In this document: one piece after another, positions 1 through 64,000 of the stretch
How the letters are laid out: each line of letters begins with the position of its first letter
How positions within the stretch are numbered: position 1 is the stretch's first letter
Position numbers and translations under genes: made by a program
Notes under the pieces: generated by a model
Told to the model about the DNA's origin: nothing
Database searches by the model: none
Seen by the model: only the letters and a program-made list of their open reading frames with translations
Origin: an uncultured Bacilli bacterium
GTDB taxonomy: Bacteria > Bacillota_I > Bacilli_A > RF39 > UBA660
Direction of reading: 5' to 3'
Assembly (NCBI GenBank): GCA_947598395.1
Contig: CANQFG010000001.1
Location: forward strand, 17,894 to 81,893
Length of the DNA: 64,000 nucleotides

Positions 1-381
1 ACCCGTATTTTTACTGATTAAGACAAAGTGATCGCTATAGAGGAGGAGGCCATTTTTATCATAAGAATCCGTTATTTCAAAGCGATATCCGGCATTCACC
101 GTATTATAGGAGACCATATTATTATTGATATGCATGCCCAAATCCTTAGTTAGAAAGGCGGTAAAATCAAAGAAGACCCCTGACCCCGTCGAACCAAAGA
201 CCGGTAAATCATTCGGAATGGCAATCGATATGACGTTATTTTTATTGGAATCCAACCACTTTTTTTCATTTATGGAAAGGGCATTTTCATCGACAAGAGC
301 TTTATAAATACCAAAACCAATGCCAATAGAGACACAGATTCCCACAAAAGTAAGAATTAAAATTCTTCTAATTTTTTTCAT
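1..381 (-). CDS. Membrane-anchored hypothetical protein; the gene runs off the window start, so its 3' end is missing
   Basis: ATG at 381..379 preceded by RBS AAGGTGAG. The N-terminus MKKIRRILILTFVGICVSIGIGFGIYK is a signal-anchor, and the frame stays open to position 1. Confidence 0.5.
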   Translation of the reverse strand, partial: MKKIRRILILTFVGICVSIGIGFGIYKALVDENALSINEKKWLDSNKNNVISIAIPNDLPVFGSTGSGVFFDFTAFLTKDLGMHINNNMVSYNTVNAGYRFEITDSYDKNGLLLYSDHFVLISKNTG

Positions 382-390
382 AACTCACCT

Positions 391-876
391 TTATTTTTCT
401 GTTTTAGCATCGTCCGTATCGACACTATAATTCGTCCAAGCAATAACCGTATTATTGGCCGCTTTACTGCCCTCATACGAACTCATACCCTCGCGATTAA
501 AGGCAAATTGTATATCATAATAGCCCTTTTGTTCAGCCGTTAATTTTTCCAAACTAGTAGTGGCCATATTTTCGATTTTTTCGTTAGTCAAATCCTTTTG
601 GACTTCGACATCGATATAGATAATTTTTCCTTGAAGGCGTACGACGCGCGAGATAACTCCTTCACTTTCCGAAAAATAATTTTCTAAATCTTTCAATTGA
701 TCGGCAACGGGATATTTTTCAATATCCTCTAATCTTTTACCATAGGAACTCGATGTCGTTTGATTGATAAAGTATATCAAAACCGCCGAACCCATTAGAA
801 TAAAGCAAAACAAGGAGATTAACATTAAGATGCAATAAATTCGATTATTTTTATAAAATTTACGCAATTTTTTCAT
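391..876 (-). CDS. Hypothetical membrane-anchored protein with an N-terminal TM helix
   Basis: ORF with RBS GAGGTGGA 8 nt upstream of ATG (MKKLRKF...). The track's upstream extension starts at a GTG. Hydrophobic segment ILMLISLFCFILMGSAVLIYF. Confidence 0.55.
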   Translation of the reverse strand: MKKLRKFYKNNRIYCILMLISLFCFILMGSAVLIYFINQTTSSSYGKRLEDIEKYPVADQLKDLENYFSESEGVISRVVRLQGKIIYIDVEVQKDLTNEKIENMATTSLEKLTAEQKGYYDIQFAFNREGMSSYEGSKAANNTVIAWTNYSVDTDDAKTEK

Positions 877-960
877 TAATTTTTCCACCTCAAACGTACC
901 ATAATTATACTACAATATATTCGCATTAGCAATTTATAATTTCCCACCAAAAAAGAAATG

Positions 961-2940
<1,980 letters not shown>

Positions 2941-2975
2941 TCACCTATTACTATTATACCACGTAAATAATAAAT

Positions 2976-3962
2976 TTATTTAGTATATAAAATACCTTTC
3001 TTTAAAATTAATTGCTTATTATCATATATTACATTATGACTTTTTAAGGGGTGTGTTGTAAGTTCTTCGGCCCGCGGAAGTGATGGCAATTTAACATGAT
3101 CGAGAATGGTCAGCGAATTATCGATGGTGATATCCAAAGTATCGCCTTTTAAGGCCATATTGGCAATCGAACCCGTAAATGGATAGGGAATGTCATGTAT
3201 AATTTGGAGGTCATAGTTTAAGATCAAAATATGCCCCGCGACAATCGCGATGATACTATCGCCATATAATAATGGTCGGGCCAAGATGATGCCCTGCTTA
3301 GTAATCGCCGAAGCCACATCGCGCTTACCTAAAAAATCATGAATAATATCGATTTCATCGTGCACTTCCGATGTAAGGATGAGATATCCTTTTCTAAAGT
3401 GGGGAATAAAATCATGACATTGATATTTAATATCGCCATCGGGATTGATGATATACCGTTCGTCCTTTTGGGCATCATAATAGATAAATAAATCATGATC
3501 GATAAATTCGCGACTATTCGCTTCATCGAATTGCCAGTGCCAATAATTATTTAAAAACCGCCGGCTTTTGATACTCCAAATATTTGCTTCACTATTCGTT
3601 AGCTTTATATTGATATAGCAATTGTTCAAAACGCGAAAGTTTTCAACATTACTAAAACGAGCGATGGTCTTTTCCGAAACAGTTTCGATTATTTTAAGTT
3701 CGGATGCTTCATAAAAAACGGCATAGGCGAGATTTCCCAACTTCAAAATTCCTGCAATATTGCCCTTCGAAGTAATCGGCCATAGGTCGAGGCCATCGGT
3801 AATGAGATTAAGTGCCTCCATATAAAAAAGAAAATAGCCACTATTTAAAGCAACTACTCTTTCGACCCGATGTGGTGTATCAAAAAGCGATTCTGGCAAG
3901 TCTTCTTTTTTTATAATGTCATCCCCTAAATCATTTATTCCATAAATTATATGGATAAACAC
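2976..3962 (-). CDS. Hypothetical protein, no recognisable motif
   Basis: Long ORF in typical coding composition, co-oriented with the upstream nucleotidyltransferase gene and overlapping its stop. I recognise no domain. Confidence 0.5.
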   Translation of the reverse strand: MFIHIIYGINDLGDDIIKKEDLPESLFDTPHRVERVVALNSGYFLFYMEALNLITDGLDLWPITSKGNIAGILKLGNLAYAVFYEASELKIIETVSEKTIARFSNVENFRVLNNCYINIKLTNSEANIWSIKSRRFLNNYWHWQFDEANSREFIDHDLFIYYDAQKDERYIINPDGDIKYQCHDFIPHFRKGYLILTSEVHDEIDIIHDFLGKRDVASAITKQGIILARPLLYGDSIIAIVAGHILILNYDLQIIHDIPYPFTGSIANMALKGDTLDITIDNSLTILDHVKLPSLPRAEELTTHPLKSHNVIYDNKQLILKKGILYTK

Positions 3963-4815
3963 CTTTTTCTATTTCACTTAAGATAAAGTTTTTGACATTT
4001 TCGCAATCTTCCCGATAGGTCATTCCCATCCAATTTGCCGGCGTCGGCTTCACAAATACTTGGCCATTGGCATGGAGCTCGGCATCGATAATATCGGTCA
4101 ACAAAACTTCATAGTCCCGATCGACTTCTGTATTAGCCATGCTCTTTAATACCTCATCGATGGCCGCAATGGATCTTTTTGGCAAGCTATTCATCAACAT
4201 CGAGACGGGGTTATCGAGGCGAACTTTGAAAGGTTCTTTGGTCTTATCGAGAGGTTCACAGAGAACCTCATCGCCCGCTTGCGTACAAGAAGATTCGATG
4301 ACGCCGGAAACTTTATTTTCCTCGTGAATGACGACTCCCCGTTTGACCGAACCATTTTCACTCAAAGTGGCTCCAACGGGATAGCCGATGATGGTAATGG
4401 CATCATCTAAAACGGCATCACTTAGTTGTTTAAAGGCATCATCACCATAAAAGTCATCGGAGGAAATGACGCCAAAGTTACCCGTAATAAAATCCCGCGC
4501 CGCATAGATGGCATGAGCCGTACCCCAAGGCTTGACGCGGCCCTCGGGAACTTTAAAGGGAACATCATCCAATTTTTGGAAGGCATAACATACCTCGATA
4601 TCCGCCGGCAACTTATCGGCCATAAGCTTTTTAAAGATCGCCATATTTTCCTCTTTGATGACAAAGATAATCTTTTTAAAGCCATACTTAATCGCCGAAT
4701 AAAGCGAATAATCGATGATTATTTCGCCATTGGGACCAACCGGTTCAATTTGTTTCATACCCCCAAAGCGACTTCCCATACCCGCCGCAAGAATAACTAA
4801 AGTTTTTTCGTTCAT
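3931..4815 (-). CDS. Sugar-phosphate nucleotidyltransferase family protein (NTP_transferase fold)
   Basis: N-terminal LVILAAGMGSRFGGMKQ glycine-rich NTP-transferase signature, and KPWGTAHA. Confidence 0.65.
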   Translation of the reverse strand: MNEKTLVILAAGMGSRFGGMKQIEPVGPNGEIIIDYSLYSAIKYGFKKIIFVIKEENMAIFKKLMADKLPADIEVCYAFQKLDDVPFKVPEGRVKPWGTAHAIYAARDFITGNFGVISSDDFYGDDAFKQLSDAVLDDAITIIGYPVGATLSENGSVKRGVVIHEENKVSGVIESSCTQAGDEVLCEPLDKTKEPFKVRLDNPVSMLMNSLPKRSIAAIDEVLKSMANTEVDRDYEVLLTDIIDAELHANGQVFVKPTPANWMGMTYREDCENVKNFILSEIEKGVYPYNLWNK

Positions 4816-4826
4816 AAGACACCTTC

Positions 4827-6905
4827 CTAAATTTTCGTAATACTTTTATGATTTTTCATTAACTTTTTAACGCCACTTTTAAAGGCCACTTCGATTAAAG
4901 AGCCATCGACGCCCAAGACGACGCCAATCCCGAGCGTATCATGTTGAATGGTATCGCCGGTTTTAAGCTCTTCATTGGCACCTTCAATGTACATCGCTTC
5001 ATGATCGATCTTGACATCATCTTCCCCGGCATTAACTTTTTCCAAATATTCGGAATTGATCTCATCGATAAAGCGCGATGGCGGATTTTGACTATCGCGT
5101 CCATAGAGCATCCGCCGTTTGGCATTAGTCAAGTAAAGGCCTTCTTTGGCCCGCGTAATGCCGACATAACATAGGCGGCGTTCCTCTTCAAGACCATCGG
5201 GTTCGAGGAGGGAATTGCTATGCGGAAATATTCCATCTTCCATGCCCACGAGGAAGACGAAGCTAAATTCGAGGCCCTTGGCTGAGTGAATCGTCATGAG
5301 CGTTACTTCGTCATTGTCCTCTTTATGTTCGGAGACATCGGCAACTAAACTGATATTTTCCAAAAAGTCGCCTAAATTAACGCATCCCTCTTGTTCTTCA
5401 AAACCTGCCGTAATCGATTTAAATTCCATCAAGTTATCGAGGCGAATTTCATTTTCGAGCGACTTATCCAATTCCAGTTCTTCCTTGATTCCCGTTTTAT
5501 CCAAGATGTCATCGATTAATTCGGTTAAACTCATGGAATCCGCATCCTTAATTAACGTTTCGATCAAGGCCTTAAATTCTAATTCCTTTTTGGTACTCAA
5601 ACTACTAAACATGCTCGTATTATTTTCCCGGGCTAAATCTTCGAGATTGCGGACCGCCGTTTCGCCAATGCCCCGCTTGGGAACATTTATGACGCGCGTC
5701 AAACTGACGGAATCATGGGGATTATAGATGAGACGTAGATAGGCAATTAAATCCTTTATCTCCTTGCGATTATAGAAATAATATCCACCGACGACCTTAC
5801 AGGGAATATTCTTGCTCAAAAGACCTTCTTCAAAGACCCGACTTTGACCATTAGTTCGATATAAAATGGCAATATCACTATAATGATATCCTCGACTTAA
5901 AATATTCGAAATTTCATTGATGACGACGGTTACTTCATGCCGTTCATCATAGGTTCGCAAATATTTAACTTTGGGTCCATCCCCCTTTTGACTCCAGAGA
6001 TTCATATCTTTTCGTTGTTTATTATTTTTAATGACACAGTTGGCCGCCTTTAAGATATTATTCGTACTGCGGTAATTCTCTTCGAGTTTTATTACGGCAC
6101 ATTCGGGATAATCTTTTTCAAAATTGATGATATTCTTATAATCCGCTTGCCGAAAGGCATAGATACTTTGATTCATATCGCCAACGACGAAGATATTGCG
6201 CAATTTCGAAGCCAATAATTTACATAATTTATATTGAACGGGATTGGTATCTTGATATTCATCGACTAATATATACTTAAAATGGCGTTGATATTCATCG
6301 AGAATCTCTTCATTATTATAAAATAAGGTGACTGGCTTGCATAATAAATCATCGAAATCGACGACATTGCTATCGTGTAAAATTTTTTGATAACGTCGAT
6401 ACACATCGACACATAATTTATCAAATTCGGTATTAAAGGTGCGTTCGAGTTCGGCATCCGTAAGCATTTCATTTTTGATTAAAGATATCTTATTGCGGAT
6501 GACATAGGGGCTAAATTTTTTGGGATCGATATCCATATTCTTTAAAATTTTCTTGATAATCGATAAAACATCTTCGCTATCGATGATCGTGAAGTTGCGT
6601 TCTAGTCCACATTCGCGATAATTTTCCCGAATAATGCGCAAACCCAAGGAATGAAACGTTCCGATAAAGGACGACACTTCGCCATAGATATTATAGACCC
6701 GCTCGCGCATTTCATTGGCCGCCTTATTCGTAAATGTTATGGCCAAGATATTATAGTCCTTTACCCCATTTTCGATCAAATTGATTATTCGCGTCGTTAG
6801 GACCTTGGTCTTCCCCGAACCGGCACCGGCCATTACTAAGCATGGACCCTCGAGATGATTGACCGCACTTAATTGTTCCTTATTTAATCCATTTTTGTAG
6901 TCCAT
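4827..6905 (-). CDS. pcrA: ATP-dependent DNA helicase PcrA (UvrD family)
   Basis: Walker A GAGSGKTKVLTTRI, the UvrD-family motif series, and a C-terminal Tudor-like tail. Position upstream of ligA is the conserved pcrA-ligA neighbourhood. Confidence 0.93.
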   Translation of the reverse strand: MDYKNGLNKEQLSAVNHLEGPCLVMAGAGSGKTKVLTTRIINLIENGVKDYNILAITFTNKAANEMRERVYNIYGEVSSFIGTFHSLGLRIIRENYRECGLERNFTIIDSEDVLSIIKKILKNMDIDPKKFSPYVIRNKISLIKNEMLTDAELERTFNTEFDKLCVDVYRRYQKILHDSNVVDFDDLLCKPVTLFYNNEEILDEYQRHFKYILVDEYQDTNPVQYKLCKLLASKLRNIFVVGDMNQSIYAFRQADYKNIINFEKDYPECAVIKLEENYRSTNNILKAANCVIKNNKQRKDMNLWSQKGDGPKVKYLRTYDERHEVTVVINEISNILSRGYHYSDIAILYRTNGQSRVFEEGLLSKNIPCKVVGGYYFYNRKEIKDLIAYLRLIYNPHDSVSLTRVINVPKRGIGETAVRNLEDLARENNTSMFSSLSTKKELEFKALIETLIKDADSMSLTELIDDILDKTGIKEELELDKSLENEIRLDNLMEFKSITAGFEEQEGCVNLGDFLENISLVADVSEHKEDNDEVTLMTIHSAKGLEFSFVFLVGMEDGIFPHSNSLLEPDGLEEERRLCYVGITRAKEGLYLTNAKRRMLYGRDSQNPPSRFIDEINSEYLEKVNAGEDDVKIDHEAMYIEGANEELKTGDTIQHDTLGIGVVLGVDGSLIEVAFKSGVKKLMKNHKSITKI

Positions 6906-6998
6906 ACTTTTTGCCTCTTATCTTTCTTTTTAATTATATCACAAACAAATGTATGAGCAAATAAAAAGATGAATAAATCTTCATCTTTTAGACATCAT

Positions 6999-8780
6999 TT
7001 ATAGATGTGGTCCATTTTTTTGCTCTTCATGGGGACCATTTTTAATGGCCATCACTTCGTTGACAATGTCATTTCGGTAGTCGCGATACTTCCTTATATC
7101 ATGCTCATCTATCAAGGCTTTGTCGGCCTCGGCAAAGAGATTTGCGACTTTATCATGAAGTGGTATTAAATGATTATACTCACTACTATCAGTTTGATAT
7201 ACGCCATATTTTCCTAAATATTCAGCTAAAGCATGGTAACCTTCCTCATAAGTATGATAATCGAGGCCCATGACGATGGCATCGGCAATATTATCCAAGA
7301 CATTTAATAATTCGAGGTAATAATCGATATCCGTCAAACTCTTTTCGGTTACTTTATTTTCCGCCTTATAACTCATCCGCGCCAACATGATATTATCGAG
7401 AGCCAAATTATGCGAAGCAATGCCATATTTTAGGCAATTGACTTGTAGACCATTTTGAACACTCATATAAAATTCTTCGTTCTTAGCAAAGACACTCGTA
7501 AATTCATTAAGGACATAATTTAACTTTTCAGCCTTAAAGCTGACGCGCTTGCCATGACGAACATTGATGACGATATCATAATAATCATTCGCACCATTTT
7601 GACAGAAGGAAACGAGATCCGTATGCATCCGCTTTTCAAAGATATTATATATGGCATCTTTAAAATTTGGCGCTTCCAAATCATCTAAACTATATCCTAG
7701 ACTCTCGACGACGACTTTCTTCTTTTCTTCAAGATCTAATCCCGATGTATTTTGTAGAGTCTCCTCATAAGTATCCTTTAATTGTCTCATAAAATTAGCA
7801 AAAGCTTTACGGGCAACGTGAACATATAATGGTTTTTCTTCATCGCCAATCGTCATTCTATCATCTCTATGCTTGATGAAGTAATTGCGTGTCGCCTTTT
7901 CAAAAGTCTCTTCGAGCAATTTTCCCCGGATATCCGTATATGATTGCCGGTTTCCCATCTTATCTTTTGGTGGTTCCGAGCCATATCCGACATATTCCCG
8001 AATGCGACCCATATAAGGCGCTGGTTTGGCAATACTAGCAGCTAACTTTGGATTTTTAGTTATTATTTCATCGATAATATTTAAATTGTCTTCCAAGTAA
8101 TCGCTAGAGCAGAAAATGGTAATTCCCTCCGTATCGGGATTCCCATCGGGATTTTTATATTTAAAATAGAAGGGAATATTCTTCTTTTTATAGCCCGCAT
8201 ATAATTGTTTTACAAAATCATAATAATATTTTTTGCCAATATTGATAAATAGGCGATGTTCGGGCCGAAAGTTTTTCGTTTGATAGAGTGATACTTTCGT
8301 ACTCGATATATGCGTATCTTTATTAGCTTCATTTTCAAAGCACCAATCGTATTTTTTAGCATTATGCCGTGAACTTTTGAAGAGATGGTGCAAAGGGCCT
8401 TCGACCTTACTTAAAAATTTTTGAAAATCTTCATATAACATTGGTACTTCGGGGTTCTCAAAATCGATCAATGCTTCGCGGAATTTGATAAATGACTTAT
8501 CGAGTTTTCCCGCATATAATAAGTCATTAAAGGTCTTATCCGGCATATCGATGATATAACGCCGCCAATCATTATAGACATTCGTCATAAATACTTCAAA
8601 ATCGGATAAATTATATCTTTCATTGGCATCTTTTTGATATTTTCGCTTTAAGAATGTCATAAAATCTAAAGATTTAGGCTCTTTAAGATTTTGTCTTTCT
8701 ATGACATATGGAAGATAATCTTCTAATAATTTATGGACATCCATATCTTGAATGGCATCAATTTCGCTTCGTAAACTCAT
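6999..8780 (-). CDS. Hypothetical 593-aa protein, downstream gene of a translationally coupled two-gene cassette
   Basis: Long clean ORF with no P-loop or other motif I can name. Its ATG lies 2 nt after the stop of the 160-aa gene, and the RBS GGAGGTG sits inside that gene's 3' end. Confidence 0.5.
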   Translation of the reverse strand: MSLRSEIDAIQDMDVHKLLEDYLPYVIERQNLKEPKSLDFMTFLKRKYQKDANERYNLSDFEVFMTNVYNDWRRYIIDMPDKTFNDLLYAGKLDKSFIKFREALIDFENPEVPMLYEDFQKFLSKVEGPLHHLFKSSRHNAKKYDWCFENEANKDTHISSTKVSLYQTKNFRPEHRLFINIGKKYYYDFVKQLYAGYKKKNIPFYFKYKNPDGNPDTEGITIFCSSDYLEDNLNIIDEIITKNPKLAASIAKPAPYMGRIREYVGYGSEPPKDKMGNRQSYTDIRGKLLEETFEKATRNYFIKHRDDRMTIGDEEKPLYVHVARKAFANFMRQLKDTYEETLQNTSGLDLEEKKKVVVESLGYSLDDLEAPNFKDAIYNIFEKRMHTDLVSFCQNGANDYYDIVINVRHGKRVSFKAEKLNYVLNEFTSVFAKNEEFYMSVQNGLQVNCLKYGIASHNLALDNIMLARMSYKAENKVTEKSLTDIDYYLELLNVLDNIADAIVMGLDYHTYEEGYHALAEYLGKYGVYQTDSSEYNHLIPLHDKVANLFAEADKALIDEHDIRKYRDYRNDIVNEVMAIKNGPHEEQKNGPHL

Positions 8781-8782
8781 GA

Positions 8783-9265
8783 TTATACACCTCCGGAATT
8801 TTCTCTTCGTTCATCGATATATTTTAACTCACTTTGAATGATATTTTCAAACCCCAATAGATCACTCAAATAAAGATATTCGGGAATCTTTTTATTGCTC
8901 GTACCATATATCTTAAAATGATAATTATATTGAATCTCCCAACATTCATAATTCTCGGGTTCGGAATCCATATAATAATTATTCTTTAAATTGGGCAAAT
9001 CGATCGTTTCAATTTCATCGAGCATCTTGGCGATATTGCCAATCTCTTCTCTAATTTCATGACGATCATTTTCCCCGTGATTGTTTTTAAAAATCGTCGT
9101 CACTACTTTATACCAGTGGATGGTCTTATTCGCCAAATCCTTTTCTCTTACCAATTCGACACTCGTAGCTATCGGATCTAAATGGTTAAACCCATCGCCA
9201 GAATAGTAATAATGCGTCAATTTTAATTCGCGCAAATGCAATTTTTTTACACCCTCATTATTCAC
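8783..9265 (-). CDS. Hypothetical 160-aa protein, upstream gene of the same two-gene cassette
   Basis: ORF tightly coupled to the 593-aa gene, with no recognisable motif. Confidence 0.45.
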   Translation of the reverse strand: MNNEGVKKLHLRELKLTHYYYSGDGFNHLDPIATSVELVREKDLANKTIHWYKVVTTIFKNNHGENDRHEIREEIGNIAKMLDEIETIDLPNLKNNYYMDSEPENYECWEIQYNYHFKIYGTSNKKIPEYLYLSDLLGFENIIQSELKYIDERRENSGGV

Positions 9266-9335
9266 TTTATCACCTACTGAGATAATTTTAACATAAAAAA
9301 GAGGATATTTCTACACTATCCTCGTTGATATTATT

Positions 9336-11699
9336 TTAACTCCGCAATTTAGCATCCATTTTACTTTCCATATCGGCAATAATTTTTTCAAATACTTCCA
9401 TTACCTCTTTATCGGAAAGGGTCCGATTGGCATCCTTAAACGTCAACTTATAGGCCATGGACTTTTTGCCTTCTTCGATATTTGGATAGATATCAAAAAT
9501 TTCGACATCGGCAAGCAAACGACCGCCACTTTTCTTAATAGCTTCTTCGAGATCTTTATTGGACGTCGCATTAGGTACGACAAAGGCAAGATCTTTAATG
9601 ACTTCGGGATATTTCGAAGCTTCCTTAAATTTAATCGGTTTCGTCTCCTTTAAAAGACTATTGAGGCTCATCTCGGCGACATAGATCTCATCTTTTTTGA
9701 GCGATGGATGGATGCGACCAATGATGCCAATTGGCTCATTATCTAAGATGATATTGGCACTCATTCCCGGATGAAGATCATCGATGGCACAGGCTTCAAT
9801 GCGATAACGGTTTTTAAAACCCAAATAATTAAGCGTATTTTCGATGATGCCCTTTAAGACATAAAAGTCCGCTTTAATGATCGTTTGTTGCCAATTATTA
9901 GTTAGATAATTGCCTTTCATCAAAATGGCAACTTTTTGATTTTCAACAAAATCTTCATCATAAGTTTTAGATATTTCGTATAACATTATATCCTTGACAT
10001 TGCGCGCTTTATTATAATCATAGATATTTAAAAGCGATGGAATAATCGTCGTTCGAATGACGGATTTATCGACACTCATAGGATTAGGTAAAATCCGATT
10101 GACTTTATGATCATATTTAAATAATTTAGCCATTTCGGGACTTACTAAAGTATAAGTCTTGCATTCATTTAGACCCAAAGCTCGCAATCTACGCGAGACA
10201 GTCTTGCGAATTTTGACATCGGGAGCATATACACCACGGCGAATCGGAACGACGGGACTCGTCGAAACTAAATTATGATAGCCATAAAGGCGCCCAATTT
10301 CCTCAGCCATATCGGCAACATTGGCATCGATATCGAGGCGACGCCGCGGAATTGTGACATGGAAGAGACCGTTATTTAACGTATATTCAAAATCGAGGCG
10401 ATGAAGTTCCGTTTCAATATCGGTATCTTCGATCGCGATACCCAATATTTTATTGATCTCTTCCTTGCGAAAATCGATCGTCTTAATCGTCTTATCGACT
10501 TTATCATGGACGATTTCACCAGCCAAGACTTCCCCACCAGCATATTGCTCTAAAAGGGCACAGGCCCGATTGATGGCGGCAATGGTATATTCATAATTTA
10601 AGCCCTTGCCATAACGGATCGAAGCTTCGCTTTTCAAATCGAGATGGGCAGCCGTATTGCGAATTGAAATGGCATCGAAGATGGCCGCTTCAATTAAAAT
10701 CGTTTGCGTCGTCGCTTCGACTTCGGTATTTTCACCACCCATGACGCCAGCAATACAGACGGGCTTTTGGCCATCCGTAATGATGATATCGCGACTATTT
10801 AAGAGGCGATCTTGACCATCTAAAGTTTTAATCTTCTCGCCCTCTTTCGCCATGCGCACGACAATTTTATTTCCTAAGCGATCATAGTCGAAGAAATGCA
10901 TGGGTTGGCCATATTCGAGCATGACATAGTTCGAAATATCGACGATATTATTTATGGGCCGCATGCCAGCTGCCGTCAAGCGCTTCTTGATGAATTCTGG
11001 AGACTCGCCAATATGTAAATTCTTGACCATCTTAGCCATATAGAATGGACAATTTTCAGTTTCAACTTTTAAAGAAAAGTAATCTTTGATATTTTCCTCG
11101 ATCGGCGTATATTGGGCTTCCGGCAATTTGACCCGCCGGTTTAAGATCGTGCCAACTTCATAGGCAAAGCCGATATGATAATAGCAATCATTATTGCGGT
11201 GTTTGTGAATATCGATATCATAAAGGGTATCATTTAAACCGAGATACGTCAAAGGATCTTTACCTACGGGAGCCTTGGAATCTAATTCGGCAATACCTTT
11301 GGCATACGTCTCATCGTTTTTTTCCTCTAAGCCAAGTTCGAATAAGGCACAGAGCATGCCATTCGATTCTTCGCCCCGAATGCGACCGACTTTTATTTCA
11401 AAATTACCTGGTAAAATGGCTCCCGGTAAGGCCACGATGACTTTTAAGCCAACGCGAACGTTGGGCGCCCCACAGACGATTTGCCGCGTATCGGTACCAC
11501 AATTAACTTGGCAGACATGCAAGTGATCGCTGTCGGGATGATTTTTAACATCCACAATCTCGCCAATGACTAAGTGGTCGATATGATTAGTGATGACATT
11601 TTCGATATTGACGCCCGCCTTCGTAATTTTGACGGCCAATTCCTTGAGATCTTCGCCCTCGAGGTCGACATAATCTTTGACCCAATTCATACTTATCAT
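9336..11699 (-). CDS. pheT: Phenylalanine--tRNA ligase beta subunit
   Basis: 787 aa with the typical PheT N-terminus MISMNWVKDYVDL and B3/4 and B5 regions. Immediately downstream of pheS. Confidence 0.95.
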   Translation of the reverse strand: MISMNWVKDYVDLEGEDLKELAVKITKAGVNIENVITNHIDHLVIGEIVDVKNHPDSDHLHVCQVNCGTDTRQIVCGAPNVRVGLKVIVALPGAILPGNFEIKVGRIRGEESNGMLCALFELGLEEKNDETYAKGIAELDSKAPVGKDPLTYLGLNDTLYDIDIHKHRNNDCYYHIGFAYEVGTILNRRVKLPEAQYTPIEENIKDYFSLKVETENCPFYMAKMVKNLHIGESPEFIKKRLTAAGMRPINNIVDISNYVMLEYGQPMHFFDYDRLGNKIVVRMAKEGEKIKTLDGQDRLLNSRDIIITDGQKPVCIAGVMGGENTEVEATTQTILIEAAIFDAISIRNTAAHLDLKSEASIRYGKGLNYEYTIAAINRACALLEQYAGGEVLAGEIVHDKVDKTIKTIDFRKEEINKILGIAIEDTDIETELHRLDFEYTLNNGLFHVTIPRRRLDIDANVADMAEEIGRLYGYHNLVSTSPVVPIRRGVYAPDVKIRKTVSRRLRALGLNECKTYTLVSPEMAKLFKYDHKVNRILPNPMSVDKSVIRTTIIPSLLNIYDYNKARNVKDIMLYEISKTYDEDFVENQKVAILMKGNYLTNNWQQTIIKADFYVLKGIIENTLNYLGFKNRYRIEACAIDDLHPGMSANIILDNEPIGIIGRIHPSLKKDEIYVAEMSLNSLLKETKPIKFKEASKYPEVIKDLAFVVPNATSNKDLEEAIKKSGGRLLADVEIFDIYPNIEEGKKSMAYKLTFKDANRTLSDKEVMEVFEKIIADMESKMDAKLRS

Positions 11700-11701
11700 A
11701 A

Positions 11702-12748
11702 CTATTCACTCTCCAATCGATCGAAAGCTTGCACTTCGCGCAAATCCGTATTATAGAAGGTCCGCAAATCATTGATGCCATATTTGAGCATCGCAAGTCT
11801 TTCGGCACCAAAGCCAAAGGCAAAACCACACCATTTTTCGGGATCATACCCGCAATTGCGCAAGACATTAGGATGAACCATTCCCGCACCACTGACGGTA
11901 ATCCACCCCGTATTTTTACATAGACTACAGCCCTTGCCATGACAAGCAAAGCAAGAAATATCGGTCTCGACCGATGGCTCAGTAAATTGATAATAAGATG
12001 GTCTAAAACGCGTTTCGACATCGGGTCCAAAGAGCCGTTTGGCAACAATATCAAAGGTTCCCTTTAAGTCGGATAAAGAGACATTTTTATCGACTAATAG
12101 GCCTTCAATTTGCATAAATTGATGGGAATGCGTGGCATCATCATCATCGCGCCGATACGTCTTACCTGGGCAAATCATCCGAATTGGCACTTCCCCATGA
12201 CCCGCAAGCATCGTCCGCGCTTGAACGGGTGAAGTTTGACTGCGCAAAAGTATTTCATCATCCTTTAAATAGAAGGTATCTTGAGCATCGCGCGCCGGAT
12301 GACCTTTGGGAATATTTAAAAGTTCAAAGTTATAATGATCCTCTTCAATCTCCGGTCCATCGACGACATCATACCCCATCGACATGAATACTTCCTCGAC
12401 TTCTTCGATAACCGCTTCCAAAATATTCGGAGCCCCTACTTTAATCTTCGTCGATGGCAAACTGACATCGATAACTTCGGAGCGCAATTTGGCATTTAAT
12501 ATCTCATCGTTAATAGAACGCTCCTTTTCATTGATGATATTAGTTACCTCATCTTTTAAAGTATTCGATAACTTGCCGACTTCCTTCCGCTCTTCGACGG
12601 ATAAATCCTTCATATTTTTAGTAAGTTCCGTAATGACACCCGATTTACCAATATATTTGGCCTTTAATTCGACGATATCTTGTAGTGTCTTAACTTGCTC
12701 GATGTCAGCTAATAATTCACTTTTGATCTTTTCGACTTTTTCTTGCAT
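11702..12748 (-). CDS. pheS: Phenylalanine--tRNA ligase alpha subunit
   Basis: 348 aa with class II aaRS motifs (FRPSYYQFTEPS, GFAFGFGAERLAML). pheS-pheT operon arrangement. Confidence 0.95.
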   Translation of the reverse strand: MQEKVEKIKSELLADIEQVKTLQDIVELKAKYIGKSGVITELTKNMKDLSVEERKEVGKLSNTLKDEVTNIINEKERSINDEILNAKLRSEVIDVSLPSTKIKVGAPNILEAVIEEVEEVFMSMGYDVVDGPEIEEDHYNFELLNIPKGHPARDAQDTFYLKDDEILLRSQTSPVQARTMLAGHGEVPIRMICPGKTYRRDDDDATHSHQFMQIEGLLVDKNVSLSDLKGTFDIVAKRLFGPDVETRFRPSYYQFTEPSVETDISCFACHGKGCSLCKNTGWITVSGAGMVHPNVLRNCGYDPEKWCGFAFGFGAERLAMLKYGINDLRTFYNTDLREVQAFDRLESE

Positions 12749-12985
12749 TCTAATCCCTCTTTCTAAATAAAAAAAGCCACGAATCTAAGGACGGATATTT
12801 CCGCGGTACCACCTTAGTTCATGACTAATCATGCTTCTTAAAATCTTAACGCGATTCGACGATCGACACTCCTGTGATGAATTTCATTATTTATTTTAAT
12901 TTAAGATACTCTCAGCCGCTGATATCTTTTCTCTTATCAATACAATAAATAACTACTTGTGCACATTCTCCGTGTCACTGGTTAT
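12749..12985 (-). promoter_or_regulatory. T-box riboswitch leader of pheST, with a sigmaA-type promoter at its 5' end
   Basis: The minus strand reads AAGGTGGTACCGCGG (T-box consensus AGGGTGGNACCGCG, plus-strand 12801..12813). A terminator hairpin plus U-run follows just before the pheS RBS. Promoter TTGACA-17-TAAAAT lies at about 12985..13013. Confidence 0.8.
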
Positions 12986-13019
12986 ATTTTATATCTTAAA
13001 TATTTACTTGTCAAACATT

Positions 13020-15197
13020 TTATTTAACTTTGCGCAAACGCAAGGCATTGAAGATGACACAGAGACTCGAAAGCATCATCGTTCCACTGGCAATCATCGG
13101 ATTTATTTCAATGCCAACTTTTTTAAATAGACCCATCGCGATAGGTATCATTAAGATATTATAGAAGAAGGCCCAAAATAAATTTTCCTTGATATTCTTT
13201 AAAGTCTTCTTACCTATCGTCAAAAAGGTTAACAAATTGGTTAAATTATCATTCGTCATCACGACATTAGCCGCATTGGTGGCAATATCCGTACTTCCCG
13301 TAAAGCTTATGCCGATATCCGCCGTCGTAAGAGCCGGAGCATCATTGATGCCATCACCCACCATGATGACCCTCTTTTGCGCATTTTTTAATTCTTTAAT
13401 ATATTTTGTCTTATGGGCCGGCAAACAATCCGAAACGATATTTTCGATACAAAGTTCTTGCCCAATAATATCAGCGGTAGCCCCCATATCTCCCGTAAGC
13501 ATGATGACGTCATAACCCATTTTCTTTAATTTTTTTATGGTCGCAGGGGCTTCTTCCCGTATCGTATCCTTAATGCCGAGCAAGCCAATTATTTTTTTAT
13601 TCTCAACTATATATATTATACTATTGCCATTGCGAGAAAGTTCTTTAGCCTCGTCTTCATACGCATTTTCACAATCGAGAATTTTGGCATTGCCCAAACA
13701 ATATGTCTTTTTGCTAATATTAGCCGAAAGACCATGACCCGATAATTCGCGATAATTTTCGACATTCAATTCCTTTATCTTATATTTAATTAACGACTTG
13801 GCAATCGGATGAGAAGAATAAGCTTCAATATTGGCAACGATATTGAGTAAATCCTTATCTTCATAATGTGAATAATTATTTATCTTACTCAAACTCAATT
13901 GGCCCTTAGTCAAAGTACCCGTTTTATCAAAGACGATCGTATCGATATGAGCCGCCAATTCCAATGTTTCACTCGTCTTAATAAGAATACCCTTTTGATA
14001 GGCATTGCCAATAGCCACGACGATAGCCAAAGGGGTGGCAAGACCTAAAGCACATGGACAAGCGACGACGAGGACCGTTACCATATGAATCAAAGCTTCA
14101 TTTAGCGGAGCCTTAAAAATTAAATAGCCAAGTAATGTCAAAAGAGCGAGAACAAAGATAATAGGCACGAAGTACGAACTTACGCGATCGGCAATGCGCG
14201 AAATAGGCATCTTGGAATTACTGGCTTCTAAAACTAAATGCACCATTTCCGAAATTGTCGATTTAGGGCCAATTTTTTCAGCCCGATATTCGACGATGCC
14301 ATCATAATTTATCGAACCAGCTACCAGTTTATCACCTTTATTTTTCTTTGATGGCGTCGATTCACCAGTAATAAACGATTCATCAAAATGAGCACTGCCC
14401 TTAATGACTTCTCCATCGACGGCAACTTTCATTCCCGGTTTAACAAGTAAAATGTCGTCTACTTTAACCTCATCGATTGTTACCTCTTGTTCACCATTTT
14501 TAGTTTTTAATAAAGCCGTTTCTGGCGTTACTTTGACGAGTCCTTGAATAGCTTCCGTCGTCTTTGCTTTACTATTCTTATCGATAACTCTTCCCAATTT
14601 AATAAAGAGAATAATCATACAAACAGATTCAAAATATAAGTGTTCCGTTAGAGAGTTATGACCCAAAAAAATGAGAATCATATTTATAAAACTATAGATA
14701 AAACTTACCAAAACACCCATCATTACTAACGTATCCATATTTGGCGATTTCAAGATAAGATTTTTAAAGCCATTCTTTAATATATCTTTGCCATATATGA
14801 GATAGGGAACTGATAATAGACATAGAGAAAGGGCATAATTTTTAGGGTATTTCATCATATCTAAAAAAGGAATAGCCGGAATATTTAACATATGTCCCAT
14901 CGATACATACATGATAAAGATCATGAGAATCCCAAGAATAATCAAGTATAGTTTGCTATAATCTTTTTTATTTTCCGCTTGTTCATCATATATACCGGCA
15001 TATTTATAACCTGAATTATCGATATATTGAGCAATAGTAGCAATATCTAAATCATCTTCATAATGAATTAAAGCTTGTCCCAAAACGAGATTAACGGATG
15101 CATCAATTATTCCCTTTTGTTTATTTAAATATTTTTCAACATGATTAGAACATGCCGAACACGTCATGCCGTCAACTTTTAAGATAATCTTTTTCAT
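13020..15197 (-). CDS. copA: Copper-translocating P-type ATPase
   Basis: N-terminal HMA domain GMTCSACSNHVE, the CPC motif VVACPCALGLATP, DKTGT phosphorylation motif and GDGINDAP. Start chosen at MKKIILKVDG, which has RBS GAGGTGGA. Confidence 0.9.
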   Translation of the reverse strand: MKKIILKVDGMTCSACSNHVEKYLNKQKGIIDASVNLVLGQALIHYEDDLDIATIAQYIDNSGYKYAGIYDEQAENKKDYSKLYLIILGILMIFIMYVSMGHMLNIPAIPFLDMMKYPKNYALSLCLLSVPYLIYGKDILKNGFKNLILKSPNMDTLVMMGVLVSFIYSFINMILIFLGHNSLTEHLYFESVCMIILFIKLGRVIDKNSKAKTTEAIQGLVKVTPETALLKTKNGEQEVTIDEVKVDDILLVKPGMKVAVDGEVIKGSAHFDESFITGESTPSKKNKGDKLVAGSINYDGIVEYRAEKIGPKSTISEMVHLVLEASNSKMPISRIADRVSSYFVPIIFVLALLTLLGYLIFKAPLNEALIHMVTVLVVACPCALGLATPLAIVVAIGNAYQKGILIKTSETLELAAHIDTIVFDKTGTLTKGQLSLSKINNYSHYEDKDLLNIVANIEAYSSHPIAKSLIKYKIKELNVENYRELSGHGLSANISKKTYCLGNAKILDCENAYEDEAKELSRNGNSIIYIVENKKIIGLLGIKDTIREEAPATIKKLKKMGYDVIMLTGDMGATADIIGQELCIENIVSDCLPAHKTKYIKELKNAQKRVIMVGDGINDAPALTTADIGISFTGSTDIATNAANVVMTNDNLTNLLTFLTIGKKTLKNIKENLFWAFFYNILMIPIAMGLFKKVGIEINPMIASGTMMLSSLCVIFNALRLRKVK

Positions 15198-15253
15198 GAT
15201 CCACCTCTTTTTAAATCCCAACTTAAACACATTATAGCATAACTTTAAAAAAC

Positions 15254-15280
15254 TTAAGCATATAAAAACGCCTATATCTA
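15254..15280 (-). terminator. Rho-independent terminator after the FGE-domain gene A
   Basis: Minus strand AAACGCTTAGATATAGGCGTTTTTAT: the hairpin AAACGC/GCGTTT is followed by a U-run. Confidence 0.55.
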
Positions 15281-15285
15281 AGCGT

Positions 15286-17052
15286 TTAATTGGTTGGAGC
15301 TAAAGCGAGGCGAAAGCCATCGCCTCCATTTCCCGCACCAGTGTTCCTATTGAAGCCAAACTGTCCAGCTATAACTCCGTTGCTGTAATATCCGCCTCGA
15401 ATGAACCAAGGATACAACGGGTCAACGAAATTGGAAGAGTCAGCGTACCAACGATTGTGATATCGATTTACACCATCTCCATCTTGATAATTAGAAAATG
15501 GCCCCATCTCACCTGTAGCGTCTCCTAATATCATTTTAGTAGATCCATTCATAGTACTTTCATTATCATAAACATCGAAATATTTCGCATTTAAAGTTTT
15601 TAATTCATCAGTTATGAATCCACTAGTATCTTTTGACGATTCAGGTACATAAGCTGCTACATACTCCCATGCTCCTCCGGACATATCATAGACACCAGTT
15701 ATATTTCCCGTCGTACTTGCGGTAAATCCATTTGTCGTGTTCCATTCGGTATTAAAGTTTGCACCATCACCAATTTGACCTGACAATTTATTTTGATCAG
15801 TATCAGTTAAATCTGCATATCCAGTTTTGTATAAACTATTGTTATTAATAGTTACTTCCTTATTTATTCCAAATATTGAGTGACTTAAATAGGCTACTGC
15901 GCCCCATTCAGTATTCTTTAACATATGGGAATTTAATGCATTTTTATATTCTTTTGCAGCATCAAAGAAAGTTTTAACATTCGCTCCCCGCCATGAGTAC
16001 AAACCTGGCTTAACAACTATATTAGTTGATGCACCGGTAGCTTTTTTGGCATCTTCTGCACTATTAGCATCTTTATATCCAACTTCAAACTTACCAATCC
16101 AAAAACCATTTCCTCCAAAGGCTAGGAAAGCGGGATGAGTCATGTATTCACCGTTGGAACATTCACCAATATCGCCACTTACTTTTGGTGTTTTACATGA
16201 GACACCATCGTTTTCGGTTGTATCATTTGTATCAAATTCAATGTCGATGGTATGTATTCCTACATTTTCATTTGTCGTCTCAACATTCCATAATCGATAT
16301 TTATATTTGGGTATCCATACAAACATCGATTCGACTTTTGACATGTCTATTGTTTCGCCATCATCTGAGGCTTCCACTTCATCATTTAAAATTACTGCAT
16401 TAGCCCATCTCTTTTCACAATAGTTATACCAATCAGAATTGTCTTTACTTACTTTTGTTATTTCTCCATTATCATTAATCGTTACTGGTATTAATTTATT
16501 TTCTTCATCAAGAGTTGGTATTGGAATATTTTCACAACTATTCTCTGCTAATAAAACTTCCGGATTATCGTCTCTCTCCGTTGCCGTTGCTGTTATCGTA
16601 CATGTAAATTCTTCCGAAATAGACTCAATGCTTGATTTTTTAAGTTCTACTGTTACCGTTCCACTTGCCCGACTTTGGGCTTTGATTATATCTACAGGCA
16701 TTTCACTTTTTATCGTGACATATTCATTAAACTTCTCTTGATTTTTTGGTACACATTCGATCTCGACTGTTGCATCATATTGCCGTGAATTATTGGTTAC
16801 TTCAAATTCAAGAATGGATGTCTCTCCAATGGTTTTTAATTCACTAGTTTCATATGTAATTTTCTTTCTTGTCTCTTCATCAATTACTTCTCGACTTTTA
16901 TCTTTACCATCAATTATAGCTTTGGAAAAATAAATATCATAATCATCTTTATTAAAACCAAGATTTATTACTCCATTTATTGTCAATGTTGCTGTTACTA
17001 AAGCAAAACCTATTGTCATTAAAATTAAAGCTATTATTATTCCTTTTTTCAT
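15286..17052 (-). CDS. Secreted or membrane-anchored protein with a C-terminal FGE/SUMF1 (sulfatase-modifying-factor-like) domain, paralog A
   Basis: N-terminal signal-anchor MKKGIIIALILMTIGFALVTA. C-terminal FGE-domain signatures NTEWGAVAYLSHS, GVYDMSGGAWEYVAAY, RGGYY...GFRLALAP. About 75% identical to paralog B (21064..22845) over the C-terminal half. Confidence 0.75.
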   Translation of the reverse strand: MKKGIIIALILMTIGFALVTATLTINGVINLGFNKDDYDIYFSKAIIDGKDKSREVIDEETRKKITYETSELKTIGETSILEFEVTNNSRQYDATVEIECVPKNQEKFNEYVTIKSEMPVDIIKAQSRASGTVTVELKKSSIESISEEFTCTITATATERDDNPEVLLAENSCENIPIPTLDEENKLIPVTINDNGEITKVSKDNSDWYNYCEKRWANAVILNDEVEASDDGETIDMSKVESMFVWIPKYKYRLWNVETTNENVGIHTIDIEFDTNDTTENDGVSCKTPKVSGDIGECSNGEYMTHPAFLAFGGNGFWIGKFEVGYKDANSAEDAKKATGASTNIVVKPGLYSWRGANVKTFFDAAKEYKNALNSHMLKNTEWGAVAYLSHSIFGINKEVTINNNSLYKTGYADLTDTDQNKLSGQIGDGANFNTEWNTTNGFTASTTGNITGVYDMSGGAWEYVAAYVPESSKDTSGFITDELKTLNAKYFDVYDNESTMNGSTKMILGDATGEMGPFSNYQDGDGVNRYHNRWYADSSNFVDPLYPWFIRGGYYSNGVIAGQFGFNRNTGAGNGGDGFRLALAPTN

Positions 17053-17084
17053 GTCGATCTCTGCTCCTATTTTCCATTTTCTCT

Positions 17085-17120
17085 ATTGTATTGCACCCCC
17101 CCCAATTGCTTATTTTTCAA
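17085..17120 (-). promoter_or_regulatory. Promoter of FGE paralog A with a poly-G8 tract (C8 on the plus strand, 17096..17103) in the -35/-10 spacer
   Basis: Minus strand TTGAAA (17120..17115), then a 19-nt spacer AATAAGCAATTGGGGGGGG, then TGCAAT (17095..17090). RBS AGGAGC precedes the ATG. The segment is nearly identical to the promoter of paralog B. Confidence 0.6.
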
Positions 17121-17123
17121 CAT

Positions 17124-17146
17124 GAAAAAACTCACCGAAGTGAGCT
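17124..17146 (-). terminator. Rho-independent terminator of the upstream transporter gene
   Basis: Minus strand GCTCACTTCGGTGAGTTTTTT: a perfect 5-bp stem, tetraloop and U-run. Confidence 0.7.
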
Positions 17147-17154
17147 TAATATTA

Positions 17155-18594
17155 CTAAATATATGTTAGTATTGCTAAGATAATCATAATGACTACTAAT
17201 AATGAAATAGCAAATTTCCAAATATGTTTAATCCATTCACTATAACGAACATTCATCATCGATAAACCTAACATTAACATGACACTAGTAGGCGCTATAA
17301 AACTTGCAAATCCATATGAAGTTTGGAATATTAAAGCACCAATTGAAGAATTACTTGCCGTCGTAAATAATGAACCAATTAATTGATTAATATATTGGAA
17401 ATCAACAGCAAATACACTAGTTAAAGCACCTGATATAAATAATGTAAAGAAATTATTTCCAATGCTCATAATCTTACTAACAACTACCGGAATTGTTGGG
17501 AAGATTAAACTAATTTCAAGAGTCGTAAATATTACAAATAATACGACAACTGATTTACCAGCAATTTTAAATCCTTCACCATATTCATCGAGAATTTTAT
17601 CAAAAGGAATATGGTAAATAATCTTAATGATAAATGTCGTAACAAATAATACACAAGCAGCTCCAAATAAGTCCCAATTACCAAATACATATGGCATTGA
17701 ACTAGCCGCATTGGAATATACAGAACCTAAAATATAAGAGAATATTGGTGTATTAAATAATTCGGCATTGACAACCCAATCATGAACATCAGTAAATAGA
17801 GTTACCGTAAATGCTGATTCCCAACCAATAAAGGCAAGAATTAATAATACTACCGCAACAAACATCACAATAGCAAGAGGAATAACACTTATCTTATGTT
17901 CTTTCTTATTTTTAGCTTTCTTAGTCTCTACTACTTCTTTAGCAAAAGGATCAACTAATAAAGCGGCATCTTTTTTCTTACTCATTCTTAAGAATGTAAA
18001 GAATAACAATAAGATATAAGCAATGGCAAACAAGATAATTGTCGTTATAAGTTCAAAGCCATATTTTACTTGTAAGGCCGTTACTAACGTACCAACAATC
18101 TTTGTCGAATATGTTGCTCCTAAGATACCAACTAATGCGCCACCAAACGTTGCCGATACACCGACAACTTTATCAACTTTTAATTTACTTAAAATACTAA
18201 TAGCAAATGGTATTAAAGCAAGCAATACATAATAATCCGTAGCTACTCCTGCCCATGCTGCAAAGAATAAAGTTGAAATTGCAACAAATATTTTTTCCTT
18301 TCCTGTAAATATTTTCGCAACACCATCAGTAAGTTTTTGATATGCTTCCGTACTTCCTAAAAACTTATAGAAACCCGAAATAACAAAAACAAACATAAGA
18401 GTCGTCGTAAAATAATACATACCTAAAAGACCATAAGTAGAGATATCAAAAAGACCAACTCTTACGATTTCATCAGTTACTAATTCGCCATTTTGATAAT
18501 AGGCATTACTACATAACCAACTCAATAAAATGGCAATTACTAACACGATACCAGATGCTTTGAATAAATCATGTTTTTCAAAAAATTTCTTCAT
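17155..18594 (-). CDS. YfcC/AbgT-like multi-pass membrane transporter (anaerobic C4-dicarboxylate/basic amino acid carrier superfamily)
   Basis: About 12 predicted TM helices throughout. Start at MKKFFEK with RBS AGGAGG. Family assignment rests on overall architecture. Confidence 0.5.
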   Translation of the reverse strand: MKKFFEKHDLFKASGIVLVIAILLSWLCSNAYYQNGELVTDEIVRVGLFDISTYGLLGMYYFTTTLMFVFVISGFYKFLGSTEAYQKLTDGVAKIFTGKEKIFVAISTLFFAAWAGVATDYYVLLALIPFAISILSKLKVDKVVGVSATFGGALVGILGATYSTKIVGTLVTALQVKYGFELITTIILFAIAYILLLFFTFLRMSKKKDAALLVDPFAKEVVETKKAKNKKEHKISVIPLAIVMFVAVVLLILAFIGWESAFTVTLFTDVHDWVVNAELFNTPIFSYILGSVYSNAASSMPYVFGNWDLFGAACVLFVTTFIIKIIYHIPFDKILDEYGEGFKIAGKSVVVLFVIFTTLEISLIFPTIPVVVSKIMSIGNNFFTLFISGALTSVFAVDFQYINQLIGSLFTTASNSSIGALIFQTSYGFASFIAPTSVMLMLGLSMMNVRYSEWIKHIWKFAISLLVVIMIILAILTYI

Positions 18595-18681
18595 TTCTAA
18601 CCTCCTATAACCCAATTATATCATATTCTTAAAAATAGGAAGCATTTTTTTATAAATAATATTCCCGAATTATAGCCCTTA

Positions 18682-19491
18682 TTAGCGAAATATTTGTTTT
18701 TGATATTCACTAGTAACTAATTCTAACTTTTTAGCTATCGGATGATTATTTAAATAAAGACTAGCTAATTCATTAGAAATTACGGGATCTAAACCTTTAG
18801 ATTGAACTTTTTCAAAGATTATATCCCGCGTCAATGGTCTTCTTTGGGGTACGATAACTTTGGTATCATTATTCGTCTCATAGAATCCATAACCATATAG
18901 ATCATCTCTATTATCGACACATATATAATTAGTACTTACTTCTTTACTATGCCCTAAAGGATAAATATATCTCGTTACAACCATCTCATATGGATTGCGA
19001 TTATTCAAATAATTAGTAAATATCTTAATATCGCCATAACGACTTGGAATTTGATAATATGACGATAGACTTATAATGGGCTTTTCTAATTCTCTTCCAC
19101 TACTCAATCCATGATAATAACAAAAATAATTTAATTCATCGCCATAAGGATTTTCCATACTATATAATTGCCGAACATCATTGGTCTTATTATCTATGAT
19201 ACTTACCGTTGGATAGATATAATTTAAATTAATTGAATATTCATTTTCCGGCGTTAAAAAGCTGACAATTGAACCATCTTTAAAACATACACAGTTGACT
19301 TCTAATGTTCCATTTTCCCAAAATAATGCAACATAGTTTTCGCCATCTAAAGCATCGTCTATCATTTTAGATACGATGATCTTTTGATTGCCATCCTCAC
19401 AAATAGCCGCAATGATCGTATTAGTATATTCTGCTAATAATTCAAATATCTTTTGATTTCCCTCAAATGGCAAACTTTCAAATTTAAGCAT
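18682..19491 (-). CDS. Hypothetical protein
   Basis: ORF with RBS GAGGTG before MLKFESL, no recognisable motif. Confidence 0.45.
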   Translation of the reverse strand: MLKFESLPFEGNQKIFELLAEYTNTIIAAICEDGNQKIIVSKMIDDALDGENYVALFWENGTLEVNCVCFKDGSIVSFLTPENEYSINLNYIYPTVSIIDNKTNDVRQLYSMENPYGDELNYFCYYHGLSSGRELEKPIISLSSYYQIPSRYGDIKIFTNYLNNRNPYEMVVTRYIYPLGHSKEVSTNYICVDNRDDLYGYGFYETNNDTKVIVPQRRPLTRDIIFEKVQSKGLDPVISNELASLYLNNHPIAKKLELVTSEYQKQIFR

Positions 19492-19575
19492 AATAAACAC
19501 CTCGAAGATATATCTTATCACAAATAAGGTATTATTTTAATATCTATTACATAAAAATTTAGTGAGGTGAAAAAA

Positions 19576-19911
19576 ATGAATGGTGCATATTATCCTAATC
19601 CCACATTTCCAACTAATATGAATAATTATCAAAGTGATGGTACTGAGGCCAATTCAACATTGCCAATGGAACAAAGTTATATCGAAAATATCTTAAGACT
19701 TAATAAAGGAAAAAAAGCCAAGGTATTCTGCGCATTTCCCGATAGCAATGATTGGCGAGATCGCATATACGATGGCATAATTGAAGAAGCCGGCAAAGAT
19801 CACTTGATAATGAGCAGTCCTTCAACCGGCGATTGGTATTTAATTCCCTTAATTTATGTCAATTGGGTTGAATTTGAAGAAAAGCTTAATTATACTAAAT
19901 TTTATTCATAA
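19576..19911 (+). CDS. gerQ: Spore coat protein GerQ (YwdL)-like
   Basis: SYIENILRLNKGKKA...GIIEEAGKDHLIMSSPSTGDWYLIPLIYVNWVEF matches the conserved C-terminal GerQ block as I recall it. RBS GAGGTG precedes the ATG at 19576. Confidence 0.55.
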   Translation: MNGAYYPNPTFPTNMNNYQSDGTEANSTLPMEQSYIENILRLNKGKKAKVFCAFPDSNDWRDRIYDGIIEEAGKDHLIMSSPSTGDWYLIPLIYVNWVEFEEKLNYTKFYS

Positions 19912-20425
19912 AATAATTTAGATTATTAACTTCTTCTCCTAAAGTAGTCGGTGCATAATGTCCCGGATATATGCGAATATCTAAAGGATACTTTAAAATC
20001 TTCTTAATACTTTGACGCATATCGAAAGGACTACTTTCTTTAAAATCAGTTCGTCCAATACTATTTTTAAAAATAAAATCTCCCGAAAATAAAACTTTAT
20101 CTTCTTTAAAGTAAATAGAAATTGAATCATCAGTATGTCCTGGTGTCATAATTATTTCAAAGCTAAAATTACCTATCGAAAATTTTCCTTCTTGCAAATT
20201 AGTCTTGGAATAAATTGGGCAGTTATAACGGACGAGTATTCCATTTAACGCACCAATATGATCAGCATGAGTATGGGTTAAAATAATACCTAGTACTCTT
20301 TTTTCAATGTTCGAAATAATCTTTTCAGCTTCATCTCCAGGGTCGATTATCAAGCAGTTTGTTCCCCTTTCGATAATATAACAGTTTTCTTGTAAAGGGC
20401 CAACGACAATTGTTTTAATATTCAT
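19895..20425 (-). CDS. MBL-fold metallo-hydrolase (glyoxalase II-like)
   Basis: HTHADHIG metal-binding motif. Start placed at MNIKTIVVGP with RBS AGGTGAG, because the longer track ORF has an unsupported N-terminal extension. Confidence 0.75.
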   Translation of the reverse strand: MNIKTIVVGPLQENCYIIERGTNCLIIDPGDEAEKIISNIEKRVLGIILTHTHADHIGALNGILVRYNCPIYSKTNLQEGKFSIGNFSFEIIMTPGHTDDSISIYFKEDKVLFSGDFIFKNSIGRTDFKESSPFDMRQSIKKILKYPLDIRIYPGHYAPTTLGEEVNNLNYFMNKI

Positions 20426-20480
20426 TTTCTCACCTATATTTATCCTTTTTCTTATGATATAATTATACTTAGGTGGTAGC

Positions 20481-21029
20481 ATGAATGCAATAATAATAGT
20501 CATCTTAACATTAATAATCATCATAGCTTTTCTCATAATGATATATATAAATATGGCTAATAAACTCGTCTATTCTAAGATACGAATTGATGAAGCCGAA
20601 AAATCGATAATCGATGAACTAAATAGACGTTGTGAATTGATAAAGAAATGCCAATCGACAATTGAAAAAAATACGAAGATGGACTTAACGCTATTTCATG
20701 AATTAGAAAAGATTCAAACGACATCCATAAGTAGTTATGATTTGGAGCGTAAGGTTACAGAAGCGATTAATATTATCTATTTAGTTAAAAATGATTATCC
20801 TAAAATAGAAGAGAAAAAAGATTTTCGCGAAACACTTAGAAAATTAAATGAGAGTGATACGAAAATTGATGCGGCTAAATCTTTTTATAATAAAAACAAT
20901 AATAAATTAGTTACTCTATTAAAAAAATTTCCCTATAATTTAGTAGCAATGACTAAGGGAATAAAGATTCAACCTTACTACGAAGGTAAAGACATCTTTA
21001 ACGAAGATGATGATGGTATAAAAATATAG
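20481..21029 (+). CDS. lemA: LemA family membrane protein
   Basis: N-terminal TM helix and the C-terminal LemA signature SFYNKNNNKLVTLLKKFPYNLVAMTKG. Confidence 0.75.
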   Translation: MNAIIIVILTLIIIIAFLIMIYINMANKLVYSKIRIDEAEKSIIDELNRRCELIKKCQSTIEKNTKMDLTLFHELEKIQTTSISSYDLERKVTEAINIIYLVKNDYPKIEEKKDFRETLRKLNESDTKIDAAKSFYNKNNNKLVTLLKKFPYNLVAMTKGIKIQPYYEGKDIFNEDDDGIKI

Positions 21030-21063
21030 ACAAACAAAAAAGTCAAACGATTTGGTTTGGCTT

Positions 21064-22845
21064 TTATTGTGGGGCTAAGACTAGGCGGAAGCTATGGTCT
21101 CGATTTGCGCCATTAATCCAAACAAAGTAGAACTGTCCAGCTAGAACACCATCTTTATAATCACCACCTCGAAAAAACCAAGGCAACGACTGGGAAGCAA
21201 AATTGGAAGCATCTGCATACCAACGATTGTGCCATCTACTTGATTTGTCTCCATCTTGATAATAATTAAACGGCCCAAGCTCACCGGTAGCATCTCCCAA
21301 TATCATTTTAGTATATCCATTTACTTCACTATCTTCATCATATACATCAAAAAATTTAGTACTTAAAGCACTTAACTCTTCTTTGCTAAACCCGCTGGAA
21401 TTTTTTTCTGATTCAGATACATAAGCTGCTACATATTCCCAAGACCCGCCAGACATATCATAGACACCCGTTATATTTCCCGTAGTACTAGCAGTTAACC
21501 CATTTGGCGTGTTCCATGTCGTATTAAATTCGGGGCCATCTCCATATTCGCCAAACATTTTACTTTGGTCTGTTGTTGGTAAAGCCGCATAACCCGTTTT
21601 ATATTGATCATTATTATTTATTGTTATTTCTTTATTTATCCCGAATATTGAATGTGATAGATAGGCAACTGCTCCCCATTCAGTGTTTTTCATCATATGA
21701 GATTCTAAATTTGTATTATATTCTTTAGCTGCTTCAAAGAAAGTTTTAATATTTGCTCCCCGCCACGAATATTCATTTGGTTTAACAACTATATTAGTTG
21801 ATTTACCATTAGTTTGAATGGCATTTTCTGCATTACTAGCATTTTTGTATCCTGTTTCAAATTTGCCTACCCAAAAGCCATCGACTTCAAATGATTTAAA
21901 TGCTGGATGGGTCATATATTCTCCGTTATTACAACTTCCTATATTTCCACTAGTCATTGGTGTTTCACACGATACGCCTTCGATATTTTCAGTGTCTTTA
22001 GTATCAAAAATTATTTCTATGGAATGGGCATTATATAATGGATTTGTTACATTTACATTCCATAAACGATATTTATATTTTGGTATCCACACAAACATTG
22101 CTTCAATATCGTTCATTTCAATTTGTTGATTATCTTCATAATTTTTTGATGGTTCACTTTTTAAAATAACGGCATTAGCCCATTTTTTATTGCAATAATC
22201 ATACCAATCAGGATTATCATTACTTACTTTTGTTATTGTTCCTTCATCATTTATTGTTACTGGTATTAATTTTGTTTCATCGCCTAAATTTGGTACTGCC
22301 ACACTCTTACATGAATCTTCAGCAATATACTTGTCTCCATCTTGATCTCTTTCTGTTGGTGTTACGGTTAGACTACACTTAAACTTTTCGTCAATTTCTT
22401 CTGTACTTACTTTCTTTAGTTCAACTGTTATTGTTCCTTTTCGACTCTCTTGGGCTTTTACTGTTAATTTCTCTGGACTCGATTTTATTTCCGTATATTT
22501 ACTAGTTTGATTTTCAGATACATTTCCATCATCTTCTACCCTTTTACAATCGATAGTTACAGTAGCATCATATTGTTTACTATTATTCATTACTCGATAT
22601 TCTAGTATACTTCTATCACCTATTGTACTTAGATCTTTTGTTTCAAATGTTATACTTTTCTTTTCATTTGTTTCAATTAATTCATTATTGACTACGCCAT
22701 CAAGTATAGCTTCACTAAAGTATACATCAAAGTCTTCGGTATCATATCCATAATTTATGGTACCTGTTATCGTTAAAGTTGTTGCTACAGCTGCAAAACC
22801 AATACTCATTATTACTAATGCGATTATTATTCCTCTTTTTTTCAT
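21064..22845 (-). CDS. Secreted or membrane-anchored protein with a C-terminal FGE/SUMF1-like domain, paralog B
   Basis: MKKRGIIIALVIMSIGFAAVATT signal-anchor. C-terminal NTEWGAVAYLSHS, GVYDMSGGSWEYVAAY, RGGDY...SFRLVLAP. Paralogous to 15286..17052. Confidence 0.75.
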   Translation of the reverse strand: MKKRGIIIALVIMSIGFAAVATTLTITGTINYGYDTEDFDVYFSEAILDGVVNNELIETNEKKSITFETKDLSTIGDRSILEYRVMNNSKQYDATVTIDCKRVEDDGNVSENQTSKYTEIKSSPEKLTVKAQESRKGTITVELKKVSTEEIDEKFKCSLTVTPTERDQDGDKYIAEDSCKSVAVPNLGDETKLIPVTINDEGTITKVSNDNPDWYDYCNKKWANAVILKSEPSKNYEDNQQIEMNDIEAMFVWIPKYKYRLWNVNVTNPLYNAHSIEIIFDTKDTENIEGVSCETPMTSGNIGSCNNGEYMTHPAFKSFEVDGFWVGKFETGYKNASNAENAIQTNGKSTNIVVKPNEYSWRGANIKTFFEAAKEYNTNLESHMMKNTEWGAVAYLSHSIFGINKEITINNNDQYKTGYAALPTTDQSKMFGEYGDGPEFNTTWNTPNGLTASTTGNITGVYDMSGGSWEYVAAYVSESEKNSSGFSKEELSALSTKFFDVYDEDSEVNGYTKMILGDATGELGPFNYYQDGDKSSRWHNRWYADASNFASQSLPWFFRGGDYKDGVLAGQFYFVWINGANRDHSFRLVLAPQ

Positions 22846-22882
22846 GTCGATCGCTGCTCCTATTTTCTATTTTCTCTATTGT

Positions 22883-22912
22883 ATTGCACCCCCCCAGTTG
22901 CATTTTTTTCAA
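22883..22912 (-). promoter_or_regulatory. Promoter of FGE paralog B with a poly-G7 tract (C7 on the plus strand, 22889..22895) in the spacer
   Basis: Minus strand TTGAAA (22912..22907), then an 18-nt spacer AAAATGCAACTGGGGGGG, then TGCAAT (22888..22883). Otherwise nearly identical to promoter A. Confidence 0.6.
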
Positions 22913-22944
22913 CATAAAAAAAGGCCCCTTATTACGGGACTTAA

Positions 22945-23604
22945 TTATAACTGCCAATCGATAGGTTCAAGGCCATTTTTCTTTAAAAACTCATTTGTTC
23001 GCGAAAAAGGCTTACTTCCAAAGAAACCATTTCGGGCACTAAATGGAGAAGGATGTGCACTTTCGATAATCAAATGTTTAGGATTAGTTATATAGACTTT
23101 TTTACTACGAGCAAAACTACCCCAAAGGATAAAGACGACGGGTTCATCATGCTCATTAATAGCTTTAATGATATAATCTGTAAACAACGACCACCCTAAA
23201 TCTTTATGTGAATTAGGCGAATCTTTAACTACTGTTAGAGTACTATTTAATAATAAAACTCCTTCTTGGGCCCATTTTGTCAAATCACCTTTTTCAGATG
23301 GTTTAATACCTAAGTCAGTATATAATTCTTGATAAATATTTTTTAAACTAGGCGGTAATTTTATACCCTCTTGAACGGAAAAGGATAAACCATGCGCTTC
23401 CCCTTCCCCATGATAGGGATCTTGTCCCATAATTACTACTTTGACATTTTTATATGGCGTCAATTTTAGAGCATTAAACATGTTCTCTCTTAAAGGGTAA
23501 ATCGTCTTAGTTTGATATTCATGATCAACTATAGACATAAATTTCTTAAAGCCATTGCTTTGCCAAATGACACTTAAAACTTGATCCCAATCATTACCAA
23601 TCAT
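22945..23604 (-). CDS. ung: Uracil-DNA glycosylase
   Basis: VVIMGQDPYHGEGEAHGLSFSV water-activating loop and a C-terminal HPSPFSA motif. Confidence 0.92.
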   Translation of the reverse strand: MIGNDWDQVLSVIWQSNGFKKFMSIVDHEYQTKTIYPLRENMFNALKLTPYKNVKVVIMGQDPYHGEGEAHGLSFSVQEGIKLPPSLKNIYQELYTDLGIKPSEKGDLTKWAQEGVLLLNSTLTVVKDSPNSHKDLGWSLFTDYIIKAINEHDEPVVFILWGSFARSKKVYITNPKHLIIESAHPSPFSARNGFFGSKPFSRTNEFLKKNGLEPIDWQL

Positions 23605-23612
23605 ATACTACC

Positions 23613-24044
23613 TCACTTATGATATGTTTCATTATTATTAATTTTAAAAGCACGATATATTTGTTCGAGCAATAACCCACGAAAAAGGCCATGCGGATAC
23701 GTATTATTGCCAAATGATAAATGATAATTAGCTATATTTTTGATACGTTCATCTAAACCATCCGAACTACCAATAATAAAACTGATATTGGCATAATGTG
23801 CTAACCATAGATCAATATTTTGGGCTAATACTTTGCTAGATAAATTCGTTCCTTCGATTTCTAAAGTAACGACAAAACTATTCTTTATCGCCTTTAAAAT
23901 TAAATCACCTTCCTCTTTAATATTACTATCTTTTAATTCAATAATATTAAGTTTATGGTATTTATTTATTCTTTTACAATAATCATTTATCATTTCAGAT
24001 AAATATTTTTCTTTAATTTTACCAACACATATTATATTAATCAT
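23613..24044 (-). CDS. rlmH: 23S rRNA (pseudouridine1915-N3)-methyltransferase RlmH
   Basis: MINIICVGKIKEKY SPOUT-family N-terminus. The ATG overlaps the yycJ stop as ATGA, and the track's longer ORF starts at a TTG. Confidence 0.85.
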   Translation of the reverse strand: MINIICVGKIKEKYLSEMINDYCKRINKYHKLNIIELKDSNIKEEGDLILKAIKNSFVVTLEIEGTNLSSKVLAQNIDLWLAHYANISFIIGSSDGLDERIKNIANYHLSFGNNTYPHGLFRGLLLEQIYRAFKINNNETYHK

Positions 24045-24805
24045 ACTTTTACACAATCCGTTTTCTCTCTTTGCGTTGCAACTTTTAAATTATCAAATTC
24101 GATATTATTATCCTTTAGACCACTTCGTACGGTTTCAAGAGCAATCTCGGGAGAATTATTTTCCTTTGACAGATGGGCAAGGACAACTTGTTTCGTATTG
24201 GGTCCAATAAATTTACTCAAATAAAATGCACATTGGCTATTGGAAAGGTGTCCTTTATCGCCCCGAATACGAGCCTTTAACCATGGTGGATATTTGCCAT
24301 GCATCAAAAGTTCGATATCATGATTAGATTCAAAGATATAGAGGGAATGATTGCTTAGTAAATCAAATAACTTATGATTTATATAGCCCGTATCGGTAAC
24401 ATAGACAATCGAGGAATCCCCTTCTTTAAAAATATAGCCACGACTAGCTGGAGCATCATGACTCGTATGAAAGATTTCAATTGTTAAATCGTCAAATTTC
24501 ATCTCATGATTTTCAAAGCATAAATTGGGATATTCATATAAGAATGGTAACTCGGGTAGCATCTTTTCATCGAGAAATACGAGGGGGTTATTGCTCTTAA
24601 AAAATTGCTTCATAGCCCCAGTATGATCGGAATGCGTATGCGTTATAAAGACGTAGTCGATTTCAGAAGGACTGACGTTGAGCTCGGCTAATTTCTCAAC
24701 GATATACTTATTATTCATTCCCAAATCAATTAAGATCTTTTTGCTTTTCGTTTGAATAAAAGTACAATTGCCTTCTGAACCGCTCGCTAATACGGAAGCC
24801 CACAT
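24041..24805 (-). CDS. yycJ: MBL-fold metallo-hydrolase YycJ/WalJ
   Basis: VLASGSEGNCT...ITHTHSDHTG matches YycJ. The yycJ-rlmH adjacency matches B. subtilis. Confidence 0.8.
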   Translation of the reverse strand: MWASVLASGSEGNCTFIQTKSKKILIDLGMNNKYIVEKLAELNVSPSEIDYVFITHTHSDHTGAMKQFFKSNNPLVFLDEKMLPELPFLYEYPNLCFENHEMKFDDLTIEIFHTSHDAPASRGYIFKEGDSSIVYVTDTGYINHKLFDLLSNHSLYIFESNHDIELLMHGKYPPWLKARIRGDKGHLSNSQCAFYLSKFIGPNTKQVVLAHLSKENNSPEIALETVRSGLKDNNIEFDNLKVATQREKTDCVKV

Positions 24806-26322
24806 GAGAATATCGAGTTACATGGGTCCACTGCAACTCCTCCTTGATATGGTTTACCTTTAAAGACCCCTAAGTGAAGATGGGTACCCGTAACGCCACC
24901 GGTATTGCCAATCAAACCGACGCGTTGTTCGCGATCAACTTTTTGACCGACACTGACGAGAATCTTCGACAAATGCATATAGACGGTATAATAGCCATTG
25001 CCATGATCGATATAGACCGAAAGGCCTTCACTCTTATCGCGATTATAATTAACATTAAATACCGTACCAGCTTGAACGGCATAAGCTGGCGATCCATAGC
25101 CATTATTGCGTCCAATGACGGCAATATCGATACCTTGATGTTGCCGACCCCAACGCCACTTGAAGCCCGAAGTTATCGTATATGGACTAGCCGTTGGCCA
25201 ACTCCAATCGTCATTACCTTGACCGGTTTCATGAACATAAGATCCGCCCCCTAAGACTTTCGTACCCCGCGTAATTACTTCATTGACCTCTTGTTTAATC
25301 TTATCGACTTTTAAAGTATTTAAATTTTGAATTTCACCATTGATATATTTGATATTTTGGGTAACGCGGGAAATACCATCTTCACCTTTTTGCGTTACTT
25401 CCTTATAATCATTAAATTTGGTCTTATCATCGACATATTCCGTCTTATAGGCAATTTTGATATCGCTGACAACCGTCTTATAGTAAACGACGCTTACTAA
25501 GGGCGAAATTAAGCTAACATTGATCTTTTCACCAGGCGATAATAGGACATTGGCACTCATATATTGCGGGTTAGCAATCAATAATTCTTCCATATTTAAA
25601 TGATTATCTTCGGCAATCATTTCGAGGTTTTCGCCCTCTTTAGTCGTATATTCTTTTTGATGATCGAGCGTACCAAATAATAGATATTGTGATAAGGTTT
25701 CGGCATCCGTAAAGATATAATCTTCCGTCGAAATATAATCCTTTTTAATCGTAATCTTTTCTTCAAAGTATAAAGACGTTATAATCGAACCCGTATCCGT
25801 AATCTCTTCTTGCGTTTCCTTTTCAAAATCACTCAAATTCTCGGCCCCAATAAAGGCCGCAGCCGTATTATATAGGGCTTCATTGATGATATCTTTATCC
25901 ATCAAATATATTTTTAAAGGGGCCCCTGGTTCCAATATTTCGCCATCATTGATGACTTTTTTCTCCGTATACGTTATCGTAACGACATAACCCTCGATAG
26001 TAAAGGGATCGACATCCTTAATTTTATTATAAATATCGCGGGCATCTTCCACCGTATCATTATAGGTATAGATCTTTTGAACATTTAAGCCATCGGGCGG
26101 ATAAACTTTATCGACATTATAGACATTTTTTATTTCCGATTGTTCTTCATCGATCAAGGCAAGCAATTCATCTTTTGAATCGATTAAACCGACTTTTTCG
26201 CCATCGAGATAGACTTGAAAGGCCGCGACGGGATCATCGGCAACTTTCGTATCCATGCCGACAAAAAACAAAAGAAAAGATAAAATAATGGTTAAAAGCC
26301 CCCCAATAACTTTAATTTTCAT
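24787..26322 (-). CDS. M23 family metallopeptidase (LytM-like) with an N-terminal TM anchor
   Basis: C-terminal HQGIDIA...GNTGGVTGTHLHLGVF M23 motifs. N-terminal TM helix with RBS AGGTGA. Confidence 0.8.
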   Translation of the reverse strand: MKIKVIGGLLTIILSFLLFFVGMDTKVADDPVAAFQVYLDGEKVGLIDSKDELLALIDEEQSEIKNVYNVDKVYPPDGLNVQKIYTYNDTVEDARDIYNKIKDVDPFTIEGYVVTITYTEKKVINDGEILEPGAPLKIYLMDKDIINEALYNTAAAFIGAENLSDFEKETQEEITDTGSIITSLYFEEKITIKKDYISTEDYIFTDAETLSQYLLFGTLDHQKEYTTKEGENLEMIAEDNHLNMEELLIANPQYMSANVLLSPGEKINVSLISPLVSVVYYKTVVSDIKIAYKTEYVDDKTKFNDYKEVTQKGEDGISRVTQNIKYINGEIQNLNTLKVDKIKQEVNEVITRGTKVLGGGSYVHETGQGNDDWSWPTASPYTITSGFKWRWGRQHQGIDIAVIGRNNGYGSPAYAVQAGTVFNVNYNRDKSEGLSVYIDHGNGYYTVYMHLSKILVSVGQKVDREQRVGLIGNTGGVTGTHLHLGVFKGKPYQGGVAVDPCNSIFSCGLPY

Positions 26323-26333
26323 TAATTAATCAC

Positions 26334-27686
26334 CTAGTTTTCTTGAACATTTTTTATATAATTGCGAAAATTACTGATATTCTTTTCAAATAGTAACTCA
26401 ATAGTTCCATTAGCCCCATTCCGATGCTTGGCAACGATTAATTCCGAAAGAGAAACGGGATTTTCCTCCAATGTTTGCTTATTATAATAGTCATCGCGAT
26501 AGAGGAAGGCAACGATATCGGCATCTTGTTCGATGGATCCCGACTCCCGTAAATCCGACATAATTGGTCGTTTATTTTCGCGGGCTTCGACGCTGCGCGA
26601 CAATTGCGCTAAGGCGATAACGGGCGTATTCAATTCCATCGCCATCGTCTTGAGGCTGCGCGAGATATCCGATACTTCTTGTTGCCGATTATTGCCATAA
26701 CCGGGACCGCCACTTATCAATTGAAGATAGTCGATGATAATGAGGCCCAAGCCATTAAATTGGCTATGAAGGCGGCGACATTTAGCTCGAATTTCGGCGA
26801 TAGTAATGCCCGGCGTATCTTCCATATAGATGGGCGAATCGGCAAGTTGACTCATCGCCTCATTGACCTTTTTCCAATCCTCATGTTCCAACCGACCTGT
26901 CCGCAATTTCGTCGTTTCGACGGCACTTACCGAAGAGATCATCCGAAACATCAATTGCTCGGCTCCCATCTCCAAGTTAAATAATGCAACGACTTTATTG
27001 GATGAAAGAGCCGCATTAGTGGCAATATTTAGGGCAAAAGCCGTCTTACCCATGGCGGGACGTGCGGCAATGATTATGAGTTCATTCGGATGCAAGCCAC
27101 TCGTCAATTTATCAAAATCATAAAAACCCGTCGCCACACCCGTAATCTCCTGATTATTTTTGGACAAAGTTTCCAATTGATTGCGCGCCGAAGCTACGAC
27201 CTCTTTGGCCGTCTTAAAATCGCCACTCTTGCGAACCTTCGTTACGGCAAATATCTTCTTTTCGGCAATATCGATAATACTAACGGCATCATTGATCTCA
27301 TCCCGCGCCGAATTTTCGATATCTTCACATACCGAAATTAAATTTCGTCTTAAAGCTTTCTCCCGAATAATATTGATATACGAATCGACATTCGAAGCCG
27401 ACATGACGGAATCGATTACTTCACTTAAATATTCGATACCACCAATCGTATTAATTGGCGTATATTTTTCGATTTCATTTTTTAAAATCGTCGCATCCAT
27501 TTGTTCATGACGTTTATGAATCTCACTCATTGCCTCAAATATTTGAGCATTCTTTGAATCATAAAACATGTCTTTGCTTAACTCTTCCGAGATCTTTTCC
27601 AAAGCGGTACGCGATAAAAAACCACATCCTAAAACTGCCATTTCTGCTTCGATATTTTTGGGTTCTCCTCTATTTATCTCGGCCAT
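26334..27686 (-). CDS. dnaB: Replicative DNA helicase DnaB
   Basis: Walker A AARPAMGKTAF, RecA-like C-terminal domain and arginine finger, 450 aa. Confidence 0.95.
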   Translation of the reverse strand: MAEINRGEPKNIEAEMAVLGCGFLSRTALEKISEELSKDMFYDSKNAQIFEAMSEIHKRHEQMDATILKNEIEKYTPINTIGGIEYLSEVIDSVMSASNVDSYINIIREKALRRNLISVCEDIENSARDEINDAVSIIDIAEKKIFAVTKVRKSGDFKTAKEVVASARNQLETLSKNNQEITGVATGFYDFDKLTSGLHPNELIIIAARPAMGKTAFALNIATNAALSSNKVVALFNLEMGAEQLMFRMISSVSAVETTKLRTGRLEHEDWKKVNEAMSQLADSPIYMEDTPGITIAEIRAKCRRLHSQFNGLGLIIIDYLQLISGGPGYGNNRQQEVSDISRSLKTMAMELNTPVIALAQLSRSVEARENKRPIMSDLRESGSIEQDADIVAFLYRDDYYNKQTLEENPVSLSELIVAKHRNGANGTIELLFEKNISNFRNYIKNVQEN

Positions 27687-27696
27687 CTCTTCACCT

Positions 27697-28134
27697 CTAA
27701 CTCAAATGAACTTTTACTGTTGCAACTACCTTTTTATGGATATTTATTTTCACCTCATGGGTTCCTAGGGTATCTAAGCTATAATCGAGAACGATCTTCT
27801 TCTTATCGATATCATAGCCCTTTTTCTTTAAAGCTTCGGCTACCTGCTTACTCGAAACACTGCCAAAGACTTTGCCATCTTTGCCCTTTTGGACATTGAA
27901 TTCCAATACGATCTTAGCTAGTTCTTCTTTAAGAGCATTGCCCTTTAAAATCTCTTTTTCCTCTTCCTCTTGGCGGAGCTTTAAAGTCTCTTCCAGTTTA
28001 TTTTTATTGGCGGTATTGTACGGAACAGCTAAGCCTTTATTAATCAAGAAATTATTGGCATAGCCATCACTAACATCGATAACTTGATCTTTCTTACCTT
28101 GTTTCCGAACATCTTGAAGCAATATAACTTTCAT
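27697..28134 (-). CDS. rplI: 50S ribosomal protein L9
   Basis: MKVILLQDVRKQGKKDQVIDVSDGYANNFLI. The rplI-dnaB adjacency is the conserved arrangement. Confidence 0.93.
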   Translation of the reverse strand: MKVILLQDVRKQGKKDQVIDVSDGYANNFLINKGLAVPYNTANKNKLEETLKLRQEEEEKEILKGNALKEELAKIVLEFNVQKGKDGKVFGSVSSKQVAEALKKKGYDIDKKKIVLDYSLDTLGTHEVKINIHKKVVATVKVHLS

Positions 28135-28204
28135 CAAAATCCCTCGCTTCCATGTTTATTATTATATCAAAAACTATAAAAAAAAGATACTTTATTAAGT
28201 ACCT

Positions 28205-28420
28205 TTATTTAACATAGGGAATTATACCCATAAAACGTGCTCTCTTAATTTGTTGAGCAATATATCTTTGATGTTTGGCACAAGCACCAGTCATACGACG
28301 TGGCATAATCTTGCCTTTTTCATTTATATATTTAGAAACAATTGCAGCATCTTTATAGTCAACGTCTTTTCCAGCACACATTTGACAAATTTTCTTTTTC
28401 TTGCGATAAAATTCTGCCAT
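28205..28420 (-). CDS. rpsR: 30S ribosomal protein S18
   Basis: CAKHQRYIAQQIKRARFMGIIPY. Confidence 0.93.
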   Translation of the reverse strand: MAEFYRKKKKICQMCAGKDVDYKDAAIVSKYINEKGKIMPRRMTGACAKHQRYIAQQIKRARFMGIIPYVK

Positions 28421-28434
28421 TCCTATTTTCCTTT

Positions 28435-28896
28435 CTAAAATGGTAAGTCATCATCACTTAAAACGACTTCCGAACCAAAATCCTTATATGGATCTTCATT
28501 TAAATCGGCCGGTTGAACTGATGATACATCACCCATACTATAATCCGGTTGCGCATCCATTCCATAATCATGGGCGCCACCACTTTTACTTCCCAAGAAT
28601 GTAACGCTGTCGGCTACAACCTCGGTAACATATCTCTTAGATCCATCTTGTGCATCATAACTCCGCGACGTAATGCGTCCCGTAATGCCAATTTGAGAAC
28701 CCTTTTGACAAAACTTCGCGACATTTTCCGCTTGTTTGCGCCATATGACGACATTGATAAAATCCGTTTGCCGTTCGCCATTGGCATTCATCCGCCCATT
28801 GATGGCAACCGTTACCGTCGTCGTCGAAATGCCCGTAGCCGTCGTCCGCAATTCGGGATCTCTCGTTAATCTTCCTACTAAAACAACATTATTCAT
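28435..28896 (-). CDS. ssb: Single-stranded DNA-binding protein
   Basis: MNNVVLVGRLTRDPELR OB-fold N-terminus and an acidic C-terminal tail DDDLPF. Confidence 0.93.
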   Translation of the reverse strand: MNNVVLVGRLTRDPELRTTATGISTTTVTVAINGRMNANGERQTDFINVVIWRKQAENVAKFCQKGSQIGITGRITSRSYDAQDGSKRYVTEVVADSVTFLGSKSGGAHDYGMDAQPDYSMGDVSSVQPADLNEDPYKDFGSEVVLSDDDLPF

Positions 28897-28899
28897 GAA

Positions 28900-29190
28900 T
28901 TACTCCTCATCTAATCTAATAATCATATGTCTGATAACATTTTCATTGATACGAGCTTTACGATCAAGTTCTTGAACTAATTCCTTAGATCCATTAAAAT
29001 CTAATACATAGTAGTTACCAGATATCTCCTTATTGATAGGATAGGCAAATTTGCGGTTTCCCATCTCTTTAGAATCTGTTAATTCACCGTTCATTTCCTT
29101 AATAATGGCTTTTAAGTCTTCAACTTCCTTAGTTAAAGTAGCTTCTTCCAAAGTTGTCTTAAGAATGAACATCATTTCATATTTGTTCAT
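28900..29190 (-). CDS. rpsF: 30S ribosomal protein S6
   Basis: MNKYEMMFILKTTLEE with RBS AGGAGGTG. The rpsF-ssb-rpsR operon is the conserved arrangement. Confidence 0.93.
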   Translation of the reverse strand: MNKYEMMFILKTTLEEATLTKEVEDLKAIIKEMNGELTDSKEMGNRKFAYPINKEISGNYYVLDFNGSKELVQELDRKARINENVIRHMIIRLDEE

Positions 29191-29300
29191 TTCACACCTC
29201 CTTATGGTCTATTTCGGCTTACATAGTAAGCAAGGAGCTTTTCGCTCGTAAGTATTATAACAAAGTCATATGCATTTGTAAACACTAAAAATAGGCATTA
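29191..29300 (-). promoter_or_regulatory. rpsF operon promoter (TTTACA-17-TATAAT) and a leader carrying two hairpins, a possible S6:S18 autoregulatory leader
   Basis: Minus strand TTTACAAATGCATATGACTTTGTTATAAT. The leader hairpins are GAGCGAAAAGCTC and CTTACTATGTAAG, then AAGGAGGTG. Confidence 0.45.
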
Positions 29301-29336
29301 TTCATTAATAAATATATGCCCACTTAATTAGAAATA

Positions 29337-30443
29337 TTATTTTGTCACATTAAACCGGAAATAGGCAATATCGCCATCTTGCATCAAGTAATCCTTGCCT
29401 TCGAGGCGCACGCGACCAGCTTCCTTAACGCGCAACTCCGAACCATAATTCTTTAAGTCATCGAAGCTCATGACCTCGGCCTTGATAAATCCCTTTTCAA
29501 AGTCCGTATGAATGATACCGGCACAACTAGGCGCTTTCATGCCCTTTTTAAAGGTCCATGCCCGACATTCATCCGATCCAGCCGTAAAAAAGGTAGCCAA
29601 ACCCAATAAATCATATGTGGCAAAGATCAATTTATCCAAACCGCTATTCTTTATGCCCAAGTCTTCCATGAAAAGAGCGCGTTCATCATCCGTTAAACCG
29701 GATAATTCCTCTTCGATTTTGGCACACATGACGATCATGCGCGCTCCCTCTTTTTGTGCATACGCGCCGACGAGTTCCGTATATTGATTTTTGCCAACGG
29801 CAATATCATCTTCGGAGACATTGGCAACATAGATCATCGGCTTATAGGTAATAAAGGAGAAATTTTTAAGTATTGCTTGCTCTTCTTCCGTAAAGTCCAC
29901 TAGCCGCAAGGGAATGCTCGCTTCCAAGTTTTTGACACATTTATTTAAGGTATTTATCTCCAATAATTCCTGTTTATCCTTAGTCATTTGGGCCTTTTTG
30001 CCAATCTTATTTAACCGATTAGTAATAATCTCTAAATCCGATAGAATTAATTCGACATTGATGATATCGATATCCCGAAGGGGATCGACCTCACCTTCGA
30101 CGTGCGTAATATCCTTATTATCAAAACACCTGACGACTTCGACGATTGCATCGACCTCGCGAATATGACTCAAGAACTTATTTCCGAGGCCCTCGCCATT
30201 CGAAGCTCCTTTAACGAGTCCCGCAATATCGATAAATTCATACGCCGTCGGTACGACCCGTGCTGGTTCATATTTACTGGCCAAATAATCCAAGCGACTA
30301 TCTGGTACCGTAACGACACCGACATTGGGGTCAATAGTTGCGAATGGATAATTGGCGGCCAAGATATTCTTTTTTGTAATCGCATTGAATAATGTCGACT
30401 TTCCGACATTGGGAAGGCCAACAATTCCCGCTTTTAAACCCAT
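29337..30443 (-). CDS. ychF: Ribosome-binding ATPase YchF
   Basis: MGLKAGIVGLPNVGKSTLFNAITK G1 motif and a TGS C-terminal domain. The track's 14-aa N-terminal extension lacks an RBS. Lies upstream of rpsF as in B. subtilis yyaF. Confidence 0.93.
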   Translation of the reverse strand: MGLKAGIVGLPNVGKSTLFNAITKKNILAANYPFATIDPNVGVVTVPDSRLDYLASKYEPARVVPTAYEFIDIAGLVKGASNGEGLGNKFLSHIREVDAIVEVVRCFDNKDITHVEGEVDPLRDIDIINVELILSDLEIITNRLNKIGKKAQMTKDKQELLEINTLNKCVKNLEASIPLRLVDFTEEEQAILKNFSFITYKPMIYVANVSEDDIAVGKNQYTELVGAYAQKEGARMIVMCAKIEEELSGLTDDERALFMEDLGIKNSGLDKLIFATYDLLGLATFFTAGSDECRAWTFKKGMKAPSCAGIIHTDFEKGFIKAEVMSFDDLKNYGSELRVKEAGRVRLEGKDYLMQDGDIAYFRFNVTK

Positions 30444-30525
30444 ACTATCCCTCATTTCATAGGTAATTATAGCAAACATTGACATTTTTGTGAATAAAAA
30501 ATATAGATCGAAAAATCTATATTCC

Positions 30526-31659
30526 TTAATTACTCTTTAATGTAACATCGACTTTCTTTTCCTTGCCATCGCGAATGAGCGTAACACTTACTTTATCACC
30601 GACGCGATAACGGAAGAGATAATATTTCAAATACATATAATCTTTGACTTTATAATCATTTATCTTCGTAATGACATCGCCCTTTTTAATTCCAGCTTTA
30701 TCGGCTGAACTACCACTGGATACGTCGACGACGACGGCACCTTCTTTAATATCTTTTGCAATACTGATGCCATTATAATCAGCCCCTTCGACGCTCGTCA
30801 TCGTAACACCTAGAACGGGACGCACAACTTTACCCGTCTCTTCGATTTGCGAGGCAACGGAGAGGGCATCTTCAATCGGAATGGCAAAGCCAATATTTTC
30901 GATCGATGTCTCCGAATAAGAACTAGATAATTTACTATTGGTAATGCCAATTACTTCGCCATTGCTATTGGCCAAAGGACCACCACTATTACCACTATTA
31001 ATGGAAGCATCGATTTGCAATAAATTCATATACCACGAATCCGATGAAGTCACTTGCCCGAAGATGTTTTTGCTCGAACCGCTCGACATCTCAACGAGGC
31101 GATCTTTACCACTTAAAATACCTCTCGTAACGGTAAAAGAATAGCTCAAACTAATCGGCGTTCCAATGGCGAAGACCGTATCACCCATGCGCACATCGGC
31201 ACTGGCACCAATCGAAGCTACTTCGATGATATCGTCCTTTGAAACCTCTAAGACGGCCACATCGGCATACTCATCACTGCCTAAAACCTTAGCTTCTACT
31301 TCATGTTCATTGGCAAATACGGCCATGATCTTTTTGGCATTTTCGACGACATGGTGATTGGTTAAAATATAGGCTTTATCCTTATCCGTCTTATAGACGA
31401 CGCCACTTCCCCATCCCGTTACTTCATCATTCTTTAAGATTTCGACGATGACAGTCGCATTATATAGCTTATCGACAGCATCGGCAATACCCTTATCCGT
31501 AACGGTTACTTCTTTTTCCGTCTTATTGACGACATTAGTCGTAAATAATTCATCAAATGGTACATAGTTCATGACGATATCAGCACCGACAGCTATCAAA
31601 AGAATTACGATTAGACATATTATTACGACGTTAATTTTTTTATTTTGTTTTTCATGCAT
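30526..31659 (-). CDS. htrA: HtrA/DegP family serine protease (trypsin-like plus PDZ)
   Basis: Catalytic triad context NHHVVENAKK ... GNSGGPLAN, a C-terminal PDZ domain and an N-terminal TM helix. Start at MHEKQ with RBS GAGGAGTG. Confidence 0.88.
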   Translation of the reverse strand: MHEKQNKKINVVIICLIVILLIAVGADIVMNYVPFDELFTTNVVNKTEKEVTVTDKGIADAVDKLYNATVIVEILKNDEVTGWGSGVVYKTDKDKAYILTNHHVVENAKKIMAVFANEHEVEAKVLGSDEYADVAVLEVSKDDIIEVASIGASADVRMGDTVFAIGTPISLSYSFTVTRGILSGKDRLVEMSSGSSKNIFGQVTSSDSWYMNLLQIDASINSGNSGGPLANSNGEVIGITNSKLSSSYSETSIENIGFAIPIEDALSVASQIEETGKVVRPVLGVTMTSVEGADYNGISIAKDIKEGAVVVDVSSGSSADKAGIKKGDVITKINDYKVKDYMYLKYYLFRYRVGDKVSVTLIRDGKEKKVDVTLKSN

Positions 31660-31672
31660 AATTATCACTCCT

Positions 31673-32608
31673 CTATAATTCATATTCTAATAAGGCTTTA
31701 TAATTGGTCGGAAATCCCATCCGATCGAGAACCATTTCAATAGGAATGGTCTTCAATATGCCACTTAAGGCATCAATTTCAAATGATACTTCATTCATAA
31801 ACATGCGAAAGTCATCATTGCTCAACATATAACGCAGAATGAGGACGACGGAGAATAAATCCCCTTTACCATATATATATTCACCATTGATTATGGGAAT
31901 GTTTAAAGCTTCATGAAAGCTATTGTTGGGAATAACTTTCTGCGTCCGATGCTCAAATAGTATATCCTCATGGGCACACAAATTGCGGTAATTGGATAAT
32001 ATTGGCAAAAAGGTAAGCAAGCTTTCCGGTTCCAGCTTATATTCTTGGGCAATTTCGCGCTGATCACTCGGCTTCATAATCGTATATAATTCACTGGTTA
32101 TGCCAAACGATAAAACTTTGACGACGACCCATAGGGGAATATAGCCATAATTATTGATATAGTGTTTTGTCGCTTCATGTTGAGCACCATTGACGCGTAT
32201 TTGCCGCTTCATCTTCTTGAGCAAATCGTTGACTTGGCGGGCCTTATCTGGAGATTGGTTATAATTGCTAGGACGAAGATAGTCTTTTTCCTTATAACCA
32301 TACTTTTGCGATAGCGTATAGGAGAAAATACTTTTAGCATTATTTTCGATGATCAAAATATTTTTAAAAATGATATTCCGCAGTTGCCGATCGAAGGAAA
32401 ATAAGGCATAGAGTTCACGAAAATTCGCATTTTGACGAAACACCTTTGGATTCTTAGGATCCATTAAGAGGTGGCGATACCCCATTAAGAAAAAGTAATT
32501 TTCGCGTAAGATAATGCTCTTGGCATAGATATCATCATCAATTACTAATCCCTTTTCTTTGAGAATCGTAATCTGTTCATCTAAAGTTTTGAATATCTTC
32601 ATACTCAT
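31673..32608 (-). CDS. Abi_2 family (AbiD/AbiF-like) abortive-infection protein
   Basis: 311 aa with the Abi_2-type helical N-terminus (YFFLMGYRHLL...NFREL) as I recall it. Its own promoter TGTGATAGAAT, RBS AGGTGAAAG, and a terminator directly upstream of the promoter. Confidence 0.65.
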   Translation of the reverse strand: MSMKIFKTLDEQITILKEKGLVIDDDIYAKSIILRENYFFLMGYRHLLMDPKNPKVFRQNANFRELYALFSFDRQLRNIIFKNILIIENNAKSIFSYTLSQKYGYKEKDYLRPSNYNQSPDKARQVNDLLKKMKRQIRVNGAQHEATKHYINNYGYIPLWVVVKVLSFGITSELYTIMKPSDQREIAQEYKLEPESLLTFLPILSNYRNLCAHEDILFEHRTQKVIPNNSFHEALNIPIINGEYIYGKGDLFSVVLILRYMLSNDDFRMFMNEVSFEIDALSGILKTIPIEMVLDRMGFPTNYKALLEYEL

Positions 32609-32690
32609 ATACTTTCACCTATTATTGATTCTATCACATCTCACATTAAAAATATATAACTTAATTGTGAATAAAATATGAAAAAAACGC

Positions 32691-33080
32691 CTAGGCAGCG
32701 TTTTGATTGGGAATTTTTTTTGTTAAGACGAGTGGCGATGACTTAGTATTATTTTCTAAAGATGGTTGATTAGTAACCTGTACTTGTCGTTGTTGTTCTT
32801 CATAAAGAGCGAGATTTTGGCGAACCGCTTCGACTAAATATTCGCGGTAACTGCTCAAAGTCTTGGAAATATTTAACAAACCCCGCAAGACGGCAATAAT
32901 ACCTTGTCGTTCCTCAAAGCTCACAGATTCGGGATGCTCTTGAGCAATATTATTGAGCAAATTTTCACATTTAAGGCATAATCGATCAAAGACGCGGGAA
33001 TTTTGAACGGTAACCAATTTGTCACAGACTAATTGAATATTGGATAATTCTCTTTGATAATTTTCCAAGCTCATAGGCAT
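32691..33080 (-). CDS. Hypothetical 129-aa helical protein
   Basis: Extended -10 promoter TGGTATAAT and RBS AGGAGAG, with a terminator hairpin AAACGCTGCCTAGGCGTTTTTTT downstream. Confidence 0.5.
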   Translation of the reverse strand: MPMSLENYQRELSNIQLVCDKLVTVQNSRVFDRLCLKCENLLNNIAQEHPESVSFEERQGIIAVLRGLLNISKTLSSYREYLVEAVRQNLALYEEQQRQVQVTNQPSLENNTKSSPLVLTKKIPNQNAA

Positions 33081-33110
33081 CTCTCCTATATTAAATTATA
33101 CCAACATATG

Positions 33111-33140
33111 TTTTTTTTAAATCAAAAAATGTGGCTATTG
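33111..33140 (-). terminator. Rho-independent terminator of the lipoprotein gene
   Basis: Minus strand ATGTGGTGTCAATAGCCACATTTTTTGAT. Confidence 0.6.
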
Positions 33141-33163
33141 ACACCACATATTGACAAATTGCT

Positions 33164-33610
33164 TTAATATGGCAATTCTTTAAGAATACTTTCGATCTCA
33201 CTGCGATATGATAATGGAGCTTCGACGTAGATATAGGTATTGTCGATCCACGAGACATAATAGTACTTATCCTCGGTCGTGCCCTCGAGGAATGTCCAAT
33301 TGTCTCCACCTAAGGTTCGCGGTTTATTATCTTCGCCTAATGCAGTATAGACATTCGTACACTCATCGACAAAAAGCCCTTCGACATCGTATTTGCGATT
33401 TCCTTCGATATAGGTAAAATTATAATTATCATCGACAATTTTATAAGCTGATTTTGCATAATCAAGACTCTCCGTATAGTCATATAATTGATAATTTAAA
33501 TTGCTCATCTTCGCGACAAATTCATCGCCACTTAATGCTTCTTTCGTCTTGCCACAGCCCGAAACCATGATGGTAAGAATTAAGATTAAAAATACTTTTA
33601 GCTTTTTCAT
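33164..33610 (-). CDS. Lipoprotein of unknown function
   Basis: Signal peptide with lipobox LTIMVSGC. Confidence 0.65.
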   Translation of the reverse strand: MKKLKVFLILILTIMVSGCGKTKEALSGDEFVAKMSNLNYQLYDYTESLDYAKSAYKIVDDNYNFTYIEGNRKYDVEGLFVDECTNVYTALGEDNKPRTLGGDNWTFLEGTTEDKYYYVSWIDNTYIYVEAPLSYRSEIESILKELPY

Positions 33611-33619
33611 AAACCCTCC

Positions 33620-34453
33620 CTAAAATCGCTTGCGATTGACGACATCATATGTATCCGTAATCGCGATAAAGGCCTTATCATCGATTAATTTTATGCCTTC
33701 TTTTAAGCGATAATAATCACTTGTCGATATAACGGTCAACAAAATATGACTTTTCTTTTTAGAAAAACCGCCTTTGCTATCCAAGACCGTCAACTCATAT
33801 TTTAAATCGTGAATGATATAATCCCGAACTTCCTTTTCCTTAGATGTAATGATATAAAACATCTTTGAATCGCTGATGCCAAAGCGGGCCTTAGTTATCA
33901 TGTATTTGCTAATGACGATGATGATCGCCGAATAGAGCATATTCGATGGTCCAAGGATGACAAACGCTAGGGCCAAGATGACAATATCGATAATCCACGA
34001 ATATATCTTACTATGAAAATGCAAGCGTTTGCCAATCAATTCTTCGAGTAAAAAGATCGTTCCACCCGAGAATCCTTGTTTATATATGAGGCTATAGCCA
34101 TACCCACCAATGGCTCCGGCAATAATGGCAACCATAATCTTTTCTTCCAAGGCAATATGGATATATTGGGCCATATCGGCCGTTAAAAAGATAAATAATG
34201 GAATTAATATAGCTGGCAATAAATAGGTTTTAATTGTCTCGCGATTCAAGACTAAACTAGCTAAAATGATGATGATCATATTGATTAAGAAGATATTGAT
34301 AGCTGGTGGAACATTGTTAACATAATAGATTAAAATTGATAGACCATTTATGCCAAAACTTAAAAATTCATTAGGTATAATTAACAAATTGGTCCCAATG
34401 GCAATTAATAGACAGGAAATAATTAAGATACCATAACGAATAATACTTTTCAT
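33620..34453 (-). CDS. yitT: YitT family membrane protein (DUF161/DUF2179)
   Basis: Multi-TM N-terminal domain plus the C-terminal DUF2179 domain VLDSKGGFSKKKSHILLTVISTSDYYRLKEGI. Confidence 0.75.
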   Translation of the reverse strand: MKSIIRYGILIISCLLIAIGTNLLIIPNEFLSFGINGLSILIYYVNNVPPAINIFLINMIIIILASLVLNRETIKTYLLPAILIPLFIFLTADMAQYIHIALEEKIMVAIIAGAIGGYGYSLIYKQGFSGGTIFLLEELIGKRLHFHSKIYSWIIDIVILALAFVILGPSNMLYSAIIIVISKYMITKARFGISDSKMFYIITSKEKEVRDYIIHDLKYELTVLDSKGGFSKKKSHILLTVISTSDYYRLKEGIKLIDDKAFIAITDTYDVVNRKRF

Positions 34454-34454
34454 T

Positions 34455-35550
34455 CTAATTCTTCTTTCTTAAATAGGCTTCGATAAAGCCATCGAGATCA
34501 CCATCTAAGACTTTATCAGGGGCATTCGTCTCATAATTAGTTCGCAAATCCTTGACTAAACTATATGGTTCCAAGACATAATTGCGGATTTGACTGCCAA
34601 AATCGATGGCAGCACTGCCCTTCAAGTTACTTATTTGTCGATTTCGTTCATTTAATTCACGTTGATATAGTTTACTCTTTAAGACATTGAGGGCGATTTC
34701 CTTATTTTTGATTTGACTGCGTTCATTTTGACAAGTGACAACGATCCCCGTAGGAATATGGGTAATGCGCACGGCCGAATCCGTCGTATTGACGCCTTGC
34801 CCGCCATTGCCACTGCTGCGATAGACATCGACGCGCAGATCTTCATCGCGAATGACGATATCTTTAACTTCAGAAAACTCGGGAATGACATTGACAGCAG
34901 CAAAAGAGGTATGGCGCCGGGCATTGGCATCAAAGGGCGAAATGCGAACTAACCGATGAACGCCAATTTCGCCTTTTAAATAGCCATAGGCATAAGGGTG
35001 CACGACATGAATCAAGACGCTTTTGATGCCCGCTTCTTCGCCGAGGAGTTTATCGATAATCGTATATTTCATATCGTGTTTATCGAAATACATCGTATAC
35101 ATGCGCAAGAGCATATTGGCCCAATCGCAAGCTTCCGTTCCCCCGGCCCCCGGGTGTATTTCCAAATAGCAATTGGCTTGATCATATTCGCCATCTAACA
35201 AAGTTTTGAGTTCTAAAGCTTCGAGGTCCGAAGTGATCGCTTGAAGACTCAAAGCGATGTGCTCTTTGATCTCATCATCACTTTCCAGTTTTAACAATTC
35301 GATAATTTCTAACGATTCGGTTATCTTTTCCGCCAATTCATGATAATCAGCCGTTTCTTTGCGCAAGGTAATCAATTCGTTATTGAGCTTATTAGCATAT
35401 TCTTGATCTTGCCATATGCCCTCTTGATTTAATTGCCTTTCCAATTCGGCAATCTTTTTTTCGATAACGGCAACGTCAAAGTAACCTCCCGATCGTCTGA
35501 AGACGCTCATTCAAATTTTGATATTTTTGCTCTAAATCACTTAGTTCCAT
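34455..35550 (-). CDS. prfB: Peptide chain release factor 2, expressed through a programmed +1 ribosomal frameshift at CTT TGA C (TGA at 35478..35476)
   Basis: RBS AGGTGATGG then ATG at 35550. The 0-frame reads MELSDLEQKYQNLNERLQTIGRLL then TGA, preceded by an internal SD GGGAGG. The +1 frame continues DVAVIEKK... through the GGQ motif (SGGAGGQ region) to the stop at 34455. Confidence 0.93.
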
Positions 35551-35611
35551 ACCATCACCTTTAGCATTATTCTACCATGGAAATTTTTTTTAGTAAATTA
35601 AAAGACAAAGA

Positions 35612-36529
35612 TTAACCATGACGGCCACCGCCACTGCTATGGCCACCGCCAGATGAACCCGAATGCGAGGAACCAGTCCCCGATCCACTGGAACTCGAAG
35701 CTTGCAAATGCGATACGGTATGCGTCGAAAATAACGTCACCAACCGCTTGGAGATATTTACCGTATCTTCATTGCGATAAACACTCGCTTGCGTGGCAGG
35801 CCGAACCAACTTATGATTGCCAATCATCACCATCAATGAAACGCCACTAATGACGCAGCCGACGAGAACGGCAATCAAAAATGGAGGCTCATATTTGCGA
35901 ACTAAAAAACCCATGTCATTTAAGTAATAATCATCCATTGTCTTAGGAACGCCTTGTAAGTAATAATCTAGGTAATCGGCAATAAATTTCTTGATGCCAT
36001 CACCATAAACCTTACTCGTAAAATAGGGATAAATATCATCTAACGCCCGATCAGCTCTTGTTGCATCATAATACAATTGGGCTTCACCAAACATGTAGAC
36101 GTTGTAATAGGGATCTTCCTCATAAGTATTGCGCAAAAGGAGAACGCCGCTATAATATTGATCGTCTAAACCAAAGTCATTATAGTCATAAAAATCAGCA
36201 GCATAATCCTCATTTTCCGAATCATCGCTATATGGCAAATTAACCGCTACCAAGACGAATTCCATGCCCGTCACATTCTTGAAATTCATAATTTCATCAT
36301 AGACACTTTTTTCCTCTTTATCATTTAAGATATTGGCAAAATCATATATTTTTTCGGAAGCATTGACTAGTGGCGTATTTAAGACGGCATCGCGATTCTT
36401 ATCATTGATTACCCACTTTTTATTGACGCCATAATTATTTTCCGCCGTCCGTTCAAAGACCAAGGTACTAGCTTCGACATGAAGGCTAAAGAAGCTAAAA
36501 ATTATAATTCCCAAAATAAACTTTTTCAT
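35612..36529 (-). CDS. TPM-domain (YgcG/TLP18.3-like) membrane protein with a Gly/Ser-rich C-terminal tail
   Basis: Signal peptide, a TPM-like domain, one TM helix and a C-terminal SSSSGSGTGSSHSGSSGGGHSSGGGRHG. Coupled by TAATG overlap to the upstream Zn-ribbon gene. Confidence 0.6.
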   Translation of the reverse strand: MKKFILGIIIFSFFSLHVEASTLVFERTAENNYGVNKKWVINDKNRDAVLNTPLVNASEKIYDFANILNDKEEKSVYDEIMNFKNVTGMEFVLVAVNLPYSDDSENEDYAADFYDYNDFGLDDQYYSGVLLLRNTYEEDPYYNVYMFGEAQLYYDATRADRALDDIYPYFTSKVYGDGIKKFIADYLDYYLQGVPKTMDDYYLNDMGFLVRKYEPPFLIAVLVGCVISGVSLMVMIGNHKLVRPATQASVYRNEDTVNISKRLVTLFSTHTVSHLQASSSSGSGTGSSHSGSSGGGHSSGGGRHG

Positions 36530-37599
36530 TATCCAACTCCTAAAAGATACAAGGCATAGGATATACCGATAGTTAAAGCAAATCCGAAAACAAAGAGCAA
36601 GATGGCATAGAGGATAGCTTTACCCTTATCAAAAGGAATATCGCCGACGAATTCGCCCGTTTGACCATTCATGGCAAAGAGATACATCTTATCCCGATAT
36701 TTGACATTGACCATCCATATGGGCAAGAGAACATATTGATGGGCATTTTTCAGTACTTGTAAAGCATTATTGGCAATCGTCTTATTTTGGTAAGCTCCCA
36801 TATCAGCATAGAGATAATCGATGGTACTATTCATGGCACGTTTCGTCGCATTTTCCAAAGTAATCGCGGCATCGACATCGTATTTTAAAGCATAATAGCC
36901 CGCCAAATAGGCATAATTATAGGGAACTAATTCGGCAAAATTAAATGGTTCAAGGCTATTCATCACTTCATCATCAAAGCGCTTAGAGCCATCCATGGGA
37001 ATCCGCTCATAAGTCATCGCCGCCTCATAATCAAATTTATAAATATCCGTTTTCGTATAAATATATTCGCCACTACTCCACGTCGTTATTAGAGTACCCA
37101 TTGTCGTTAAACTTCCACCGATTTGGATATCGTGAAGCCAAAAGGGAATATAGATACCCGTAATCTTAGCAATATTTTGCGCATTATTGAAGCTTTTGGG
37201 CATTAATGGTCGACCCTTAGATAATTTTTTTAATGCTCTTTGGGCATTTTCCTTAGGTATTTTAAAGGGAATAATATACGAAGGGGCAAATTGATTAGAT
37301 AGGCGATTTTGAAGAATTGAGGCATTGCCACAATAGGGACAAAAAGTAGCAGCCGTATTTTCATCGGCAATAATCTCAGCACCACAATTGGAACAATGGT
37401 AATTAATATAATTATCGAAATTATCTTGCACATTAGTATCGGCAATACTGCTGACATTTTTATGCTTTTGCAATTCTTCTAAAGTAAATTCGTTATCACA
37501 ATATTCACATTTCCATTTACTGAGTTGAGCATTATAAAAAATGGGAGCACCACAACAAGGACATTGACTATCTAATACTTTATTTGCCATATCTGTCAC
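36529..37599 (-). CDS. Double zinc-ribbon protein with a C-terminal TM helix
   Basis: CPCCG...CEYC and CSNCG...CPYCG motifs and a C-terminal hydrophobic helix. Confidence 0.55.
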   Translation of the reverse strand: MTDMANKVLDSQCPCCGAPIFYNAQLSKWKCEYCDNEFTLEELQKHKNVSSIADTNVQDNFDNYINYHCSNCGAEIIADENTAATFCPYCGNASILQNRLSNQFAPSYIIPFKIPKENAQRALKKLSKGRPLMPKSFNNAQNIAKITGIYIPFWLHDIQIGGSLTTMGTLITTWSSGEYIYTKTDIYKFDYEAAMTYERIPMDGSKRFDDEVMNSLEPFNFAELVPYNYAYLAGYYALKYDVDAAITLENATKRAMNSTIDYLYADMGAYQNKTIANNALQVLKNAHQYVLLPIWMVNVKYRDKMYLFAMNGQTGEFVGDIPFDKGKAILYAILLFVFGFALTIGISYALYLLGVG

Positions 37600-37700
37600 C
37601 TACTATAAAAAGTATAACAAAAAAAAGCGGCTTTTGCACCACCTTTATAATATAGTTTTTTTATTGATAATTAGTAAAATATTGTTATATATTAATATAT

Positions 37701-38084
37701 TTATTCTTTAATATTATCGAGATCTCCCTTTAAAGTAATAACTCCCCAACCCTCTAATTCATCGCGAAAGGGCTCATAGATATCATTTAACAAGTAGACC
37801 TTTTTTCCATAATAATAGCCAAAGGCAATCTCGGCAAAAGTATTAGGTCCAATATAATTTTGAATTCCCATTCGTTCTTCATTGACGATGAGAACGACTT
37901 CATTTAGACCATTGATTATCCGATCCAAATGGGCCTTTGAAGCTATCTCTTTACTTTTTCCTTCGAGACATTCGATGGGCAAGAGCACTTTATAGCCCCG
38001 ATCTTCCAATTCATCTTTGACTTTTAAAATCTTATCTTTAACTTTCATGCTTCCACATAAGACGATATTTACCACAAAAATCAC
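37701..38084 (-). CDS. Nucleoside 2-deoxyribosyltransferase-like (SLOG/Rossmannoid) small protein
   Basis: IVLCGS N-terminal motif and GPNTFAEIAFGYYYGKKVYLL, which resembles the DSGTAFELGYAYALGKPV catalytic-Glu block of NDT-family proteins. Confidence 0.5.
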   Translation of the reverse strand: MIFVVNIVLCGSMKVKDKILKVKDELEDRGYKVLLPIECLEGKSKEIASKAHLDRIINGLNEVVLIVNEERMGIQNYIGPNTFAEIAFGYYYGKKVYLLNDIYEPFRDELEGWGVITLKGDLDNIKE

Positions 38085-38197
38085 ACTTCTTTAATCGCTA
38101 TCATAATTAAATAGTTTGGTTACAAGTTACTATCTTAACACCAATCATTAATGGTTGCAATAATGAGTGCATCAAAGAAATGATTTTTATTTTTTAT

Positions 38198-39229
38198 CTA
38201 CTTTCTTCCACCTAATATTAACCTATTTGCCAAGCTATTCTTCTTAATAATTTGGATGAGCAAAAGGGATATGCCAATAATCAAAATGGTTATCAATATA
38301 CAAATTAAGTAATTTATGTTCTTTAGATCGTGACAAATATACGGAATAGCTAATTCCATAAAGAAACTTTGAATAATATAGATGCCAAGGGTATTTTGAC
38401 CTAGATAACTTAAAGCTTTTAAAATTTTAGAGTGTAGTTTCCCCATAACAGCCTTTACTAAGGACAAAGTAAGCAAAGAACCGACAAGCCCCATAATGAT
38501 GCGATAAAGGCCAATCGCTAATTGATAAAAATTAATAGCTATCTTTTGCGAGTTAATATTAATAATGGAAAAACCATTGCCATAAATATAGGCATCGCGA
38601 TTGTAAAATAATATTAAAATGTTAAAAAGTATGAGGCTTAGCAGTAATACTTGACCCCCCCCCAGTTGTAGTTTTTCAAGTAGACATAACTTGTTAATAA
38701 TATAGCCGATGAAAAAATAAATATAGATAAATTTGATATTATTAAGTCCGGCAAAATCAGGGAGAATAAAGATGAATAAAAATCCAAAAAGATAGATAAA
38801 TTTATTATCATTAAACTTTTTATTGACGATGCTAATTATGATACTGGAGAATAAAATAGCCCACAAGAACCAAAGAAAACTTAGAAAACTTTTAACCAAA
38901 GAGATATCGACATGAAGGATAAACTTACTTATAAGGAAATAGATAAGAGATGAAGTAAATATTGGTATAAATAATGTCGTAATTTTATTCTTAATCAATT
39001 CTTTTAAGTCATATTTTTTTAAAGAATAATAGAAAAGATAACCACTGATCAGAGCAAATAATGGCATATGAAAACTATAGATAATCTTAAATAGGGGATT
39101 ATCAAAATATATTTCATTAGTAAAATAATAATAACCACTACCATATTGAATACTATGTCCAAATACGACTAAGATTATCGTTAATCCTTTTAATATATCT
39201 AATACGCGATTTCTCTTTAATTCTTGCAT
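38198..39229 (-). CDS. Acyltransferase family 3 (OafA/Oac-like membrane O-acyltransferase) with an in-frame G9 tract
   Basis: N-terminus VLDILKGLTIILVVFGHS and about 10 TM helices. The G9 tract (plus-strand C9, 38655..38663) encodes LQLGGGQV. Confidence 0.8.
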   Translation of the reverse strand: MQELKRNRVLDILKGLTIILVVFGHSIQYGSGYYYFTNEIYFDNPLFKIIYSFHMPLFALISGYLFYYSLKKYDLKELIKNKITTLFIPIFTSSLIYFLISKFILHVDISLVKSFLSFLWFLWAILFSSIIISIVNKKFNDNKFIYLFGFLFIFILPDFAGLNNIKFIYIYFFIGYIINKLCLLEKLQLGGGQVLLLSLILFNILILFYNRDAYIYGNGFSIININSQKIAINFYQLAIGLYRIIMGLVGSLLTLSLVKAVMGKLHSKILKALSYLGQNTLGIYIIQSFFMELAIPYICHDLKNINYLICILITILIIGISLLLIQIIKKNSLANRLILGGRK

Positions 39230-39291
39230 ATTGTACTCCTTATCATTCCATGATTATGCATTTTTTAAACCTAATTATATTATATAATGTT

Positions 39292-40176
39292 TTATGAACC
39301 AATCAACTTATTTTCATTAACTTGGTTTTGCAATAATTCCAATTCTTTAAGACTTTTATTATCTTTTAAGGCATCTATTTGTCTTCTTGCGGAATTATTT
39401 AATCTAATAAGTCTTTCTCTTTGTGGAACTTTTTCCTCAATTAATTCGGCATTTGTATTTTCTAAATTATTTAATATTACTAAATGAAGCAAATCAGTAT
39501 AATCTCTTATATTGCCCTTTTCAGCTAGTTCGGGATTTCTTTCACGCCACTCTTTTGAAGTCATTCCAAATAACGCGACATTTAATACTTCGGCTTCTTC
39601 GGCATACACGAATTGTTTTTGCTTTTCAGTTAAAGTTGGAACTATGCATTTCTTTACTGCATCGGTATGAACAATATAATTAACTTTCGATAGAAGTCTA
39701 GTGGCACTCCACTCAACTTTATATTGATAAGCTTCGTTCGTTTTTAATCTTTCAAATTCCGTTATTAAATATAATTTAAATTCGGGTGATAACCAACTAG
39801 CAAATTCAAAAGCTATATCTGGATGGGCAAATGTACCTTTACTATATTTTCCACTACTTGGAATTATACCAATAGCATTAAAATTTTTCTTCCATCTATT
39901 CGGAGTCATAGTAAATCTATTGTATGGAACTTCTTCAGCTTTAATTCTGTGGGATTCCACGGAATTAAAATTTTCATTATTGATTTCTTCCCATAGACTA
40001 TAATAATCAAAAGAATTCTTATTAGACATCCAATTTCTAATTACTCCAGACGGATCTTCAGAATTTGTATATTTTGCTAAATCGGTCAAAGAAATATAAT
40101 TAACATTTCCTACCCGCATTATTCCAATTTTGTTTTCTTTTACAATAATTTCAGTTGTCACTATATTTGTTTTCAT
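39292..40176 (-). CDS. KilA-N domain-containing protein
   Basis: YISLTDLAKY...IRNWMSNKNSFDYYSLWEEINNENF...GTFAHPDIAFEFASWLSPEFKLYLITEFERLK is the typical KilA-N family block. The start (MKTNIV, RBS GGGGGA) is uncertain and the track ORF extends to 40233. Confidence 0.75.
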   Translation of the reverse strand: MKTNIVTTEIIVKENKIGIMRVGNVNYISLTDLAKYTNSEDPSGVIRNWMSNKNSFDYYSLWEEINNENFNSVESHRIKAEEVPYNRFTMTPNRWKKNFNAIGIIPSSGKYSKGTFAHPDIAFEFASWLSPEFKLYLITEFERLKTNEAYQYKVEWSATRLLSKVNYIVHTDAVKKCIVPTLTEKQKQFVYAEEAEVLNVALFGMTSKEWRERNPELAEKGNIRDYTDLLHLVILNNLENTNAELIEEKVPQRERLIRLNNSARRQIDALKDNKSLKELELLQNQVNENKLIGS

Positions 40177-40234
40177 TTTATTTTCCCCCATTTCCATTTC
40201 CATTACTTTTTTATCGTATTTCCCAATGTACAAC

Positions 40235-41254
40235 TCATTTGCTTTCTATACGATTTGTTTCATTTAATAATCTATCAAAATCCGATACATAATTTCTATC
40301 TTGTATAACTTTATATTTTTCATATTCATTTTCGGCTTTTTGTACTGCTTGTTTATGAGAAATTGTACCTTTTCCCTCTAATACATTATAATGAAAAACT
40401 TTTAGTGCATTTTCAACTTCTTTTTTCCAATCTTCCATATACATGGCAATATTTCTCTCCGCATTATTTTCAGCTATATCTAAAAATAAGTTCACTAAAT
40501 TATTTAAATTTTTAATTTCTTTTTCATCTAAATAATTTTTAGCAATAGTAATATCTGATTTCAGTATTTTACCATCAGGTGATTTTTCCCAATTGGTAAG
40601 CCCCATATTTTCTTTTGTCGAATCAACTCGGTTATAAACTATTTCGGCAGCAGTTTGTCCAGTAATGGCATAATGAAATTTATTTTGAATTGTTTTATAA
40701 AATTCCATTGCAATTTCATCATTTTTATCATAGTCTATTGAACATTCGGCAAAAATATCGGTGACTTTTTGATAAAACATTCTTTCACTTGTACGGATTA
40801 ATTTAATTCTTTCAAGTAATCTTTGAAAATATTCTTGATCTCTCTTGTTTGCTTTCATAAATCTTTCATCATTTAAAGCAAAACCTTGAATCATATAATC
40901 CTTAATTATTTTATTTGCCCAAGTTCTAAACTTGATGGCTTTTTTAGAATTAACTCTAAAGCCAATAGAGATAATCATATCTAAATTATAATACTTTGTA
41001 TTATAAGATTGTTTTCCATCATTACCCATATGTTCCATTTTGGAACATGTGCTTTTTTCTTCAAGTTCACCATCATTGTATATATTATTAATATGTTTAG
41101 TAATCGCTGGCCTTTTAACACTAAAAAGCGTTGCTAAAGCTTCGGTGTTTAGCCAAACATCTTCATTTTCAAGTAACACTTCTACCTTAATATTTCCTTC
41201 TTCATCATTATAAAATAAAATATTTTTTTCATTTCCGATCAATCTATCTTTCAC
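40235..41254 (-). CDS. rhuM: RhuM family virulence/defence-island protein
   Basis: NIKVEVLLENEDVWLNTEALATLF...YYNLDMIISIGFRVNSKKAIKFRTWANKIIKDYMIQGFALNDERF matches the RhuM N-terminal domain. Confidence 0.8.
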   Translation of the reverse strand: MKDRLIGNEKNILFYNDEEGNIKVEVLLENEDVWLNTEALATLFSVKRPAITKHINNIYNDGELEEKSTCSKMEHMGNDGKQSYNTKYYNLDMIISIGFRVNSKKAIKFRTWANKIIKDYMIQGFALNDERFMKANKRDQEYFQRLLERIKLIRTSERMFYQKVTDIFAECSIDYDKNDEIAMEFYKTIQNKFHYAITGQTAAEIVYNRVDSTKENMGLTNWEKSPDGKILKSDITIAKNYLDEKEIKNLNNLVNLFLDIAENNAERNIAMYMEDWKKEVENALKVFHYNVLEGKGTISHKQAVQKAENEYEKYKVIQDRNYVSDFDRLLNETNRIESK

Positions 41255-41303
41255 ACTTACACCTCCTCTAAAATTTTTCTTTTATATTAATATTTTAATA
41301 TAA

Positions 41304-41837
41304 TTATTTATTAACTAAAAACATCTTTAAATTATAAGAAGAATTTTTACTTTTCCTTCTATTGCAATCTTTGCACAGCATTTGCAAATTACTTTTGCCA
41401 AGCTCATCGCCAACATACATCCACGGAATTATATGGTCTAATTCTGATGAATCAAGATCAATATCTTTTTTACAAATATTACATTTACGACTTTGATTTT
41501 GTAGTAATTCAGATCTAATAGCTAAGTCATAAGATATTCGATGGTTATTCTTTGTAAAATATGCATAAAAATATTTATACATTAATTGGCTCTCGGCTTC
41601 GCTTAAACTACACTTTATTCTTTCAAACACTATCTTATGTGTTGTTAAAGCTTTGTCAGAACTGTTAAGAAATCTCTGCTTTACTTCCTTTTTATATTCA
41701 GAATCGCCCATCTCTTGAACCATCGTTTCAAAAATACTTATTAACAAACATTTATAGCTTTCATGCAAATATTTTTGAAGATCAATATTATTCCTTTCTA
41801 ATAAAGAGGTTATTGGTGTATCAACTACATCTATCAC
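41304..41837 (-). CDS. HNH endonuclease
   Basis: CNICKKDIDLDSSELDHIIPW...NLQMLCKDCNRRKS His-Me finger motif. Its start overlaps the stop of the DGQHR gene. Confidence 0.8.
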   Translation of the reverse strand: MIDVVDTPITSLLERNNIDLQKYLHESYKCLLISIFETMVQEMGDSEYKKEVKQRFLNSSDKALTTHKIVFERIKCSLSEAESQLMYKYFYAYFTKNNHRISYDLAIRSELLQNQSRKCNICKKDIDLDSSELDHIIPWMYVGDELGKSNLQMLCKDCNRRKSKNSSYNLKMFLVNK

Positions 41838-43021
41838 TATAATAAGCCACCTATTTGTTCGCTATTGACATAAGCTAACACTTTTTGAATATCACTTTTT
41901 GCTAATGCTATCGTTGCGCCTTCTCCTCTAAATGCTAAGCTTCTTTCGATAGTTTCTTCATTATCTTCGCCTTTATCATCACAAAAAACGCATTTAATAT
42001 TTTCAAGTTTTAAGGCCTCTGGATACTTGGAAATTAGATTTTTAAAATTGTCTTTTAACAATTTTTCTTTATTATTAATCAACTTATCACATATTTCTGG
42101 AAATACATACATTAAATATCTTAACCCACTTATTTTTGTAATAGTATCGGATTCAGGTTGTTGAAATGAAACATTAGATAATTCCTCCCACGCAGATAAG
42201 TAATTATCAATTATAATAACAAAATTATTAACGGCTTCTCTTTCATTTTGATAAACAGGAATAACTCTATTATCATAAAACTTTTTAACTCCATAAAGTT
42301 TAAATATTTTTGACATTTGAGTTTCCTTATATCCCTTTTTAATTTTATCCGCCCCAAACATTATTTTTTGATATAAAGGTGATGAACTTTCACGATTAAT
42401 AGCATCTAATAAGTCATAAGTTACTTCATCATCACCAATCAGCATTCCTAATGACTTTTTTATGTATCTTAAGAGATTTGTCTCAACCTTATCTTGCTTT
42501 TCATTAGTAACCATAAATAATTCTTTTCGCTCATTATCGGTTTGATTACTGAATACGGAAAAATTCATTTCGTAAATTATATTAGAATCAAAATTAGGAT
42601 CGATATAATCCTCATCAAAAGCGATAATACGATGTTGGCCATCTATAATTTCTAATTCATTTTCATGTTCGACAATTTCTTCTTCGGTTTCAGGAAACAT
42701 AATATAGTATTGTGTAATAGTTTTTTTTGTTCCATTTTCCTCTATAAATATTTCCTCACTTCGAACCTTTAGATCCCCTTTAACATTAATAATTGGTGAA
42801 TTAGGGATCAACCCTAATGACTTTTTATCCTCAATTTTTGTTTTTCCTGCAACATATTCACTAATTTCTCTTACTTTTTTCTCTATCCATGGTCGTTGAA
42901 CATCTTGCTTCTCTCCAGCAGTATATTTTCTTCTTAATTTTGCCACCATTCTTGGATCTGCAACCATAGAATAAAAATCTACGTCCTTTTGTTGAATTTT
43001 ATGAACTATAATTTTTTTCAT
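41837..43021 (-). CDS. DGQHR-domain protein (DndB-like, ParB/sulfiredoxin fold)
   Basis: ELEIIDGQHRIIAFDEDYI motif at 394 aa. Its own promoter TTGACA-17-TATATT and RBS AGGGAGAAG. Very AT-rich. Confidence 0.7.
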   Translation of the reverse strand: MKKIIVHKIQQKDVDFYSMVADPRMVAKLRRKYTAGEKQDVQRPWIEKKVREISEYVAGKTKIEDKKSLGLIPNSPIINVKGDLKVRSEEIFIEENGTKKTITQYYIMFPETEEEIVEHENELEIIDGQHRIIAFDEDYIDPNFDSNIIYEMNFSVFSNQTDNERKELFMVTNEKQDKVETNLLRYIKKSLGMLIGDDEVTYDLLDAINRESSSPLYQKIMFGADKIKKGYKETQMSKIFKLYGVKKFYDNRVIPVYQNEREAVNNFVIIIDNYLSAWEELSNVSFQQPESDTITKISGLRYLMYVFPEICDKLINNKEKLLKDNFKNLISKYPEALKLENIKCVFCDDKGEDNEETIERSLAFRGEGATIALAKSDIQKVLAYVNSEQIGGLL

Positions 43022-43044
43022 ACTCTTCTCCCTTCAATGCATAT

Positions 43045-43073
43045 AATATATCGTAAAAAGATTTTATTGTCAA
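43045..43073 (-). promoter_or_regulatory. SigmaA-type promoter of the DGQHR-HNH operon, overlapped by AGATCTT palindromic repeats
   Basis: Minus strand TTGACA ATAAAATCTTTTTACGA TATATT. The palindromes TAAGATCTTA, AAATCTTAT and TAGATCTTG lie at 43063..43125. Confidence 0.5.
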
Positions 43074-43295
43074 GATCTAATTTAATTTATTAAAAATAAG
43101 ATTTATTTAATAAGATCTTATTTTTAAGATCGTAATAAAGTTTGCCCACCCCGAAAGCATTTATAAAATTAACTTAGTTACACCTTATTTTTTCAAATTA
43201 ATTTTGGTTCTAGTTTTTATAATGGTTTATATTTTTTACACATTTAAAGCGTATTTGAACAATCATATTTTTACATTGCACAAAAATTGAATCAT

Positions 43296-43336
43296 AAAAA
43301 AAACTCGCAATCCCATTATTTATGGGATTTTGCGAG
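43296..43336 (-). terminator. Rho-independent terminator of secA (bidirectional hairpin)
   Basis: CTCGCAAAATCCCATAAATAATGGGATTGCGAG followed by an 8-nt U-run on the minus strand. Confidence 0.8.
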
Positions 43337-43337
43337 C

Positions 43338-45839
43338 TTACTTACCACAACAGTTCTTATATTTCTTACCAGACCCACAAGGACATGGATCGTTGCGTCC
43401 TACTTTCTTTTCATTTTTTATAGGAACGCTTTTGGCTTTTTGTTTGCCATCATTGGCTACCCCTTCCATTGGACGAGCTTGGAAATTTTGTTTGACCTCC
43501 ATCTTTAATAAGAACGTAGCAACGGAGGCATCAATGTTATCTTGCATCGCCTCAAACATCTCATAACCCTCAAGAGCGTAAGCTTGTAATGGATTATTTT
43601 GACCATAGCCGCGAAGGCCAATTCCTTCGCGAAGTTGATCCATATCGGAGATATGTTTTACCCACGCTTCATCAATTACACGAAGCGAAGTATGCTTTTC
43701 AAAATCGCGAACCAATTCTTCGGGAATAACCGCAATTTTTTCTTCATAATCATTGATAACGGCTTCACTGATAATCGCAAATACTTCATCATCGGTCTTG
43801 CCCTTTAAATCTTTAGCTTCTAATTTCGATTTTTTAACTAAATTATGATTGACCGTATCGACAATACCTTCTAAGTCACTGTCGGTTAAGTATCCTTCCG
43901 GTTCAATATGGGAATTGATCAAGGCATCGATGTGGTCCTTTATCATATCGAGAATGATTGGATGAATATCCTCAGTGTCGAGAATTTCATTGCGGCGTTC
44001 ATAAATAATCTTTCGTTGTTCGGATACGACGTTATCGTAATCAAGCAAATTTTTCCGCAAGTCATAGTTATTGCCCTCGACCTTCTTTTGAGCCGATTCG
44101 ACGGATTTGGTAAACATCTTGCTGCGAACTTGTTCCATTTCATCTAAGCCAAGCGATTGAACCATACCTTTGATACGATCAGCTCCAAATCGGCGCATTA
44201 AATCATCTTCAAAGGAAATAAAGAATTGGGAATATCCAGGATCGCCTTGACGACCAGCCCGACCACGCAACTGATTATCGATACGCCGCGATTCGTGTCT
44301 TTCCGTTCCGATGACACATAGGCCACCTAATTCGGCAACACCTTCGCCAAGTTTGATATCGGTACCACGACCAGCCATATTAGTAGCAATCGTAACGGCG
44401 CCCTTTTCGCCAGCTTTGGCTATAATTTCTGCTTCACGAGCATGGTTTTTGGCATTTAAGACCTCATGTTTAATGCCAACTTTTTCGAGCATCCGACTCA
44501 ATTTTTCATTTGATTCTACGGAGATCGTACCGACGAGAATAGGTTGTCCCGTAGCATGAATCTTTTTGATAAATTCGACGATAGCTTTATATTTACCCGC
44601 TTCCGTCGCATACATTAAATCGCTCATATCGACACGAATACAAGGTTTATTCGTTGGAATTTCGATAACATACATATTATAGATATCTCTAAATTCCTCT
44701 TCTTCGGTCTTAGCAGTTCCCGTCATACCGGAAATTTTAGCATACATTCTAAAGAGGTTTTGGAATGTAATCGTGGCCATCGTCCGCGTCTCTTCATTGA
44801 TCTTAACGCCTTCTTTGGCTTCAATAGCTTGATGCAAACCATCGGAAAATTGACGTCCTTCCATCAACCGACCGGTAAAAGGATCGACGATAACGACTTT
44901 TTCGGCCCCATCGACGACATAGTCGACATCGATTTTCATACCATAGTTGGCCTTTAAGGCTTGATTGATATGGTGAATGAGGATGGAGTTATCGACATCA
45001 TATAGATTTGTCAATTTAAAGTACTTCTCGATCTTTTTCGAACCAGCTTCGGTTAAAACGACACTTTTAGTCTTCGCATCGACGGTATAGTCATCTTCTT
45101 CGGATAATAATTTGACCGCCTTATCAGCTTCGACATAGAGATTAGCCGCATTGACCCGGCCTCCACTAATGATGAGTGGCGTCCGCGCTTCATCGATGAG
45201 CATCGAGTCAACTTCGTCTAAAATGACATAGTTTAAGCCCCTTTGAACGCGATCTTCAGGACGAACGACCATATTATCGCGAAGATAATCAAAGCCGATT
45301 TCATTATTTGTGGAATAGGTAATATCCGCATTATATACTTCCCTTTTAGCTTCGGGCGTCATATCATGCAAATTAACGCCAACGCTTAAACCTAAGAATT
45401 CATAAATTGGACGCATCCATTCGGCATTACGACTCGTCAAGTATTCATTGACGGTGACAACATGTACGCCCTTTCCCGTCAAAGCATTTAAATACGCCGG
45501 TAACGTCGTCGTAATAGTCTTACCTTCACCAGTTTTCATTTCGGCAATATTGCCAAAATGTAAGGCAAGGCCACCTAGTAATTGTACATAGTAAGGACGT
45601 TCACCGATCTTACGATAGGCAACCTCTCTAACTGCCGCAAAAGCGGGAACAATAATCGCCTCATCATTGATCGTCTTACCATTTTCGAGCTCTTTTTTTA
45701 AAGCATCAGTCGTACTGGCAAGTTCTTCATCACTCATGTGTGAATATTCATCTTCCAATGCGACGATCTTATCTGCAATCTTTTTAAATCTCTTTAATTC
45801 TTTATATTCGGTATCTATTAAACCTTTTAATATGCCCAT
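43338..45839 (-). CDS. secA: Preprotein translocase ATPase SecA
   Basis: 833 aa with DEAD-like motor motifs and a C-terminal Zn-binding CPCGSGKKYKNCCG. Confidence 0.97.
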   Translation of the reverse strand: MGILKGLIDTEYKELKRFKKIADKIVALEDEYSHMSDEELASTTDALKKELENGKTINDEAIIVPAFAAVREVAYRKIGERPYYVQLLGGLALHFGNIAEMKTGEGKTITTTLPAYLNALTGKGVHVVTVNEYLTSRNAEWMRPIYEFLGLSVGVNLHDMTPEAKREVYNADITYSTNNEIGFDYLRDNMVVRPEDRVQRGLNYVILDEVDSMLIDEARTPLIISGGRVNAANLYVEADKAVKLLSEEDDYTVDAKTKSVVLTEAGSKKIEKYFKLTNLYDVDNSILIHHINQALKANYGMKIDVDYVVDGAEKVVIVDPFTGRLMEGRQFSDGLHQAIEAKEGVKINEETRTMATITFQNLFRMYAKISGMTGTAKTEEEEFRDIYNMYVIEIPTNKPCIRVDMSDLMYATEAGKYKAIVEFIKKIHATGQPILVGTISVESNEKLSRMLEKVGIKHEVLNAKNHAREAEIIAKAGEKGAVTIATNMAGRGTDIKLGEGVAELGGLCVIGTERHESRRIDNQLRGRAGRQGDPGYSQFFISFEDDLMRRFGADRIKGMVQSLGLDEMEQVRSKMFTKSVESAQKKVEGNNYDLRKNLLDYDNVVSEQRKIIYERRNEILDTEDIHPIILDMIKDHIDALINSHIEPEGYLTDSDLEGIVDTVNHNLVKKSKLEAKDLKGKTDDEVFAIISEAVINDYEEKIAVIPEELVRDFEKHTSLRVIDEAWVKHISDMDQLREGIGLRGYGQNNPLQAYALEGYEMFEAMQDNIDASVATFLLKMEVKQNFQARPMEGVANDGKQKAKSVPIKNEKKVGRNDPCPCGSGKKYKNCCGK

Positions 45840-46072
45840 AATATAACCTCCATGTAATCTAATTTAATCCATTTATATATATTAACATATAATTTAAATA
45901 ATAATGTAAAAAAAAGCAAGTAATTTTAAACTTTTTCACATTACTACACAGCATAATTATATCACACTATCGAAATAAAACACTAAAAAAGTCGCGAATT
46001 AAGCTCTATTAAGGCAAATTAACGATGTATTATCCCTTTAGAACAACAAAAAAGGAACTCCCGTGAATCCCT

Positions 46073-46609
46073 TTATTTCGAATTTATAATTCCGTAATTG
46101 TTATCTTTCCGACGATATAATACCGATATGCAATCTTCATCAGCATTTTTAAATACGAAGAAATCATGACCGAGAAGATCCATTTGTAACATCGCCTCTT
46201 CTTCACTCATTGGCTTGGTCTCAATAGTCTTTCTCTTGACGATCCTTTCAACTTCGTTTTTTTCTTCATCACTTTCTTCAAAAGTAAACTCGGCAACTTC
46301 CGGCGTTTTATAACGATTCAAACGCGTCTTATTCTTGCGAATTTGCCGTTCCAAAACATCGATCACCAAATCGATAGCCGCATATAAATCTTGATTACTT
46401 TCCTCAGCTCGAAGCGTATACTTCGTCGTTGGAATAGTAACTTCAATAATTTGTTCGCCATTCTTAACCTTGACTAAGACATGGGCATCGATCTTACTTG
46501 GCTCTTCAAAATACCGATCTAAACGAACTAATTTTTCATTGACATAATTGCGGATTGCTTCAGTAATATCAATCTTATCTCCGCGAATATTTATATTCAC
46601 ACGAATCAC
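46073..46609 (-). CDS. hpf: Ribosome hibernation-promoting factor (long HPF)
   Basis: MIRVNINIRGDKIDITEAIRNYVNEKL S30AE domain plus a C-terminal dimerisation domain. The hpf-secA neighbourhood matches B. subtilis yvyD-secA. Confidence 0.9.
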   Translation of the reverse strand: MIRVNINIRGDKIDITEAIRNYVNEKLVRLDRYFEEPSKIDAHVLVKVKNGEQIIEVTIPTTKYTLRAEESNQDLYAAIDLVIDVLERQIRKNKTRLNRYKTPEVAEFTFEESDEEKNEVERIVKRKTIETKPMSEEEAMLQMDLLGHDFFVFKNADEDCISVLYRRKDNNYGIINSK

Positions 46610-46656
46610 CTTCCTACATTAATTATATCAAGGAAACGTGAATTATTAAAGTTATT

Positions 46657-46872
46657 TTACATTACTGGACTCATAACTTCTTGGGCAACTTCGACTGCTT
46701 GAAGACCTTTTACAGTTTCTACTAATTTAAAATTAACGATGTCGCCTTCATTTAATGTCTTGTAACCTTCTTTTAAAATAGCTGAATAGTGAACGAAAAT
46801 ATCTTCTAAATCACCACATTCGATAAAGCCATAACCTTTTTCGTTATTAAACCACTTTACCGTGCCTTGCAT
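46657..46872 (-). CDS. Cold-shock protein (CspA family)
   Basis: [21 protein letters not shown]1 motif. Extended -10 TGTATAAT upstream. Confidence 0.9.
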
Positions 46873-47021
46873 TACTTCCACCTTCTTCCTCTCAAACTAC
46901 ATGACCCATTATACAAGAAGAAAATTAAATAATTTGTCATATTGTGTCGAAGGATTAAAAAAATGTTAAATTTAGCAATATAGGCTCATTAAAGTTCATT
47001 TTAGACAAAAAAGTGCCACTT

Positions 47022-48239
47022 TTAGACAAAGAGATAGGTAATAAACGAATCAGATTGAATAAAAAAATCACATTTTATATTACAAGAAGTCAAATAACTA
47101 AGTCCTAAACCACTTTCTCTTTCCTTAGTCGAATAATTGAGCATTCCCAATTTATCCAAATCGAGTTCACTGTTAAAGCTATTGCTGATCTTTATTATGA
47201 TCTTATCCTGGCGATGAATATCGACACTTATAACGCGGGCTTTGGAATGCGTAGCGGCTTCAATAGCATTATCTAAGACGATGCCAATCGCTTCACATAT
47301 CTCTAAATATTTATGGGCATCTAAGGTATTAATATCGTCAATACTATCGTCATAGTTAAGATCGACAAAGACATTTTGACATTCAGCTAAGGAAAGTTTA
47401 GCATTGATTATTCCAATAATTCCCGTACCTTTCATCTTTATTAAGGGCGAGATTTCATAATTTAGTTTAAATTTTCGCATCATTAAATTGATCATTTCCT
47501 TAGTTTTATGAGCATCACTGGACTTAATTCCCAGTAAGTTATTAACTAAGTTATGGCGCATTAATCGATAATCATAGCTTATTTTATTATACTTATCTTT
47601 GAGGGCCTTATAATCTTCCATACTAATGCCTTCTTTACTTTGAATATATAAATCCATTCCCAAGATTAAAGTTATGATAGCCATCATGAAGACGATAAAC
47701 ATTATAATGGGCAAACGAATCAACATATCGACCCTTAATAAATAAGAGAAAATAAATTGCATGAATATTAAAATAATCGTTAACATCGACAAAAGATTAT
47801 CTTTATTATCTAAATGACGTCGTAATAACAAAAGAAATTTATAGACGCCATATTCCATCGGAATAATGGCAATCAATAAAAGCCCTAGACATTCGATTAA
47901 AAGTTGACTTTCATTAACATAAAATAATAGATATAGGGGCAATTTGACAATTAATAAACAGAGATAAAATAGTAAATTATTTATAAAGCAAATGCGGGCA
48001 CTTGCTTGATATATCAGCCTTATAAATAAAAAATCAAAAAAGATACGCATTAATATGAGTACGATACCATCTAAAAAGAAATAAATAAAGAGATAGAAAA
48101 ATCCAAAAAGGATAACGTAATAAATATAATACAAATGAAATTTAATTTTAAGATTATTTATTTTGGTACAATCATAATATCTCAAAAAGAGAAAAAAATA
48201 CATTTCGAGTAAGAAAAAGACATTTTTACTCATTCTCAA
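47022..48239 (-). CDS. HPK10-family (AgrC/ComD-like) sensor histidine kinase
   Basis: About 7 N-terminal TM helices, H-box MRHNLVNNLLG and a HATPase_c_5 block VLDNAIEAA...ESGLGLSY. A terminator AAAAGTGGCACTTTTTTG lies just downstream. Confidence 0.75.
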   Translation of the reverse strand: MRMSKNVFFLLEMYFFLFLRYYDCTKINNLKIKFHLYYIYYVILFGFFYLFIYFFLDGIVLILMRIFFDFLFIRLIYQASARICFINNLLFYLCLLIVKLPLYLLFYVNESQLLIECLGLLLIAIIPMEYGVYKFLLLLRRHLDNKDNLLSMLTIILIFMQFIFSYLLRVDMLIRLPIIMFIVFMMAIITLILGMDLYIQSKEGISMEDYKALKDKYNKISYDYRLMRHNLVNNLLGIKSSDAHKTKEMINLMMRKFKLNYEISPLIKMKGTGIIGIINAKLSLAECQNVFVDLNYDDSIDDINTLDAHKYLEICEAIGIVLDNAIEAATHSKARVISVDIHRQDKIIIKISNSFNSELDLDKLGMLNYSTKERESGLGLSYLTSCNIKCDFFIQSDSFITYLFV

Positions 48240-48939
48240 ACCTGAATTTTTTGGATAACATATCGACTCTTTCCATATTATCGAGAATAAAATATCCCTG
48301 TGCCCAATTATATAAATGAACTTTATCGGTATTTACGATACATGAGCGATGGACTTGTCTAAATCTTTCATCTAAAAAGGTAAGGATATCATTAAAATTT
48401 TTGGCAATTAAAAAAGTATTGCCACCACTCGTTTTAATAGCTAACTTGCGTTCAACAGTATCGCGATAGATATAATTTATCTCATCGAGATATATTTGAA
48501 AATTGACGCGATTATTGGCAAACGTCAACTTTCTCTTATCCCAATTTTTGGAAATTATTTTGCGGATATCCGCTCCTAAACGTTTGTCCATTGAATCAAA
48601 CTTTTCGATAAAATCAAAGACTTTATAGACGGAACGAAAAACTTTTTCAAACATCTTATCGTGACCAGTTAAATAAATTAATTCACTATCCCAATCATAT
48701 GAGCGAATATATTTTCCAATATCTAAACCGGATATAGCCGTACGAAATTCGATATCTAAGATATAAATTTTAGGAGTCTTGTCAGCAATAATTGTCTTTA
48801 GCTCATCGTTTAAACCATCAAATTCACGAATAACATAGTCGATATCTTTTTGAAACATTATTTTATTTATAATTTCTTTAACAAGCTTGCGGATTCTTTC
48901 GGAATCATCTACTAAGACATATGTTAGCATTTTCATCAC
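48226..48939 (-). CDS. LytTR-family response regulator (AgrA/ComE-like)
   Basis: Receiver domain YVLVDDS...YILDIEF and a C-terminal LytTR domain ...FRQVHRSCIVN. Overlaps the kinase gene by 14 nt. Confidence 0.8.
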   Translation of the reverse strand: MMKMLTYVLVDDSERIRKLVKEIINKIMFQKDIDYVIREFDGLNDELKTIIADKTPKIYILDIEFRTAISGLDIGKYIRSYDWDSELIYLTGHDKMFEKVFRSVYKVFDFIEKFDSMDKRLGADIRKIISKNWDKRKLTFANNRVNFQIYLDEINYIYRDTVERKLAIKTSGGNTFLIAKNFNDILTFLDERFRQVHRSCIVNTDKVHLYNWAQGYFILDNMERVDMLSKKFRFENE

Positions 48940-49050
48940 CTCGAATTATTGCTACACTACATAATAATAGTATATAGATTTTTATAAATCAAGGGAAAAA
49001 AAGCTATGACTAGTGAAATTTTTTGTGGATAACGAATATCATTTTCGTAA

Positions 49051-49476
49051 TTATTGCCGATTTAAACGTTCGAGATCGCGTTCTTTGATCGTCTCGCGTT
49101 TATCGTAGTTTTTTTTGCCCTTACATACCCCTAATAATATTTTTACTTTATTGCCTTTAAAATAGAGCTTTAAGGGGATTAAGGATATACCCTCGAGTTT
49201 TACTTCATTTTCAATTTTATGAATCTCTTGCCGATGTAATAATAACTTGCGGCTCCGTCGTTCTTCATGGTTAAAGCGATTGCCTTCTTCATATTTGGCA
49301 ATATACATATTGATTAAGTATACCTCATGATTTTTGACGCGCGCATAAGTATCATTTAGGCTAGCACTACCTTGGCGAATGGACTTTATTTCAGTACCCG
49401 TAAGGGCAATGCCGACTTCCAATTCCCGCAAGACATAGTAATCATAATAGGCTTTTTTATTTCTTATTTCGACCAT
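49051..49476 (-). CDS. smpB: SsrA-binding protein SmpB
   Basis: VEIRNKKAYYDYYVLRELEVGIALTGTEIKSIR. Start at the ATG with RBS AGGTGA, whereas the track begins at a GTG. Confidence 0.92.
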   Translation of the reverse strand: MVEIRNKKAYYDYYVLRELEVGIALTGTEIKSIRQGSASLNDTYARVKNHEVYLINMYIAKYEEGNRFNHEERRSRKLLLHRQEIHKIENEVKLEGISLIPLKLYFKGNKVKILLGVCKGKKNYDKRETIKERDLERLNRQ

Positions 49477-51604
49477 GGGTTTCTTCACCTACTTCATGTT
49501 TTTCTTTTTCTTTGATGATTTCAAAATCGATTTGATTATCTTCCTTAGAAGCCCGAACACATTTTACTTGGATTAAATCGCCCATCCGATACATTATTTT
49601 ATGGTGTTTGCCAATCAAGGCTTCTAAATCTTCGACATATTCAAAATAATCGCCCGGAATAGTCGTAATCGATACTAAACCTTCAACGAGGTTATCGATC
49701 AATTGCACAAAGAGGCCAAAGCCCGTAACGCCACTGATGACGCCTTTATAACTTTGTCCGACATGTTGTTCCATGTATTCGGCCATCTTCATCTTATCGA
49801 CGGCGCGTTCGGCTTCAACAGCTGCGACTTCGCGTTCGCTAGATTGGCGAGCAACGCCTTCCAAGATGTTTTCATAATGGTGAATCGTCTCCTCATCCAA
49901 TTGATGCTCAAAGATAAATTTGTGCAATAGACGATGCGTTTGTAAATCCGGGTAACGCCGTATTGGACTCGTAAAGTGCAAATAATTACGGCTGGCAAGC
50001 CCAAAGTGACCGATATTGACCGGGCTATAGTAAGCTTTAGGCATACTGCGGACAGCTAATGATTTAATGATATTTAAGGCATAATCGGGAGCTTTAATTT
50101 GATCGAGCATTTTTTGAAATGACTTCGGGGTAATTTTTTCGACATGGCCTTTAATCGTTAAACCGAGGGAAGAACAGAAAGTGATAAACTTTTGGATTTT
50201 CTCCGGCTTAGGAATATCGTGAACCCGATAGATGCCGGGCAAGTCCATATCCGTAAAGATCCGGGCGACCGTTTCGTTAGCAACGATCATAAAGTCCTCG
50301 ATTAAGCGCTCGCCTTCGCCGCGTTCACGAACACTTATATCGCGAGCAACTCCTTGTTCATCGCAGATAATCTTTGCCTCGGGAATATCAAAATCCGAAG
50401 CCCCCCGCATCACCCGTTCGGCACGAATTATATGGGCAAGTTCATTCATTAACTTAAGATTTTCGGCAAAGCGTTCGTATCCAGGCTCGATAATGTCATT
50501 GCTCAAGATGTTATTTACCGCCGTATAAGTCATTTTCTTATTCGATTTAATGATCGATGGGAAGATATTATAATCGGTTACCTTCCCCGATGAATTAATA
50601 TCCATAATTAAAGATATGGCACATCGCGGTTCAGAAGGGTTTAAAGAGCATATGCCATTCGATAATTTATGAGGTAGTTGGGGAATTACCGATCCCGCAA
50701 GATAGGACGACGTTCCCCGCGTTAGAGCTTCGACGTCCAACGGACTATTTTCCGTAACATAATATGAGACATCGGCAATATGAACACCCAAATGATATAA
50801 GCCCTTTTCATACTTTAAGCTAACGGCATCATCGATATCATGCGTATCATAGCTATCGATCGTAAAGATCATCTCATCGGTTAGATCGACGCGTCCTTGA
50901 TAATCTTTTCTTAACACTTCCGTCGGCATCGCTTCTGCCTGAGTCATGGCCTCTTCGGGAAAATCCGGATATATATCGTAAGTTGCCGCCACCATCAAGA
51001 TATCCTTACTGGCATCATTTTTATGAGCAATATGGCGCGTAATCGTCGCTTCATAGCGGTTTTTACCCAAATCTTTCGTTATCGAAGCTACGACAATTTC
51101 CCCATCAACACATTTTTTTAAAGAGTCAGGATCAATAATTAATTCGATATGGCACTTATCCTTAGGTACAAAAACCAATTTATTATCGATCATATTTATC
51201 ATACCAACGACATTTTTGACATCTCTTTTTATAACTTTTAATACTTTTCCTTCAGGACTTTCCAAATTTGATCCCAATACTTCAACTAAAACCGTATCCC
51301 CATCTAAAGCATAGTTTAGTTCCTTGGGAGCAATATGAATATCCGGTCCATCTTCTTGCAATAAAAAGCCAAAGCCCTTTTTATTGACATCGATTATCCC
51401 CGTTTTAAAATTCGGACATTTGCTATATAAGATATACTTTTTCTTCTTCGTTTCATAGACGACTAAATCGGAAACAAGTTCATTTAAGGTCGTTATTAAC
51501 TCAGCTAATTCATCCGGTGTCGTAAGACCCAAAGCATCATTAATAGCCATTATATCTAAAGCATCATACTGCGTATTTAAAAAATTTAGTACCTTTTCTT
51601 TCAT
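49457..51604 (-). CDS. rnr: Ribonuclease R
   Basis: RNB catalytic domain and a C-terminal S1 domain with a basic tail. The secG-rnr-smpB order is conserved. Confidence 0.92.
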   Translation of the reverse strand: MKEKVLNFLNTQYDALDIMAINDALGLTTPDELAELITTLNELVSDLVVYETKKKKYILYSKCPNFKTGIIDVNKKGFGFLLQEDGPDIHIAPKELNYALDGDTVLVEVLGSNLESPEGKVLKVIKRDVKNVVGMINMIDNKLVFVPKDKCHIELIIDPDSLKKCVDGEIVVASITKDLGKNRYEATITRHIAHKNDASKDILMVAATYDIYPDFPEEAMTQAEAMPTEVLRKDYQGRVDLTDEMIFTIDSYDTHDIDDAVSLKYEKGLYHLGVHIADVSYYVTENSPLDVEALTRGTSSYLAGSVIPQLPHKLSNGICSLNPSEPRCAISLIMDINSSGKVTDYNIFPSIIKSNKKMTYTAVNNILSNDIIEPGYERFAENLKLMNELAHIIRAERVMRGASDFDIPEAKIICDEQGVARDISVRERGEGERLIEDFMIVANETVARIFTDMDLPGIYRVHDIPKPEKIQKFITFCSSLGLTIKGHVEKITPKSFQKMLDQIKAPDYALNIIKSLAVRSMPKAYYSPVNIGHFGLASRNYLHFTSPIRRYPDLQTHRLLHKFIFEHQLDEETIHHYENILEGVARQSSEREVAAVEAERAVDKMKMAEYMEQHVGQSYKGVISGVTGFGLFVQLIDNLVEGLVSITTIPGDYFEYVEDLEALIGKHHKIMYRMGDLIQVKCVRASKEDNQIDFEIIKEKEKHEVGEETHGRNKK

Positions 51605-51673
51605 TTTTCCACCTATTATCATTATAACATATCAAAGTTCGGCCAAAATAAAAAAGTACCATCATAGTACTTT

Positions 51674-51889
51674 TTATTGTAAATACAAAATCAATGATAT
51701 AACAAAGAATAGTATTCCCAATATTAAGGTTATTCGACTAATCAATAATTCTGATCCGCGTTCCTTTTGATTTTGAAACAATTCAGCATTACCACCAGAT
51801 ATTATTTGACCTCCAGCTTGTGCTTTATTGCTTTGTAAAAGTACTAATGCAATTAATAAAACGGATATAACAATTAGTGCTGTTTCCAT
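51674..51889 (-). CDS. secG: Preprotein translocase subunit SecG
   Basis: METALIVISVLLIALVLLQSNK...GG. Start at the second ATG, which has RBS GGGTGA. Confidence 0.85.
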   Translation of the reverse strand: METALIVISVLLIALVLLQSNKAQAGGQIISGGNAELFQNQKERGSELLISRITLILGILFFVISLILYLQ

Positions 51890-52065
51890 ATTATCACCCA
51901 ATTTCTTTTATAATTTATCATACTTAATATTTATTTTCAACAATTAATTAATAAATATAATTAATTTCTCTATAGTATAAAGTATATGTCAATTTAATGC
52001 AATTAAAAACATAGGAATAGTTATTGATTTCTAAATTTGCTATAATGTATGAGAGGAGATTTGCT

Positions 52066-53301
52066 ATGAAAATTGTCGAACTAACGAGTAATCAATTTGA
52101 TGAATTTGCCAGATTTCATCCCTTAAGTAACTATTGTCAATCATCAAAATATGCAATTGTTATGAGTGAATATGGATATAGTTATGACTACATCGGTTAT
52201 GTCGATGATGACAATACAATCAAGGCGGCTTCATTAATATTAACGAAAAAAATAACGGCCCATACAAAATATGGTTATGCTCCCAAGGGCTTTTTACTCA
52301 ATTATTATGATCAAGATATGCTACGCAGTTTCCTAAATGATATTCGCCGGTATTATAAGCAAAAGGATTTTATCTTCGTCAAATTCAATCCCGAAATTAT
52401 CATTGGCGAGACGGATGAAAAGCGCAATTTTATCGTTTCATATAATGGCAATGTCCGCATTATCGATGATTTAAAGACTTTAAATGTCAAAAGAAGACTA
52501 GAATTACAGGAATTCGATTTAATGCAACCGAAATTCAATGCCTATATCAATTTAAAGAGTTATAATTATCGAAATTTGGAACGAAATTATCGAAAAAAGA
52601 TTAAAAATGGTGAGAATAAAGGCTTGAGCCTCGTCGTAGGTGGTCCTAAAGATATCGAAATACTTTATAATATGCTCAAGGGAAAGACGAAGCAGCCACT
52701 ATCATACTATCGCAATATTTATAATATCTTCAGTCGCGATAATTCAATCGATCTCGTCTATATTAAAATCGATTATCAAAAATACTTAACTTATTGTCGC
52801 GAAGTTTATGAAAAGGAACAAATCGTCAATGATCATTGGAATGAAGTAATTCAAAGTGATCCACGACGCAAAAACTTAAATGAAAAGATGAATTCCGATA
52901 AAAAATTACAAGCCTATAAAAATAATGTCATCAAGGCGACCGATGGTTTAAAGCGCAAGAACTTCGATTATATTGCCGGAGCCTTAGTTATTAAACATTT
53001 TAATCGCATCGTTATCTTGGCAAGTGGTTTTAATGATCAATTTAAATTCGTAAGTCCCAATCATTTCCTCTATCATAGTATATTCGAACGCTATAAACCA
53101 TATTTTGATTACTGTGATATGAATGGTGTTAGTGGTAATTTTGAAAATACCAGTCCCTATTATGGCCTAAATCAATTTAAGATTAAGTTTAAACCGACCA
53201 TCTATGAATTCGTCGGCGAATTTGATCTCATTTGCAGCGATCGCATATTTAAAAAATTGATCAAAACGAGTTTTATCGAAGATGAATTTAATCGTCATTA
53301 A
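52066..53301 (+). CDS. FemAB-family aminoacyltransferase (peptidoglycan interpeptide bridge formation)
   Basis: About 410 aa with a FemAB-like N-terminus and a central coiled-coil insert. RBS GAGGAG before MKIVELTS. Confidence 0.7.
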   Translation: MKIVELTSNQFDEFARFHPLSNYCQSSKYAIVMSEYGYSYDYIGYVDDDNTIKAASLILTKKITAHTKYGYAPKGFLLNYYDQDMLRSFLNDIRRYYKQKDFIFVKFNPEIIIGETDEKRNFIVSYNGNVRIIDDLKTLNVKRRLELQEFDLMQPKFNAYINLKSYNYRNLERNYRKKIKNGENKGLSLVVGGPKDIEILYNMLKGKTKQPLSYYRNIYNIFSRDNSIDLVYIKIDYQKYLTYCREVYEKEQIVNDHWNEVIQSDPRRKNLNEKMNSDKKLQAYKNNVIKATDGLKRKNFDYIAGALVIKHFNRIVILASGFNDQFKFVSPNHFLYHSIFERYKPYFDYCDMNGVSGNFENTSPYYGLNQFKIKFKPTIYEFVGEFDLICSDRIFKKLIKTSFIEDEFNRH

Positions 53302-53345
53302 GAGAGGTTATACATAAAATAACTTCTTTTTTTATATAATTTAAT

Positions 53346-53699
53346 ATGACTACCCCTCCTTTTGGTCTCGATCCGAAAGTTTATACTTTATCGGCTCTTA
53401 TTTTAGGATATTTAATGATTGGCGACTATACCGCCAATGAGCAAAATGCCATTGGCAACTGGTTTATGACAATTGGGCAAATTTTAGAGACCAATTCGGC
53501 TTTTCAACAATATTTAGAGGATGCCGTTCAGGGCAATACGATCAATATCAATTCAAGGCAATTTAGAAATGGCGGAAGTCCCTATATGGATAATCCGGCA
53601 TTAACCAACTTCTTATCGCCCGATGACGAGGAGATCAAGAAAATTAAGGAGATGCTTCAAAAGATGATAGAACGCCTCGATAATTTAGAGAAAAAATAA
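53346..53699 (+). CDS. Hypothetical 117-aa protein, possibly leaderless
   Basis: TATAAT lies 6 nt upstream of the ATG and there is no SD. One hydrophobic helix. Confidence 0.35.
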   Translation: MTTPPFGLDPKVYTLSALILGYLMIGDYTANEQNAIGNWFMTIGQILETNSAFQQYLEDAVQGNTININSRQFRNGGSPYMDNPALTNFLSPDDEEIKKIKEMLQKMIERLDNLEKK

Positions 53700-53895
53700 G
53701 GACCCGTAATTCAACATAATTTAGTGGGGAGCAAGCTTTAATTAAATATTTAAAAATACGGCTCGGTCCTTATTTTTTTATGAAAAAAATTAATAAATTA
53801 TCGATTATCGATTTTTAAGATTAATATATCTTATAAAAGTAACGATAAATTAAACTTTCAAAATTAATTCAATAAAAAAGATCATTATAAGGAAA

Positions 53896-55293
53896 TCAAC
53901 CTTTATAATGATCGAGCATAAGCCCCATATAATGTTTCCAAGCAAGAATTTTAAAAACTTTCTTATCGATTAGCGATTCGGCAAGGGTATTGTTCTTAAC
54001 GGCTTGATAAATTTCGTCATATATTTTTTCATAATCCGTTACAATTAATAGATCATTGCCCGCGAGAAGGGCTTTGACGCCAAGATCATCGATGTCATCT
54101 AAAGCATCCATGTTCAAATCGTCCGTCATAATTACTCCCGTAAAGTTTAGCGTATTGCGCAACAAATTATGAATACTTGCCGAAAGCGATGCCGGATTAT
54201 CTTTATCGATACTCGTAACGATATTATGACTGATCATTACAGCCTCAGCTCCCGCTTCGATACCTGCTTCGAATGGCGGCAAATCGGTTTCCAATATTTC
54301 CTTATAAGTTCGCGTATCACGACTGGTACCCGTATGCGTATCTTTGTTAGCCGAATATCCGGGGAAATGTTTTAATGTATATGATACATCGCCCGATTTA
54401 CTAGCTTCAATAACGGTTTTAGCATAAGTGCTCGTCTTAGGGGTATCTTGTCCAAGGGAGCGCGAATAAATATAATCATCTTCGCTCGTGGCCACATCGA
54501 CCACAGGAGCTAAATTTAAATTAATACCTAAATCAGATAATATTTTGCTCTTGGCAACGGTATCTTCCCTTATCGCCGCAAACCCACCATCTAAATATAA
54601 CTCTTGCGATGATTTAAAAGGGGTAGGGACTAGCTTGGGATTACTGCTGATACGAACGACTTTTCCACCCTCTTCATCGACGGCCATAAGTAACGGAATT
54701 TTCGCCGCATTTTGTAGCTCTTCCGCACGTTTTTGAACATCACCTTTTTCGAGATTTTTAAAATCATCGCCATAAAAGACAAAGCCAGCAAAATTATATT
54801 TAGCCAATTCTTCAAGGGCATCCTCCGGATATCTTACTAATAGAAGTTGGCCAATTTTCTCTTCGAGGCTCATCGTTTTAAGGAGTTTGTCAGCCATGAC
54901 ATAAAAATTTTTAAACATCCCATCGTCTTCTAATTCAGCCGTAATTTCCCCTTCGATATTATTGGGTTCATCATCTTTTGGCTTATCGTCCTCTTCGAGA
55001 TGATAATCGATTACTTCGATATCTTGATCTAAATTATTTTTATCGATTAATCCGATATATTCTAATACAATTCGATCTCCTGGTTCTAAATTTAAATTTT
55101 TTAAATTGACGCGATAGATAAGATTATCCGCATCTTGAACAGTTACCGTATTTTCGTTTAATGAAAGAACGGTTGCCACCATTTCCTTCGTATCCAGATT
55201 GAGATTAGTGCGATGTTTGGCATAAGAGAATAGTGCTCCGACGATAACAATTAAACAGATAATTAAATAAAGCCATTGTTTTCTTTTCATCAC
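53896..55293 (-). CDS. Glycoside hydrolase family 3 beta-N-acetylhexosaminidase (NagZ-like) with an N-terminal TM helix and extra domain
   Basis: GH3 N-domain motifs LLLVRYPE and KHFPGYSANKDTHTG. Confidence 0.8.
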   Translation of the reverse strand: MMKRKQWLYLIICLIVIVGALFSYAKHRTNLNLDTKEMVATVLSLNENTVTVQDADNLIYRVNLKNLNLEPGDRIVLEYIGLIDKNNLDQDIEVIDYHLEEDDKPKDDEPNNIEGEITAELEDDGMFKNFYVMADKLLKTMSLEEKIGQLLLVRYPEDALEELAKYNFAGFVFYGDDFKNLEKGDVQKRAEELQNAAKIPLLMAVDEEGGKVVRISSNPKLVPTPFKSSQELYLDGGFAAIREDTVAKSKILSDLGINLNLAPVVDVATSEDDYIYSRSLGQDTPKTSTYAKTVIEASKSGDVSYTLKHFPGYSANKDTHTGTSRDTRTYKEILETDLPPFEAGIEAGAEAVMISHNIVTSIDKDNPASLSASIHNLLRNTLNFTGVIMTDDLNMDALDDIDDLGVKALLAGNDLLIVTDYEKIYDEIYQAVKNNTLAESLIDKKVFKILAWKHYMGLMLDHYKG

Positions 55294-55401
55294 TATACCA
55301 CCTATTTAATTATATTACTATAATTAGTTTTTAAGTCAAATTTAACGATAAATTTTGACAATTTTTATAAGTTTGGCAACAAAAAAAAGAAGTCGAGCTT
55401 C

Positions 55402-56124
55402 TTAATCGCTTTTTAATTTACTAAATACGTCACTGATATTATCGTGAATGACTAATTTAGCTAAAAAATCATATGGCGTTTCTTCGTTATTGATAATGAC
55501 TAGATTTTTGCCATGGAAGAGACTTACTAAACTACTCGCCGGTTGCACGACTAAAGAAGATCCAGCAACGATCAAGCAATCGGCTTTCATAATGGCCTTT
55601 TGGGCTTCATCATAGCAATCGGGCAACATCTCGCCATATAAAACGACATCGGGCTTTATTAGATCGCCACACTTTGGACAAATGGGTAATTCATTATTGG
55701 AAAAAATAAAATCAGCAGTAAAAGATTTATGACATTTAGTACAGTAATTGCGATAGATACTGCCATGTATTTCATAGACATTCTTATTTCCCGCTTTAGT
55801 ATGCAATCCATCGATATTCTGCGTGACGATGGCCTTTAATTTGCCCGTATCTTCTAAATACTTCAAATATTCATGAGTAACATTTGGCTTGGCATCGAGG
55901 CAATTCATATAAGTTCGGTAAAAGCGATAAAATTCATCGGGATCAGAATAAAATTTTTTCGAACTTAACATCTCTTCCGGTGATGAAGTAAATTTCATAT
56001 TATATAATCCATCCGGACTTCGGAAATCCTTTAGACCACTATCCGTTGAAACACCAGCCCCACCAAAGAAGACAATATTTTCTGATTCATCAATAATATT
56101 TTGCAATTTTTCAATATCATTCAT
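55402..56124 (-). CDS. cobB: NAD-dependent protein deacylase (Sir2/CobB family)
   Basis: FFGGAGVSTDSGLKDFRSPDGLY, GIHG-type block and a Zn ribbon CxxC...CxxC. Confidence 0.88.
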   Translation of the reverse strand: MNDIEKLQNIIDESENIVFFGGAGVSTDSGLKDFRSPDGLYNMKFTSSPEEMLSSKKFYSDPDEFYRFYRTYMNCLDAKPNVTHEYLKYLEDTGKLKAIVTQNIDGLHTKAGNKNVYEIHGSIYRNYCTKCHKSFTADFIFSNNELPICPKCGDLIKPDVVLYGEMLPDCYDEAQKAIMKADCLIVAGSSLVVQPASSLVSLFHGKNLVIINNEETPYDFLAKLVIHDNISDVFSKLKSD

Positions 56125-56338
56125 ATTATAGCTACTCCTACTTTAAAACTACTCTTTCTATTAAGAATATACCACATATTGCAACAAAATTTAAAGTATT
56201 AACAACAAATTTGTTAAATATATAATTAAACGAATTTAATTATTACCCTATCCTACTTATCATTCTTTATTAGAAAAAAAGAGGTATAAAAACGCGATAA
56301 TTTCGCGATAAAAATCAATGATAAAGTTAAATATTCAA

Positions 56339-57157
56339 CTAGCTTATAATATTATTTTTGTTTAATACTCTTTTTAGTAACAATTGACGAGTTTCATTAT
56401 CAGCATCTAACTTTTGCTTCATTTGTTCCTCTTGTTGTTTAGCTACTCGTCGATAATTTTCTTCTATTTGCTCAGCTCTCGATGAAATAAAATCTATTTT
56501 TAATCTTTCTATCTCATCTGATGAAAGGACTTTTAAACTATGTTCGATTTTGTATGAAATCAATTCATCAATAAAATCTTTAACGTAAGAAAATTTACCA
56601 AATTTAACACGTTGCTTTAAAGTATGAGTGCCAGTATTCACACAATAAAATTGTATTTTGCTTTCGAGTATATCGTCTGACAAAATGATTGCTCTTCCAT
56701 CTTTTACAATTGAATTAAGATTTTCACCACTATCATCAGAGTACCAATTACATCTACTATCTTCGGCAATAACTATTCTTGGATGTTTGGTAACTTTAGT
56801 TTTTTGCTTATCAAATACAAGCACTTCTACTTCAGTTGTATGATATTCTGCTTCTTGATAAATGTAATTTATACCTTCAAAGGTTCTCATTAAACTAGCT
56901 ATAGCCCTTCCGATCTTTTCAGCATCAAAAGATGAATAAGATACTATTAATCTACAATACGTATCAGTTCGACGATTGTGTTCATCTAACTCTTGATATT
57001 TTGACTTGCCTAATTCATCATACTTTAAGACAACTTGTTTTTTTGCTTCTTCAATTTGCTCTAATTCAGCTTGTTTTTCATCTTCTACACTTTGGATTTC
57101 AGATAAACAACGATTTTTTACTATTCTTAACTTTTGTAATTCATCAATAAAATTCAT
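56339..57157 (-). CDS. Hypothetical coiled-coil protein located immediately 3' of ssrA
   Basis: Coiled-coil N- and C-termini around a central globular region, no recognisable motif. Confidence 0.45.
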   Translation of the reverse strand: MNFIDELQKLRIVKNRCLSEIQSVEDEKQAELEQIEEAKKQVVLKYDELGKSKYQELDEHNRRTDTYCRLIVSYSSFDAEKIGRAIASLMRTFEGINYIYQEAEYHTTEVEVLVFDKQKTKVTKHPRIVIAEDSRCNWYSDDSGENLNSIVKDGRAIILSDDILESKIQFYCVNTGTHTLKQRVKFGKFSYVKDFIDELISYKIEHSLKVLSSDEIERLKIDFISSRAEQIEENYRRVAKQQEEQMKQKLDADNETRQLLLKRVLNKNNIIS

Positions 57158-57407
57158 GAGAAACCTCCCTTACAATAATATTTTACTATATTTTTCAATG
57201 AAGTTTAATAACTATCTAATACATTATATAAAAATATACACACGCATTAACTTATCAAATGTGTTTTCTAAATATATCAATTTAGACTATAAAAATTATA
57301 GTATATTAAAACTTGAACCACAAAAGTCCGAGCGATTGATTTCTATTATCAATAAAGGGAAAGTATTAACTTTTCCAAATATCAACGAACAAACAGAAAG
57401 TTTGTTT

Positions 57408-57768
57408 AATACTACATTGGTGGAGTCGAGCGGAGTTGAACCGCTGTCCAAGTTACTCTTCTAAATAGCGTCTACAAGTTTAGTTAGAATTATCATCTTC
57501 ACAAATACAAAAGTATCTAACTTACTAATATTTGCTATCCTATAGGTTTTCGTTTAAATTGGCTAGGATACAATTTAAATATATTCTATATTTATGAACC
57601 GATATATTACCTATAGAAAAATAATATACCAGCGCTCTTTCACCAATTAGGCGAATGCTAGAGCAGTATTATAATTTTTTCCAGTTAATTTTAAAACTGT
57701 GCCACTTAGGATTGGCTACCACCTGCAACTAAGTCAAGACTATAACCTGTCGAAACCAGTGCGACCCC
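57408..57768 (-). ncRNA. ssrA: tmRNA (ssrA), 361 nt
   Basis: The 5' end is GGGGTCGCACTGGTTTCGACAGG. The 3' end is GGTTCAACTCCGCTCGACTCCACCA, a T-arm plus acceptor with a G3-U70 wobble. The tag ORF GGA AAA AAT TAT AAT ACT GCT CTA GCA TTC GCC TAA encodes (A)GKNYNTALAFA. Confidence 0.85.
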
Positions 57769-57808
57769 AGATATAGCTAATGATAACACACTTGTCGGCC
57801 TTTTTCAA

Positions 57809-58105
57809 CTATTCATCTTCCGGCAATTTGATAATTATCTCGCCATCTTGGGAATATAAAAATCTTTCACGAGCATATTTGGCAACATATTCGGGATCTT
57901 GAAGCTTGACAACTTCACCTTCTAAGACATCCTCATTATCGACGAGTTTCTCATACTTCGTTTCGAGTTCGGCCCGCAATTTACGATTATTATAGATTTG
58001 TTTCCACGAATTAAAACATGAAAAAGTAAGTAGACTAATTAGGCCACATAAAATACAAGCATATAATATTAAACGATAACGATACTTTTTCATATTGTAT
58101 GCCAC
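57809..58105 (-). CDS. divIC: Septum formation initiator (DivIC/FtsB family)
   Basis: TM helix plus coiled coil plus a C-terminal YVAKYARERFLY block. Confidence 0.75.
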   Translation of the reverse strand: MAYNMKKYRYRLILYACILCGLISLLTFSCFNSWKQIYNNRKLRAELETKYEKLVDNEDVLEGEVVKLQDPEYVAKYARERFLYSQDGEIIIKLPEDE

Positions 58106-58151
58106 TCCTCATATTAAATATAGCAAATATTTTTATGGATTTATAGCATCA

Positions 58152-58403
58152 TTATCGTTTAAATTTTTTCTTTACGCTCATTTTTACAAAGTTGGCAAAA
58201 TATATCGAATAGAGAATAGTCAAGACGACATATTCATTAAAGATAAAATAATTATATAAATAGCACACACCTGTAAAAAGGCCAATAATTAGGAGAATAA
58301 TAAATATTTTAACTAGTTTGGGGAATTTAATACACCATATATATATCGATGATAAGATAAATGAAACAATAAAAATTATTATTAAGTAAATTAATTGACT
58401 CAT
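58152..58403 (-). CDS. yabQ: Small membrane protein, YabQ-like by position
   Basis: 83 aa with 2-3 TM helices, lying between the yabP-like gene and divIC as in the B. subtilis yabP-yabQ-divIC operon. Confidence 0.4.
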   Translation of the reverse strand: MSQLIYLIIIFIVSFILSSIYIWCIKFPKLVKIFIILLIIGLFTGVCYLYNYFIFNEYVVLTILYSIYFANFVKMSVKKKFKR

Positions 58404-58669
58404 TTAAATAATTTATTAATCAATGACTCAGAATTTTTGCCACCATCTAAATACGCGATACTATCGATATTTCCTTTGATCGAAACATTGCCATCGATGG
58501 TATCGAGTTTAATCATTTCTAAACTATTGCCCTTTATGATTATATCTCCCATATTTGATTCTAAGGTAAATTGCTTATCATCAAAATTAATAATTCTTTT
58601 TATGCCATTTATAACGATGCTCTTGCGTTCAATTAGTTTTACTGCATGACTTAGATTATTTGCTTCCAT
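58400..58669 (-). CDS. yabP: Sporulation protein YabP
   Basis: VINGIKRIINFDDKQFTLESNMGDIIIKGNSLEMIKLD YabP-like repeat. Overlaps the next gene by 4 nt. Confidence 0.7.
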   Translation of the reverse strand: MEANNLSHAVKLIERKSIVINGIKRIINFDDKQFTLESNMGDIIIKGNSLEMIKLDTIDGNVSIKGNIDSIAYLDGGKNSESLINKLFK

Positions 58670-58734
58670 ATTTTGATTCCTCCTATTAAATATCTATTTT
58701 TTTTCATAAAAAAAATTCACGATTTGTGAATTTT

Positions 58735-59007
58735 CTATTCTTCAACTTTGTTTTTTTCTTTTTCGTATTCAGCTAATATTGCATCAGAAAAGATTTGACG
58801 TGCCTCTTGGTTGATTGGATGAGCTATATCTCGATATTCTCCAGGAGCAGTTTGTTTACTTGGCATAGCAAGGAATAAACCATTGTCACCTTCAAGAATT
58901 CTAATATCATGTACAACAAATTGATTATCTATTGTCACAGAAGCGAATCCTCTCATTTTTGAATTTTCCTTGTCAATTACACGTACACGTACATTTGTAA
59001 TCTCCAC
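58735..59007 (-). CDS. spoVG: Septation protein SpoVG
   Basis: MEITNVRVRVIDKENSKMRGFASVTIDNQFVVHDIRIL is nearly canonical SpoVG. Confidence 0.92.
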   Translation of the reverse strand: MEITNVRVRVIDKENSKMRGFASVTIDNQFVVHDIRILEGDNGLFLAMPSKQTAPGEYRDIAHPINQEARQIFSDAILAEYEKEKNKVEE

Positions 59008-59068
59008 CCTAAATCACCTCTCTATTATAAGTTAATTTTAATACAAAATAATGTAAAATGCAATATTT

Positions 59069-59833
59069 TTATCGTGGATAGCCAACGTACATCATTCCAT
59101 TGCCAACTAGACCACCGATGCCATTTTTGCCATATTTTGTCTTGCTTAGTAATTCCTTTATATCGATATTGGTTCGCTTATCGGTTAAAGCGACATTGAC
59201 GGCTATAACGGCCGGATCGAGAGCATGAATATTGACGCGTTTGGGACTCGATGCAAAATTGGCTCCACATTTTATGATATCTTCATAATCACTTTGACAA
59301 GCTCCAGCAATAATTACCAACTTCTCATGAGATTTTTCATATTCGCGGGCTATTTGTACGGATTTGGCAAAATACTTCGAATTTTTATAATTATTGATAT
59401 TATTAGTACCACCTTGCTTTTCATAATAAGCATCGTGGCCCGTTATGACTAAAATATCCGGTTTTATTTCGCGAAGGAGCGTCATTAAGATATTCGGTAT
59501 ATCGCTTTCTTTGACTTGTTTTCCGATGGCCAAGACACCGGCTTTTTTATAAAATTCCAAAGACTTATTCAAATAATCTTCATCGCCATCGATATGGAGT
59601 ATTTTACCGGGCATATAAAAATATTCATCGCGATTCATCTCTTCAAAATCGATTTCGGGGTTATATTCGTCATGGCGTTCGGATAAGACTAAATCACTTA
59701 GCGGAGCATCGGCATAAAGTCGAACGTCGGTACCCTTTAAGAGAGCTTCATTTTCTTTAATATCTGTTACGATAAAGACGACATCATTATTATAACTATT
59801 TCGCGTGACAATTGAACCTATTTCAATTTTCAT
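59069..59833 (-). CDS. yabG: Sporulation-specific protease YabG
   Basis: About 250 aa YabG-like peptidase with the conserved ILVITGHDAY and IIAGACQS blocks. ksgA-yabG synteny with B. subtilis. Confidence 0.7.
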   Translation of the reverse strand: MKIEIGSIVTRNSYNNDVVFIVTDIKENEALLKGTDVRLYADAPLSDLVLSERHDEYNPEIDFEEMNRDEYFYMPGKILHIDGDEDYLNKSLEFYKKAGVLAIGKQVKESDIPNILMTLLREIKPDILVITGHDAYYEKQGGTNNINNYKNSKYFAKSVQIAREYEKSHEKLVIIAGACQSDYEDIIKCGANFASSPKRVNIHALDPAVIAVNVALTDKRTNIDIKELLSKTKYGKNGIGGLVGNGMMYVGYPR

Positions 59834-59892
59834 ATCATCACCTATATTATTTTATGAAAAAGTTAAAAAAATGCGCTAAAAGACGCAAAGTT

Positions 59893-60684
59893 TTATGATT
59901 TAAATAAACTACGAGTCAATTCGACAAAGATATCATAAGATAAATCTTCAGCACGATTATCGAGAGTAAAACCATGATGTTTAAGAACTTCTTCGACGAT
60001 ATTCAAGTCATATTGTTTTAAATTATTGCGCATATTTTTCCGTTTAAATTGAAAAGAGGCCTTAATAATTTGATTGAATTTATCGAGATTGACATCTTCG
60101 CAATTGTCTTTAGATTGCAAGCATATGACGGCACTATCGACATTGGGAATGGGATAAAATTTCGTCTTGGAGACCACAAATAATTTATCGACCTTAAAGT
60201 AATAATTTAAAAGGACCGTAATGGCGCCATATTCCCTCGAGCCCGGAGTGGCGGAAAAGCGATCGGCAACTTCATCTTGAACCATGATGACAATTTTTTT
60301 GGCGGTTATATGGCTTTCGATAAGATGAAGAATAATGGGCGTCGTAATATAGTAAGGAAGATTGCCGATAATATAAAGATCATTATATTCATAATTTTGC
60401 ATATCTAATGCTAGATCGCGCTTCAAAAAATCATCATAGATTATATGCGTTTTTAAATCCTCTAAGGAATCCAAATATTTATGCGTATCGGGATCGATTT
60501 CATAGGCAACAAGTGTTGCCCCATATTTTTTTAAATTCTTGGTCAAGGCTCCACTTCCGGGACCAATTTCGATAATTAAATCTTGCGGAGTGGGATCAAT
60601 CGCATTCACGATATGATCGATGATGGTTTTATCTTGTAAAAAATTTTGCCCATATTTCTTTTTATATACAAATGGCATAGACAT
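59893..60684 (-). CDS. rsmA: 16S rRNA (adenine1518/1519-N6)-dimethyltransferase RsmA/KsgA
   Basis: GQNFLQDKTIIDHIV, SAM motif EIGPGSGALT. Confidence 0.92.
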   Translation of the reverse strand: MSMPFVYKKKYGQNFLQDKTIIDHIVNAIDPTPQDLIIEIGPGSGALTKNLKKYGATLVAYEIDPDTHKYLDSLEDLKTHIIYDDFLKRDLALDMQNYEYNDLYIIGNLPYYITTPIILHLIESHITAKKIVIMVQDEVADRFSATPGSREYGAITVLLNYYFKVDKLFVVSKTKFYPIPNVDSAVICLQSKDNCEDVNLDKFNQIIKASFQFKRKNMRNNLKQYDLNIVEEVLKHHGFTLDNRAEDLSYDIFVELTRSLFKS

Positions 60685-60761
60685 CACTTCTTCTAAAAAG
60701 ATTCTACCATATATTAATTCTTAAAAAAATAAAAAAGAGTTTAAATTGCTAAACTCTTAAA

Positions 60762-61334
60762 TTACCGTTTCCAGCCAAAGCGAAGGACATCATATGTAAG
60801 TTTATGACGACCGACATTTTTTAAGGCATAATTTTCTGATTCGACGAGTAAATCGATATCATTGCCCAAGACGCCCCGATCGAGGACGATGGCAACGACG
60901 GGATCGTTGGATAAATACTTGGCATCAAAAGTTATAATTGATCCACATGGCAAATTCTTCGAACTGGCGACAATGCGCACGTTGCCATAATCGGCATCAT
61001 CATAAGTAGTCGTGCCATCGCCAACATATTCGCCCGTACAACCGAGATACCCGCTGCACAATGGACAATGCGCACCATAACCAGTTAGATCACCCGTAAA
61101 GGTATCTAATGGATAGAACTTATCCGCATATTGAATTTCTTCCAATTTAACCGCCATAGCCGTTAAATCAAGTGTCTTATTTAAATTTTCATTGGTCAAT
61201 TTATCATGATTATTAATAATATTTACTTTTTGAATAACCAAAATTCCGAGGAATAATAACAATATTTTAGTTGTTTTAAATAATTTTGCAAAAATCTTAT
61301 TCACTACTATCACCCTACGATTAAATTTTATCAT
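60762..61334 (-). CDS. 3D-domain (YabE/MltA-like) cell-wall-binding protein with an N-terminal TM helix
   Basis: GYGAHCPLCSGYLGCTGEY...RIVA...LPCGSII is a 3D-domain pattern. Its position between tatD and ksgA matches B. subtilis yabE. Confidence 0.65.
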   Translation of the reverse strand: MIKFNRRVIVVNKIFAKLFKTTKILLLFLGILVIQKVNIINNHDKLTNENLNKTLDLTAMAVKLEEIQYADKFYPLDTFTGDLTGYGAHCPLCSGYLGCTGEYVGDGTTTYDDADYGNVRIVASSKNLPCGSIITFDAKYLSNDPVVAIVLDRGVLGNDIDLLVESENYALKNVGRHKLTYDVLRFGWKR

Positions 61335-61342
61335 GGTTAGTA

Positions 61343-62092
61343 TTAAATGTCAAAAATATCTTGGACATTTGCCTCCGTTATTTTGGAAACATCTTCCAAA
61401 TCGACTTCCTTTAAAGCAGCTAAATATTTAGCTATTTCAAGAATATATTTCGGTTCATTTTGATTCTTCCGAAAAGGTTCAGGAGTTAGATAAGGAGAAT
61501 CTGTTTCTAAAACTATCTTATTCAGAGGAATTTGTTTTATGATATCCTTTAATTTAGCATTTTTAAAAGTCATTACGCCACCAACACCGAGATAAAAGCC
61601 AAGTTTGATATATTCATTAGCCGTTTCAAGACTGCCCGTAAAGCAATGGATAATTCCACTTCCATGAAATTTTTTTAAAATTTCCAACGTATCTAATGTC
61701 GCTTCCCGACTGTGAACGACGACGGGAAGGTTTAACTCTTCAGCTAACTGTAATTGCTTCCAAAAAAGCTCTTTTTGTTCTTCACGCGTCTCCTTAGTAT
61801 AATAGTAATCGAGGCCAATTTCGCCAATGCCGACCAATTTGGGATTATCCTTATGCGCCATGACTAAGGCTCGTAAGGCATCGAAATCATCGTTGCTACT
61901 TTCCGGATGAATTCCCAAGCAGATGTAGACATTTTCATAATGTTCGCTTAAGTTTAATACTTCCATACACGTCTTGATATCCGTAGCTGCCACGATTAAC
62001 TTTTTAACGCCCCACGCATAAGCGGCGCGAATTATTTTTTCGATATCGGGATAATATTCCTCAAAGAGATGACAATGCGTATCTGTAAACAT
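61343..62092 (-). CDS. tatD: TatD family metal-dependent DNase/hydrolase
   Basis: MFTDTHCHL, GIHP, EIGLDY. Confidence 0.9.
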   Translation of the reverse strand: MFTDTHCHLFEEYYPDIEKIIRAAYAWGVKKLIVAATDIKTCMEVLNLSEHYENVYICLGIHPESSNDDFDALRALVMAHKDNPKLVGIGEIGLDYYYTKETREEQKELFWKQLQLAEELNLPVVVHSREATLDTLEILKKFHGSGIIHCFTGSLETANEYIKLGFYLGVGGVMTFKNAKLKDIIKQIPLNKIVLETDSPYLTPEPFRKNQNEPKYILEIAKYLAALKEVDLEDVSKITEANVQDIFDI

Positions 62093-62099
62093 AGAACCT

Positions 62100-63635
62100 C
62101 TAATTATTATCCTTTACTTCGATTCGTTGAAATAATGGATATGGACTATTAACGGCATAGACGTTATCTTTAAGATATTCGGGCTCTTCATGGTCATTGT
62201 TGATTTGCTCTTGAATTTTTTCTGACGTCGTTGGCAAGAAAGGCCGAAGGGCAATACCACATACGCGGATAGCTTCCAACAAATTATATAAAACCGTCTC
62301 TAATTCGCCTTGTCGACTTTCATCTTTGGCTAAAATCCATGGTGTTGCATCATCGATATATTTATTGGATTTTCGCAAGACATCAAAGATGCTTTCCAAA
62401 GCTTCACTGACGTGAAGAATAGCCATTTTTTCGGCAATAATCGCATCTAATTCATCGATTGACTGAATTAAATTAGCATCAAATTCCGTCTTTTGATCAG
62501 TTAACTTAATTGGTCGATCAAAATATTTCTTGACCATCGCAAGCGTCCGATTGACTAAGTTGCCCAAGACATTGGCTAAATCGGCATTCGTTCGCGTAAT
62601 CAAAGCATTTTCCGAAAAGGTGCCATCGCTTCCGAAAGGGACTTCGCGTAAGACATAATAACGTACGGCATCGACGCCATAATCTTTGATATATTCGCGC
62701 GGATCCTTATAATTTCCTAAAGATTTAGATATTTTACCACCATCGATAACGAGCCAGCCATGGCCAAATACTTGCTTAGGCAAAGGTAAATTTAAAGCCA
62801 TTAACATAATCGGCCAAATAATAGTATGGAACCTAACGATTTCCTTGCCTACTAAATGTAAGTCGGCCGGCCAATATCTTTGTAATAGATGATCATCATC
62901 GCTCATATAGCCAAGAGAGGTAATATAGTTAGACAAGGCATCGATCCAAACATAGACGACATGCTTGGGATCAAATTCGACGGGAATTCCCCACTTAAAG
63001 CTCGTCCGCGAGACACATAAATCCTCTAATCCGGGTTTGATAAAATTATTGATCATTTCATTCTTGCGCGATTCCGGTTGAATAAATTCGGGATGAGCTT
63101 CGATATATTCGACGAGACGATCTTGATATTTAGATAGTTTTAAAAAATAGGCTTCTTCCTTAACTTCGTGGACTTCTCTTCCACAGTCGGGACATTTGCC
63201 ATCGACTAATTGGGATTCCGTCCAAAATGATTCACAGGGCGTACAATAAAGTCCCTTATACTCTCCCTTATAAATATCGCCTTGTTCATATAACTTAGTG
63301 AAGATTTTTTGGACAGCTCTTTCGTGATAATCATCGGTCGTACGAATAAATTTATCATAGGAAATATTTAAAGATTTCCATAAATCTTGCGCATTGCCGA
63401 CGATTTTATCGACATATTCTTTCGGCGTAACACCCGCTTCATGGGCTTTATTTTCAATTTTTTGACCATGCTCATCAGTTCCCGTTTGAAAGAAGACATC
63501 ATAGCCCTTCAATCTTTTATAACGAGCAATGGCATCGGCAATTATTGTCGTATAACAATGGCCAATATGAAAATCACTGCTGGGATAATATATTGGCGTA
63601 GTAATATAATATTTTTCTTTTTCCATAAATTTCAT
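62100..63635 (-). CDS. metG: Methionine--tRNA ligase (short form)
   Basis: YITTPIYYPSSDFHIGHCYT (HIGH), KMSKS-region KISKSLGN, and Zn knuckle CTPCESF/CPDCG. Confidence 0.95.
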   Translation of the reverse strand: MKFMEKEKYYITTPIYYPSSDFHIGHCYTTIIADAIARYKRLKGYDVFFQTGTDEHGQKIENKAHEAGVTPKEYVDKIVGNAQDLWKSLNISYDKFIRTTDDYHERAVQKIFTKLYEQGDIYKGEYKGLYCTPCESFWTESQLVDGKCPDCGREVHEVKEEAYFLKLSKYQDRLVEYIEAHPEFIQPESRKNEMINNFIKPGLEDLCVSRTSFKWGIPVEFDPKHVVYVWIDALSNYITSLGYMSDDDHLLQRYWPADLHLVGKEIVRFHTIIWPIMLMALNLPLPKQVFGHGWLVIDGGKISKSLGNYKDPREYIKDYGVDAVRYYVLREVPFGSDGTFSENALITRTNADLANVLGNLVNRTLAMVKKYFDRPIKLTDQKTEFDANLIQSIDELDAIIAEKMAILHVSEALESIFDVLRKSNKYIDDATPWILAKDESRQGELETVLYNLLEAIRVCGIALRPFLPTTSEKIQEQINNDHEEPEYLKDNVYAVNSPYPLFQRIEVKDNN

Positions 63636-63839
63636 TCTCCTCTATTAATTGTATTTTCGATATAATTTAATATTATCTGGCAGCGAGGTTCAAAGAGATT
63701 TGCCCGCAAGTACCTAATACCAAATAATCATATGCGATATGTTTTGCACTTATACAAACATCAATATTTCCGCTGCACATTCGGGCAAATAACCCGATTT
63801 TTTCACTTGGCATATCTCCATCATCCTCTCATAGTAATA

Positions 63840-64000
63840 AAAAAGAGTCATAAATTAAGGACGAGTTTCCCCGCGGTACCACCTTAATTCATGACTAATC
63901 ATGCTTCTTAAAATCTTAACGCGATATGACGATTTAAACTCCAGACCCATTCGACTTTATCTTTTCCTGTTTGCTTTCACCTGATCAAACTCTCTTTTAA
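63840..64000 (-). promoter_or_regulatory. T-box riboswitch leader of metG, partial because its 5' part lies beyond the window end
   Basis: Minus strand AAGGTGGTACCGCGGGG. The terminator AGTCATGAATTAAGG...CCTTAATTTATGACT is followed by CTCTTTTTT. Confidence 0.75.

Follow-up and report, generated by a model that had tools for sequence, protein, structure and literature searches.

Poly-G tracts in the promoters of two paralogous, putatively surface-displayed proteins of an uncultured Bacilli bacterium: a probable slipped-strand switch

The window analysed here is a stretch of 64,000 nt (35.4% GC) of the 117-kb contig CANQFG010000001.1 (GCA_947598395.1), which belongs to a larger genome. Two genes on its minus strand, copy A and copy B, encode paralogous proteins with 61% identity across their full length. 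Each has a conserved promoter module with a run of G residues, and the C-terminal domain of the proteins has a fold shared by formylglycine-generating enzymes (FGE) and by the variable proteins of diversity-generating retroelements (DGRs). The features of the two genes and their modules are as follows.

15286..17052, minus strand: copy A gene, 588 aa; a hydrophobic signal/anchor at the N-terminus, an Ig-like beta-sandwich over residues ~35-160 and, at the C-terminus, a C-type-lectin/FGE-like domain as in DGR variable proteins
17063..17068, minus strand: copy A RBS, AGGAGC, by sequence
17085..17095, minus strand: copy A overlapping -10 candidates by sequence, TGCAAT (17090..17095) and TACAAT (17085..17090), kept in 12 of 13 module copies
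17096..17103, minus strand: copy A poly-G tract, G8, in the promoter spacer; G9 at this locus in an independent assembly
17115..17120, minus strand: copy A -35-like TTGAAA, with a 19-nt spacer to TGCAAT
17128..17147, minus strand: predicted intrinsic terminator upstream of copy A, of a DcuC-like transporter gene (Pfam DcuC), making copy A its own transcription unit
21064..22845, minus strand: copy B gene, 593 aa, paralog of copy A (61% identity)
22856..22861, minus strand: copy B RBS, AGGAGC, by sequence
22878..22888, minus strand: copy B overlapping -10 candidates by sequence, TGCAAT (22883..22888) and TACAAT (22878..22883)
22889..22895, minus strand: copy B poly-G tract, G7, in the promoter spacer; also G7 in the independent assembly
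22907..22912, minus strand: copy B -35-like TTGAAA, with an 18-nt spacer
22924..22940, minus strand: predicted intrinsic terminator upstream of copy B, of a uracil-DNA-glycosylase gene (Pfam UDG)

The two proteins start with MKKGIIIAL and MKKRGIIIAL. Their identity is 49% over residues 31-172, 72% over residues 301-530 and 57% over the last 58 residues. A preliminary description of this DNA had pictured a diverged N-terminal half followed by a conserved C-terminal domain; this is corrected by the 61% identity over the whole length and by the renewed fall to 57% in the last 58 residues. Another ORF of 593 aa, at 6999..8780, was considered as a third paralog and discarded, as it has no similarity to either copy. 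Copies A and B are most likely two members of a large multigene family of binding proteins of uncultivated gut Bacilli, presumably displayed on the cell surface. A single genome encodes many paralogs, and at least 7,800 sequences of the family are in databases; it gave no Pfam match at the curated threshold and no match in an NCBIfam search. Exact-protein look-ups found no record for copy A (P0001), P0010 or the acyltransferase, and the one for DcuC led to no further contig.

In both copies the module is laid out in the same order: terminator, TTGAAA, a spacer of 18 or 19 nt ending in G7 or G8, TGCAAT, AGGAGC and ATG. When coordinates and boxes were re-read from the sequence, they agreed with the preliminary description in placing G8 in a 19-nt spacer in copy A and G7 in an 18-nt spacer in copy B. 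The near-identical stretch of ~70 nt that it reported before both genes was likewise found, with 91% identity between the copies from -75 to -1, compared with 53-78% in the CDS and 40%, the random level, in the DNA farther upstream. In the window, a 22-nt core of the module is found at exactly two places, where shuffles expect 0. The G8 and G7 tracts are also longer than the base composition predicts: the 64 kb contain 3 G/C runs of at least 7, against ~0.8 expected, and for runs of at least 8 the expectation is ~0.15. Because the terminators sit directly upstream of both modules, the promoter must fit into the ~70 nt in which the tract lies.

Judged by sequence, the tract lies between the candidate boxes TTGAAA and TGCAAT. 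The reference promoters of the window, those of a T-box leader and of tmRNA, use TTGACA or TTGAAA with 17-nt spacers (TTGAAA and 17 nt for tmRNA); TTGAAA is therefore a credible -35 box, and a spacer of 18-20 nt would be longer than ideal. All spacers seen (18-20 nt) exceed the 17-nt optimum, which would mean that most copies are expressed weakly or not at all, unless the promoter is laid out differently from what is assumed here. In some module copies the -35 box is degenerate (CTGAAA, TTGGAA, GTTAAA). A consensus promoter scan missed these sites; the scan itself performed no better here than on shuffled sequence. An RNA element in the leader was ruled out, since the leader has no Rfam match and is unstructured when its folding is compared with shuffles (z of 0.02 for copy A; z of -2.1 for copy B, with weak long-range pairing only).

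One indication that the tract is unstable comes from the same locus in one independent assembly. The ENA contig L090 aligns to 17051..32845 of the window with 99.87% identity, 19 SNPs and a single indel, and this sole indel in 15,796 aligned bases falls in the copy A tract, which is G8 in the window and G9 in L090. The 13 A/T runs of at least 7 in the same 15.8-kb stretch served as a control and showed 0 indels. The copy A tract is thus polymorphic between closely related strains; the copy B tract is G7 in both assemblies. Among 13 module copies in the species cluster the tract is G7 in two, G8 in two and G9 in nine, between near-identical flanks, all tract lengths, those of the two loci included, being read from consensus assemblies, some of them at the 4-6x coverage at which homopolymer calls are least reliable. 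The preliminary description had proposed a slippage-prone promoter tract and had pointed to tract lengths in related genomes as a way to check it; the proposal is supported by this and by all the other comparative tests that were run, from which we infer the switching itself.

Several contigs end in or at the module. These breaks were considered as proof of heterogeneity among reads and set aside, as a dispersed repeat of ~75 nt also breaks de Bruijn assemblies. A scan of JGI metagenomes, a collection without this species, with a 20-nt module core gave four matches, all of them chance matches in unrelated contexts, and a scan of IMG/VR with G7 plus the core gave no match.

Repeats at promoters are a wider property of the family. 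Distant family genes in other genomes have poly-G of 6-11, poly-A of 16-20 or (AT)7 at the equivalent promoter position; counted by promoter context, at least 8 that are unrelated to one another have such a repeat between -35- and -10-like boxes. In some relatives the poly-A abuts TGnTAnAAT, an extended -10, and in L056 and L062 the (AT)7 is upstream of pilin-type family members. In a survey of 713 kb, 21 of the 39 long SSRs fell within the 10.8 kb (1.5%) just upstream of family genes, as defined from automatically called gene starts, which is a ~76-fold enrichment; ~12 further long SSRs lie upstream of family genes or operons with a mis-called start, or at contig ends. The repeat-less lineage P0037 provided a negative control, with upstream DNA that is identical in 5 assemblies. 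From these sequences, it seems that the same promoter-repeat logic arose several times, in the form of three repeat types, within one very large family of presumed surface proteins of commensal, uncultivated gut Bacilli.

It could be argued that the G run has no part in switching and is a static piece of the promoter or spacer, and that its lengths reflect neutral drift after duplication or homopolymer errors at low coverage. The 4-6x coverage of the compared assemblies, the constant G7 of copy B and the G9 common to nine of the 13 module copies are all in line with this explanation. Against it, the only indel in 15.8 kb lies inside the tract and in none of the 13 A/T runs; a sequence-specific static element does not explain three repeat types at the same position in unrelated contexts; and the enrichment of repeats upstream of family genes speaks against it as well. 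We consider it unlikely. Somewhat less probable still is that the G tract is the site of a regulator or an alternative sigma factor, or a structural element, and that expression responds to the environment rather than to stochastic slippage. The module shows much stronger conservation than the CDS, as a shared regulatory site would, and the sequences that border the tract, ATGCAACT on its upstream side and TGCAATACAAT on its downstream side, hardly vary among the module copies. In other lineages, however, poly-A or (AT)n stands in place of the G tract and the flanks differ as well, which argues for a function of length and not of sequence, and Pfam annotation of the window found no regulator gene linked to the paralogs.

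We therefore favor, with a probability of about 0.7, the reading of the tract as a slipped-strand switch of promoter strength which confers phase variation on each paralog separately. Each paralog would be a separate transcription unit under a conserved promoter/leader module of ~75 nt, in which the G7-G9 homopolymer would form the 3' part of the spacer between the -35-like TTGAAA and the -10-like TGCAAT. Slipped-strand mispairing at replication would add or remove G residues and set the spacer to 18, 19 or 20 nt (optimum 17), altering the fit of the two hexamers to the sigma-A RNA polymerase. In this way the expression of each paralog could rise or fall at random, in a heritable and reversible manner and independently of the others, and the outcome would be a population with mixed surface repertoires. 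In this scheme we infer from the comparisons where transcription starts, how tract length acts on expression, and at what rate and how reversibly the promoter switches. That the module is instead a substrate for recombination or gene conversion, shuffling 5' ends or expression sites among paralogs with the tract being incidental, is highly improbable: the homogenised module and signal peptide above diverging protein bodies and the contig breaks in or at the module, as for a dispersed repeat, would suit such a role, but the window has no recombinase or invertase linked to the paralogs, no inverted module copies were seen, and SSR-controlled families, Mycoplasma vlp among them, typically show the same homogenisation, so that slippage stays compatible with it.

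To our knowledge, phase variation by promoter repeats has been described almost exclusively in pathogens that can be cultured, such as those of the genera Neisseria, Haemophilus, Mycoplasma, Treponema and Campylobacter. In N. meningitidis, porA has poly-G in the spacer between -35 and -10 and opc has poly-C, and the spacer length sets graded or ON/OFF expression (reviewed in PMC11868660). The window modules share with porA and opc the homopolymer in the promoter spacer; those are single genes of another phylum with other proteins, whereas here the module is copied across a multigene family. The vlp genes of Mycoplasma hyorhinis reportedly each carry a poly-A in the promoter spacer, leading to combinatorial expression (Rosengarten & Wise 1990/1991, as cited in PMC11868660). 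As in vlp, the paralogs are highly conserved from promoter through leader to signal peptide, diverge in their mature parts and have a homopolymer each, and some relatives of the window family have poly-A directly upstream of the extended -10; unlike them, the window tract is poly-G, and the Vlps, which are repetitive lipoproteins, have no globular binding domain. The hifA/hifB genes of H. influenzae, a divergent promoter pair for chaperone-usher fimbriae, have (TA)n promoter repeats, and they are matched by the dinucleotide repeat between -35 and -10 in L056 and L062. A further close parallel is with the tpr subfamily II (tprE/G/J), tprL and TP0126 of T. pallidum, which are also paralogous putative surface proteins with poly-G of ~7-11 within the promoter. 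In tpr promoters, the length of a poly-G of 7-11 changes in vivo and determines promoter activity, with 8 or fewer G's being permissive in tprE/G/J (PMC7864442). T. pallidum differs in being a spirochete, and its proteins are outer-membrane beta-barrels; the present family is that of a Gram-positive-type Firmicute and has a C-type-lectin/FGE-like fold. Our verdict is a probable new instance of a known mechanism, that of T. pallidum tpr, Neisseria porA and Mycoplasma vlp, in a new lineage and a new protein family.

The C-terminal domain had been called FGE-like in the preliminary description, and this name survives at the level of the fold only. Pfam FGE-sulfatase scores 17.6 bits with copy A, against a cut-off of 23.3, and does not match copy B; among close homologs, PF03781 reaches E<0.01 in 4 of 26. 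An AF2 model from 117 sequences attained a pLDDT of 84 (an earlier one from 26 sequences, with a pLDDT of 52, was unusable), and its best structural neighbours are non-enzymatic DGR variable proteins. Known variable proteins of C-type-lectin fold are TaqVP (5vf4), TvpA (2y3c) and Mtd (1yu0), and the domain is much closer to such proteins than to formylglycine-generating enzyme/SUMF (PF03781). It is better named a DGR-variable-protein-type C-type-lectin/FGE-like fold. A profile search of PDB sequences gave nothing significant, with TaqVP at E 0.49 only. The preliminary description had made no link to diversity-generating retroelements.

In both window proteins the fold has the equivalent of the variable region (VR) at the C-terminus, as located by alignment to the VR/TR of a DGR-targeted homolog, L081.

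15289..15462, minus strand: copy A VR-equivalent C-terminal segment, residues ~531-588, aligned to the VR/TR of L081
21067..21234, minus strand: copy B VR-equivalent C-terminal segment, aligned to the VR/TR of L081, with hypervariable columns

Among 26 homologs, the columns at TR AAY codons are hypervariable (3.14 vs 1.06 bits, p 2.5e-6), and the window paralogs appear from this alignment to bear a DGR footprint at the mutable positions. DGRs target members of this family often: homologs in L003, L009, L031, L061, L074, L076 and L081 have 9/9 to 20/20 of their mismatches at TR adenines. In L081 a G9 promoter is found with VR, TR, Avd and RT, and in L061 a G10 promoter with a DGR, both layers thus occurring on one gene or operon. 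Unlike known DGR variable proteins, copies A and B are not accompanied by a TR or an RT in the 64 kb: neither 3' end has a second copy there, and tblastn with the RT, Avd and MutS_I-like proteins of L081 found no match. The TR of L081 was considered as a template for copy A and ruled out by its many mismatches at non-adenine positions.

We tentatively suggest, at somewhat less than even odds, a two-layer system in which promoter slippage picks the paralogs that are displayed and a DGR, in cis or in trans, rewrites their ligand-binding surface. This possible second layer is the interesting part of the system; our literature searches turned up no DGR variable protein whose phase control is repeat-mediated, and nothing relevant on the combination. 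Should the promoter-repeat switch be confirmed, these proteins would offer a Firmicute example of phase variation and DGR hypermutation acting on the same proteins, and a handle on how unculturable gut Bacilli vary their surface toward the host, phage or partner cells. It would also mean that a MAG consensus hides functionally relevant tract heterogeneity and breaks at these modules.

A last observation concerns the N-terminus. The type IV prepilin leader (G-1, F/M+1, E+5) is absent from the two window proteins, which have no F+1 or E+5, and from all 120 close homologs (0/120); the motif is present in 7 of 109 more distant family ORFs.

The promoter and leader elements stand in the same order in front of copy A and copy B, the two paralogous surface-protein genes:

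15286..17052, minus strand, copy A gene (588 aa)
17063..17068, minus strand, AGGAGC of copy A, in a purine-rich leader followed by the ATG
17090..17095, minus strand, TGCAAT of copy A
17096..17103, minus strand, G8 of copy A, the last 8 bases of its 19-nt spacer
17115..17120, minus strand, TTGAAA of copy A (coding-strand reading)
17128..17147, minus strand, terminator of the DcuC-like gene preceding copy A
21064..22845, minus strand, copy B gene (593 aa)
22883..22888, minus strand, TGCAAT of copy B
22889..22895, minus strand, G7 of copy B, closing its 18-nt spacer
22907..22912, minus strand, TTGAAA of copy B, downstream of the uracil-DNA-glycosylase gene's terminator

The preliminary description of two paralogs under a duplicated poly-G promoter, G8 in one and G7 in the other, is confirmed by these coordinates and by the identity of the module: the two copies are 91% identical over the 75 nt that lead up to the ATG, 53-78% over the coding sequences and 40%, the random level, over the DNA further upstream. 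Its spacers of 19 nt (copy A) and 18 nt (copy B) from TTGAAA to TGCAAT also hold when re-read on the coding strand. A 22-nt core of the module is found at exactly two places in the window and in none of 100 shuffles, and G/C runs of at least 7 number only three in the window (35.4% GC). The proteins were said to have a diverged N-terminal half and a conserved C-terminal one. Identity is in fact 61% along the whole length, but the N-terminal domain (49%) does fall below the C-terminal core (72%); the last 58 residues are 57% identical. The FGE label needs correction too, the Pfam FGE-sulfatase match being sub-threshold in copy A and absent in copy B.

The family to which these proteins belong is very large, with more than 7,800 database proteins at E <0.001. 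No precomputed Pfam domain is present in any of the 120 family matches listed, and NCBIfam gave no match. Among GTDB species representatives, its members occur in uncultivated gut MAGs of human, mouse, rabbit or other animal origin that bear the titles “Bacilli”, “Tenericutes”, “Erysipelotrichaceae” or “Firmicutes”, with many paralogs per genome; the window is itself Firmicute-like (pheS has a T-box leader, and a GerQ-like gene and a LysM-G5-M23 peptidase are present). AlphaFold, given 117 homologs, produced a model (pLDDT 84) with a disordered hydrophobic N-terminus (signal/anchor), an Ig-like beta-sandwich (residues ~35-160) and a large C-terminal domain. Among 109 family ORFs from other genomes, 7 (loci L056, L058, L062, L063, L069, L072 and L077) join the same C-terminal C-type-lectin (CLec) module to a type IV prepilin leader of canonical form, KGFTL(I/V)ELL; the window proteins are without this motif. 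Judged from sequence, these fusions support surface display of the family, and because of them the CLec domain is apparently shown on pilin scaffolds in some lineages.

Since terminators stand upstream, the promoter of each copy must fall within the ~70 nt that precede the ATG. Among 13 module copies, the conserved block begins at TTGAAA/A-run and stops inside the signal peptide. If TTGAAA is the -35 and TGCAAT the -10 element, the spacer is 18 nt in copy B, 19 nt in copy A and 19-20 nt in G9 copies; all exceed the optimum length. Such long spacers would fit a family that is mostly weak or off, with tract shortening turning a member up. For comparison, 8 or fewer G's are permissive in tprE/G/J of T. 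pallidum (PMC7864442). The run of A's lying between the -35-like box and ATGCAACT ranges from A5 to A7 (module copies in the window and at L079, L080, L086, L087 and L091); with both it and the G tract varying among copies, two adjacent homopolymers therefore set the spacer length. The -35 hexamer is degenerate in some copies (CTGAAA, TTGGAA, GTTAAA, TTGTCA), and TACAAT, overlapping TGCAAT, is an alternative candidate -10. A simple consensus promoter scan, no better than on shuffles, did not call the module sites, and the leader gave no stable RNA structure and no Rfam family match. Two canonical promoters, placed independently, serve as in-window references for sigma-A promoters:

12784..12979, minus strand, T-box leader upstream of pheS, promoter TTGACA-17-TAAAAT
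57418..57768, minus strand, tmRNA gene, promoter TTGAAA-17-TATCAT with a TG extension (TGtTATCAT)

The comparison of tract lengths in relatives, proposed in the preliminary description, revealed differences both at the copy A locus and among paralogs. L090 (ENA contig NODE_853, ERZ27060145) is 99.87% identical to window positions 17051..32845, from which it differs by 19 substitutions and one indel. This sole indel is one extra G in the copy A tract (G9 in L090, G8 in the window), in the one same-locus pair available, with lengths here and throughout being assembly consensus, partly of low coverage. All 13 A/T runs of at least 7 in this interval have the same length in L090, and copy B has G7 in both. 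Other paralogs with the same module, at different chromosomal sites, were found in contigs of L090's sample (similar coverage, 4.3-6.0x) and three sister samples: L079 (G9), L080 (G9, G9), L081 (G9), L086 (G9), L087 (G9, G8) and L091 (G9, G9). As a negative control, the upstream DNA of the repeat-less family lineage P0037 is invariant in five assemblies.

The 19 SNPs are strongly clustered (18892..18907, 24587..24614, 25741..25774, 29595..29655), four of them inside 16 nt of an unannotated 279-aa ORF (18682..19521), which suggests local recombination tracts or hotspots and not uniform drift. Contigs L088 (at both ends), L089, L090 and L091, from independent assemblies, end inside or exactly at the module or its G tract. 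This is expected of a dispersed repeat of ~75 nt, with tract heterogeneity possibly adding to the breakage, and MAG contigs of this bacterial group will tend to terminate at family genes.

Distant family members carry repeats at the same promoter position in unrelated promoter sequences:

TTGAAAATC-G8-TATTATAAAAT: L008, L021, L025
TTGACACC-G8/G10-TATTATATAAT: six copies in one rabbit MAG
CACAC-G6/9/9/10/10/11-TAT: six paralogs in one MAG
TTGACAAT-G11: L048
TTGACAAAAGCCTTC-G10-TATACT: L065
A16-A20 adjoining TGnTAnAAT: L028, L039, L060, L068
(AT)7 between TTG and the -10 box: L056, L062

Counting G/C runs of at least 7, A/T runs of at least 12 and dinucleotides of at least 6 units in 713 kb, 21 of 39 long repeats fall immediately 5' of family starts as called automatically, a span of 10.8 kb in total; closer inspection places about a further 12 in front of family genes or operons, or inside the module where a contig ends. 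At L048 (3380..3410), C6-TTGACAAT-G11 lies next to an extended -10 (TGATAAAAT), and its -35 box would be the loop if the C and G runs paired as a hairpin or cruciform. One clade (L034, L041, L042, L045, L050, L072) has, at about -50 from the ATG, G9-G11, a short AT loop, a C-rich CCCCTC/CCTCTC and a T run. This resembles a terminator- or attenuator-like hairpin with the repeat as its putative 5' arm, and here the tract might act via leader termination instead of spacer length. At L072 the gene behind the element is a separate, type IV pilin-like one.

The mechanism proposed for the module would be a classical promoter-spacer repeat switch. Such switches also operate at porA/opc of N. meningitidis, vlp of M. 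hyorhinis and hif of H. influenzae. The module is like vlp in that a homogenised block of promoter, leader and signal peptide sits on divergent paralogs. A poly-G promoter switch has been described for tpr of T. pallidum (PMC7864442); PMC11868660 reviews the field. What is new is the lineage, uncultivated gut Bacilli, and the protein family, of the diversity-generating retroelement (DGR) type with a CLec fold and putative binding function, for which no Pfam model scores above its curated threshold. Also new are the three repeat types, apparently gained independently and more than once, and the combination of a poly-G promoter with an active-looking DGR on one gene or operon (L081, L061). Full-text literature searches found no description of such a poly-G promoter/DGR-type family. 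The more novel possibility is a two-layer one, promoter slippage and DGR acting on the same proteins.

The DGR connection comes from P0004 (L081), a 73%-identical homolog. A 158-nt stretch behind its gene repeats the gene's 3' end, and a small MutS_I-like ORF, bAvd and a reverse transcriptase (RT) come next. All 9 differences between variable region and template repeat (TR) are at TR adenines. The same cassette lies downstream of family genes at six more loci, with mismatches at TR adenines of 20/20 (L003), 15/17 (L009), 10/11 (L031), 11/12 (L061), 10/10 (L074) and 15/15 (L076). The cassette order (target gene, TR, MutS_I-like ORF, bAvd, RT) is conserved, and the MutS_I-like accessory ORF is kept at 7/7 loci with 51-63% identity. 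In 26 close homologs, both window genes included, the columns matching AAY codons of the L081 TR average 3.14 bits of entropy, vs 1.06 bits in the segment's other columns (Mann-Whitney p = 2.5e-6). Copies A and B therefore bear a DGR mutagenesis footprint at their C-termini. Present-day DGR action on the two copies is a candidate only, and unproven, because no RT, Avd or TR was found in the window, the L081 TR was ruled out by comparison as their template, and the copy B protein is identical between two strains differing by 19 SNPs.

One more long homopolymer, the window's third, lies inside a gene:

38655..38663, minus strand, G9 run inside ORF 38198..39229

This ORF encodes a membrane acyltransferase of the Acyl_transf_3 family (Pfam E 3e-31). 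Its G9 run is currently in frame (..LQLGGGQVL..), in a context, TTGAAAAActaCAACT-G9, that resembles the promoter modules. The exact protein has no other database record that we could find. The ORF is a candidate for a translational phase-variable surface-modifying enzyme. Directly upstream of it are KilA-N and RhuM/Bro-N genes (39292..41254, minus strand), which look like a mobile-element or prophage remnant.

Follow-up and report, generated by a model that had tools for sequence, protein, structure and literature searches.

Why do secA and prfB lie 7.8 kb apart in the genome of an uncultured member of the Bacilli? In Bacillus subtilis the arrangement is hpf(yvyD)-secA-prfB. In the window (the whole 64,000-nucleotide stretch of DNA analysed here) the order hpf-secA ... 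prfB is kept, and so is the programmed +1 frameshift of prfB (a site of the classical type, GGGAGG..CTT TGA C, at 35490–35475), but the two genes form separate transcription units. ORF and domain analysis finds eight minus-strand genes between secA (43338–45839) and prfB (start at 35550), the same eight that the first-pass annotation had listed (Table 1). The strong terminator proposed for the end of secA at 43338 is present as a hairpin and T-run (43309–43329) directly 3′ of the stop codon, and prfB, with its ATG at 35550, does have its own promoter TTTACT-17-TAGAAT (35597–35569).

Table 1. Features of the secA–prfB interval and its two anchors (positions in the window)
Feature	Position	Strand	Basis or remark
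secA	43338..45839	-	conserved left anchor; Pfam SecA domains and synteny
att-core-like last ~42 nt of secA (CGSGKKYKNCCGK-stop end of SEC-C motif)	43338..43382	-	
intrinsic secA terminator (GCTCGCAAAATCCCAT...ATGGGATTGCGAG + T run)	43296..43337	-	
DGQHR-HNH operon promoter, TTGACA-17-TATATT, with AGATCT-type boxes	43045..43135	-	
DGQHR-domain protein	41837..43021	-	TIGR03187 68.9 bits, cutoff 58.85
HNH endonuclease	41304..41837	-	Pfam HNH 8e-11
RhuM-family protein	40235..41254	-	E 2e-100; PADLOC PDC-S05
KilA-N-domain protein	39292..40176 (alternative start 40233)	-	PADLOC candidate PDC-S22
Acyl_transf_3 membrane O-acyltransferase	38198..39229	-	E 3e-31
127-aa NDT-like-fold protein	37701..38084	-	AF2 fold match
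Zn-ribbon protein	36529..37599	-	overlaps TPM-domain gene
TPM-domain protein	35612..36529	-	Pfam E 3e-15
prfB including own promoter	34455..35597	-	right anchor

Only 38.2–43.3 kb of the interval is compositionally foreign. The GC content of 38198–43336 is 0.277 compared to 0.354 for the window, and it is the lowest-GC 5.1-kb stretch there (a GC this low or lower is reached by 0.3% of windows of that size). This stretch comprises the DGQHR-HNH, RhuM, KilA-N and acyltransferase genes, with a GC3 of 0.17–0.29 versus about 0.35–0.46 in the flanking core genes. Its GC content (0.28) resembles that of the relatives' genomes (0.25–0.32) and not that of the host's secA (0.41). The three prfB-proximal genes are host-like (0.35–0.40), and the step near 38.2 kb is sharp, from 0.277 on one side to 0.364 on the other. 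The low GC that had been assigned to 39.3–43.0 kb is thus real and agrees with an insertion, but the block begins at 38.2 kb and takes in the acyltransferase. Likewise, of the single insertion of about 7.5 kb that was first proposed, a foreign array of 5.1 kb stands; the other 2.6 kb (NDT-like, Zn-ribbon/TPM) is host-like, and hence the interval is a mosaic. Further AT-rich stretches are found at 17–24, 47–49 and 56–59 kb of the window, and the first of these holds ordinary genes (DcuC-like, MBL, LemA, UDG, RlmH).

The prfB-side genes, NDT-like and Zn-ribbon/TPM, probably belong to the ordinary chromosomal complement and are not recent imports. The 127-aa protein has no Pfam match; in structure, its AF2 model (pLDDT 93.4) comes closest to nucleoside 2-deoxyribosyltransferases, MilB and DNPH1. 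The original NDT-like call is upheld at the level of the predicted fold (nucleoside 2-deoxyribosyltransferase / TIR-like). The gene is followed by a terminator (37623–37646), and its family occupies ordinary chromosomal contexts elsewhere. The overlapping Zn-ribbon/TPM genes are a widely conserved pair (over 6,700 homologues, the best non-self one at 57%) that is also found in unrelated chromosomal contexts, one of them in a MAG of the same clade. Could all eight genes nevertheless have been inserted once, as one block of about 7.8 kb? They are co-oriented between two conserved anchors, and the gene set is absent from every relative. Against such a single event, which we consider very improbable, stand the GC step, the ordinary chromosomal nature of the prfB-side families, the fact that DGQHR-HNH, RhuM and KilA-N are found one at a time, in various species and settings, and homology to one related locus (L091) that ends precisely with the HNH stop codon.

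Our comparison set contains 80 related loci or species, 57 of them with at least 1 kb and 26 with the full 10 kb downstream of secA. These are mostly MAG contigs, whose assembly may suffer from repeats and mixed strains, and this species is represented by same-strain contigs only. The relatives share the order SecG-RNase R-SmpB-LytTR two-component system-CSD-hpf-secA with the window up to the secA stop codon, and homology resumes only at the prfB coding sequence. The secA–prfB linkage, described at first as conserved, has not been kept in this clade: only 6 of the 80 loci (4 of the 26 with full downstream sequence) have prfB at a distance of at most 10 kb from secA. Among related loci the two genes are adjacent, unlike in the window, only in L049, where a 158-bp spacer separates them; this is an "empty" site still in existence. 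Another locus (L006) keeps the window's order prfB-YitT-...-Abi_2-HtrA-YchF and has other cargo between secA and prfB. Of the 80 contigs, 15 break off no more than 300 bp past secA and 23 no more than 1 kb past it (7 on the upstream side).

What follows secA in the relatives is highly variable. Singletons make up 262 of the 377 downstream ORFs; 150 match a total of 121 Pfam families, the commonest being integrase, KilA-N and RhuM. Most of the cargo is unrelated to defence (NUDIX, thioredoxin, ABC transporters, GNAT, a MetRS paralogue), with PDC-S05 RhuM, PDC-S22 KilA-N, DGQHR-HNH, Fic and C5 methyltransferases as the defence candidates. The window's eight-gene set is not shared, which leaves the idea of an acquired interval standing. 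In the closest relatives (SecA 83–84% identical) no gene of the island is found within 7–10 kb downstream, except for a RhuM in L005 that is 46% identical.

Sequence comparison indicates that the 3′ end of secA is a recurrent target of site-specific integration in these relatives. Extra copies of the core (the last ~42 nt of secA) are present in 19 of the 57 loci that extend 1 kb or more past secA and also in L091. They lie 1–9 kb downstream of secA, all in direct orientation, and three loci have two of them. Core homology sets in precisely with the second Cys codon, at TGTGG. Immediately 5′ of the downstream copies, four elements share an CTATAWATACTGGAGT-like sequence and two share GATAATATGGGAGT, and TAGATAMGTTTT motifs flank the cores on either side at a constant spacing. 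In 13 loci there are phage-type tyrosine integrases or integrase fragments; four of the integrases are intact and located 120–250 bp after secA, and one element (L047) has a Mob_Pre (MobV) relaxase. The islets are mostly 1–4 kb long with 1–3 genes, and many units are single genes of 1–2.5 kb. Full-text searches turned up no report of the SEC-C-coding end of secA as an att site.

In the window, a pattern search and an nhmmer core profile find no second secA core; the profile matches at the end of secA only (E 7e-10). The earlier observation that no integrase or transposase is visible was confirmed by tblastn, which found no integrase remnant in the window either. There are no arm sites or motifs in the window, and the direct repeats expected at the boundaries of the interval were searched for and not found. 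The interval therefore looks like a fixed, compacted array, for which we infer a site-specific origin by homology.

We put the probability at roughly 0.7 that the secA–prfB interval belongs to an integration hotspot found across the clade and that its form in this genome is a compacted array. In the relatives, the last ~42 nt of secA, which encode the C-terminal zinc-binding SEC-C motif, are the site at which tyrosine integrases of the phage type attach their elements. These elements are 1–9 kb long, some of them IME-like (integrase with or without a MobV relaxase) and many of them integrase-less islets of 1–3 genes. Each element rebuilds the secA 3′ end on integration, and elements pile up in tandem between secA and prfB. 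In the window, the 5.1-kb AT-rich part would be a compacted array of the cargo modules of such elements: secA core and terminator with DGQHR-HNH, then RhuM, then KilA-N, then the poly-G acyltransferase. Deletion of the integrase, arm sites and distal repeats would have left the array immobile. The first-pass annotation had suggested that the insertion may be old or acquired by recombination; the relatives offer a more specific mechanism, integration at the secA 3′ end, of which the window carries no scar.

Similar accretion of ICEs, IMEs and CIMEs is known from the 3′ ends of housekeeping genes, for example ICESt1, ICESt3 and CIMEs of Streptococcus thermophilus, which sit at fda; IMEs of streptococci also use rpsI, rpmG, guaA and other genes. 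The parallels are a tyrosine integrase, a conserved gene's 3′ end as a target that the element rebuilds, direct repeats around each unit, tandem arrays, integrase-less units that end like integrase-bearing ones, and at least one element with a MobV relaxase. Here, by contrast, integration targets the part of secA that encodes SEC-C, the elements live in uncultured gut Bacilli, a good number of units are tiny (1–2.5 kb, a single gene), and the window array would have lost all repeats and mobility genes.

The secA-proximal module consists of DGQHR first and HNH second, the HNH start overlapping the DGQHR stop. Its promoter (11/12 matches) and the AGATCT-type boxes upstream of DGQHR are kept in L091, L092 and L093. 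Between L091 and the window, SecA is 61% identical, DGQHR 92% and HNH 70%; at the DNA level the module is 81% and secA 67% identical. The module of L091 is preceded by an internal att copy and a terminator homologous to the window's secA end, and this 3′ end and terminator are ~79–81% identical in DNA compared to 67% for the rest of secA. Such co-inheritance would also be expected if homologous recombination via the flanks (secA; prfB or a neighbour) had imported an already decayed array, by transformation or conjugation from an array-carrying relative and with no site-specific step in this lineage. Tight junctions between the window modules (only 49–62 bp) and the missing att repeat, integrase and arm site agree with this route. 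We nonetheless think it unlikely, since it leaves the formation of the donor array unexplained and still needs the att mechanism of the relatives. Furthermore, no breakpoint has been demonstrated inside secA or prfB, and the host-like GC of the three prfB-side genes puts the right junction at ~38.2 kb and not at prfB.

RhuM, KilA-N and DGQHR are 80–92% identical across species whose SecA is only 61–69% identical, which points to horizontal transfer of these genes. The window's RhuM is 80–85% identical to the copies in L061, L078 and L079 (SecA 61–64%); the first two lie in att-bounded islets beside integrase fragments, the third beside an integrase fragment with a second core not detected. KilA-N, whose start at 40176 is fixed by homology, is 71–85% identical to the first post-secA gene in 7 relatives (81–85% in species with SecA 61–69%), and in L008 and L019 it lies inside att-bounded elements, adjoining the integrase. 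Other species, too, carry RhuM, KilA-N and DGQHR-HNH downstream of secA; the acyltransferase does not recur there and has no counterpart in any related locus examined. The data support the view that the AT-rich genes were horizontally acquired and interrupt an ancestral secA–prfB adjacency. That the interval is instead native and vertically inherited, with a low GC that reflects function (membrane or AT-rich regulatory genes), is strongly disfavoured. AT-rich sequence at 17–24 kb also holds ordinary genes and the three prfB-adjacent genes do look native, but such a history fits neither the excess similarity over SecA, nor the att-bounded or integrase-associated copies, nor the near absence of island genes behind secA in the closest relatives.

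The same genes raise the question of whether a prophage or phage satellite (PICI-like) once integrated downstream of secA and was then stripped of its genes for structure and replication. KilA-N, Bro-N/RhuM and HNH are accessory genes typical of phages. KilA-N matches PHROG 2657 (annotated as a transcriptional regulator), and KilA-N and RhuM have DNA-level relatives in Streptococcus satellite phages, Staphylococcus phage EW and Wolbachia WO. The relatives' integrases are phage-type, and in L099 and L100 DGQHR-HNH adjoins a prophage-like integrase, an S24 repressor and a replication module. We consider a phage remnant quite improbable all the same: capsid, terminase, lysis, primase and repressor genes are missing from the window, the relatives' islets mostly have a length of 1–4 kb and 1–3 genes, and the MobV relaxase is IME-like, not satellite-like.

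What could the cargo do? Defence islands and hotspots flanked by core genes have been described in E. coli, Pseudomonas, Vibrio and Serratia (PMC12629846; bioRxiv 10.1101/2024.01.28.577318). Here, too, variable genes lie between fixed core genes, with candidate defence genes enriched and other cargo mixed in; unlike those hotspots, the window has no experimentally validated defence system and the relatives' cargo is largely non-defence. The defence roles suggested below are read from PADLOC "candidate" models and domain analogy.

The DGQHR protein (motif IIDGQHRII) has an N-terminal domain of ParB/Srx fold, and its partner has the HNH motif D-H...N...N. Type IV restriction enzymes of the GmrSD/BrxU/SspE kind combine a DUF262 ParB-like domain with a DUF1524 His-Me nuclease (PMC4619093; PMC3632139). 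Like them, the pair unites a domain of ParB/Srx fold that carries a DGQ(H/Q)R motif with an HNH-type nuclease, and it is found in defence islands and beside mobile elements. Unlike them, the two domains sit on separate overlapping genes, the first protein is TIGR03187 DGQHR/DndB-like and not Pfam DUF262, and the nuclease is Pfam HNH (PF01844) and not DUF1524. By analogy, the module is likely a ParB-fold sensor/NTPase with a separate HNH nuclease, a split GmrSD/BrxU-type build. Matches to the Dnd and Dpd DNA modification systems are weak and far below the family cutoffs (DndB 20.7 bits; DpdB 39 bits, cutoff 300); no dndACDE/FGH or dpdA/C-K genes lie near DGQHR, and the HNH nuclease is its sole conserved partner.

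RhuM (N-terminus Bro-N-like) and KilA-N are likely single-gene candidate defence or abortive-infection proteins, to judge from their PADLOC matches (PDC-S05 and PDC-S22). BstA, an abortive-infection protein encoded by a prophage, contains a KilA-N domain (PMC8585504). The window's KilA-N resembles it as a single gene with an N-terminal KilA-N DNA-binding domain and an uncharacterised C-terminal region, placed on a mobile element. It differs in that PDC-S22 is the only PADLOC model matched and in its hosts, which are Gram-positive-type (Gram-negative for BstA). Alternatively, with the integrase as its neighbour in L008 and L019, KilA-N could be part of the element's own control circuitry. The acyltransferase (GC 0.277) contains an in-frame G9 tract at 38655–38663 and may possibly serve the phase-variable modification of a surface glycan.

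All eight open reading frames that the first-pass annotation had placed between secA and prfB are present (table below), and every gene within 31-52 kb of the window lies on the minus strand. That annotation had read the eight genes as a single insertion of about 7.5 kb that splits the hpf-secA-prfB linkage. The composition of the interval argues otherwise. The block from 38198 to 43336 has a GC content of 0.277 compared to 0.354 for the window, the minimum among all 5.1-kb windows of the 64 kb, and GC3 in its five genes is 0.17-0.29. The three genes adjacent to prfB have GC contents of 0.35-0.40, which does not set them apart from core genes. A hairpin resembling a terminator (37623-37646) lies between the NDT-like gene and the Zn-ribbon/TPM pair. 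The sharp GC contrast means that the interval is compositionally two things, not one: an AT-rich part from 38.2 to 43.3 kb and a host-like part next to prfB. Hence, a one-piece insertion is not what we find. The annotation had also noted an AT-rich block; its low GC content stands, but not its start at 39.3 kb, since the acyltransferase gene belongs to the block, which begins at 38.2 kb.

Features of the secA-prfB interval, listed in the direction of transcription
Feature	Position (nt)	Strand	Basis
secA	43338-45839	minus	full SecA Pfam domain set
secA terminator, hairpin and T-run directly 3' of the stop codon	43309-43329	minus	
DGQHR protein, motif IIDGQHRII	41837-43021	minus	TIGR03187 over cutoff
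HNH protein	41304-41837	minus	Pfam
RhuM protein	40235-41254	minus	Pfam
KilA-N protein, start placed by homology	39292-40176	minus	Pfam and homology
Acyl_transf_3 protein, in-frame G9 tract at 38655-38663	38198-39229	minus	Pfam
127-aa protein without Pfam match (NDT-like)	37701-38084	minus	AF2 model, structure comparison
Zn-ribbon protein	36529-37599	minus	Pfam
TPM domain protein	35612-36529	minus	Pfam
prfB promoter-like site, TTTACT-17-TAGAAT with upstream TG	35597-35569	minus	
prfB start ATG	35550	minus	
prfB RF2 recoding site, GGGAGG-TTA-CTT-TGA-C	35490-35475	minus	
prfB body, PCRF and RF-1 domains in the +1 ORF	34455-35510	minus	

The AT-rich block, which we call the array, begins right after an intact secA and its terminator, and its modules are spaced by just 49-62 bp. 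At the other end of the interval prfB has all the elements of a programmed +1 frameshift (an SD-like element, CUU, an in-frame UGA and the RF2 body in the +1 frame), and the frameshift site is unchanged across seven aligned loci.

The position behind secA is also occupied in relatives. A scan for SecA in one genome per GTDB species yielded 80 loci, all of them from uncultured gut MAGs of the 'Bacilli/Tenericutes' type. The highest SecA identity is 84% (Firmicutes bacterium CAG:582 and similar genomes). The order upstream (SecG, RNase R, SmpB, a LytTR two-component system, CSD, hpf, secA) is kept and breaks off at the secA stop codon. Only in one locus (L049) does prfB follow secA immediately, with a spacer of 158 bp, so that we see the empty site. 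In five loci (L006, L027, L031, L034, L066) prfB lies 1.8-6.3 kb from secA with unrelated cargo between the two genes, and 22 of the 26 loci with 10 kb of sequence downstream of secA have no prfB within that distance. The far side of L006 matches the order in the window (prfB, YitT and, further on, Abi_2, HtrA and YchF). This shared order shows that the frame of secA and prfB is ancestral and that the intervening content is variable. On the upstream side of prfB, homology among the relatives does not extend beyond the prfB coding sequence. Contigs with an identical SecA, Hpf or YitT, retrieved by exact-protein look-ups, all come from one project and from the same strain; the island is identical in all of them, and a conspecific strain without it is not among them.

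Gene content behind secA is different in every related locus: 262 of the 377 ORFs downstream of secA are singletons, and a Pfam scan of 150 downstream ORFs matched 121 families. The commonest families are phage integrase, KilA-N, RhuM and bPH, followed by HTH regulators, thioredoxins, radical SAM proteins, C5 methylases, NUDIX and WYL. The spacer between hpf and secA, usually about 0.2 kb long, measures 1.5-3 kb in seven loci (L008, L011, L021, L024, L028, L050, L066); the 5' side of secA may also accept insertions.

Among the cargo clusters the largest is that of a tyrosine integrase of phage type, found in 13 related loci and sharing about 35% identity with integrases of Paenibacillus phages. 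It is intact and lies 120-250 bp after secA in L002, L039, L047 and L069, and it is fragmented in eight further loci. In relatives a direct repeat of the final 30-45 coding nt of secA, in some cases with the terminator as well, lies 1-9 kb further downstream. Such repeats were found in 11 loci by blastn-short. An nhmmer profile of this core (the last 42 nt or so of secA) finds them in 19 of the 57 loci that have at least 1 kb downstream of secA, and in L091, one of the further loci that carry DGQHR-HNH. All extra copies lie downstream of secA and in direct orientation, and three loci (L004, L057, L058) have two each. The repeat covers exactly the stretch from TGTGG (second Cys codon in the SEC-C motif) to the stop codon. 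Immediately 5' of the downstream cores, some elements of different species share a sequence, which is CTATAWATACTGGAGT-like in L001, L019, L063 and L077, and GATAATATGGGAGT in L008 and L061. One subgroup has the motif TAGATAMGTTTT, frequently as a doublet, on both sides of the cores, at distances of about 60-100 nt (3') and about 125-170 nt (5'). Arm-type sites of an integrase would be expected to have this layout.

Core-bounded units measure 1-9 kb, are AT-rich, mostly have one to three genes and mostly lack an integrase. Those with an integrase look like integrative mobilisable elements: the unit in L004 encodes an integrase, an HTH regulator and an FtsX/ABC transporter, the one in L069 an integrase, a ParB-like protein and a SpaA/thioester adhesin. 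Directly after secA, L047 (8182-13799) carries an integrase, a 224-aa ORF, a DnaD/RepO-like gene, a second integrase and a Mob_Pre (MobV) relaxase; a second core was not found within 10 kb, and the mobilisable element may be composite, or larger than the others. The relatives show a known pattern, in which elements integrate site-specifically at the 3' end of a conserved gene and accrete in tandem. ICEs, IMEs and CIMEs likewise integrate and accrete at the 3' ends of housekeeping genes, and the behaviour also matches that of defence and accessory hotspots flanked by core genes. With regard to integrons, the repeats here are copies of coding sequence (the secA end) rather than attC-like imperfect palindromes, and the integrases match the generic Pfam models Phage_integrase and Phage_int_SAM_3, which do not distinguish IntI-type enzymes.

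Contigs end at most 300 bp after secA in 15 of the 80 loci and at most 1 kb after it in 23, compared to 7 upstream of the gene. Strain-variable repeats break assemblies, and the landing site thus accounts for the frequent breaks right after secA in these genomes.

A 2.45-kb core-bounded unit in L001 (12499-14952) has just one cargo gene, for a class I tRNA synthetase (546 aa) that resembles MetRS and is only 31% identical to the MetRS of the window (62100-63635). L059 has an 8.7-kb core-bounded unit whose distal end (18480-19634) duplicates the C-terminal part of SecA over 384 aa, with 59% identity to the SecA of the window; after it comes a 141-nt repeat that comprises the end of secA and its terminator.

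The three leftmost modules of the window array are found behind secA in other species, with a similarity that is higher than that of SecA itself. KilA-N is 71-85% identical in seven loci (L008, L019, L021, L026, L032, L067, L075) where SecA is 63-72% identical. It is the first gene after secA in all seven, and in L008 and L019 it lies inside core-bounded units with integrase fragments. RhuM is 80-85% identical in L061, L078 and L079 compared to 61-64% for SecA; in the first two it belongs to core-bounded units beside integrase fragments, and in L079 an integrase fragment is adjacent and a second core was not found. As far as sequence comparison goes, L091 is the most telling case that links the window to the mechanism in relatives. 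DGQHR is 92%, HNH 70% and the module DNA 81% identical there, compared to 61% for SecA and 67% for secA DNA. In L091 secA is followed by a 719-aa ORF, an internal core and terminator, DGQHR-HNH, a 73-aa ORF and, last, a third core that is degenerate. Both the internal core and its terminator have homologues in the window, namely the end of secA and the terminator behind it, and homology between the two loci runs from the core to the exact stop codon of HNH. There are two nearly identical arm sequences of about 140 nt in L091, and neither of its units carries an integrase.

The window itself lacks most of these marks. A second core was found neither with a degenerate pattern allowing up to 3 mismatches nor with blastn-short nor with nhmmer (core, and core plus 5' flank); the sole match in the window is the genuine secA end. 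The first-pass annotation had seen no integrase, and tblastn with 19 integrase sequences across the 64-kb window agrees (best E 0.13). It had also considered direct repeats at the boundaries; between 34.3 and 44.0 kb, direct and inverted repeats, at the boundaries and internally, are just short AT-rich chance matches. The count of TAGATAMGTTTT in the window is not above chance expectation, the attL/attR flanks of the relatives match the island in coding regions only, and the RhuM/KilA-N junction holds no att remnant when compared to the relatives' att regions. About 80 nt past the secA stop codon, the window aligns in degenerate form with the doubled arm motif of L091, which suggests that an arm motif has decayed at this place. 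As for a tRNA or known RNA as integration target, there is none in 34-47 kb.

Judged by the features of IME/CIME-type islands, the window has an insertion at the 3' end of a gene that is left intact as well as deviant composition and variable presence among the relatives, and it has no recombinase gene and no flanking direct repeats. Since integrase and att repeats are absent, we call the array the decayed product of a hotspot, not an element. PICI-like satellites and prophages share only accessory-type genes with the window, which has no integrase, master repressor, replication module, packaging or structural genes. The GC content of the island (0.28) agrees with the genomes of the relatives (secA 0.28-0.33, islets 0.21-0.29) and not with the secA of the host (0.41). 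Measured against the sampled related species (L001-L080; secA 0.28-0.33), the core genes of the window are much GC-richer, which makes imports from relatives conspicuous here. From these comparisons we infer that the array arose by integration at the secA core. One could also argue that, as the last step, an already decayed array was imported by homologous recombination through its flanks, and this is a live alternative. Integrated at the core or imported ready-made, the window array is a fixed, decayed accessory array and as such ordinary biology.

The DGQHR protein scores 68.9 bits against TIGR03187 (cutoff 58.85), and D127-G-Q-H-R131 is invariant among 37 homologues. With HNH it forms a conserved, translationally coupled pair, which is found behind secA in the window and L091. 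L092 has the pair in a cluster of restriction/defence genes (Mrr, AlwI, a D12 methyltransferase). In a clostridial genome (L093-95) its neighbour is spoIVA, in L099 and L100 a prophage-like integrase, and in L101 an IS110 element. A TTGACA promoter and AGATCT boxes are conserved before DGQHR in the window, L091, L092 and L093. The boxes, which are palindromic and repeated around TTGACA (window 43060-43135; L091 9890-9960), recur in four unrelated contexts. This points to an operator site, either of a separate regulator or for autoregulation.

A PDB sequence search with DGQHR gave nothing significant. With GmrSD-type enzymes as the model (PMC4619093; PMC3632139), we propose that DGQHR-HNH could be a ParB-fold sensor or NTPase that guides an HNH nuclease, encoded by a gene of its own, to foreign DNA, which may be modified. 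It is an analogue rather than a member of the GmrSD family: type IV GmrSD has DUF262 with DGQQR and DUF1524, whereas the window pair matches DndB weakly and HNH in Pfam and has the motif DGQHR. The DGQHR fold is ParB-like, yet its Z score against BrxU and SspE is only 3.8-3.9. Nor does the pair belong to the known DNA-modification systems, with 39 bits against the DpdB cutoff of 300 for Dpd and 28.8 bits against the DGQHR_dnd_1 cutoff of 450 for Dnd. Dnd and Dpd partner genes are not adjacent to DGQHR, whose neighbours are HNH, RhuM and secA.

PADLOC detected no validated anti-phage system in the window. It matches RhuM (PDC-S05, 4e-134) and KilA-N (PDC-S22, 1e-105), both candidate families only, and it has weak DpdB and PtuB-like matches. 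KilA-N proteins can be abortive-infection effectors, for example BstA (PMC8585504). The KilA-N protein of the window also matches a PHROG annotated as regulator, which together with the integrase neighbour in relatives makes a role in element control possible. The acyltransferase resembles surface-glycan O-acetyltransferases. Its G9 tract is in frame, where it codes for LGGGQ, and could permit phase variation; all four same-strain contigs have G9, without length variants.

The only other G/C runs of at least 7 in the window are a G8 (17096-17103) and a G7 (22889-22895). Each lies in the spacer of a near-identical promoter-like sequence, TTGAAAAA..GCAAyTG(7-8)TGCAATACAAT, about 45 nt upstream of an ORF on the minus strand (15286-17052 and 21064-22845). 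The two ORFs encode paralogous proteins of 588 and 593 aa, 61% identical, without Pfam match and with a hydrophobic N-terminus. The G-run promoters are candidate phase-variable promoters for surface proteins.

A wider reading would make the secA 3' end a cassette-like gene-capture platform and DGQHR-HNH an undescribed split ParB-fold/HNH restriction-like defence pair. We hold this reading to be doubtful and would give it about three chances in ten. Small, mostly single-gene cassettes without integrase, each bounded by a copy of the 42-nt secA end and by shared arms, would be inserted, stacked and exchanged across species by an integrase that acts in trans from a minority of elements. If true, the platform would be functionally integron-like, with the coding end of an essential gene as its anchor.

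A full-text literature search for the secA end as att site found no report. The SEC-C-coding end of secA is a previously unreported recurrent landing site in abundant uncultured gut Bacilli, and the region just 3' of secA is a simple metagenome anchor for accessory and candidate defence genes of this group. It has so far yielded three compact modules exchanged between species, known from sequence: DGQHR-HNH, RhuM and KilA-N.

The genes next to prfB read differently. For the Zn-ribbon protein there are more than 6,700 homologues (best non-self identity 57%). Its gene invariably precedes a TPM gene that overlaps it, and the chromosomal contexts of this pair are unrelated to one another; one of them is in a rabbit-gut MAG of the same clade. 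The 127-aa protein was earlier labelled NDT-like. This label holds at the level of the predicted fold: the AF2 model is confident (pLDDT 93.4), and its best PDB matches are nucleoside 2-deoxyribosyltransferases, MilB, DNPH1 and TIR/ThsB (probability 1.0, TM 0.57-0.66). A PDB sequence search gave nothing significant. Elsewhere the NDT-like family, with proteins of about 123 aa, is found in stable chromosomal neighbourhoods. Given their host-like GC content, the Zn-ribbon/TPM pair and the NDT-like gene are better read as ordinary chromosomal genes within the variable interval than as recent imports. That they are missing from the secA flanks of relatives shows only that their position is not conserved.

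Four genes past prfB lies an Abi_2 (AbiD/F-like) gene (31673-32608), which has the same position in L006 with 65% identity. Because its position is conserved it looks like a stable resident rather than a member of the variable interval. Further away, on the minus strand, is a tmRNA gene (57418-57768; tag GKNYNTALAFA). AT-rich ORFs (GC 0.23-0.34), small or without a recognised family, flank it (56339-59007). tmRNA genes are classical integration sites. Hence, there may be a second islet at this place.

Follow-up and report, generated by a model that had tools for sequence, protein, structure and literature searches.

A G9 homopolymer within an accessory acyltransferase-3 gene of an uncultured Bacilli bacterium as a possible ON/OFF switch

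The window analysed here, a stretch of 64,000 nucleotides from an uncultured Bacilli bacterium, carries at positions 38198..39229 on the minus strand a gene for a 343 aa membrane protein that had been read from the sequence alone as an acyltransferase-3 (AT3) enzyme. This assignment is borne out by a Pfam match, by an end-to-end alignment with the NCBIfam NolL model and by a structural match to human HGSNAT. The Pfam Acyl_transf_3 family (PF01757) is matched over residues 10-322 with E = 2.9e-31 and 109.2 bits, the cut-off being 31, and the match covers profile positions 4-324 of 326; it is the single Pfam domain of the protein, with no fused SGNH. The alignment with the NolL model scores 80.6 bits, far below the equivalog cut-off of 425, so that orthology to NolL was rejected and the likeness is confined to architecture. 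An AlphaFold model built on 23 homologs is helical throughout the 343 aa (pLDDT 90.4, pTM 0.89), and the predicted structure is the polytopic, all-helical membrane fold of about ten helices, lacking SGNH, that characterises AT3-only proteins. The best solved-structure match of the model is 8vkj (probability 1.0, TM 0.47 normalised to the query), the transmembrane acetyl-CoA acetyltransferase HGSNAT of humans. A sequence search for PDB relatives of the protein found none. Both H25 in helix 1 and the helix 3 motif S52-F53-H54-M55-P56-L57 are invariant in the 23 aligned sequences, and in the AT3 family literature the helix-1 His and the helix-3 motif are given a catalytic role. Judged by sequence and predicted fold, the product belongs to the stand-alone AT3 sugar O-acyltransferases with the architecture of Oac and NolL (PMC9558356).

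A promoter-like element, TTGATT-16-TATAAT, lies upstream of the start codon (39229) at 39279..39306 on the minus strand, the call being a consensus match alone (10/12 in the consensus scan). No glycan-synthesis genes adjoining the AT3 gene were found in the Pfam, NCBIfam and PADLOC annotation of its neighbours. Homologs of the protein, the closest of which are 44-47% identical once copies of the same gene are set aside, are encoded beside PBP/sortase genes or beside Alg14/GT28/GtrA genes, and these neighbourhoods point only generally to the cell envelope as the putative acceptor site.

A low-GC (26-29%) accessory island at 38000..43300 on the minus strand, delimited by composition and by Pfam, NCBIfam and PADLOC matches and flanked by DNA of 35-42% GC, has the AT3 gene as its last. 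The island is placed between secA (43338-45839), with the AT3 side downstream of secA, and the genes leading to prfB. Besides AT3, its cargo comprises a DGQHR/DpdB-like gene, an HNH nuclease gene, a RhuM-family gene (PADLOC PDC-S05) and a KilA-N gene (PADLOC PDC-S22), all within 39292-43021, and these neighbours are candidate anti-phage genes of the defence-island type. Relatives whose SecA is 84-85% identical lack the AT3 gene and carry other cargo downstream of secA, either DUF4379 with a protein kinase or another KilA-N gene (loci L121-L124). The site downstream of secA looks like an integration or defence hotspot, and by the same comparison the AT3 gene is accessory and was probably acquired horizontally. 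The sequence-only reading had added that enzymes of this kind are frequently phage-borne, which does not extend to this copy: a prophage origin was rejected given that the protein matches no PHROG family, its neighbours include no phage structural genes and no close match to it was found among phage records, the best being 37% identical over partial length. Relatives on viral contigs reach at most about 34% identity over full length. One IMG/VR contig (IMGVR_UViG_2700989521_000010; L146, 3195-3201) carries an AT3 homolog, 53% identical over the first 72 residues, that is split between frames exactly at an A7 run and may be either a frameshifted copy or a sequencing error. The idea that poly-G is a recurrent feature of viral AT3 homologs was rejected, a single C7 run having been seen, in a contig of 58% GC. 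A switch based on invertible DNA was likewise rejected, as only weak AT-rich inverted repeats occur around the AT3 gene.

Within the AT3 ORF, an in-frame G9 homopolymer has been confirmed at 38655..38663 (C9 on the plus strand), spanning L189-G192. As previously described, the coding strand reads CAA CTG GGG GGG GGT CAA and encodes QLGGGQ (aa 188-193). A homopolymer census also upheld the earlier count of G/C runs of 7 or more, of which the window contains just three: a G8 at 17096-17103, a G7 at 22889-22895 and the G9, all of them G on the minus strand, which is the coding strand for nearly every gene in the window. When the threshold is lowered to 6 or more, five runs are found in the whole window, the two added ones being G6 at 26299-26304 and 50401-50406, each again G on the minus strand, and the longest G run on the plus strand is 5, which fits the strong bias of the window in gene strand and GC skew. 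The abundance of runs from C3 to C6 decays as 355, 78, 7 and 2, a decay from which far less than one run of at least 7 is expected, against the three observed. In dinucleotide-preserving shuffles, 0.05 G9 tracts are expected per window, with at least one appearing in 4/100 shuffles, and the AT3 gene itself has a GC content of 26-28%. The tract is real and, locally, very unexpected.

The position of the tract in the protein differs from what had been proposed, namely the middle of a transmembrane region. In the AlphaFold model, residues 187-191 form a predicted loop that separates helices 162-180/183-186 from helix 192-207, and this is the most variable short inter-helix loop in the homolog alignment. 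A GGG peptide occurs there in 0/22 homologs, which are rich in Lys, Asn and Gln at this position. The two nearest homologs (44-47% identity) use A-rich codons in the loop, and their G/C runs stay below 5 throughout the gene. The tract also draws on codons that are rare in the window, with CTG (1.4% of Leu codons) used once and GGG (8.7% of Gly codons) used twice. The variable loop, the rare codons and the A-rich DNA of homologs together indicate that the tract is a lineage-specific DNA feature, not the by-product of a required peptide; as in contingency genes, the repeat is one that the protein does not require.

The products of tract-length variants were computed, and they agree with the suggestion that G9 is the ON frame and that a slip of one nucleotide in either direction truncates the protein. 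Tracts of G7, G8, G10 and G11 yield products of 201, 196, 202 and 197 aa, respectively, since both shifted frames end within 5-11 codons. Truncation drops the last four or five helices and removes the C-terminal 151 residues, including the invariant R243, G247, G250, G277, I283 and Y284. The gene thus shares with known contingency genes a G/C homopolymer of at least 7-8 inside the ORF and the loss of the full-length product upon a change of one nucleotide in tract length.

The two other long G runs of the window are intergenic. Tract A (G8, 17096..17103, minus strand) and tract B (G7, 22889..22895, minus strand; also G7 in metagenome contig L120) lie upstream of genes for paralogous proteins of 588 aa and 593 aa, respectively, within a module of the form ATGCAAYTG-Gn-TGCAATACAATAGAGAAAATGGAAAATAGGAGCAG that stands upstream of the start codons of paralogous proteins of about 590-600 aa. 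At least four copies of the module have been detected, two in the window at 17060-17135 (G8) and 22852-22927 (G7) and two in contigs L182 (7905-7985, G9) and L185 (1095-1175, G9); the latter carry two more paralogs and come from the same metagenome samples, and thus from the same organism or from a co-occurring close relative. The succession of G8, G7, G9 and G9 across these copies indicates that the module is conserved while the length of its tract drifts. The paralogs in the window (15286-17052 and 21064-22845, both on the minus strand) are 61% identical, have an N-terminal hydrophobic anchor and have thousands of homologs in related metagenomic Bacilli; no Pfam family matches them at E<=0.001, and the weak match to an FGE-sulfatase-like family has E = 0.003. 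No sigma-70 promoter was called across tract A or B by the consensus scanner. Measured by hand, TTGAAA lies 19 nt (A) and 18 nt (B) from TGCAAT, and 24 nt (A) and 23 nt (B) from TACAAT, and a role for both tracts as promoter-spacer tracts is plausible on this spacing. A search of JGI metagenomes with the promoter-module pattern gave 0 matches. Contigs L183 and L184, which start or end exactly at a promoter G tract, were rejected as a sign of length heterogeneity, because a repeat present in several copies, such as the module, would break a de Bruijn assembly anyway.

AT3 genes that vary in phase are documented in other bacteria, in keeping with what the sequence-only reading had stated of the family, among them Neisseria pglI with its polyG tract (PMC10425976) and Haemophilus influenzae oafA (PMC9558356). 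The pglI gene of N. meningitidis and N. gonorrhoeae, which acts on the pilin glycan, carries within its ORF a polyG repeat whose length determines whether it is ON or OFF, and isolates differ in this state (PMC10425976). It resembles the present gene as an AT3 membrane acetyltransferase of a surface glycan with polyG in its ORF, but it has an AT3-SGNH fusion architecture (PMC9558356), belongs to a Gram-negative pathogen and shows documented variation in tract length among isolates, whereas the gene described here encodes an AT3-only protein of 343 aa in an uncultured Bacilli host with G9 in 7/7 assemblies; the two, which share the Pfam family, are probably not orthologs. In H. influenzae, oafA encodes the O-acetylase of the LOS heptose and is likewise an AT3 gene switched ON and OFF, with a surface glycan varied as a result (PMC9558356). 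It differs in its substrate, a Gram-negative LOS, and, as far as the title of a study cited in PMC9558356 conveys, in its repeat unit, a tetranucleotide and not a homopolymer. The AT3-only architecture has its counterparts in Oac of Shigella phage Sf6, NolL of rhizobia, WbaK and WecH, stand-alone proteins of about 330-350 aa without SGNH (PMC9558356), which have in common with the present protein the family-wide helix-1 His and FHMP motif. Oac is prophage-encoded, unlike the copy described here, which has no surrounding phage genes or PHROG match, and a poly-G switch is not reported for any of these four proteins in PMC9558356 or PMC10425976. In Salmonella, phase-variable expression of O-antigen acetyltransferases of the OafB/GtrC type modulates the interaction with phages (PMC9558356), but these are AT3-SGNH proteins and the switching is epigenetic, through methylation-dependent promoters and not through repeat slippage. 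By analogy, the present case would follow the same logic as the known switches, differing from them in its stand-alone AT3 enzyme, its Bacilli host and its location in a defence island. Read in this manner, the gene is an addition to the known phase-variable AT3 genes, and the mechanism itself is not new.

With a probability of roughly 0.55, the G9 tract is an ON/OFF contingency switch of the accessory AT3 sugar O-acetyltransferase, operating by slipped-strand mispairing. This reading is favoured by the excess of long G runs, by a tract that the protein does not dictate, by the intact state of the gene, by the recurrence of poly-G in the promoter modules, by a G6/G7 difference between strains of a related species, by the location in a low-GC island with candidate anti-phage genes and by the precedent of pglI and oafA. 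With G9, or with a length differing from it by a multiple of 3, the full enzyme of 343 aa would be made and would presumably pass an acetyl group across the membrane onto a glycan of the cell envelope. The loss or gain of one G during replication would shift the frame in the loop after helix 6 and give a product of 196 or 202 aa, and the glycan would be left unmodified in this OFF state until a second slip restored the frame. The likely benefit would be that a surface structure recognised by phages or by a host could be varied. As a switch the arrangement is structurally sound and has the right hallmarks; hypermutability in this organism, the acetylated substrate and any selective value are inferences. 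Weighing against the switch are the uniform G9 of the copies seen, the lack of truncated products in the protein collection and the absence of glycan-synthesis genes beside the AT3 gene.

The main rival to a slippage switch is an incidental homopolymer, the product of chance or of a neutral in-frame expansion, which sits in a permissive loop of a horizontally acquired gene and is not maintained as a switch. An expansion from G6 to G9 would add one Gly and leave a fragile site that sometimes inactivates the gene. We hold this to be possible, though on the unlikely side. The tract is G9 in 7/7 assemblies, namely the window and six metagenome contigs (L001-L006; ENA ERZ27249446, ERZ27249440 and ERZ27060145, and Logan ERR10663690-92), which probably come from few studies. 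The absence of tract-length differences among these seven would be expected of an incidental tract; the seven amount to only two alleles, seen as consensus sequences at about 5x coverage, which gives the comparison low power. In the protein database the nearest entry, P0001 (342 aa), is encoded by this gene in the six contigs, whose sequences are identical to one another throughout it. No truncated AT3 product of 196 or 202 aa was found among 5.8 billion protein clusters, where a frameshifted copy was expected as a 100%-identical fragment of that size ranking just below P0001, and the 90% cluster of the protein has two members. A gene-specific pattern with a variable gap gave 0 matches in JGI metagenomes and 0 in IMG/VR. 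A look-up through neighbouring genes (P0143 and a TPM protein), chosen so that frameshifted AT3 copies would still be caught, recovered two further contigs, both ending 3' of the tract.

The window and metagenome alleles differ at eight places, all within 240 nt (39095-39335) spanning the 5' end of the AT3 gene and its upstream region, and the other ~1.7 kb of the ~1.97 kb aligned have no differences. These are six SNPs, a T6/T5 indel at 39260 and a TAT/TTA triplet indel at 39132-39134, and their clustering suggests a patch of recombination or a local hotspot. Three of the SNPs fall within the AT3 ORF and are all synonymous, and the gene is otherwise intact. The triplet repeat (39125..39134, minus strand; Y33-Y35) has 3 copies in the window and 2 in the metagenome allele, so that P0001 differs from the window protein solely by YYY -> YY, in six of six contigs; the change, in frame and of the slippage type, falls in the loop that follows helix 1. 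This neutral length difference in a second in-frame repeat of the AT3 gene is in line with an incidental origin of G9, as are the loop around the tract, which tolerates any sequence, and the often transient nature of genes in accessory islands. Composition can be counted on the same side: an expectation of 0.05 G9 per 64 kb amounts to about one per genome of a few Mb; across a whole genome, composition alone might account for one G9. Chance has to contend, however, with a local GC of just 26-28% and with a tract built on two rare Gly codons and on the least used of the Leu codons. Poly-G also recurs in the regulatory module, whose four copies belong to the organism itself or to a close relative found with it, which suggests that such tracts are tolerated or used, not purged.

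A further explanation concerns kinship between the AT3 tract and the promoter modules. Here the tract would be a templated copy or gene-conversion patch of a promoter cassette, or an internal, tract-dependent promoter-like element (TTGAAA, 10 nt, G9) that drives sequence downstream of it, which we consider improbable. The flank CAACTG (CAATTG in tract A) noted before all three tracts is indeed present, and CAAYTGGGGGGG, that is, CAAYTG followed by at least 7 G, occurs 3 times against 0.00 expected. For a wider pattern, TTGAAA-N5-6-CAAYTG, the window has four occurrences where 0.12 are expected, and all but one adjoin the long G runs. The fourth, TTGAAA-N6-CAATTG at 59809-59826 on the minus strand, lies inside the 5' end of ORF 59069-59833, has no G run and was taken as chance. 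In a neutral anchored alignment to the promoter flank, the AT3 site is equalled by 64 of the 127,820 positions in the window (p = 5e-4). The distance of 19 nt from TTGAAA to TCAAGT at the AT3 site is also that between TTGAAA and TGCAAT in promoter A. Against this, the pattern was picked after the data were seen, and TCAAGT is without the key A2 of the -10 hexamer, the consensus scan calling no promoter there. The AT3 site aligns to the module on the 5' side only, as TTGAAAAA..CAACT-Gn-T, and the similarity stops right 3' of the tract, where 5/11 positions match in an ungapped comparison and the conserved module part TGCAATACAATAGAG is absent. With the 3' half lacking and the site being intragenic, the AT3 tract is not a member of the poly-G promoter module. 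Furthermore, TTGAAAAACTA encodes L-E-K-L, and E-K-L recurs at this place in homologs with GAAAAA codons, which makes this part of the flank ordinary coding sequence. Of the common origin suggested for the flanks, the resemblance stands and the origin is improbable; the TTGAAAAACTA part is explained by coding sequence shared with homologs. Based on these alignments, the likeness is an unexplained resemblance with a low probability of carrying meaning. A portable poly-G switch (TTGAAA, ~10 nt, CAAYTG, Gn, T) that spread by copying among regulatory regions and a coding loop, or flanks under selection for tuning slippage or for binding a common factor, would likewise be improbable.

Slippage could also act at the level of RNA, with transcriptional slippage or programmed ribosomal frameshifting on the G9 producing a mixture of full-length and truncated protein. 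Long homopolymers can cause transcriptional slippage, and every copy has the identical tract in its DNA, as such a process would allow. The shifted frames, however, stop within 5-11 codons and add no domain. In the slippage-dependent genes known to us the shift is needed for the functional product, whereas in the AT3 gene the zero frame is the functional one, and RNA-level slippage is accordingly very improbable. That the G9 is a sequencing or assembly artefact, as might be thought given that homopolymers are error-prone in sequencing, is effectively refuted, since the same G9 is found in the window, which derives from NCBI, and in six independent assemblies from ENA/Logan.

Neisseria, Haemophilus and Campylobacter vary the modification of their surface glycans by means of repeat tracts. 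If the G9 tract switches, an uncultured Bacilli lineage would be using the same device for surface-glycan modification, and would be doing so alongside a multi-copy family of poly-G-controlled genes for putative surface proteins. Were the portable switch or the selection on its flanks real, the surface-protein family and the glycan acetyltransferase would be wired into a common switching system. To our knowledge, repeat-mediated phase variation is far less documented in commensal Firmicutes/Bacilli than invertible promoters are. A small 'phasome' with a glycan acetyltransferase in a defence island would offer a useful handle on phage-host and host-microbe dynamics, and for annotation it would mean that in some assemblies such genes will look like pseudogenes. 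A tract that does not switch would leave an accessory AT3 gene of the ordinary kind, carrying a fragile homopolymer.

A separate G run has been observed in a related species (SecA 84% identical), where it lies beside a start codon in the context TAGATA-Gn-CTTAATATG. Its length is polymorphic in this wider lineage and differs between strains, being G7 in one (L121, 7577-7583) and G6 in two others (L122/L123, 7578-7583).

Follow-up and report, generated by a model that had tools for sequence, protein, structure and literature searches.

DUF262/ParB-like domains have been described as sensory NTPases by which nucleases are activated (PMC12065111, PMC4619093). In GmrS/GmrD, GmrSD, BrxU, SspE and TgvAB, a ParB/Srx nucleotide-binding module of this type is combined with a His-Me-finger nuclease, and these systems stand alone on defence islands, where (SspE excepted) they lack a cognate modification gene. 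The two parts can be encoded by separate genes, as in TgvAB (PMC11014532) and in GmrS/GmrD, which at their first description were two distinct proteins (PMC4619093). In Menshen, the ParB/DUF262-like protein NsnA is a proposed sensor that works with separate, polymorphic effectors. DndB, a protein of the DGQHR family, represses its own operon via palindromes in the promoter (PMC4507180), and this binding and repression are modulated by ATP.

The window analysed here, a stretch of 64,000 nucleotides from an uncultured Bacilli bacterium, carries on its minus strand two genes that combine elements of these systems. The first (41837..43021) codes for a 394-aa DGQHR-domain protein containing LEIIDGQHRIIAF, and the second (41304..41837) for a 177-aa HNH endonuclease containing CNICK...LDHIIPW...CKDCNRRKS. 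The two meet at a translational-coupling junction (41835..41852, minus strand), in which the TAG stop of the DGQHR gene (41839..41837) and the GTG start of the HNH gene (41837..41835) overlap by one base, with an AGGTGG Shine-Dalgarno sequence at 41852..41847. This GTG start is credible because homologues share its position, and the junctions in related loci are equally tight, with an 11-nt overlap at one extreme and gaps of a few nt, seen in several loci, at the other. Both open reading frames and their overlap at 41837 are thus as the original prediction had described them.

Within the 394-aa protein, a ParB/sulfiredoxin (Srx)-like N-terminal core is followed by a helical domain. The protein scores above the cut-off of the DGQHR profile TIGR03187 (68.9 bits against 58.85), with residues 7-310 aligned to positions 2-275 of the 276 in the profile. 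Using the definitions of the QR, FxxxN and D-G-Q-x-R motifs given in PMC4619093, we located all three in the core (Q42-R43, D127-G-Q-H-R131 and F169xxxN173) and found each to be invariant among 22 homologues. After the generic DGQHR domain, the best named match in both PADLOC and NCBIfam is DpdB, although the score against the DpdB equivalog NF041060 is 39 bits (residues 12-321) versus a cut-off of 300, and that against the dnd-associated DGQHR profile 28.8 versus 450. For DndB itself (PF14072), the window protein falls below the gathering threshold (20.7 bits against 29.1, N-terminal half only); 21 of its 22 relatives match this family at E <= 1, with a best value of 1.5e-12, and the protein shares with DndB both its DGQHR domain family and an overall layout over about 310 residues. 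As judged from these profile comparisons, the DGQHR protein sits in a clade that also holds DndB and DpdB, its nearest relatives. A search of PDB sequences with the family profile returned nothing at E <= 1. An HEPN RxxxxH motif has been reported in the C-terminal region of DndB (PMC3632139); a candidate for such a motif in the DGQHR protein was rejected, as the homologue alignment contains no conserved His after R301.

The partner protein matches the canonical HNH family PF01844 at 42.3 bits (cut-off 21.4; E 8e-11), together with PF14279 and PF13395. Its zinc-ribbon HNH domain occupies residues of about 105-177, within which the catalytic and zinc residues C119, C122, D134, H135, N150, C155, C158 and N159 are invariant across 20 homologues. 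An AF2 model of the protein (pLDDT 89.9) was used in Foldseek searches, which recovered the HNH domain of Cas9, the Gme HNH nickase, Cap5 and PtuB at probabilities of 0.97-1.0. These data identify the 177-aa protein as a genuine zinc-ribbon HNH endonuclease whose predicted active-site residues are intact and, together with the analysis of its partner, lend support to the expected folds of both proteins (ParB/Srx-like for the first and HNH for the second). The first 100 residues make up a five-helix domain specific to the family, and a Pfam search with residues 1-113 gave no match; this N-terminal helical domain is probably an adaptor that docks the nuclease onto the DGQHR protein. In PADLOC, the nuclease had weak matches to PtuB and PDC-M01B (E 2e-7 to 1e-4; PtuB best at 2.4e-7), and its other matches there were generic ones to type II restriction enzymes. 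PtuB is also a structural neighbour, but similarity to PtuB and PDC-M01B is limited to the generic HNH core and, unlike Septu and PDC-M01, the pair has no PtuA or PDC-M01A ATPase; the nuclease is instead teamed with the DGQHR protein, and ATPases are not conserved alongside it.

The pairing of the two genes recurs well beyond the window: of the 55 related loci that could be assessed, 50 have them side by side, although many of the loci are closely related to one another and so do not represent independent events. Gene order is swapped in two of the 50 adjacent loci and in a further lineage, reached from the HNH side and lying outside the 55-locus tally, which brings the swapped lineages to three. 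Across loci, identity to the window protein is tightly correlated between the two partners (Spearman 0.97). No third conserved gene was found, either by clustering of the first 26 loci or by Pfam annotation or tblastn checks of the later ones. Furthermore, no dnd, dpd or ssp genes were seen nearby in more than 50 loci, so that the pair is not embedded in dnd/ssp clusters and its description as a stand-alone two-gene module is borne out. In one Lachnospiraceae relative, a single locus that the original prediction had missed, a TIR_2 protein takes the place of the HNH nuclease.

The operon is preceded by a sigma-70-type promoter, TTGACA-17-TATATT (43045..43073, minus strand), with the -35 element at 43073..43068, a 17-nt spacer and the -10 element at 43050..43045. 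At 11 of 12 consensus positions it is the top match within 39000..43400, and it is followed by an AGGGAG ribosome-binding site (43033..43028) 6 nt ahead of the ATG at 43021. Equivalent TTGACA-type promoters precede the operon in related loci. Around this promoter lies an unstranded candidate operator array (43056..43135). The two AGATCT palindromes that had been noted as flanking the promoter are present, the first at 43073..43078, overlapping the -35 element by one base, and the second at 43113..43118, at the centre of a 14-bp palindrome, AATAAGATCTTATT (43109..43122). The array also includes a GATCTT half-site (43126..43131) and a degenerate AAAATCTTT copy within the promoter spacer. A second cluster of AGATCT sites in the window (9550, 9589 and 9683) was taken to be due to chance, being found inside the pheT coding sequence and without A/T-rich flanks.

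We found these palindromes to have counterparts in related loci. In most loci the promoter is overlaid by a palindrome of the TTTAGATCTAAA type, and this holds also for genomes of 60-66% GC and for operons with swapped gene order. The motif (A/T)TT(A/T)AGATCT(A/T)AA is repeated two to four times around the promoter in related loci belonging to several phyla, upstream of whichever gene is first in the operon. Upstream of the operons, AGATCT has a density of 12.7 per kb, versus 0.22 per kb elsewhere in the loci, corresponding to 41 observed sites against 0.7 expected (about 57-fold enrichment). The site is found upstream in 34 of the 55 loci, while only some of the remainder (about 40%) have an alternative palindrome; in another clade, a different repeated palindrome, ACGTACATAT / TACGTATACGTA, is found at the same place. 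A comparison of DGQHR proteins from the AGATCT- and ACGTAC-operator clades yielded only two weak separating positions (V179I and E367G) and no pointer to a recognition helix. The AGATCT operator is retained both in L011, where the HNH gene has been replaced, and in L012, where it has been lost, which suggests the DGQHR protein as its putative binder. In addition, a conserved palindrome covering the promoter points to autorepression by this protein, as with DndB, whose regulation of its own promoter the candidate operator fits, although the operator sequences differ and, as a further difference from DndB, the partner here is a nuclease. Thus the AGATCT palindromes, the significance of which was overlooked in the original prediction, constitute by their sequence conservation a candidate operator that moves with the cassette.

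The genomic setting of the pair is often that of a defence island. The window locus lies, as originally described, in an AT-rich block (GC 0.24-0.33 across 38000..43500, compared with 0.39-0.45 in secA) beside RhuM/PDC-S05 and KilA-N/PDC-S22 genes. At other loci, neighbours include Lamassu LmuB_C, Mrr-NACHT with Cap4, Abi_2, Fic, an SLFN-type helicase, HsdR, Bunzi BnzAB and an OLD/GajA-like protein, with a type I restriction-modification system near the pair at another locus; weaker, domain-level matches were to mad2 (MADS; E 3.5e-17) and Shedu SduA (E 3.9e-10). Some loci of the pair sit among housekeeping genes. No tRNA or tmRNA gene, which might have marked an integration site, lies within 30000..56000 of the window, and a tmRNA-like 3' end spotted by eye upstream in L041 was discarded, as ARAGORN made no call there. 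The pair is rare and patchy in distribution: clustering at 50% identity gives about 60 groups among 1.84 billion representatives. As a unit of about 1.7-2 kb with its own promoter, it occupies many different chromosomal sites, and the cassette is mobile between bacteria together with its own candidate control site.

Taken together, we consider it reasonably probable that the pair is a self-contained, self-regulated nuclease cassette, most likely directed against phages or other invading DNA. We propose that the DGQHR protein is a putative NTP-binding DNA sensor and autorepressor. Probably as a dimer, it would bind the TTTAGATCTAAA-type palindromes over its own promoter and so keep expression of the operon low and constant, a step suggested by the conserved operator and the precedent of DndB. 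Translational coupling would then deliver the two proteins in a fixed proportion, from which they may form a complex. Within it, the ParB-like module would act as an NTP-dependent DNA sensor or switch that, on recognising foreign DNA, licenses the HNH nuclease to nick or cut, by analogy with GmrSD, BrxU, SspE and NsnA of Menshen. The pair differs from Menshen in having only two genes, with no ABC ATPase (NsnB), and a ParB-like protein of a different clade; the polymorphic effectors of that system nonetheless recall the replacement of HNH by TIR. A point against this explanation is that the pair has no linked modification gene by which self DNA would be spared.

The original prediction had cast the pair as a split GmrSD/SspE-like module. 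By homology this does not hold: neither window protein matches PF03235 (DUF262/GmrSD_N) or DUF1524 (PF07510) at E <= 0.1, and the DGQHR protein has no PF03235 match even at E <= 1. Since the motif is DGQHR and not DGQQR, the nuclease is a canonical HNH and not DUF1524, and the nearest relatives are DndB and DpdB, the pair is not a homologous GmrSD or SspE. The nuclease has a CxxC...CxxC motif arrangement and a novel N-terminal domain, and the conserved palindromic candidate operator over the promoter is a further difference from the GmrSD group. On the other hand, all the features listed above for that group are found here too, including the D-G-Q-x-R phosphate-binding motif with QR and FxxxN. 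On sequence grounds, the pair is therefore best described as analogous to GmrS/GmrD and outside that family, and by the same analogy it may represent a variant of the defence theme in which a ParB-like NTPase is coupled to a His-Me nuclease. The suggestion that it belongs to no named system stands, in that no PADLOC-DB 2.0 system model is matched by both proteins (the DGQHR protein giving only weak DpdB/DndB matches) and no described system matching a DGQHR + HNH pair emerged from the literature searched; its encoding as two polypeptides, by contrast, is not new.

The strongest alternative, which we nevertheless consider unlikely, is type IV modification-dependent restriction, in which the DGQHR subunit would read modified phage DNA and hydrolyse NTP, and the HNH nuclease would cut modified DNA only. 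Such an activity, for which hmC, glucosyl-hmC, hmU and phosphorothioate are example modifications, would be a special case of the main explanation and one mechanism among several that are possible. It would account for the dispensability of a protective modification gene, and the conserved neighbourhood includes no methyltransferase, dnd or dpd gene; the overall logic is shared with GmrS/GmrD, BrxU and TgvAB (PMC4619093, PMC11014532), and six of 22 family members have weak GmrSD_N matches (best 0.005). Against this reading, and in addition to the motif and domain differences already described, no modified-base reader domain (SRA, SBD or HARE-HTH) was detected, enzymes of this type are not typically under tight autorepression, and the TIR effector of one relative suits abortive signalling better than direct restriction.

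A TIR effector would also be compatible with a toxin-antitoxin-like or abortive-infection module, a reading to which we assign a somewhat lower probability still. Here, the HNH protein would be a toxin restrained by the DGQHR protein, which would double as operon repressor in the manner of a type II antitoxin. Infection or loss of the cassette would in that case release the nuclease onto the cell's own DNA. A bicistronic, translationally coupled operon with palindromic candidate operators over its promoter is what such a module would look like; L012 has a DGQHR gene on its own, whereas a solitary HNH of the family was not seen in the loci examined, the HNH sequence changes more rapidly than that of its partner (58% versus 80% identity in one example), and Makarova et al. 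link DndB-type proteins with Abi and toxin-antitoxin systems (PMC3632139). However, at 394 aa and with an invariant nucleotide-binding motif, the DGQHR protein is unlike classical labile antitoxins; its predicted structure has high pLDDT throughout, with no protease-sensitive or disordered region evident, and gene order is reversed in three lineages.

Compatible with autorepression, but more speculative again, is the notion that the DGQHR protein is a ParB/KorB-style NTP-gated clamp whose short palindromic loading site is at the same time the operator of the operon that encodes it. KorB and ParB are CTP-dependent DNA clamps that bind short palindromes and repress promoters, and the KorB operator TTTAGCGGCTAAA has TTTAG/CTAAA half-sites in common with TTTAGATCTAAA, which may be a coincidence; unlike KorB and ParB, the pair has no partition genes, and the resemblance to them ends with the fold, no sequence homology being detectable. 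Were this the case, foreign DNA, infection-changed NTP pools or a phage protein would remove the clamp from the operator or switch its state, and this one step would at once relieve repression of the operon and bring in or switch on an interchangeable HNH or TIR effector in trans. This would be a new immunity logic, with a ParB-type clamp serving as sensor, repressor and effector licence, and would provide the first function for DndB-clade proteins outside DNA-modification operons.

Two further explanations have very little to recommend them. That the pair is an accessory or regulator of a Dnd or Dpd pathway encoded elsewhere in the genome, or a housekeeping repair nuclease with its regulator, is highly improbable: DndB and DpdB are the nearest named relatives of the DGQHR protein, but the scores against the DpdB and dnd-associated profiles fall far short of their cut-offs, no dnd or dpd gene (dpdA and dndCDE/A included) lies within 4 to 10 kb of any family-level locus, no PAPS-reductase-like, ABC ATPase-DndE or tRNA-guanine transglycosylase-like neighbours were seen at related loci, and the distribution is patchy, island-borne and rare. 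Just as improbable is a selfish homing-endonuclease cassette that cuts empty target sites and is maintained with the aid of the ParB-like protein, for while the HNH fold is common among homing enzymes and the cassette, with its own promoter, is found at many chromosomal sites, intron, intein and phage contexts are all absent, insertion sites vary between loci with no flanking repeats noted, the association with defence islands is strong, and tblastn with the DGQHR protein gave no match among 50,697 phage and 72,556 plasmid records and hence no evidence of carriage by sequenced phages or plasmids.

If confirmed, the self-regulated defence cassette that we favour would be a compact system against phages in which a ParB-like protein of the DndB clade is combined with an HNH nuclease, and which occurs in gut Firmicutes as well as in other phyla. 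The DGQHR clade would thereby acquire a function independent of the dnd and dpd operons for DNA modification, and the principle by which a ParB-like NTPase licenses a His-Me nuclease would extend beyond DUF262 and DUF1524. The candidate operator TTTAGATCTAAA is unusually clear and offers a direct experimental handle, and the natural swap of HNH for TIR suggests a sensor-plus-effector layout, which could help to find what the ParB-like module senses.

The DGQHR gene (41837..43021, minus strand) encodes a 394-aa protein containing LEIIDGQHRIIAF, and the HNH gene (41304..41837, minus strand) a 177-aa protein containing CNICK...LDHIIPW...CKDCNRRKS, as described in the original prediction. The two genes overlap stop to start in the manner predicted, with the TAG of the first (41839..41837) and the GTG of the second (41837..41835) having a G in common. 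The Shine-Dalgarno sequence AGGTGG lies 10 nt 5' of this GTG on the minus strand, and the start is credible because homologues begin at the identical position. The proposed consensus promoter on the minus strand (TTGACA at 43073..43068, a 17-nt spacer and TATATT at 43050..43045) proved to be the top-scoring match within 39000-43400, at 11/12 positions. One AGATCT copy (43073..43078) adjoins its -35 element, and a second (43113..43118) forms the centre of a 14-bp palindrome, AATAAGATCTTATT. The AT-rich character of the block was likewise evident, with 24-33% GC across 38000..43500 as compared with 39-45% in neighbouring secA; this low-GC island begins directly after a terminator-like hairpin (43329..43309, minus strand) 3' of secA. 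Downstream of the pair lie RhuM and KilA-N genes (39292..41254, minus strand), whose identities were supported by matches to the PADLOC candidates PDC-S05 (4e-134) and PDC-S22 (1e-105). Since the 49-nt gap between the HNH stop and the RhuM start holds no terminator-like hairpin, these genes may be co-transcribed with the pair in the window; they are not conserved as neighbours at other loci.

The domain identities of both proteins are established and their active sites are intact. The DGQHR protein passes the NCBIfam model TIGR03187 over residues 7-310 (68.9 bits, cut-off 58.85), falls far short of the DpdB model (39 bits against 300) and of the dnd-associated DGQHR model (28.8 bits against 450), and scores under the Pfam DndB gathering threshold (20.7 against 29.1). 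Its only PADLOC matches are weak ones to DpdB and DndB. Pfam DndB matches were found in 21 of 22 homologues, and weak GmrSD_N matches in 6 of the 22. A QR pair, the DGQHR pentapeptide and FxxxN characterise the DGQHR domain (PMC4619093), and all three are kept, Q42-R43, D127-R131 and F169...N173 being invariant among the 22 homologues. The C-terminal 200 residues are helical and, as the DGQHR and DpdB profiles reach to about residue 320, this helical part is common to DndB and DpdB. An equivalent helical domain follows the ParB-like core in DndB, GmrSD, SspE and NsnA, and the dimer has a charged groove that is conserved (PMC12065111). A HEPN-type R-x4-6-H motif in the DGQHR protein was rejected as a candidate feature, being not conserved across homologues.

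The second protein is a canonical HNH nuclease, in agreement with the original call (PF01844, 8e-11). The HNH homologues all keep its catalytic residues D134-H135, N150 and N159 and its zinc-binding cysteines C119, C122, C155 and C158. The predicted model (pLDDT 89.9) resembles Cas9 HNH domains, a Geobacter HNH nicking enzyme, CBASS Cap5 and PtuB, with probabilities of 0.97-1.0. Residues 1-100 form a five-helix domain for which there was no Pfam match.

The two genes are obligately adjacent and co-diverge. We assembled 26 loci from a one-genome-per-species scan and 40 more from JGI metagenomes, adding further loci by looking up single homologues; 55 loci having a family-level DGQHR gene and sufficient flanking sequence could be assessed. 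An HNH homologue lies directly downstream of the DGQHR gene in 48 and directly upstream in 2, which gives an adjacent HNH gene in 50/55 loci. A TIR-domain gene takes its place in one locus, and neither partner was found in the remaining four, which include one real orphan, one 96-residue partial match and one fragment. When a divergent HNH homologue (P0167) was taken as the starting point instead, its neighbour again proved DndB-like, the HNH gene coming first; this is a third lineage with swapped order. Junctions are tight in all loci: at most the genes lie a few nucleotides apart, and at the other extreme they overlap by 11 nt. Across loci, the two proteins' identities to their window counterparts are strongly correlated (Spearman 0.97, and 0.94 for loci below 50% identity), and clustering of all neighbouring ORFs yielded no third conserved gene. 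HNH is always the more diverged partner (56-60% identity to the window pair versus 80% for DGQHR, for example in L001-L008), possibly through relaxed constraint or through an arms race with inhibitors. Across paired loci, HNH divergence is greatest in the N-terminal domain.

The family is small, with about 60 clusters (50% identity) at E <= 1e-30 among 1.84 billion representatives; full-length members match at about 1e-38 or better, other DGQHR proteins at 1e-23 or worse. Among its hosts are Bacilli, Clostridia, Negativicutes, Actinobacteria (Eggerthellaceae, Aeriscardovia) and one spirochaete; there was no match in 50,697 phage or 72,556 plasmid records. The survey also met a distant DGQHR protein (22-24% identity) in Nitrospirota and Brocadia MAGs (L022:3979-11427 and L026:4074-11616), within a conserved seven-gene cluster that includes two paralogous 340-aa proteins, a 135-aa protein, a SNF2-family helicase, a metallo-beta-lactamase-fold protein and a radical SAM protein. 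This is a different system from the pair, and possibly an uncharacterised one.

The cassette moves together with its promoter-operator and resides in defence islands. Two Bacillus assemblies (named B. thuringiensis) have the pair next to either Mrr_cat-NACHT and Cap4 or a Lamassu LmuB_C with MC3 and CTD7 domains; elsewhere it adjoins Abi_2, Fic, a SLFN-type helicase and HsdR, and in another locus a complete type I restriction-modification system. Bunzi BnzA and BnzB were also found nearby (E-values 1e-190 and 4e-189), together with weaker, domain-level neighbour matches to MADS mad2 (3.5e-17) and Shedu SduA (3.9e-10). In three closely related Bacilli loci (L003:9801-11039, L004:8491-9729 and L005:9757-11037) HNH is directly followed, on the same strand, by a gene for an OLD/GajA-like ATPase of 412-426 aa (PADLOC Old 2.6e-18), which is not conserved at other loci. 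That such defence-island settings recur independently is what chiefly argues for a defence role. The pair also occurs in two housekeeping settings, the pcrA-recU interval and beside mraZ. In the window the order is secA, the pair, RhuM and KilA-N, and the pair is again downstream of secA in two related Bacilli MAGs (L002, L006); because the genes intervening between secA and the pair differ among these genomes, the site looks like a variable insertion hotspot. At another locus, the segment just 5' of the cassette (L041:3740-3800) ends in GGTTCGACTCCCCCCGCCTCCACCA and resembles the 3' end of a tmRNA/tRNA gene, the kind of site where islands classically integrate; ARAGORN called no tmRNA/tRNA gene there.

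The AGATCTT palindromes, mentioned only in passing in the original prediction, proved to be conserved as part of the cassette. This candidate operator has the consensus (A/T)TT(A/T)AGATCT(A/T)AA and occurs in 2-4 copies, spaced by about 13-15 or 26-29 bp, to either side of the -35 element and frequently within the promoter spacer. In the first 22 loci, the 3,229 nt preceding the operon contain 41 copies of AGATCT, versus 72 copies in 325,878 nt elsewhere (12.7 versus 0.22 per kb; 0.7 expected, Poisson P ~1e-56), a count that close relatives inflate. At least one copy lies within 150 nt in 34 of the 55 assessable loci, and at least two in 24. The operator is kept in genomes of 60-66% GC (L012, L014, L019, L020), where the promoter region is an AT-rich islet, and it recurs in Bacillus infantis, an Eggerthellaceae MAG, Clostridium hominis and a spirochaete MAG. 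Across the whole window AGATCT is not enriched (14 copies, 18.8 expected); a cluster of three sites in 140 bp at 9550-9688 was discarded as an operator, since it lies inside pheT without A/T-rich flanks and is probably due to chance.

In all three swapped-order lineages the operator lies upstream of HNH, there the first gene. It is also kept in L012, an orphan DGQHR locus, and in L011:709-2311 (Lachnospiraceae MAG JAFUMF010000044.1), where the DGQHR homologue (43% identity) is overlapped at its end by a TIR_2 gene (2.8e-13, above the Pfam threshold) and HNH is absent. The DGQHR protein is therefore the sole candidate binder common to these loci. The replacement of HNH by TIR matches the familiar scheme in which effectors are exchanged and the sensor is conserved, at a single locus, the metagenome set holding no further TIR partners. 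A human-gut clade (L047-L052, L062-L063) has no AGATCT and carries at the same place four ACGTACATAT-like copies, including the palindrome TACGTATACGTA; in L047, L048, L049 and L063 these repeats lie around the promoter, about 60-190 nt upstream of the DGQHR start. L045 has TATACGTATA. Comparison of these sites suggests that the operator changes along with its regulator, as co-evolution would produce. Salmonella DndB represses its own promoter by binding two TACG-N10-CGTA palindromes there (PMC4507180), and the core of the human-gut clade's alternative operator resembles those sites. The outer half-sites TTTAG/CTAAA of the KorB operator, TTTAGCGGCTAAA (PMC11790492), are identical to those of the AGATCT operator, a likeness that we regard as a curiosity and not as evidence.

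In functional terms, the pair has its nearest known counterparts in GmrS/GmrD and related systems. The proposed split GmrSD/SspE-like module stands as an analogue built from sister families; it is not a member of the GmrSD family, because it lacks both defining features, DUF262 with DGQQR and DUF1524. Nor are separate polypeptides a novelty, two-gene encoding being already known for this theme (PMC4619093, PMC11014532). Homology places the first protein with DndB and DpdB, whose operon partners are absent and whose model cut-offs it does not reach; no dnd or ssp genes were seen near related loci, and no dpd genes either. The pair matched no system in PADLOC-DB 2.0, our full-text literature search returned no two-gene DGQHR/DndB-like plus HNH anti-phage module, and the relevant passages of the most pertinent comparative papers do not mention it. 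Within these sources it is, as the original prediction had it, not a named system, a recent naming being conceivable.

On balance, we lean modestly towards an autoregulated sensor-plus-nuclease defence module. The DGQHR protein would bind the palindromes and repress its own operon, and would form a complex with the HNH protein, probably via the HNH N-terminal domain. NTP-driven DNA sensing with nuclease licensing has been described for the DUF262 proteins GmrSD, BrxU and SspE and proposed for Menshen NsnA (PMC4619093, PMC12065111); by analogy, the ParB-like module may sense DNA by NTP binding or hydrolysis and so license the nuclease. Candidate triggers are modification-dependent recognition, as in type IV restriction, activation solely during infection, as in an abortive or TA-like system, and clamp-type loading onto particular DNA. 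The overall logic is one that specialists would foresee; the pair represents a rare yet clean candidate system, whose cis-regulatory handle is unusually clear and in which an effector swap has arisen naturally.
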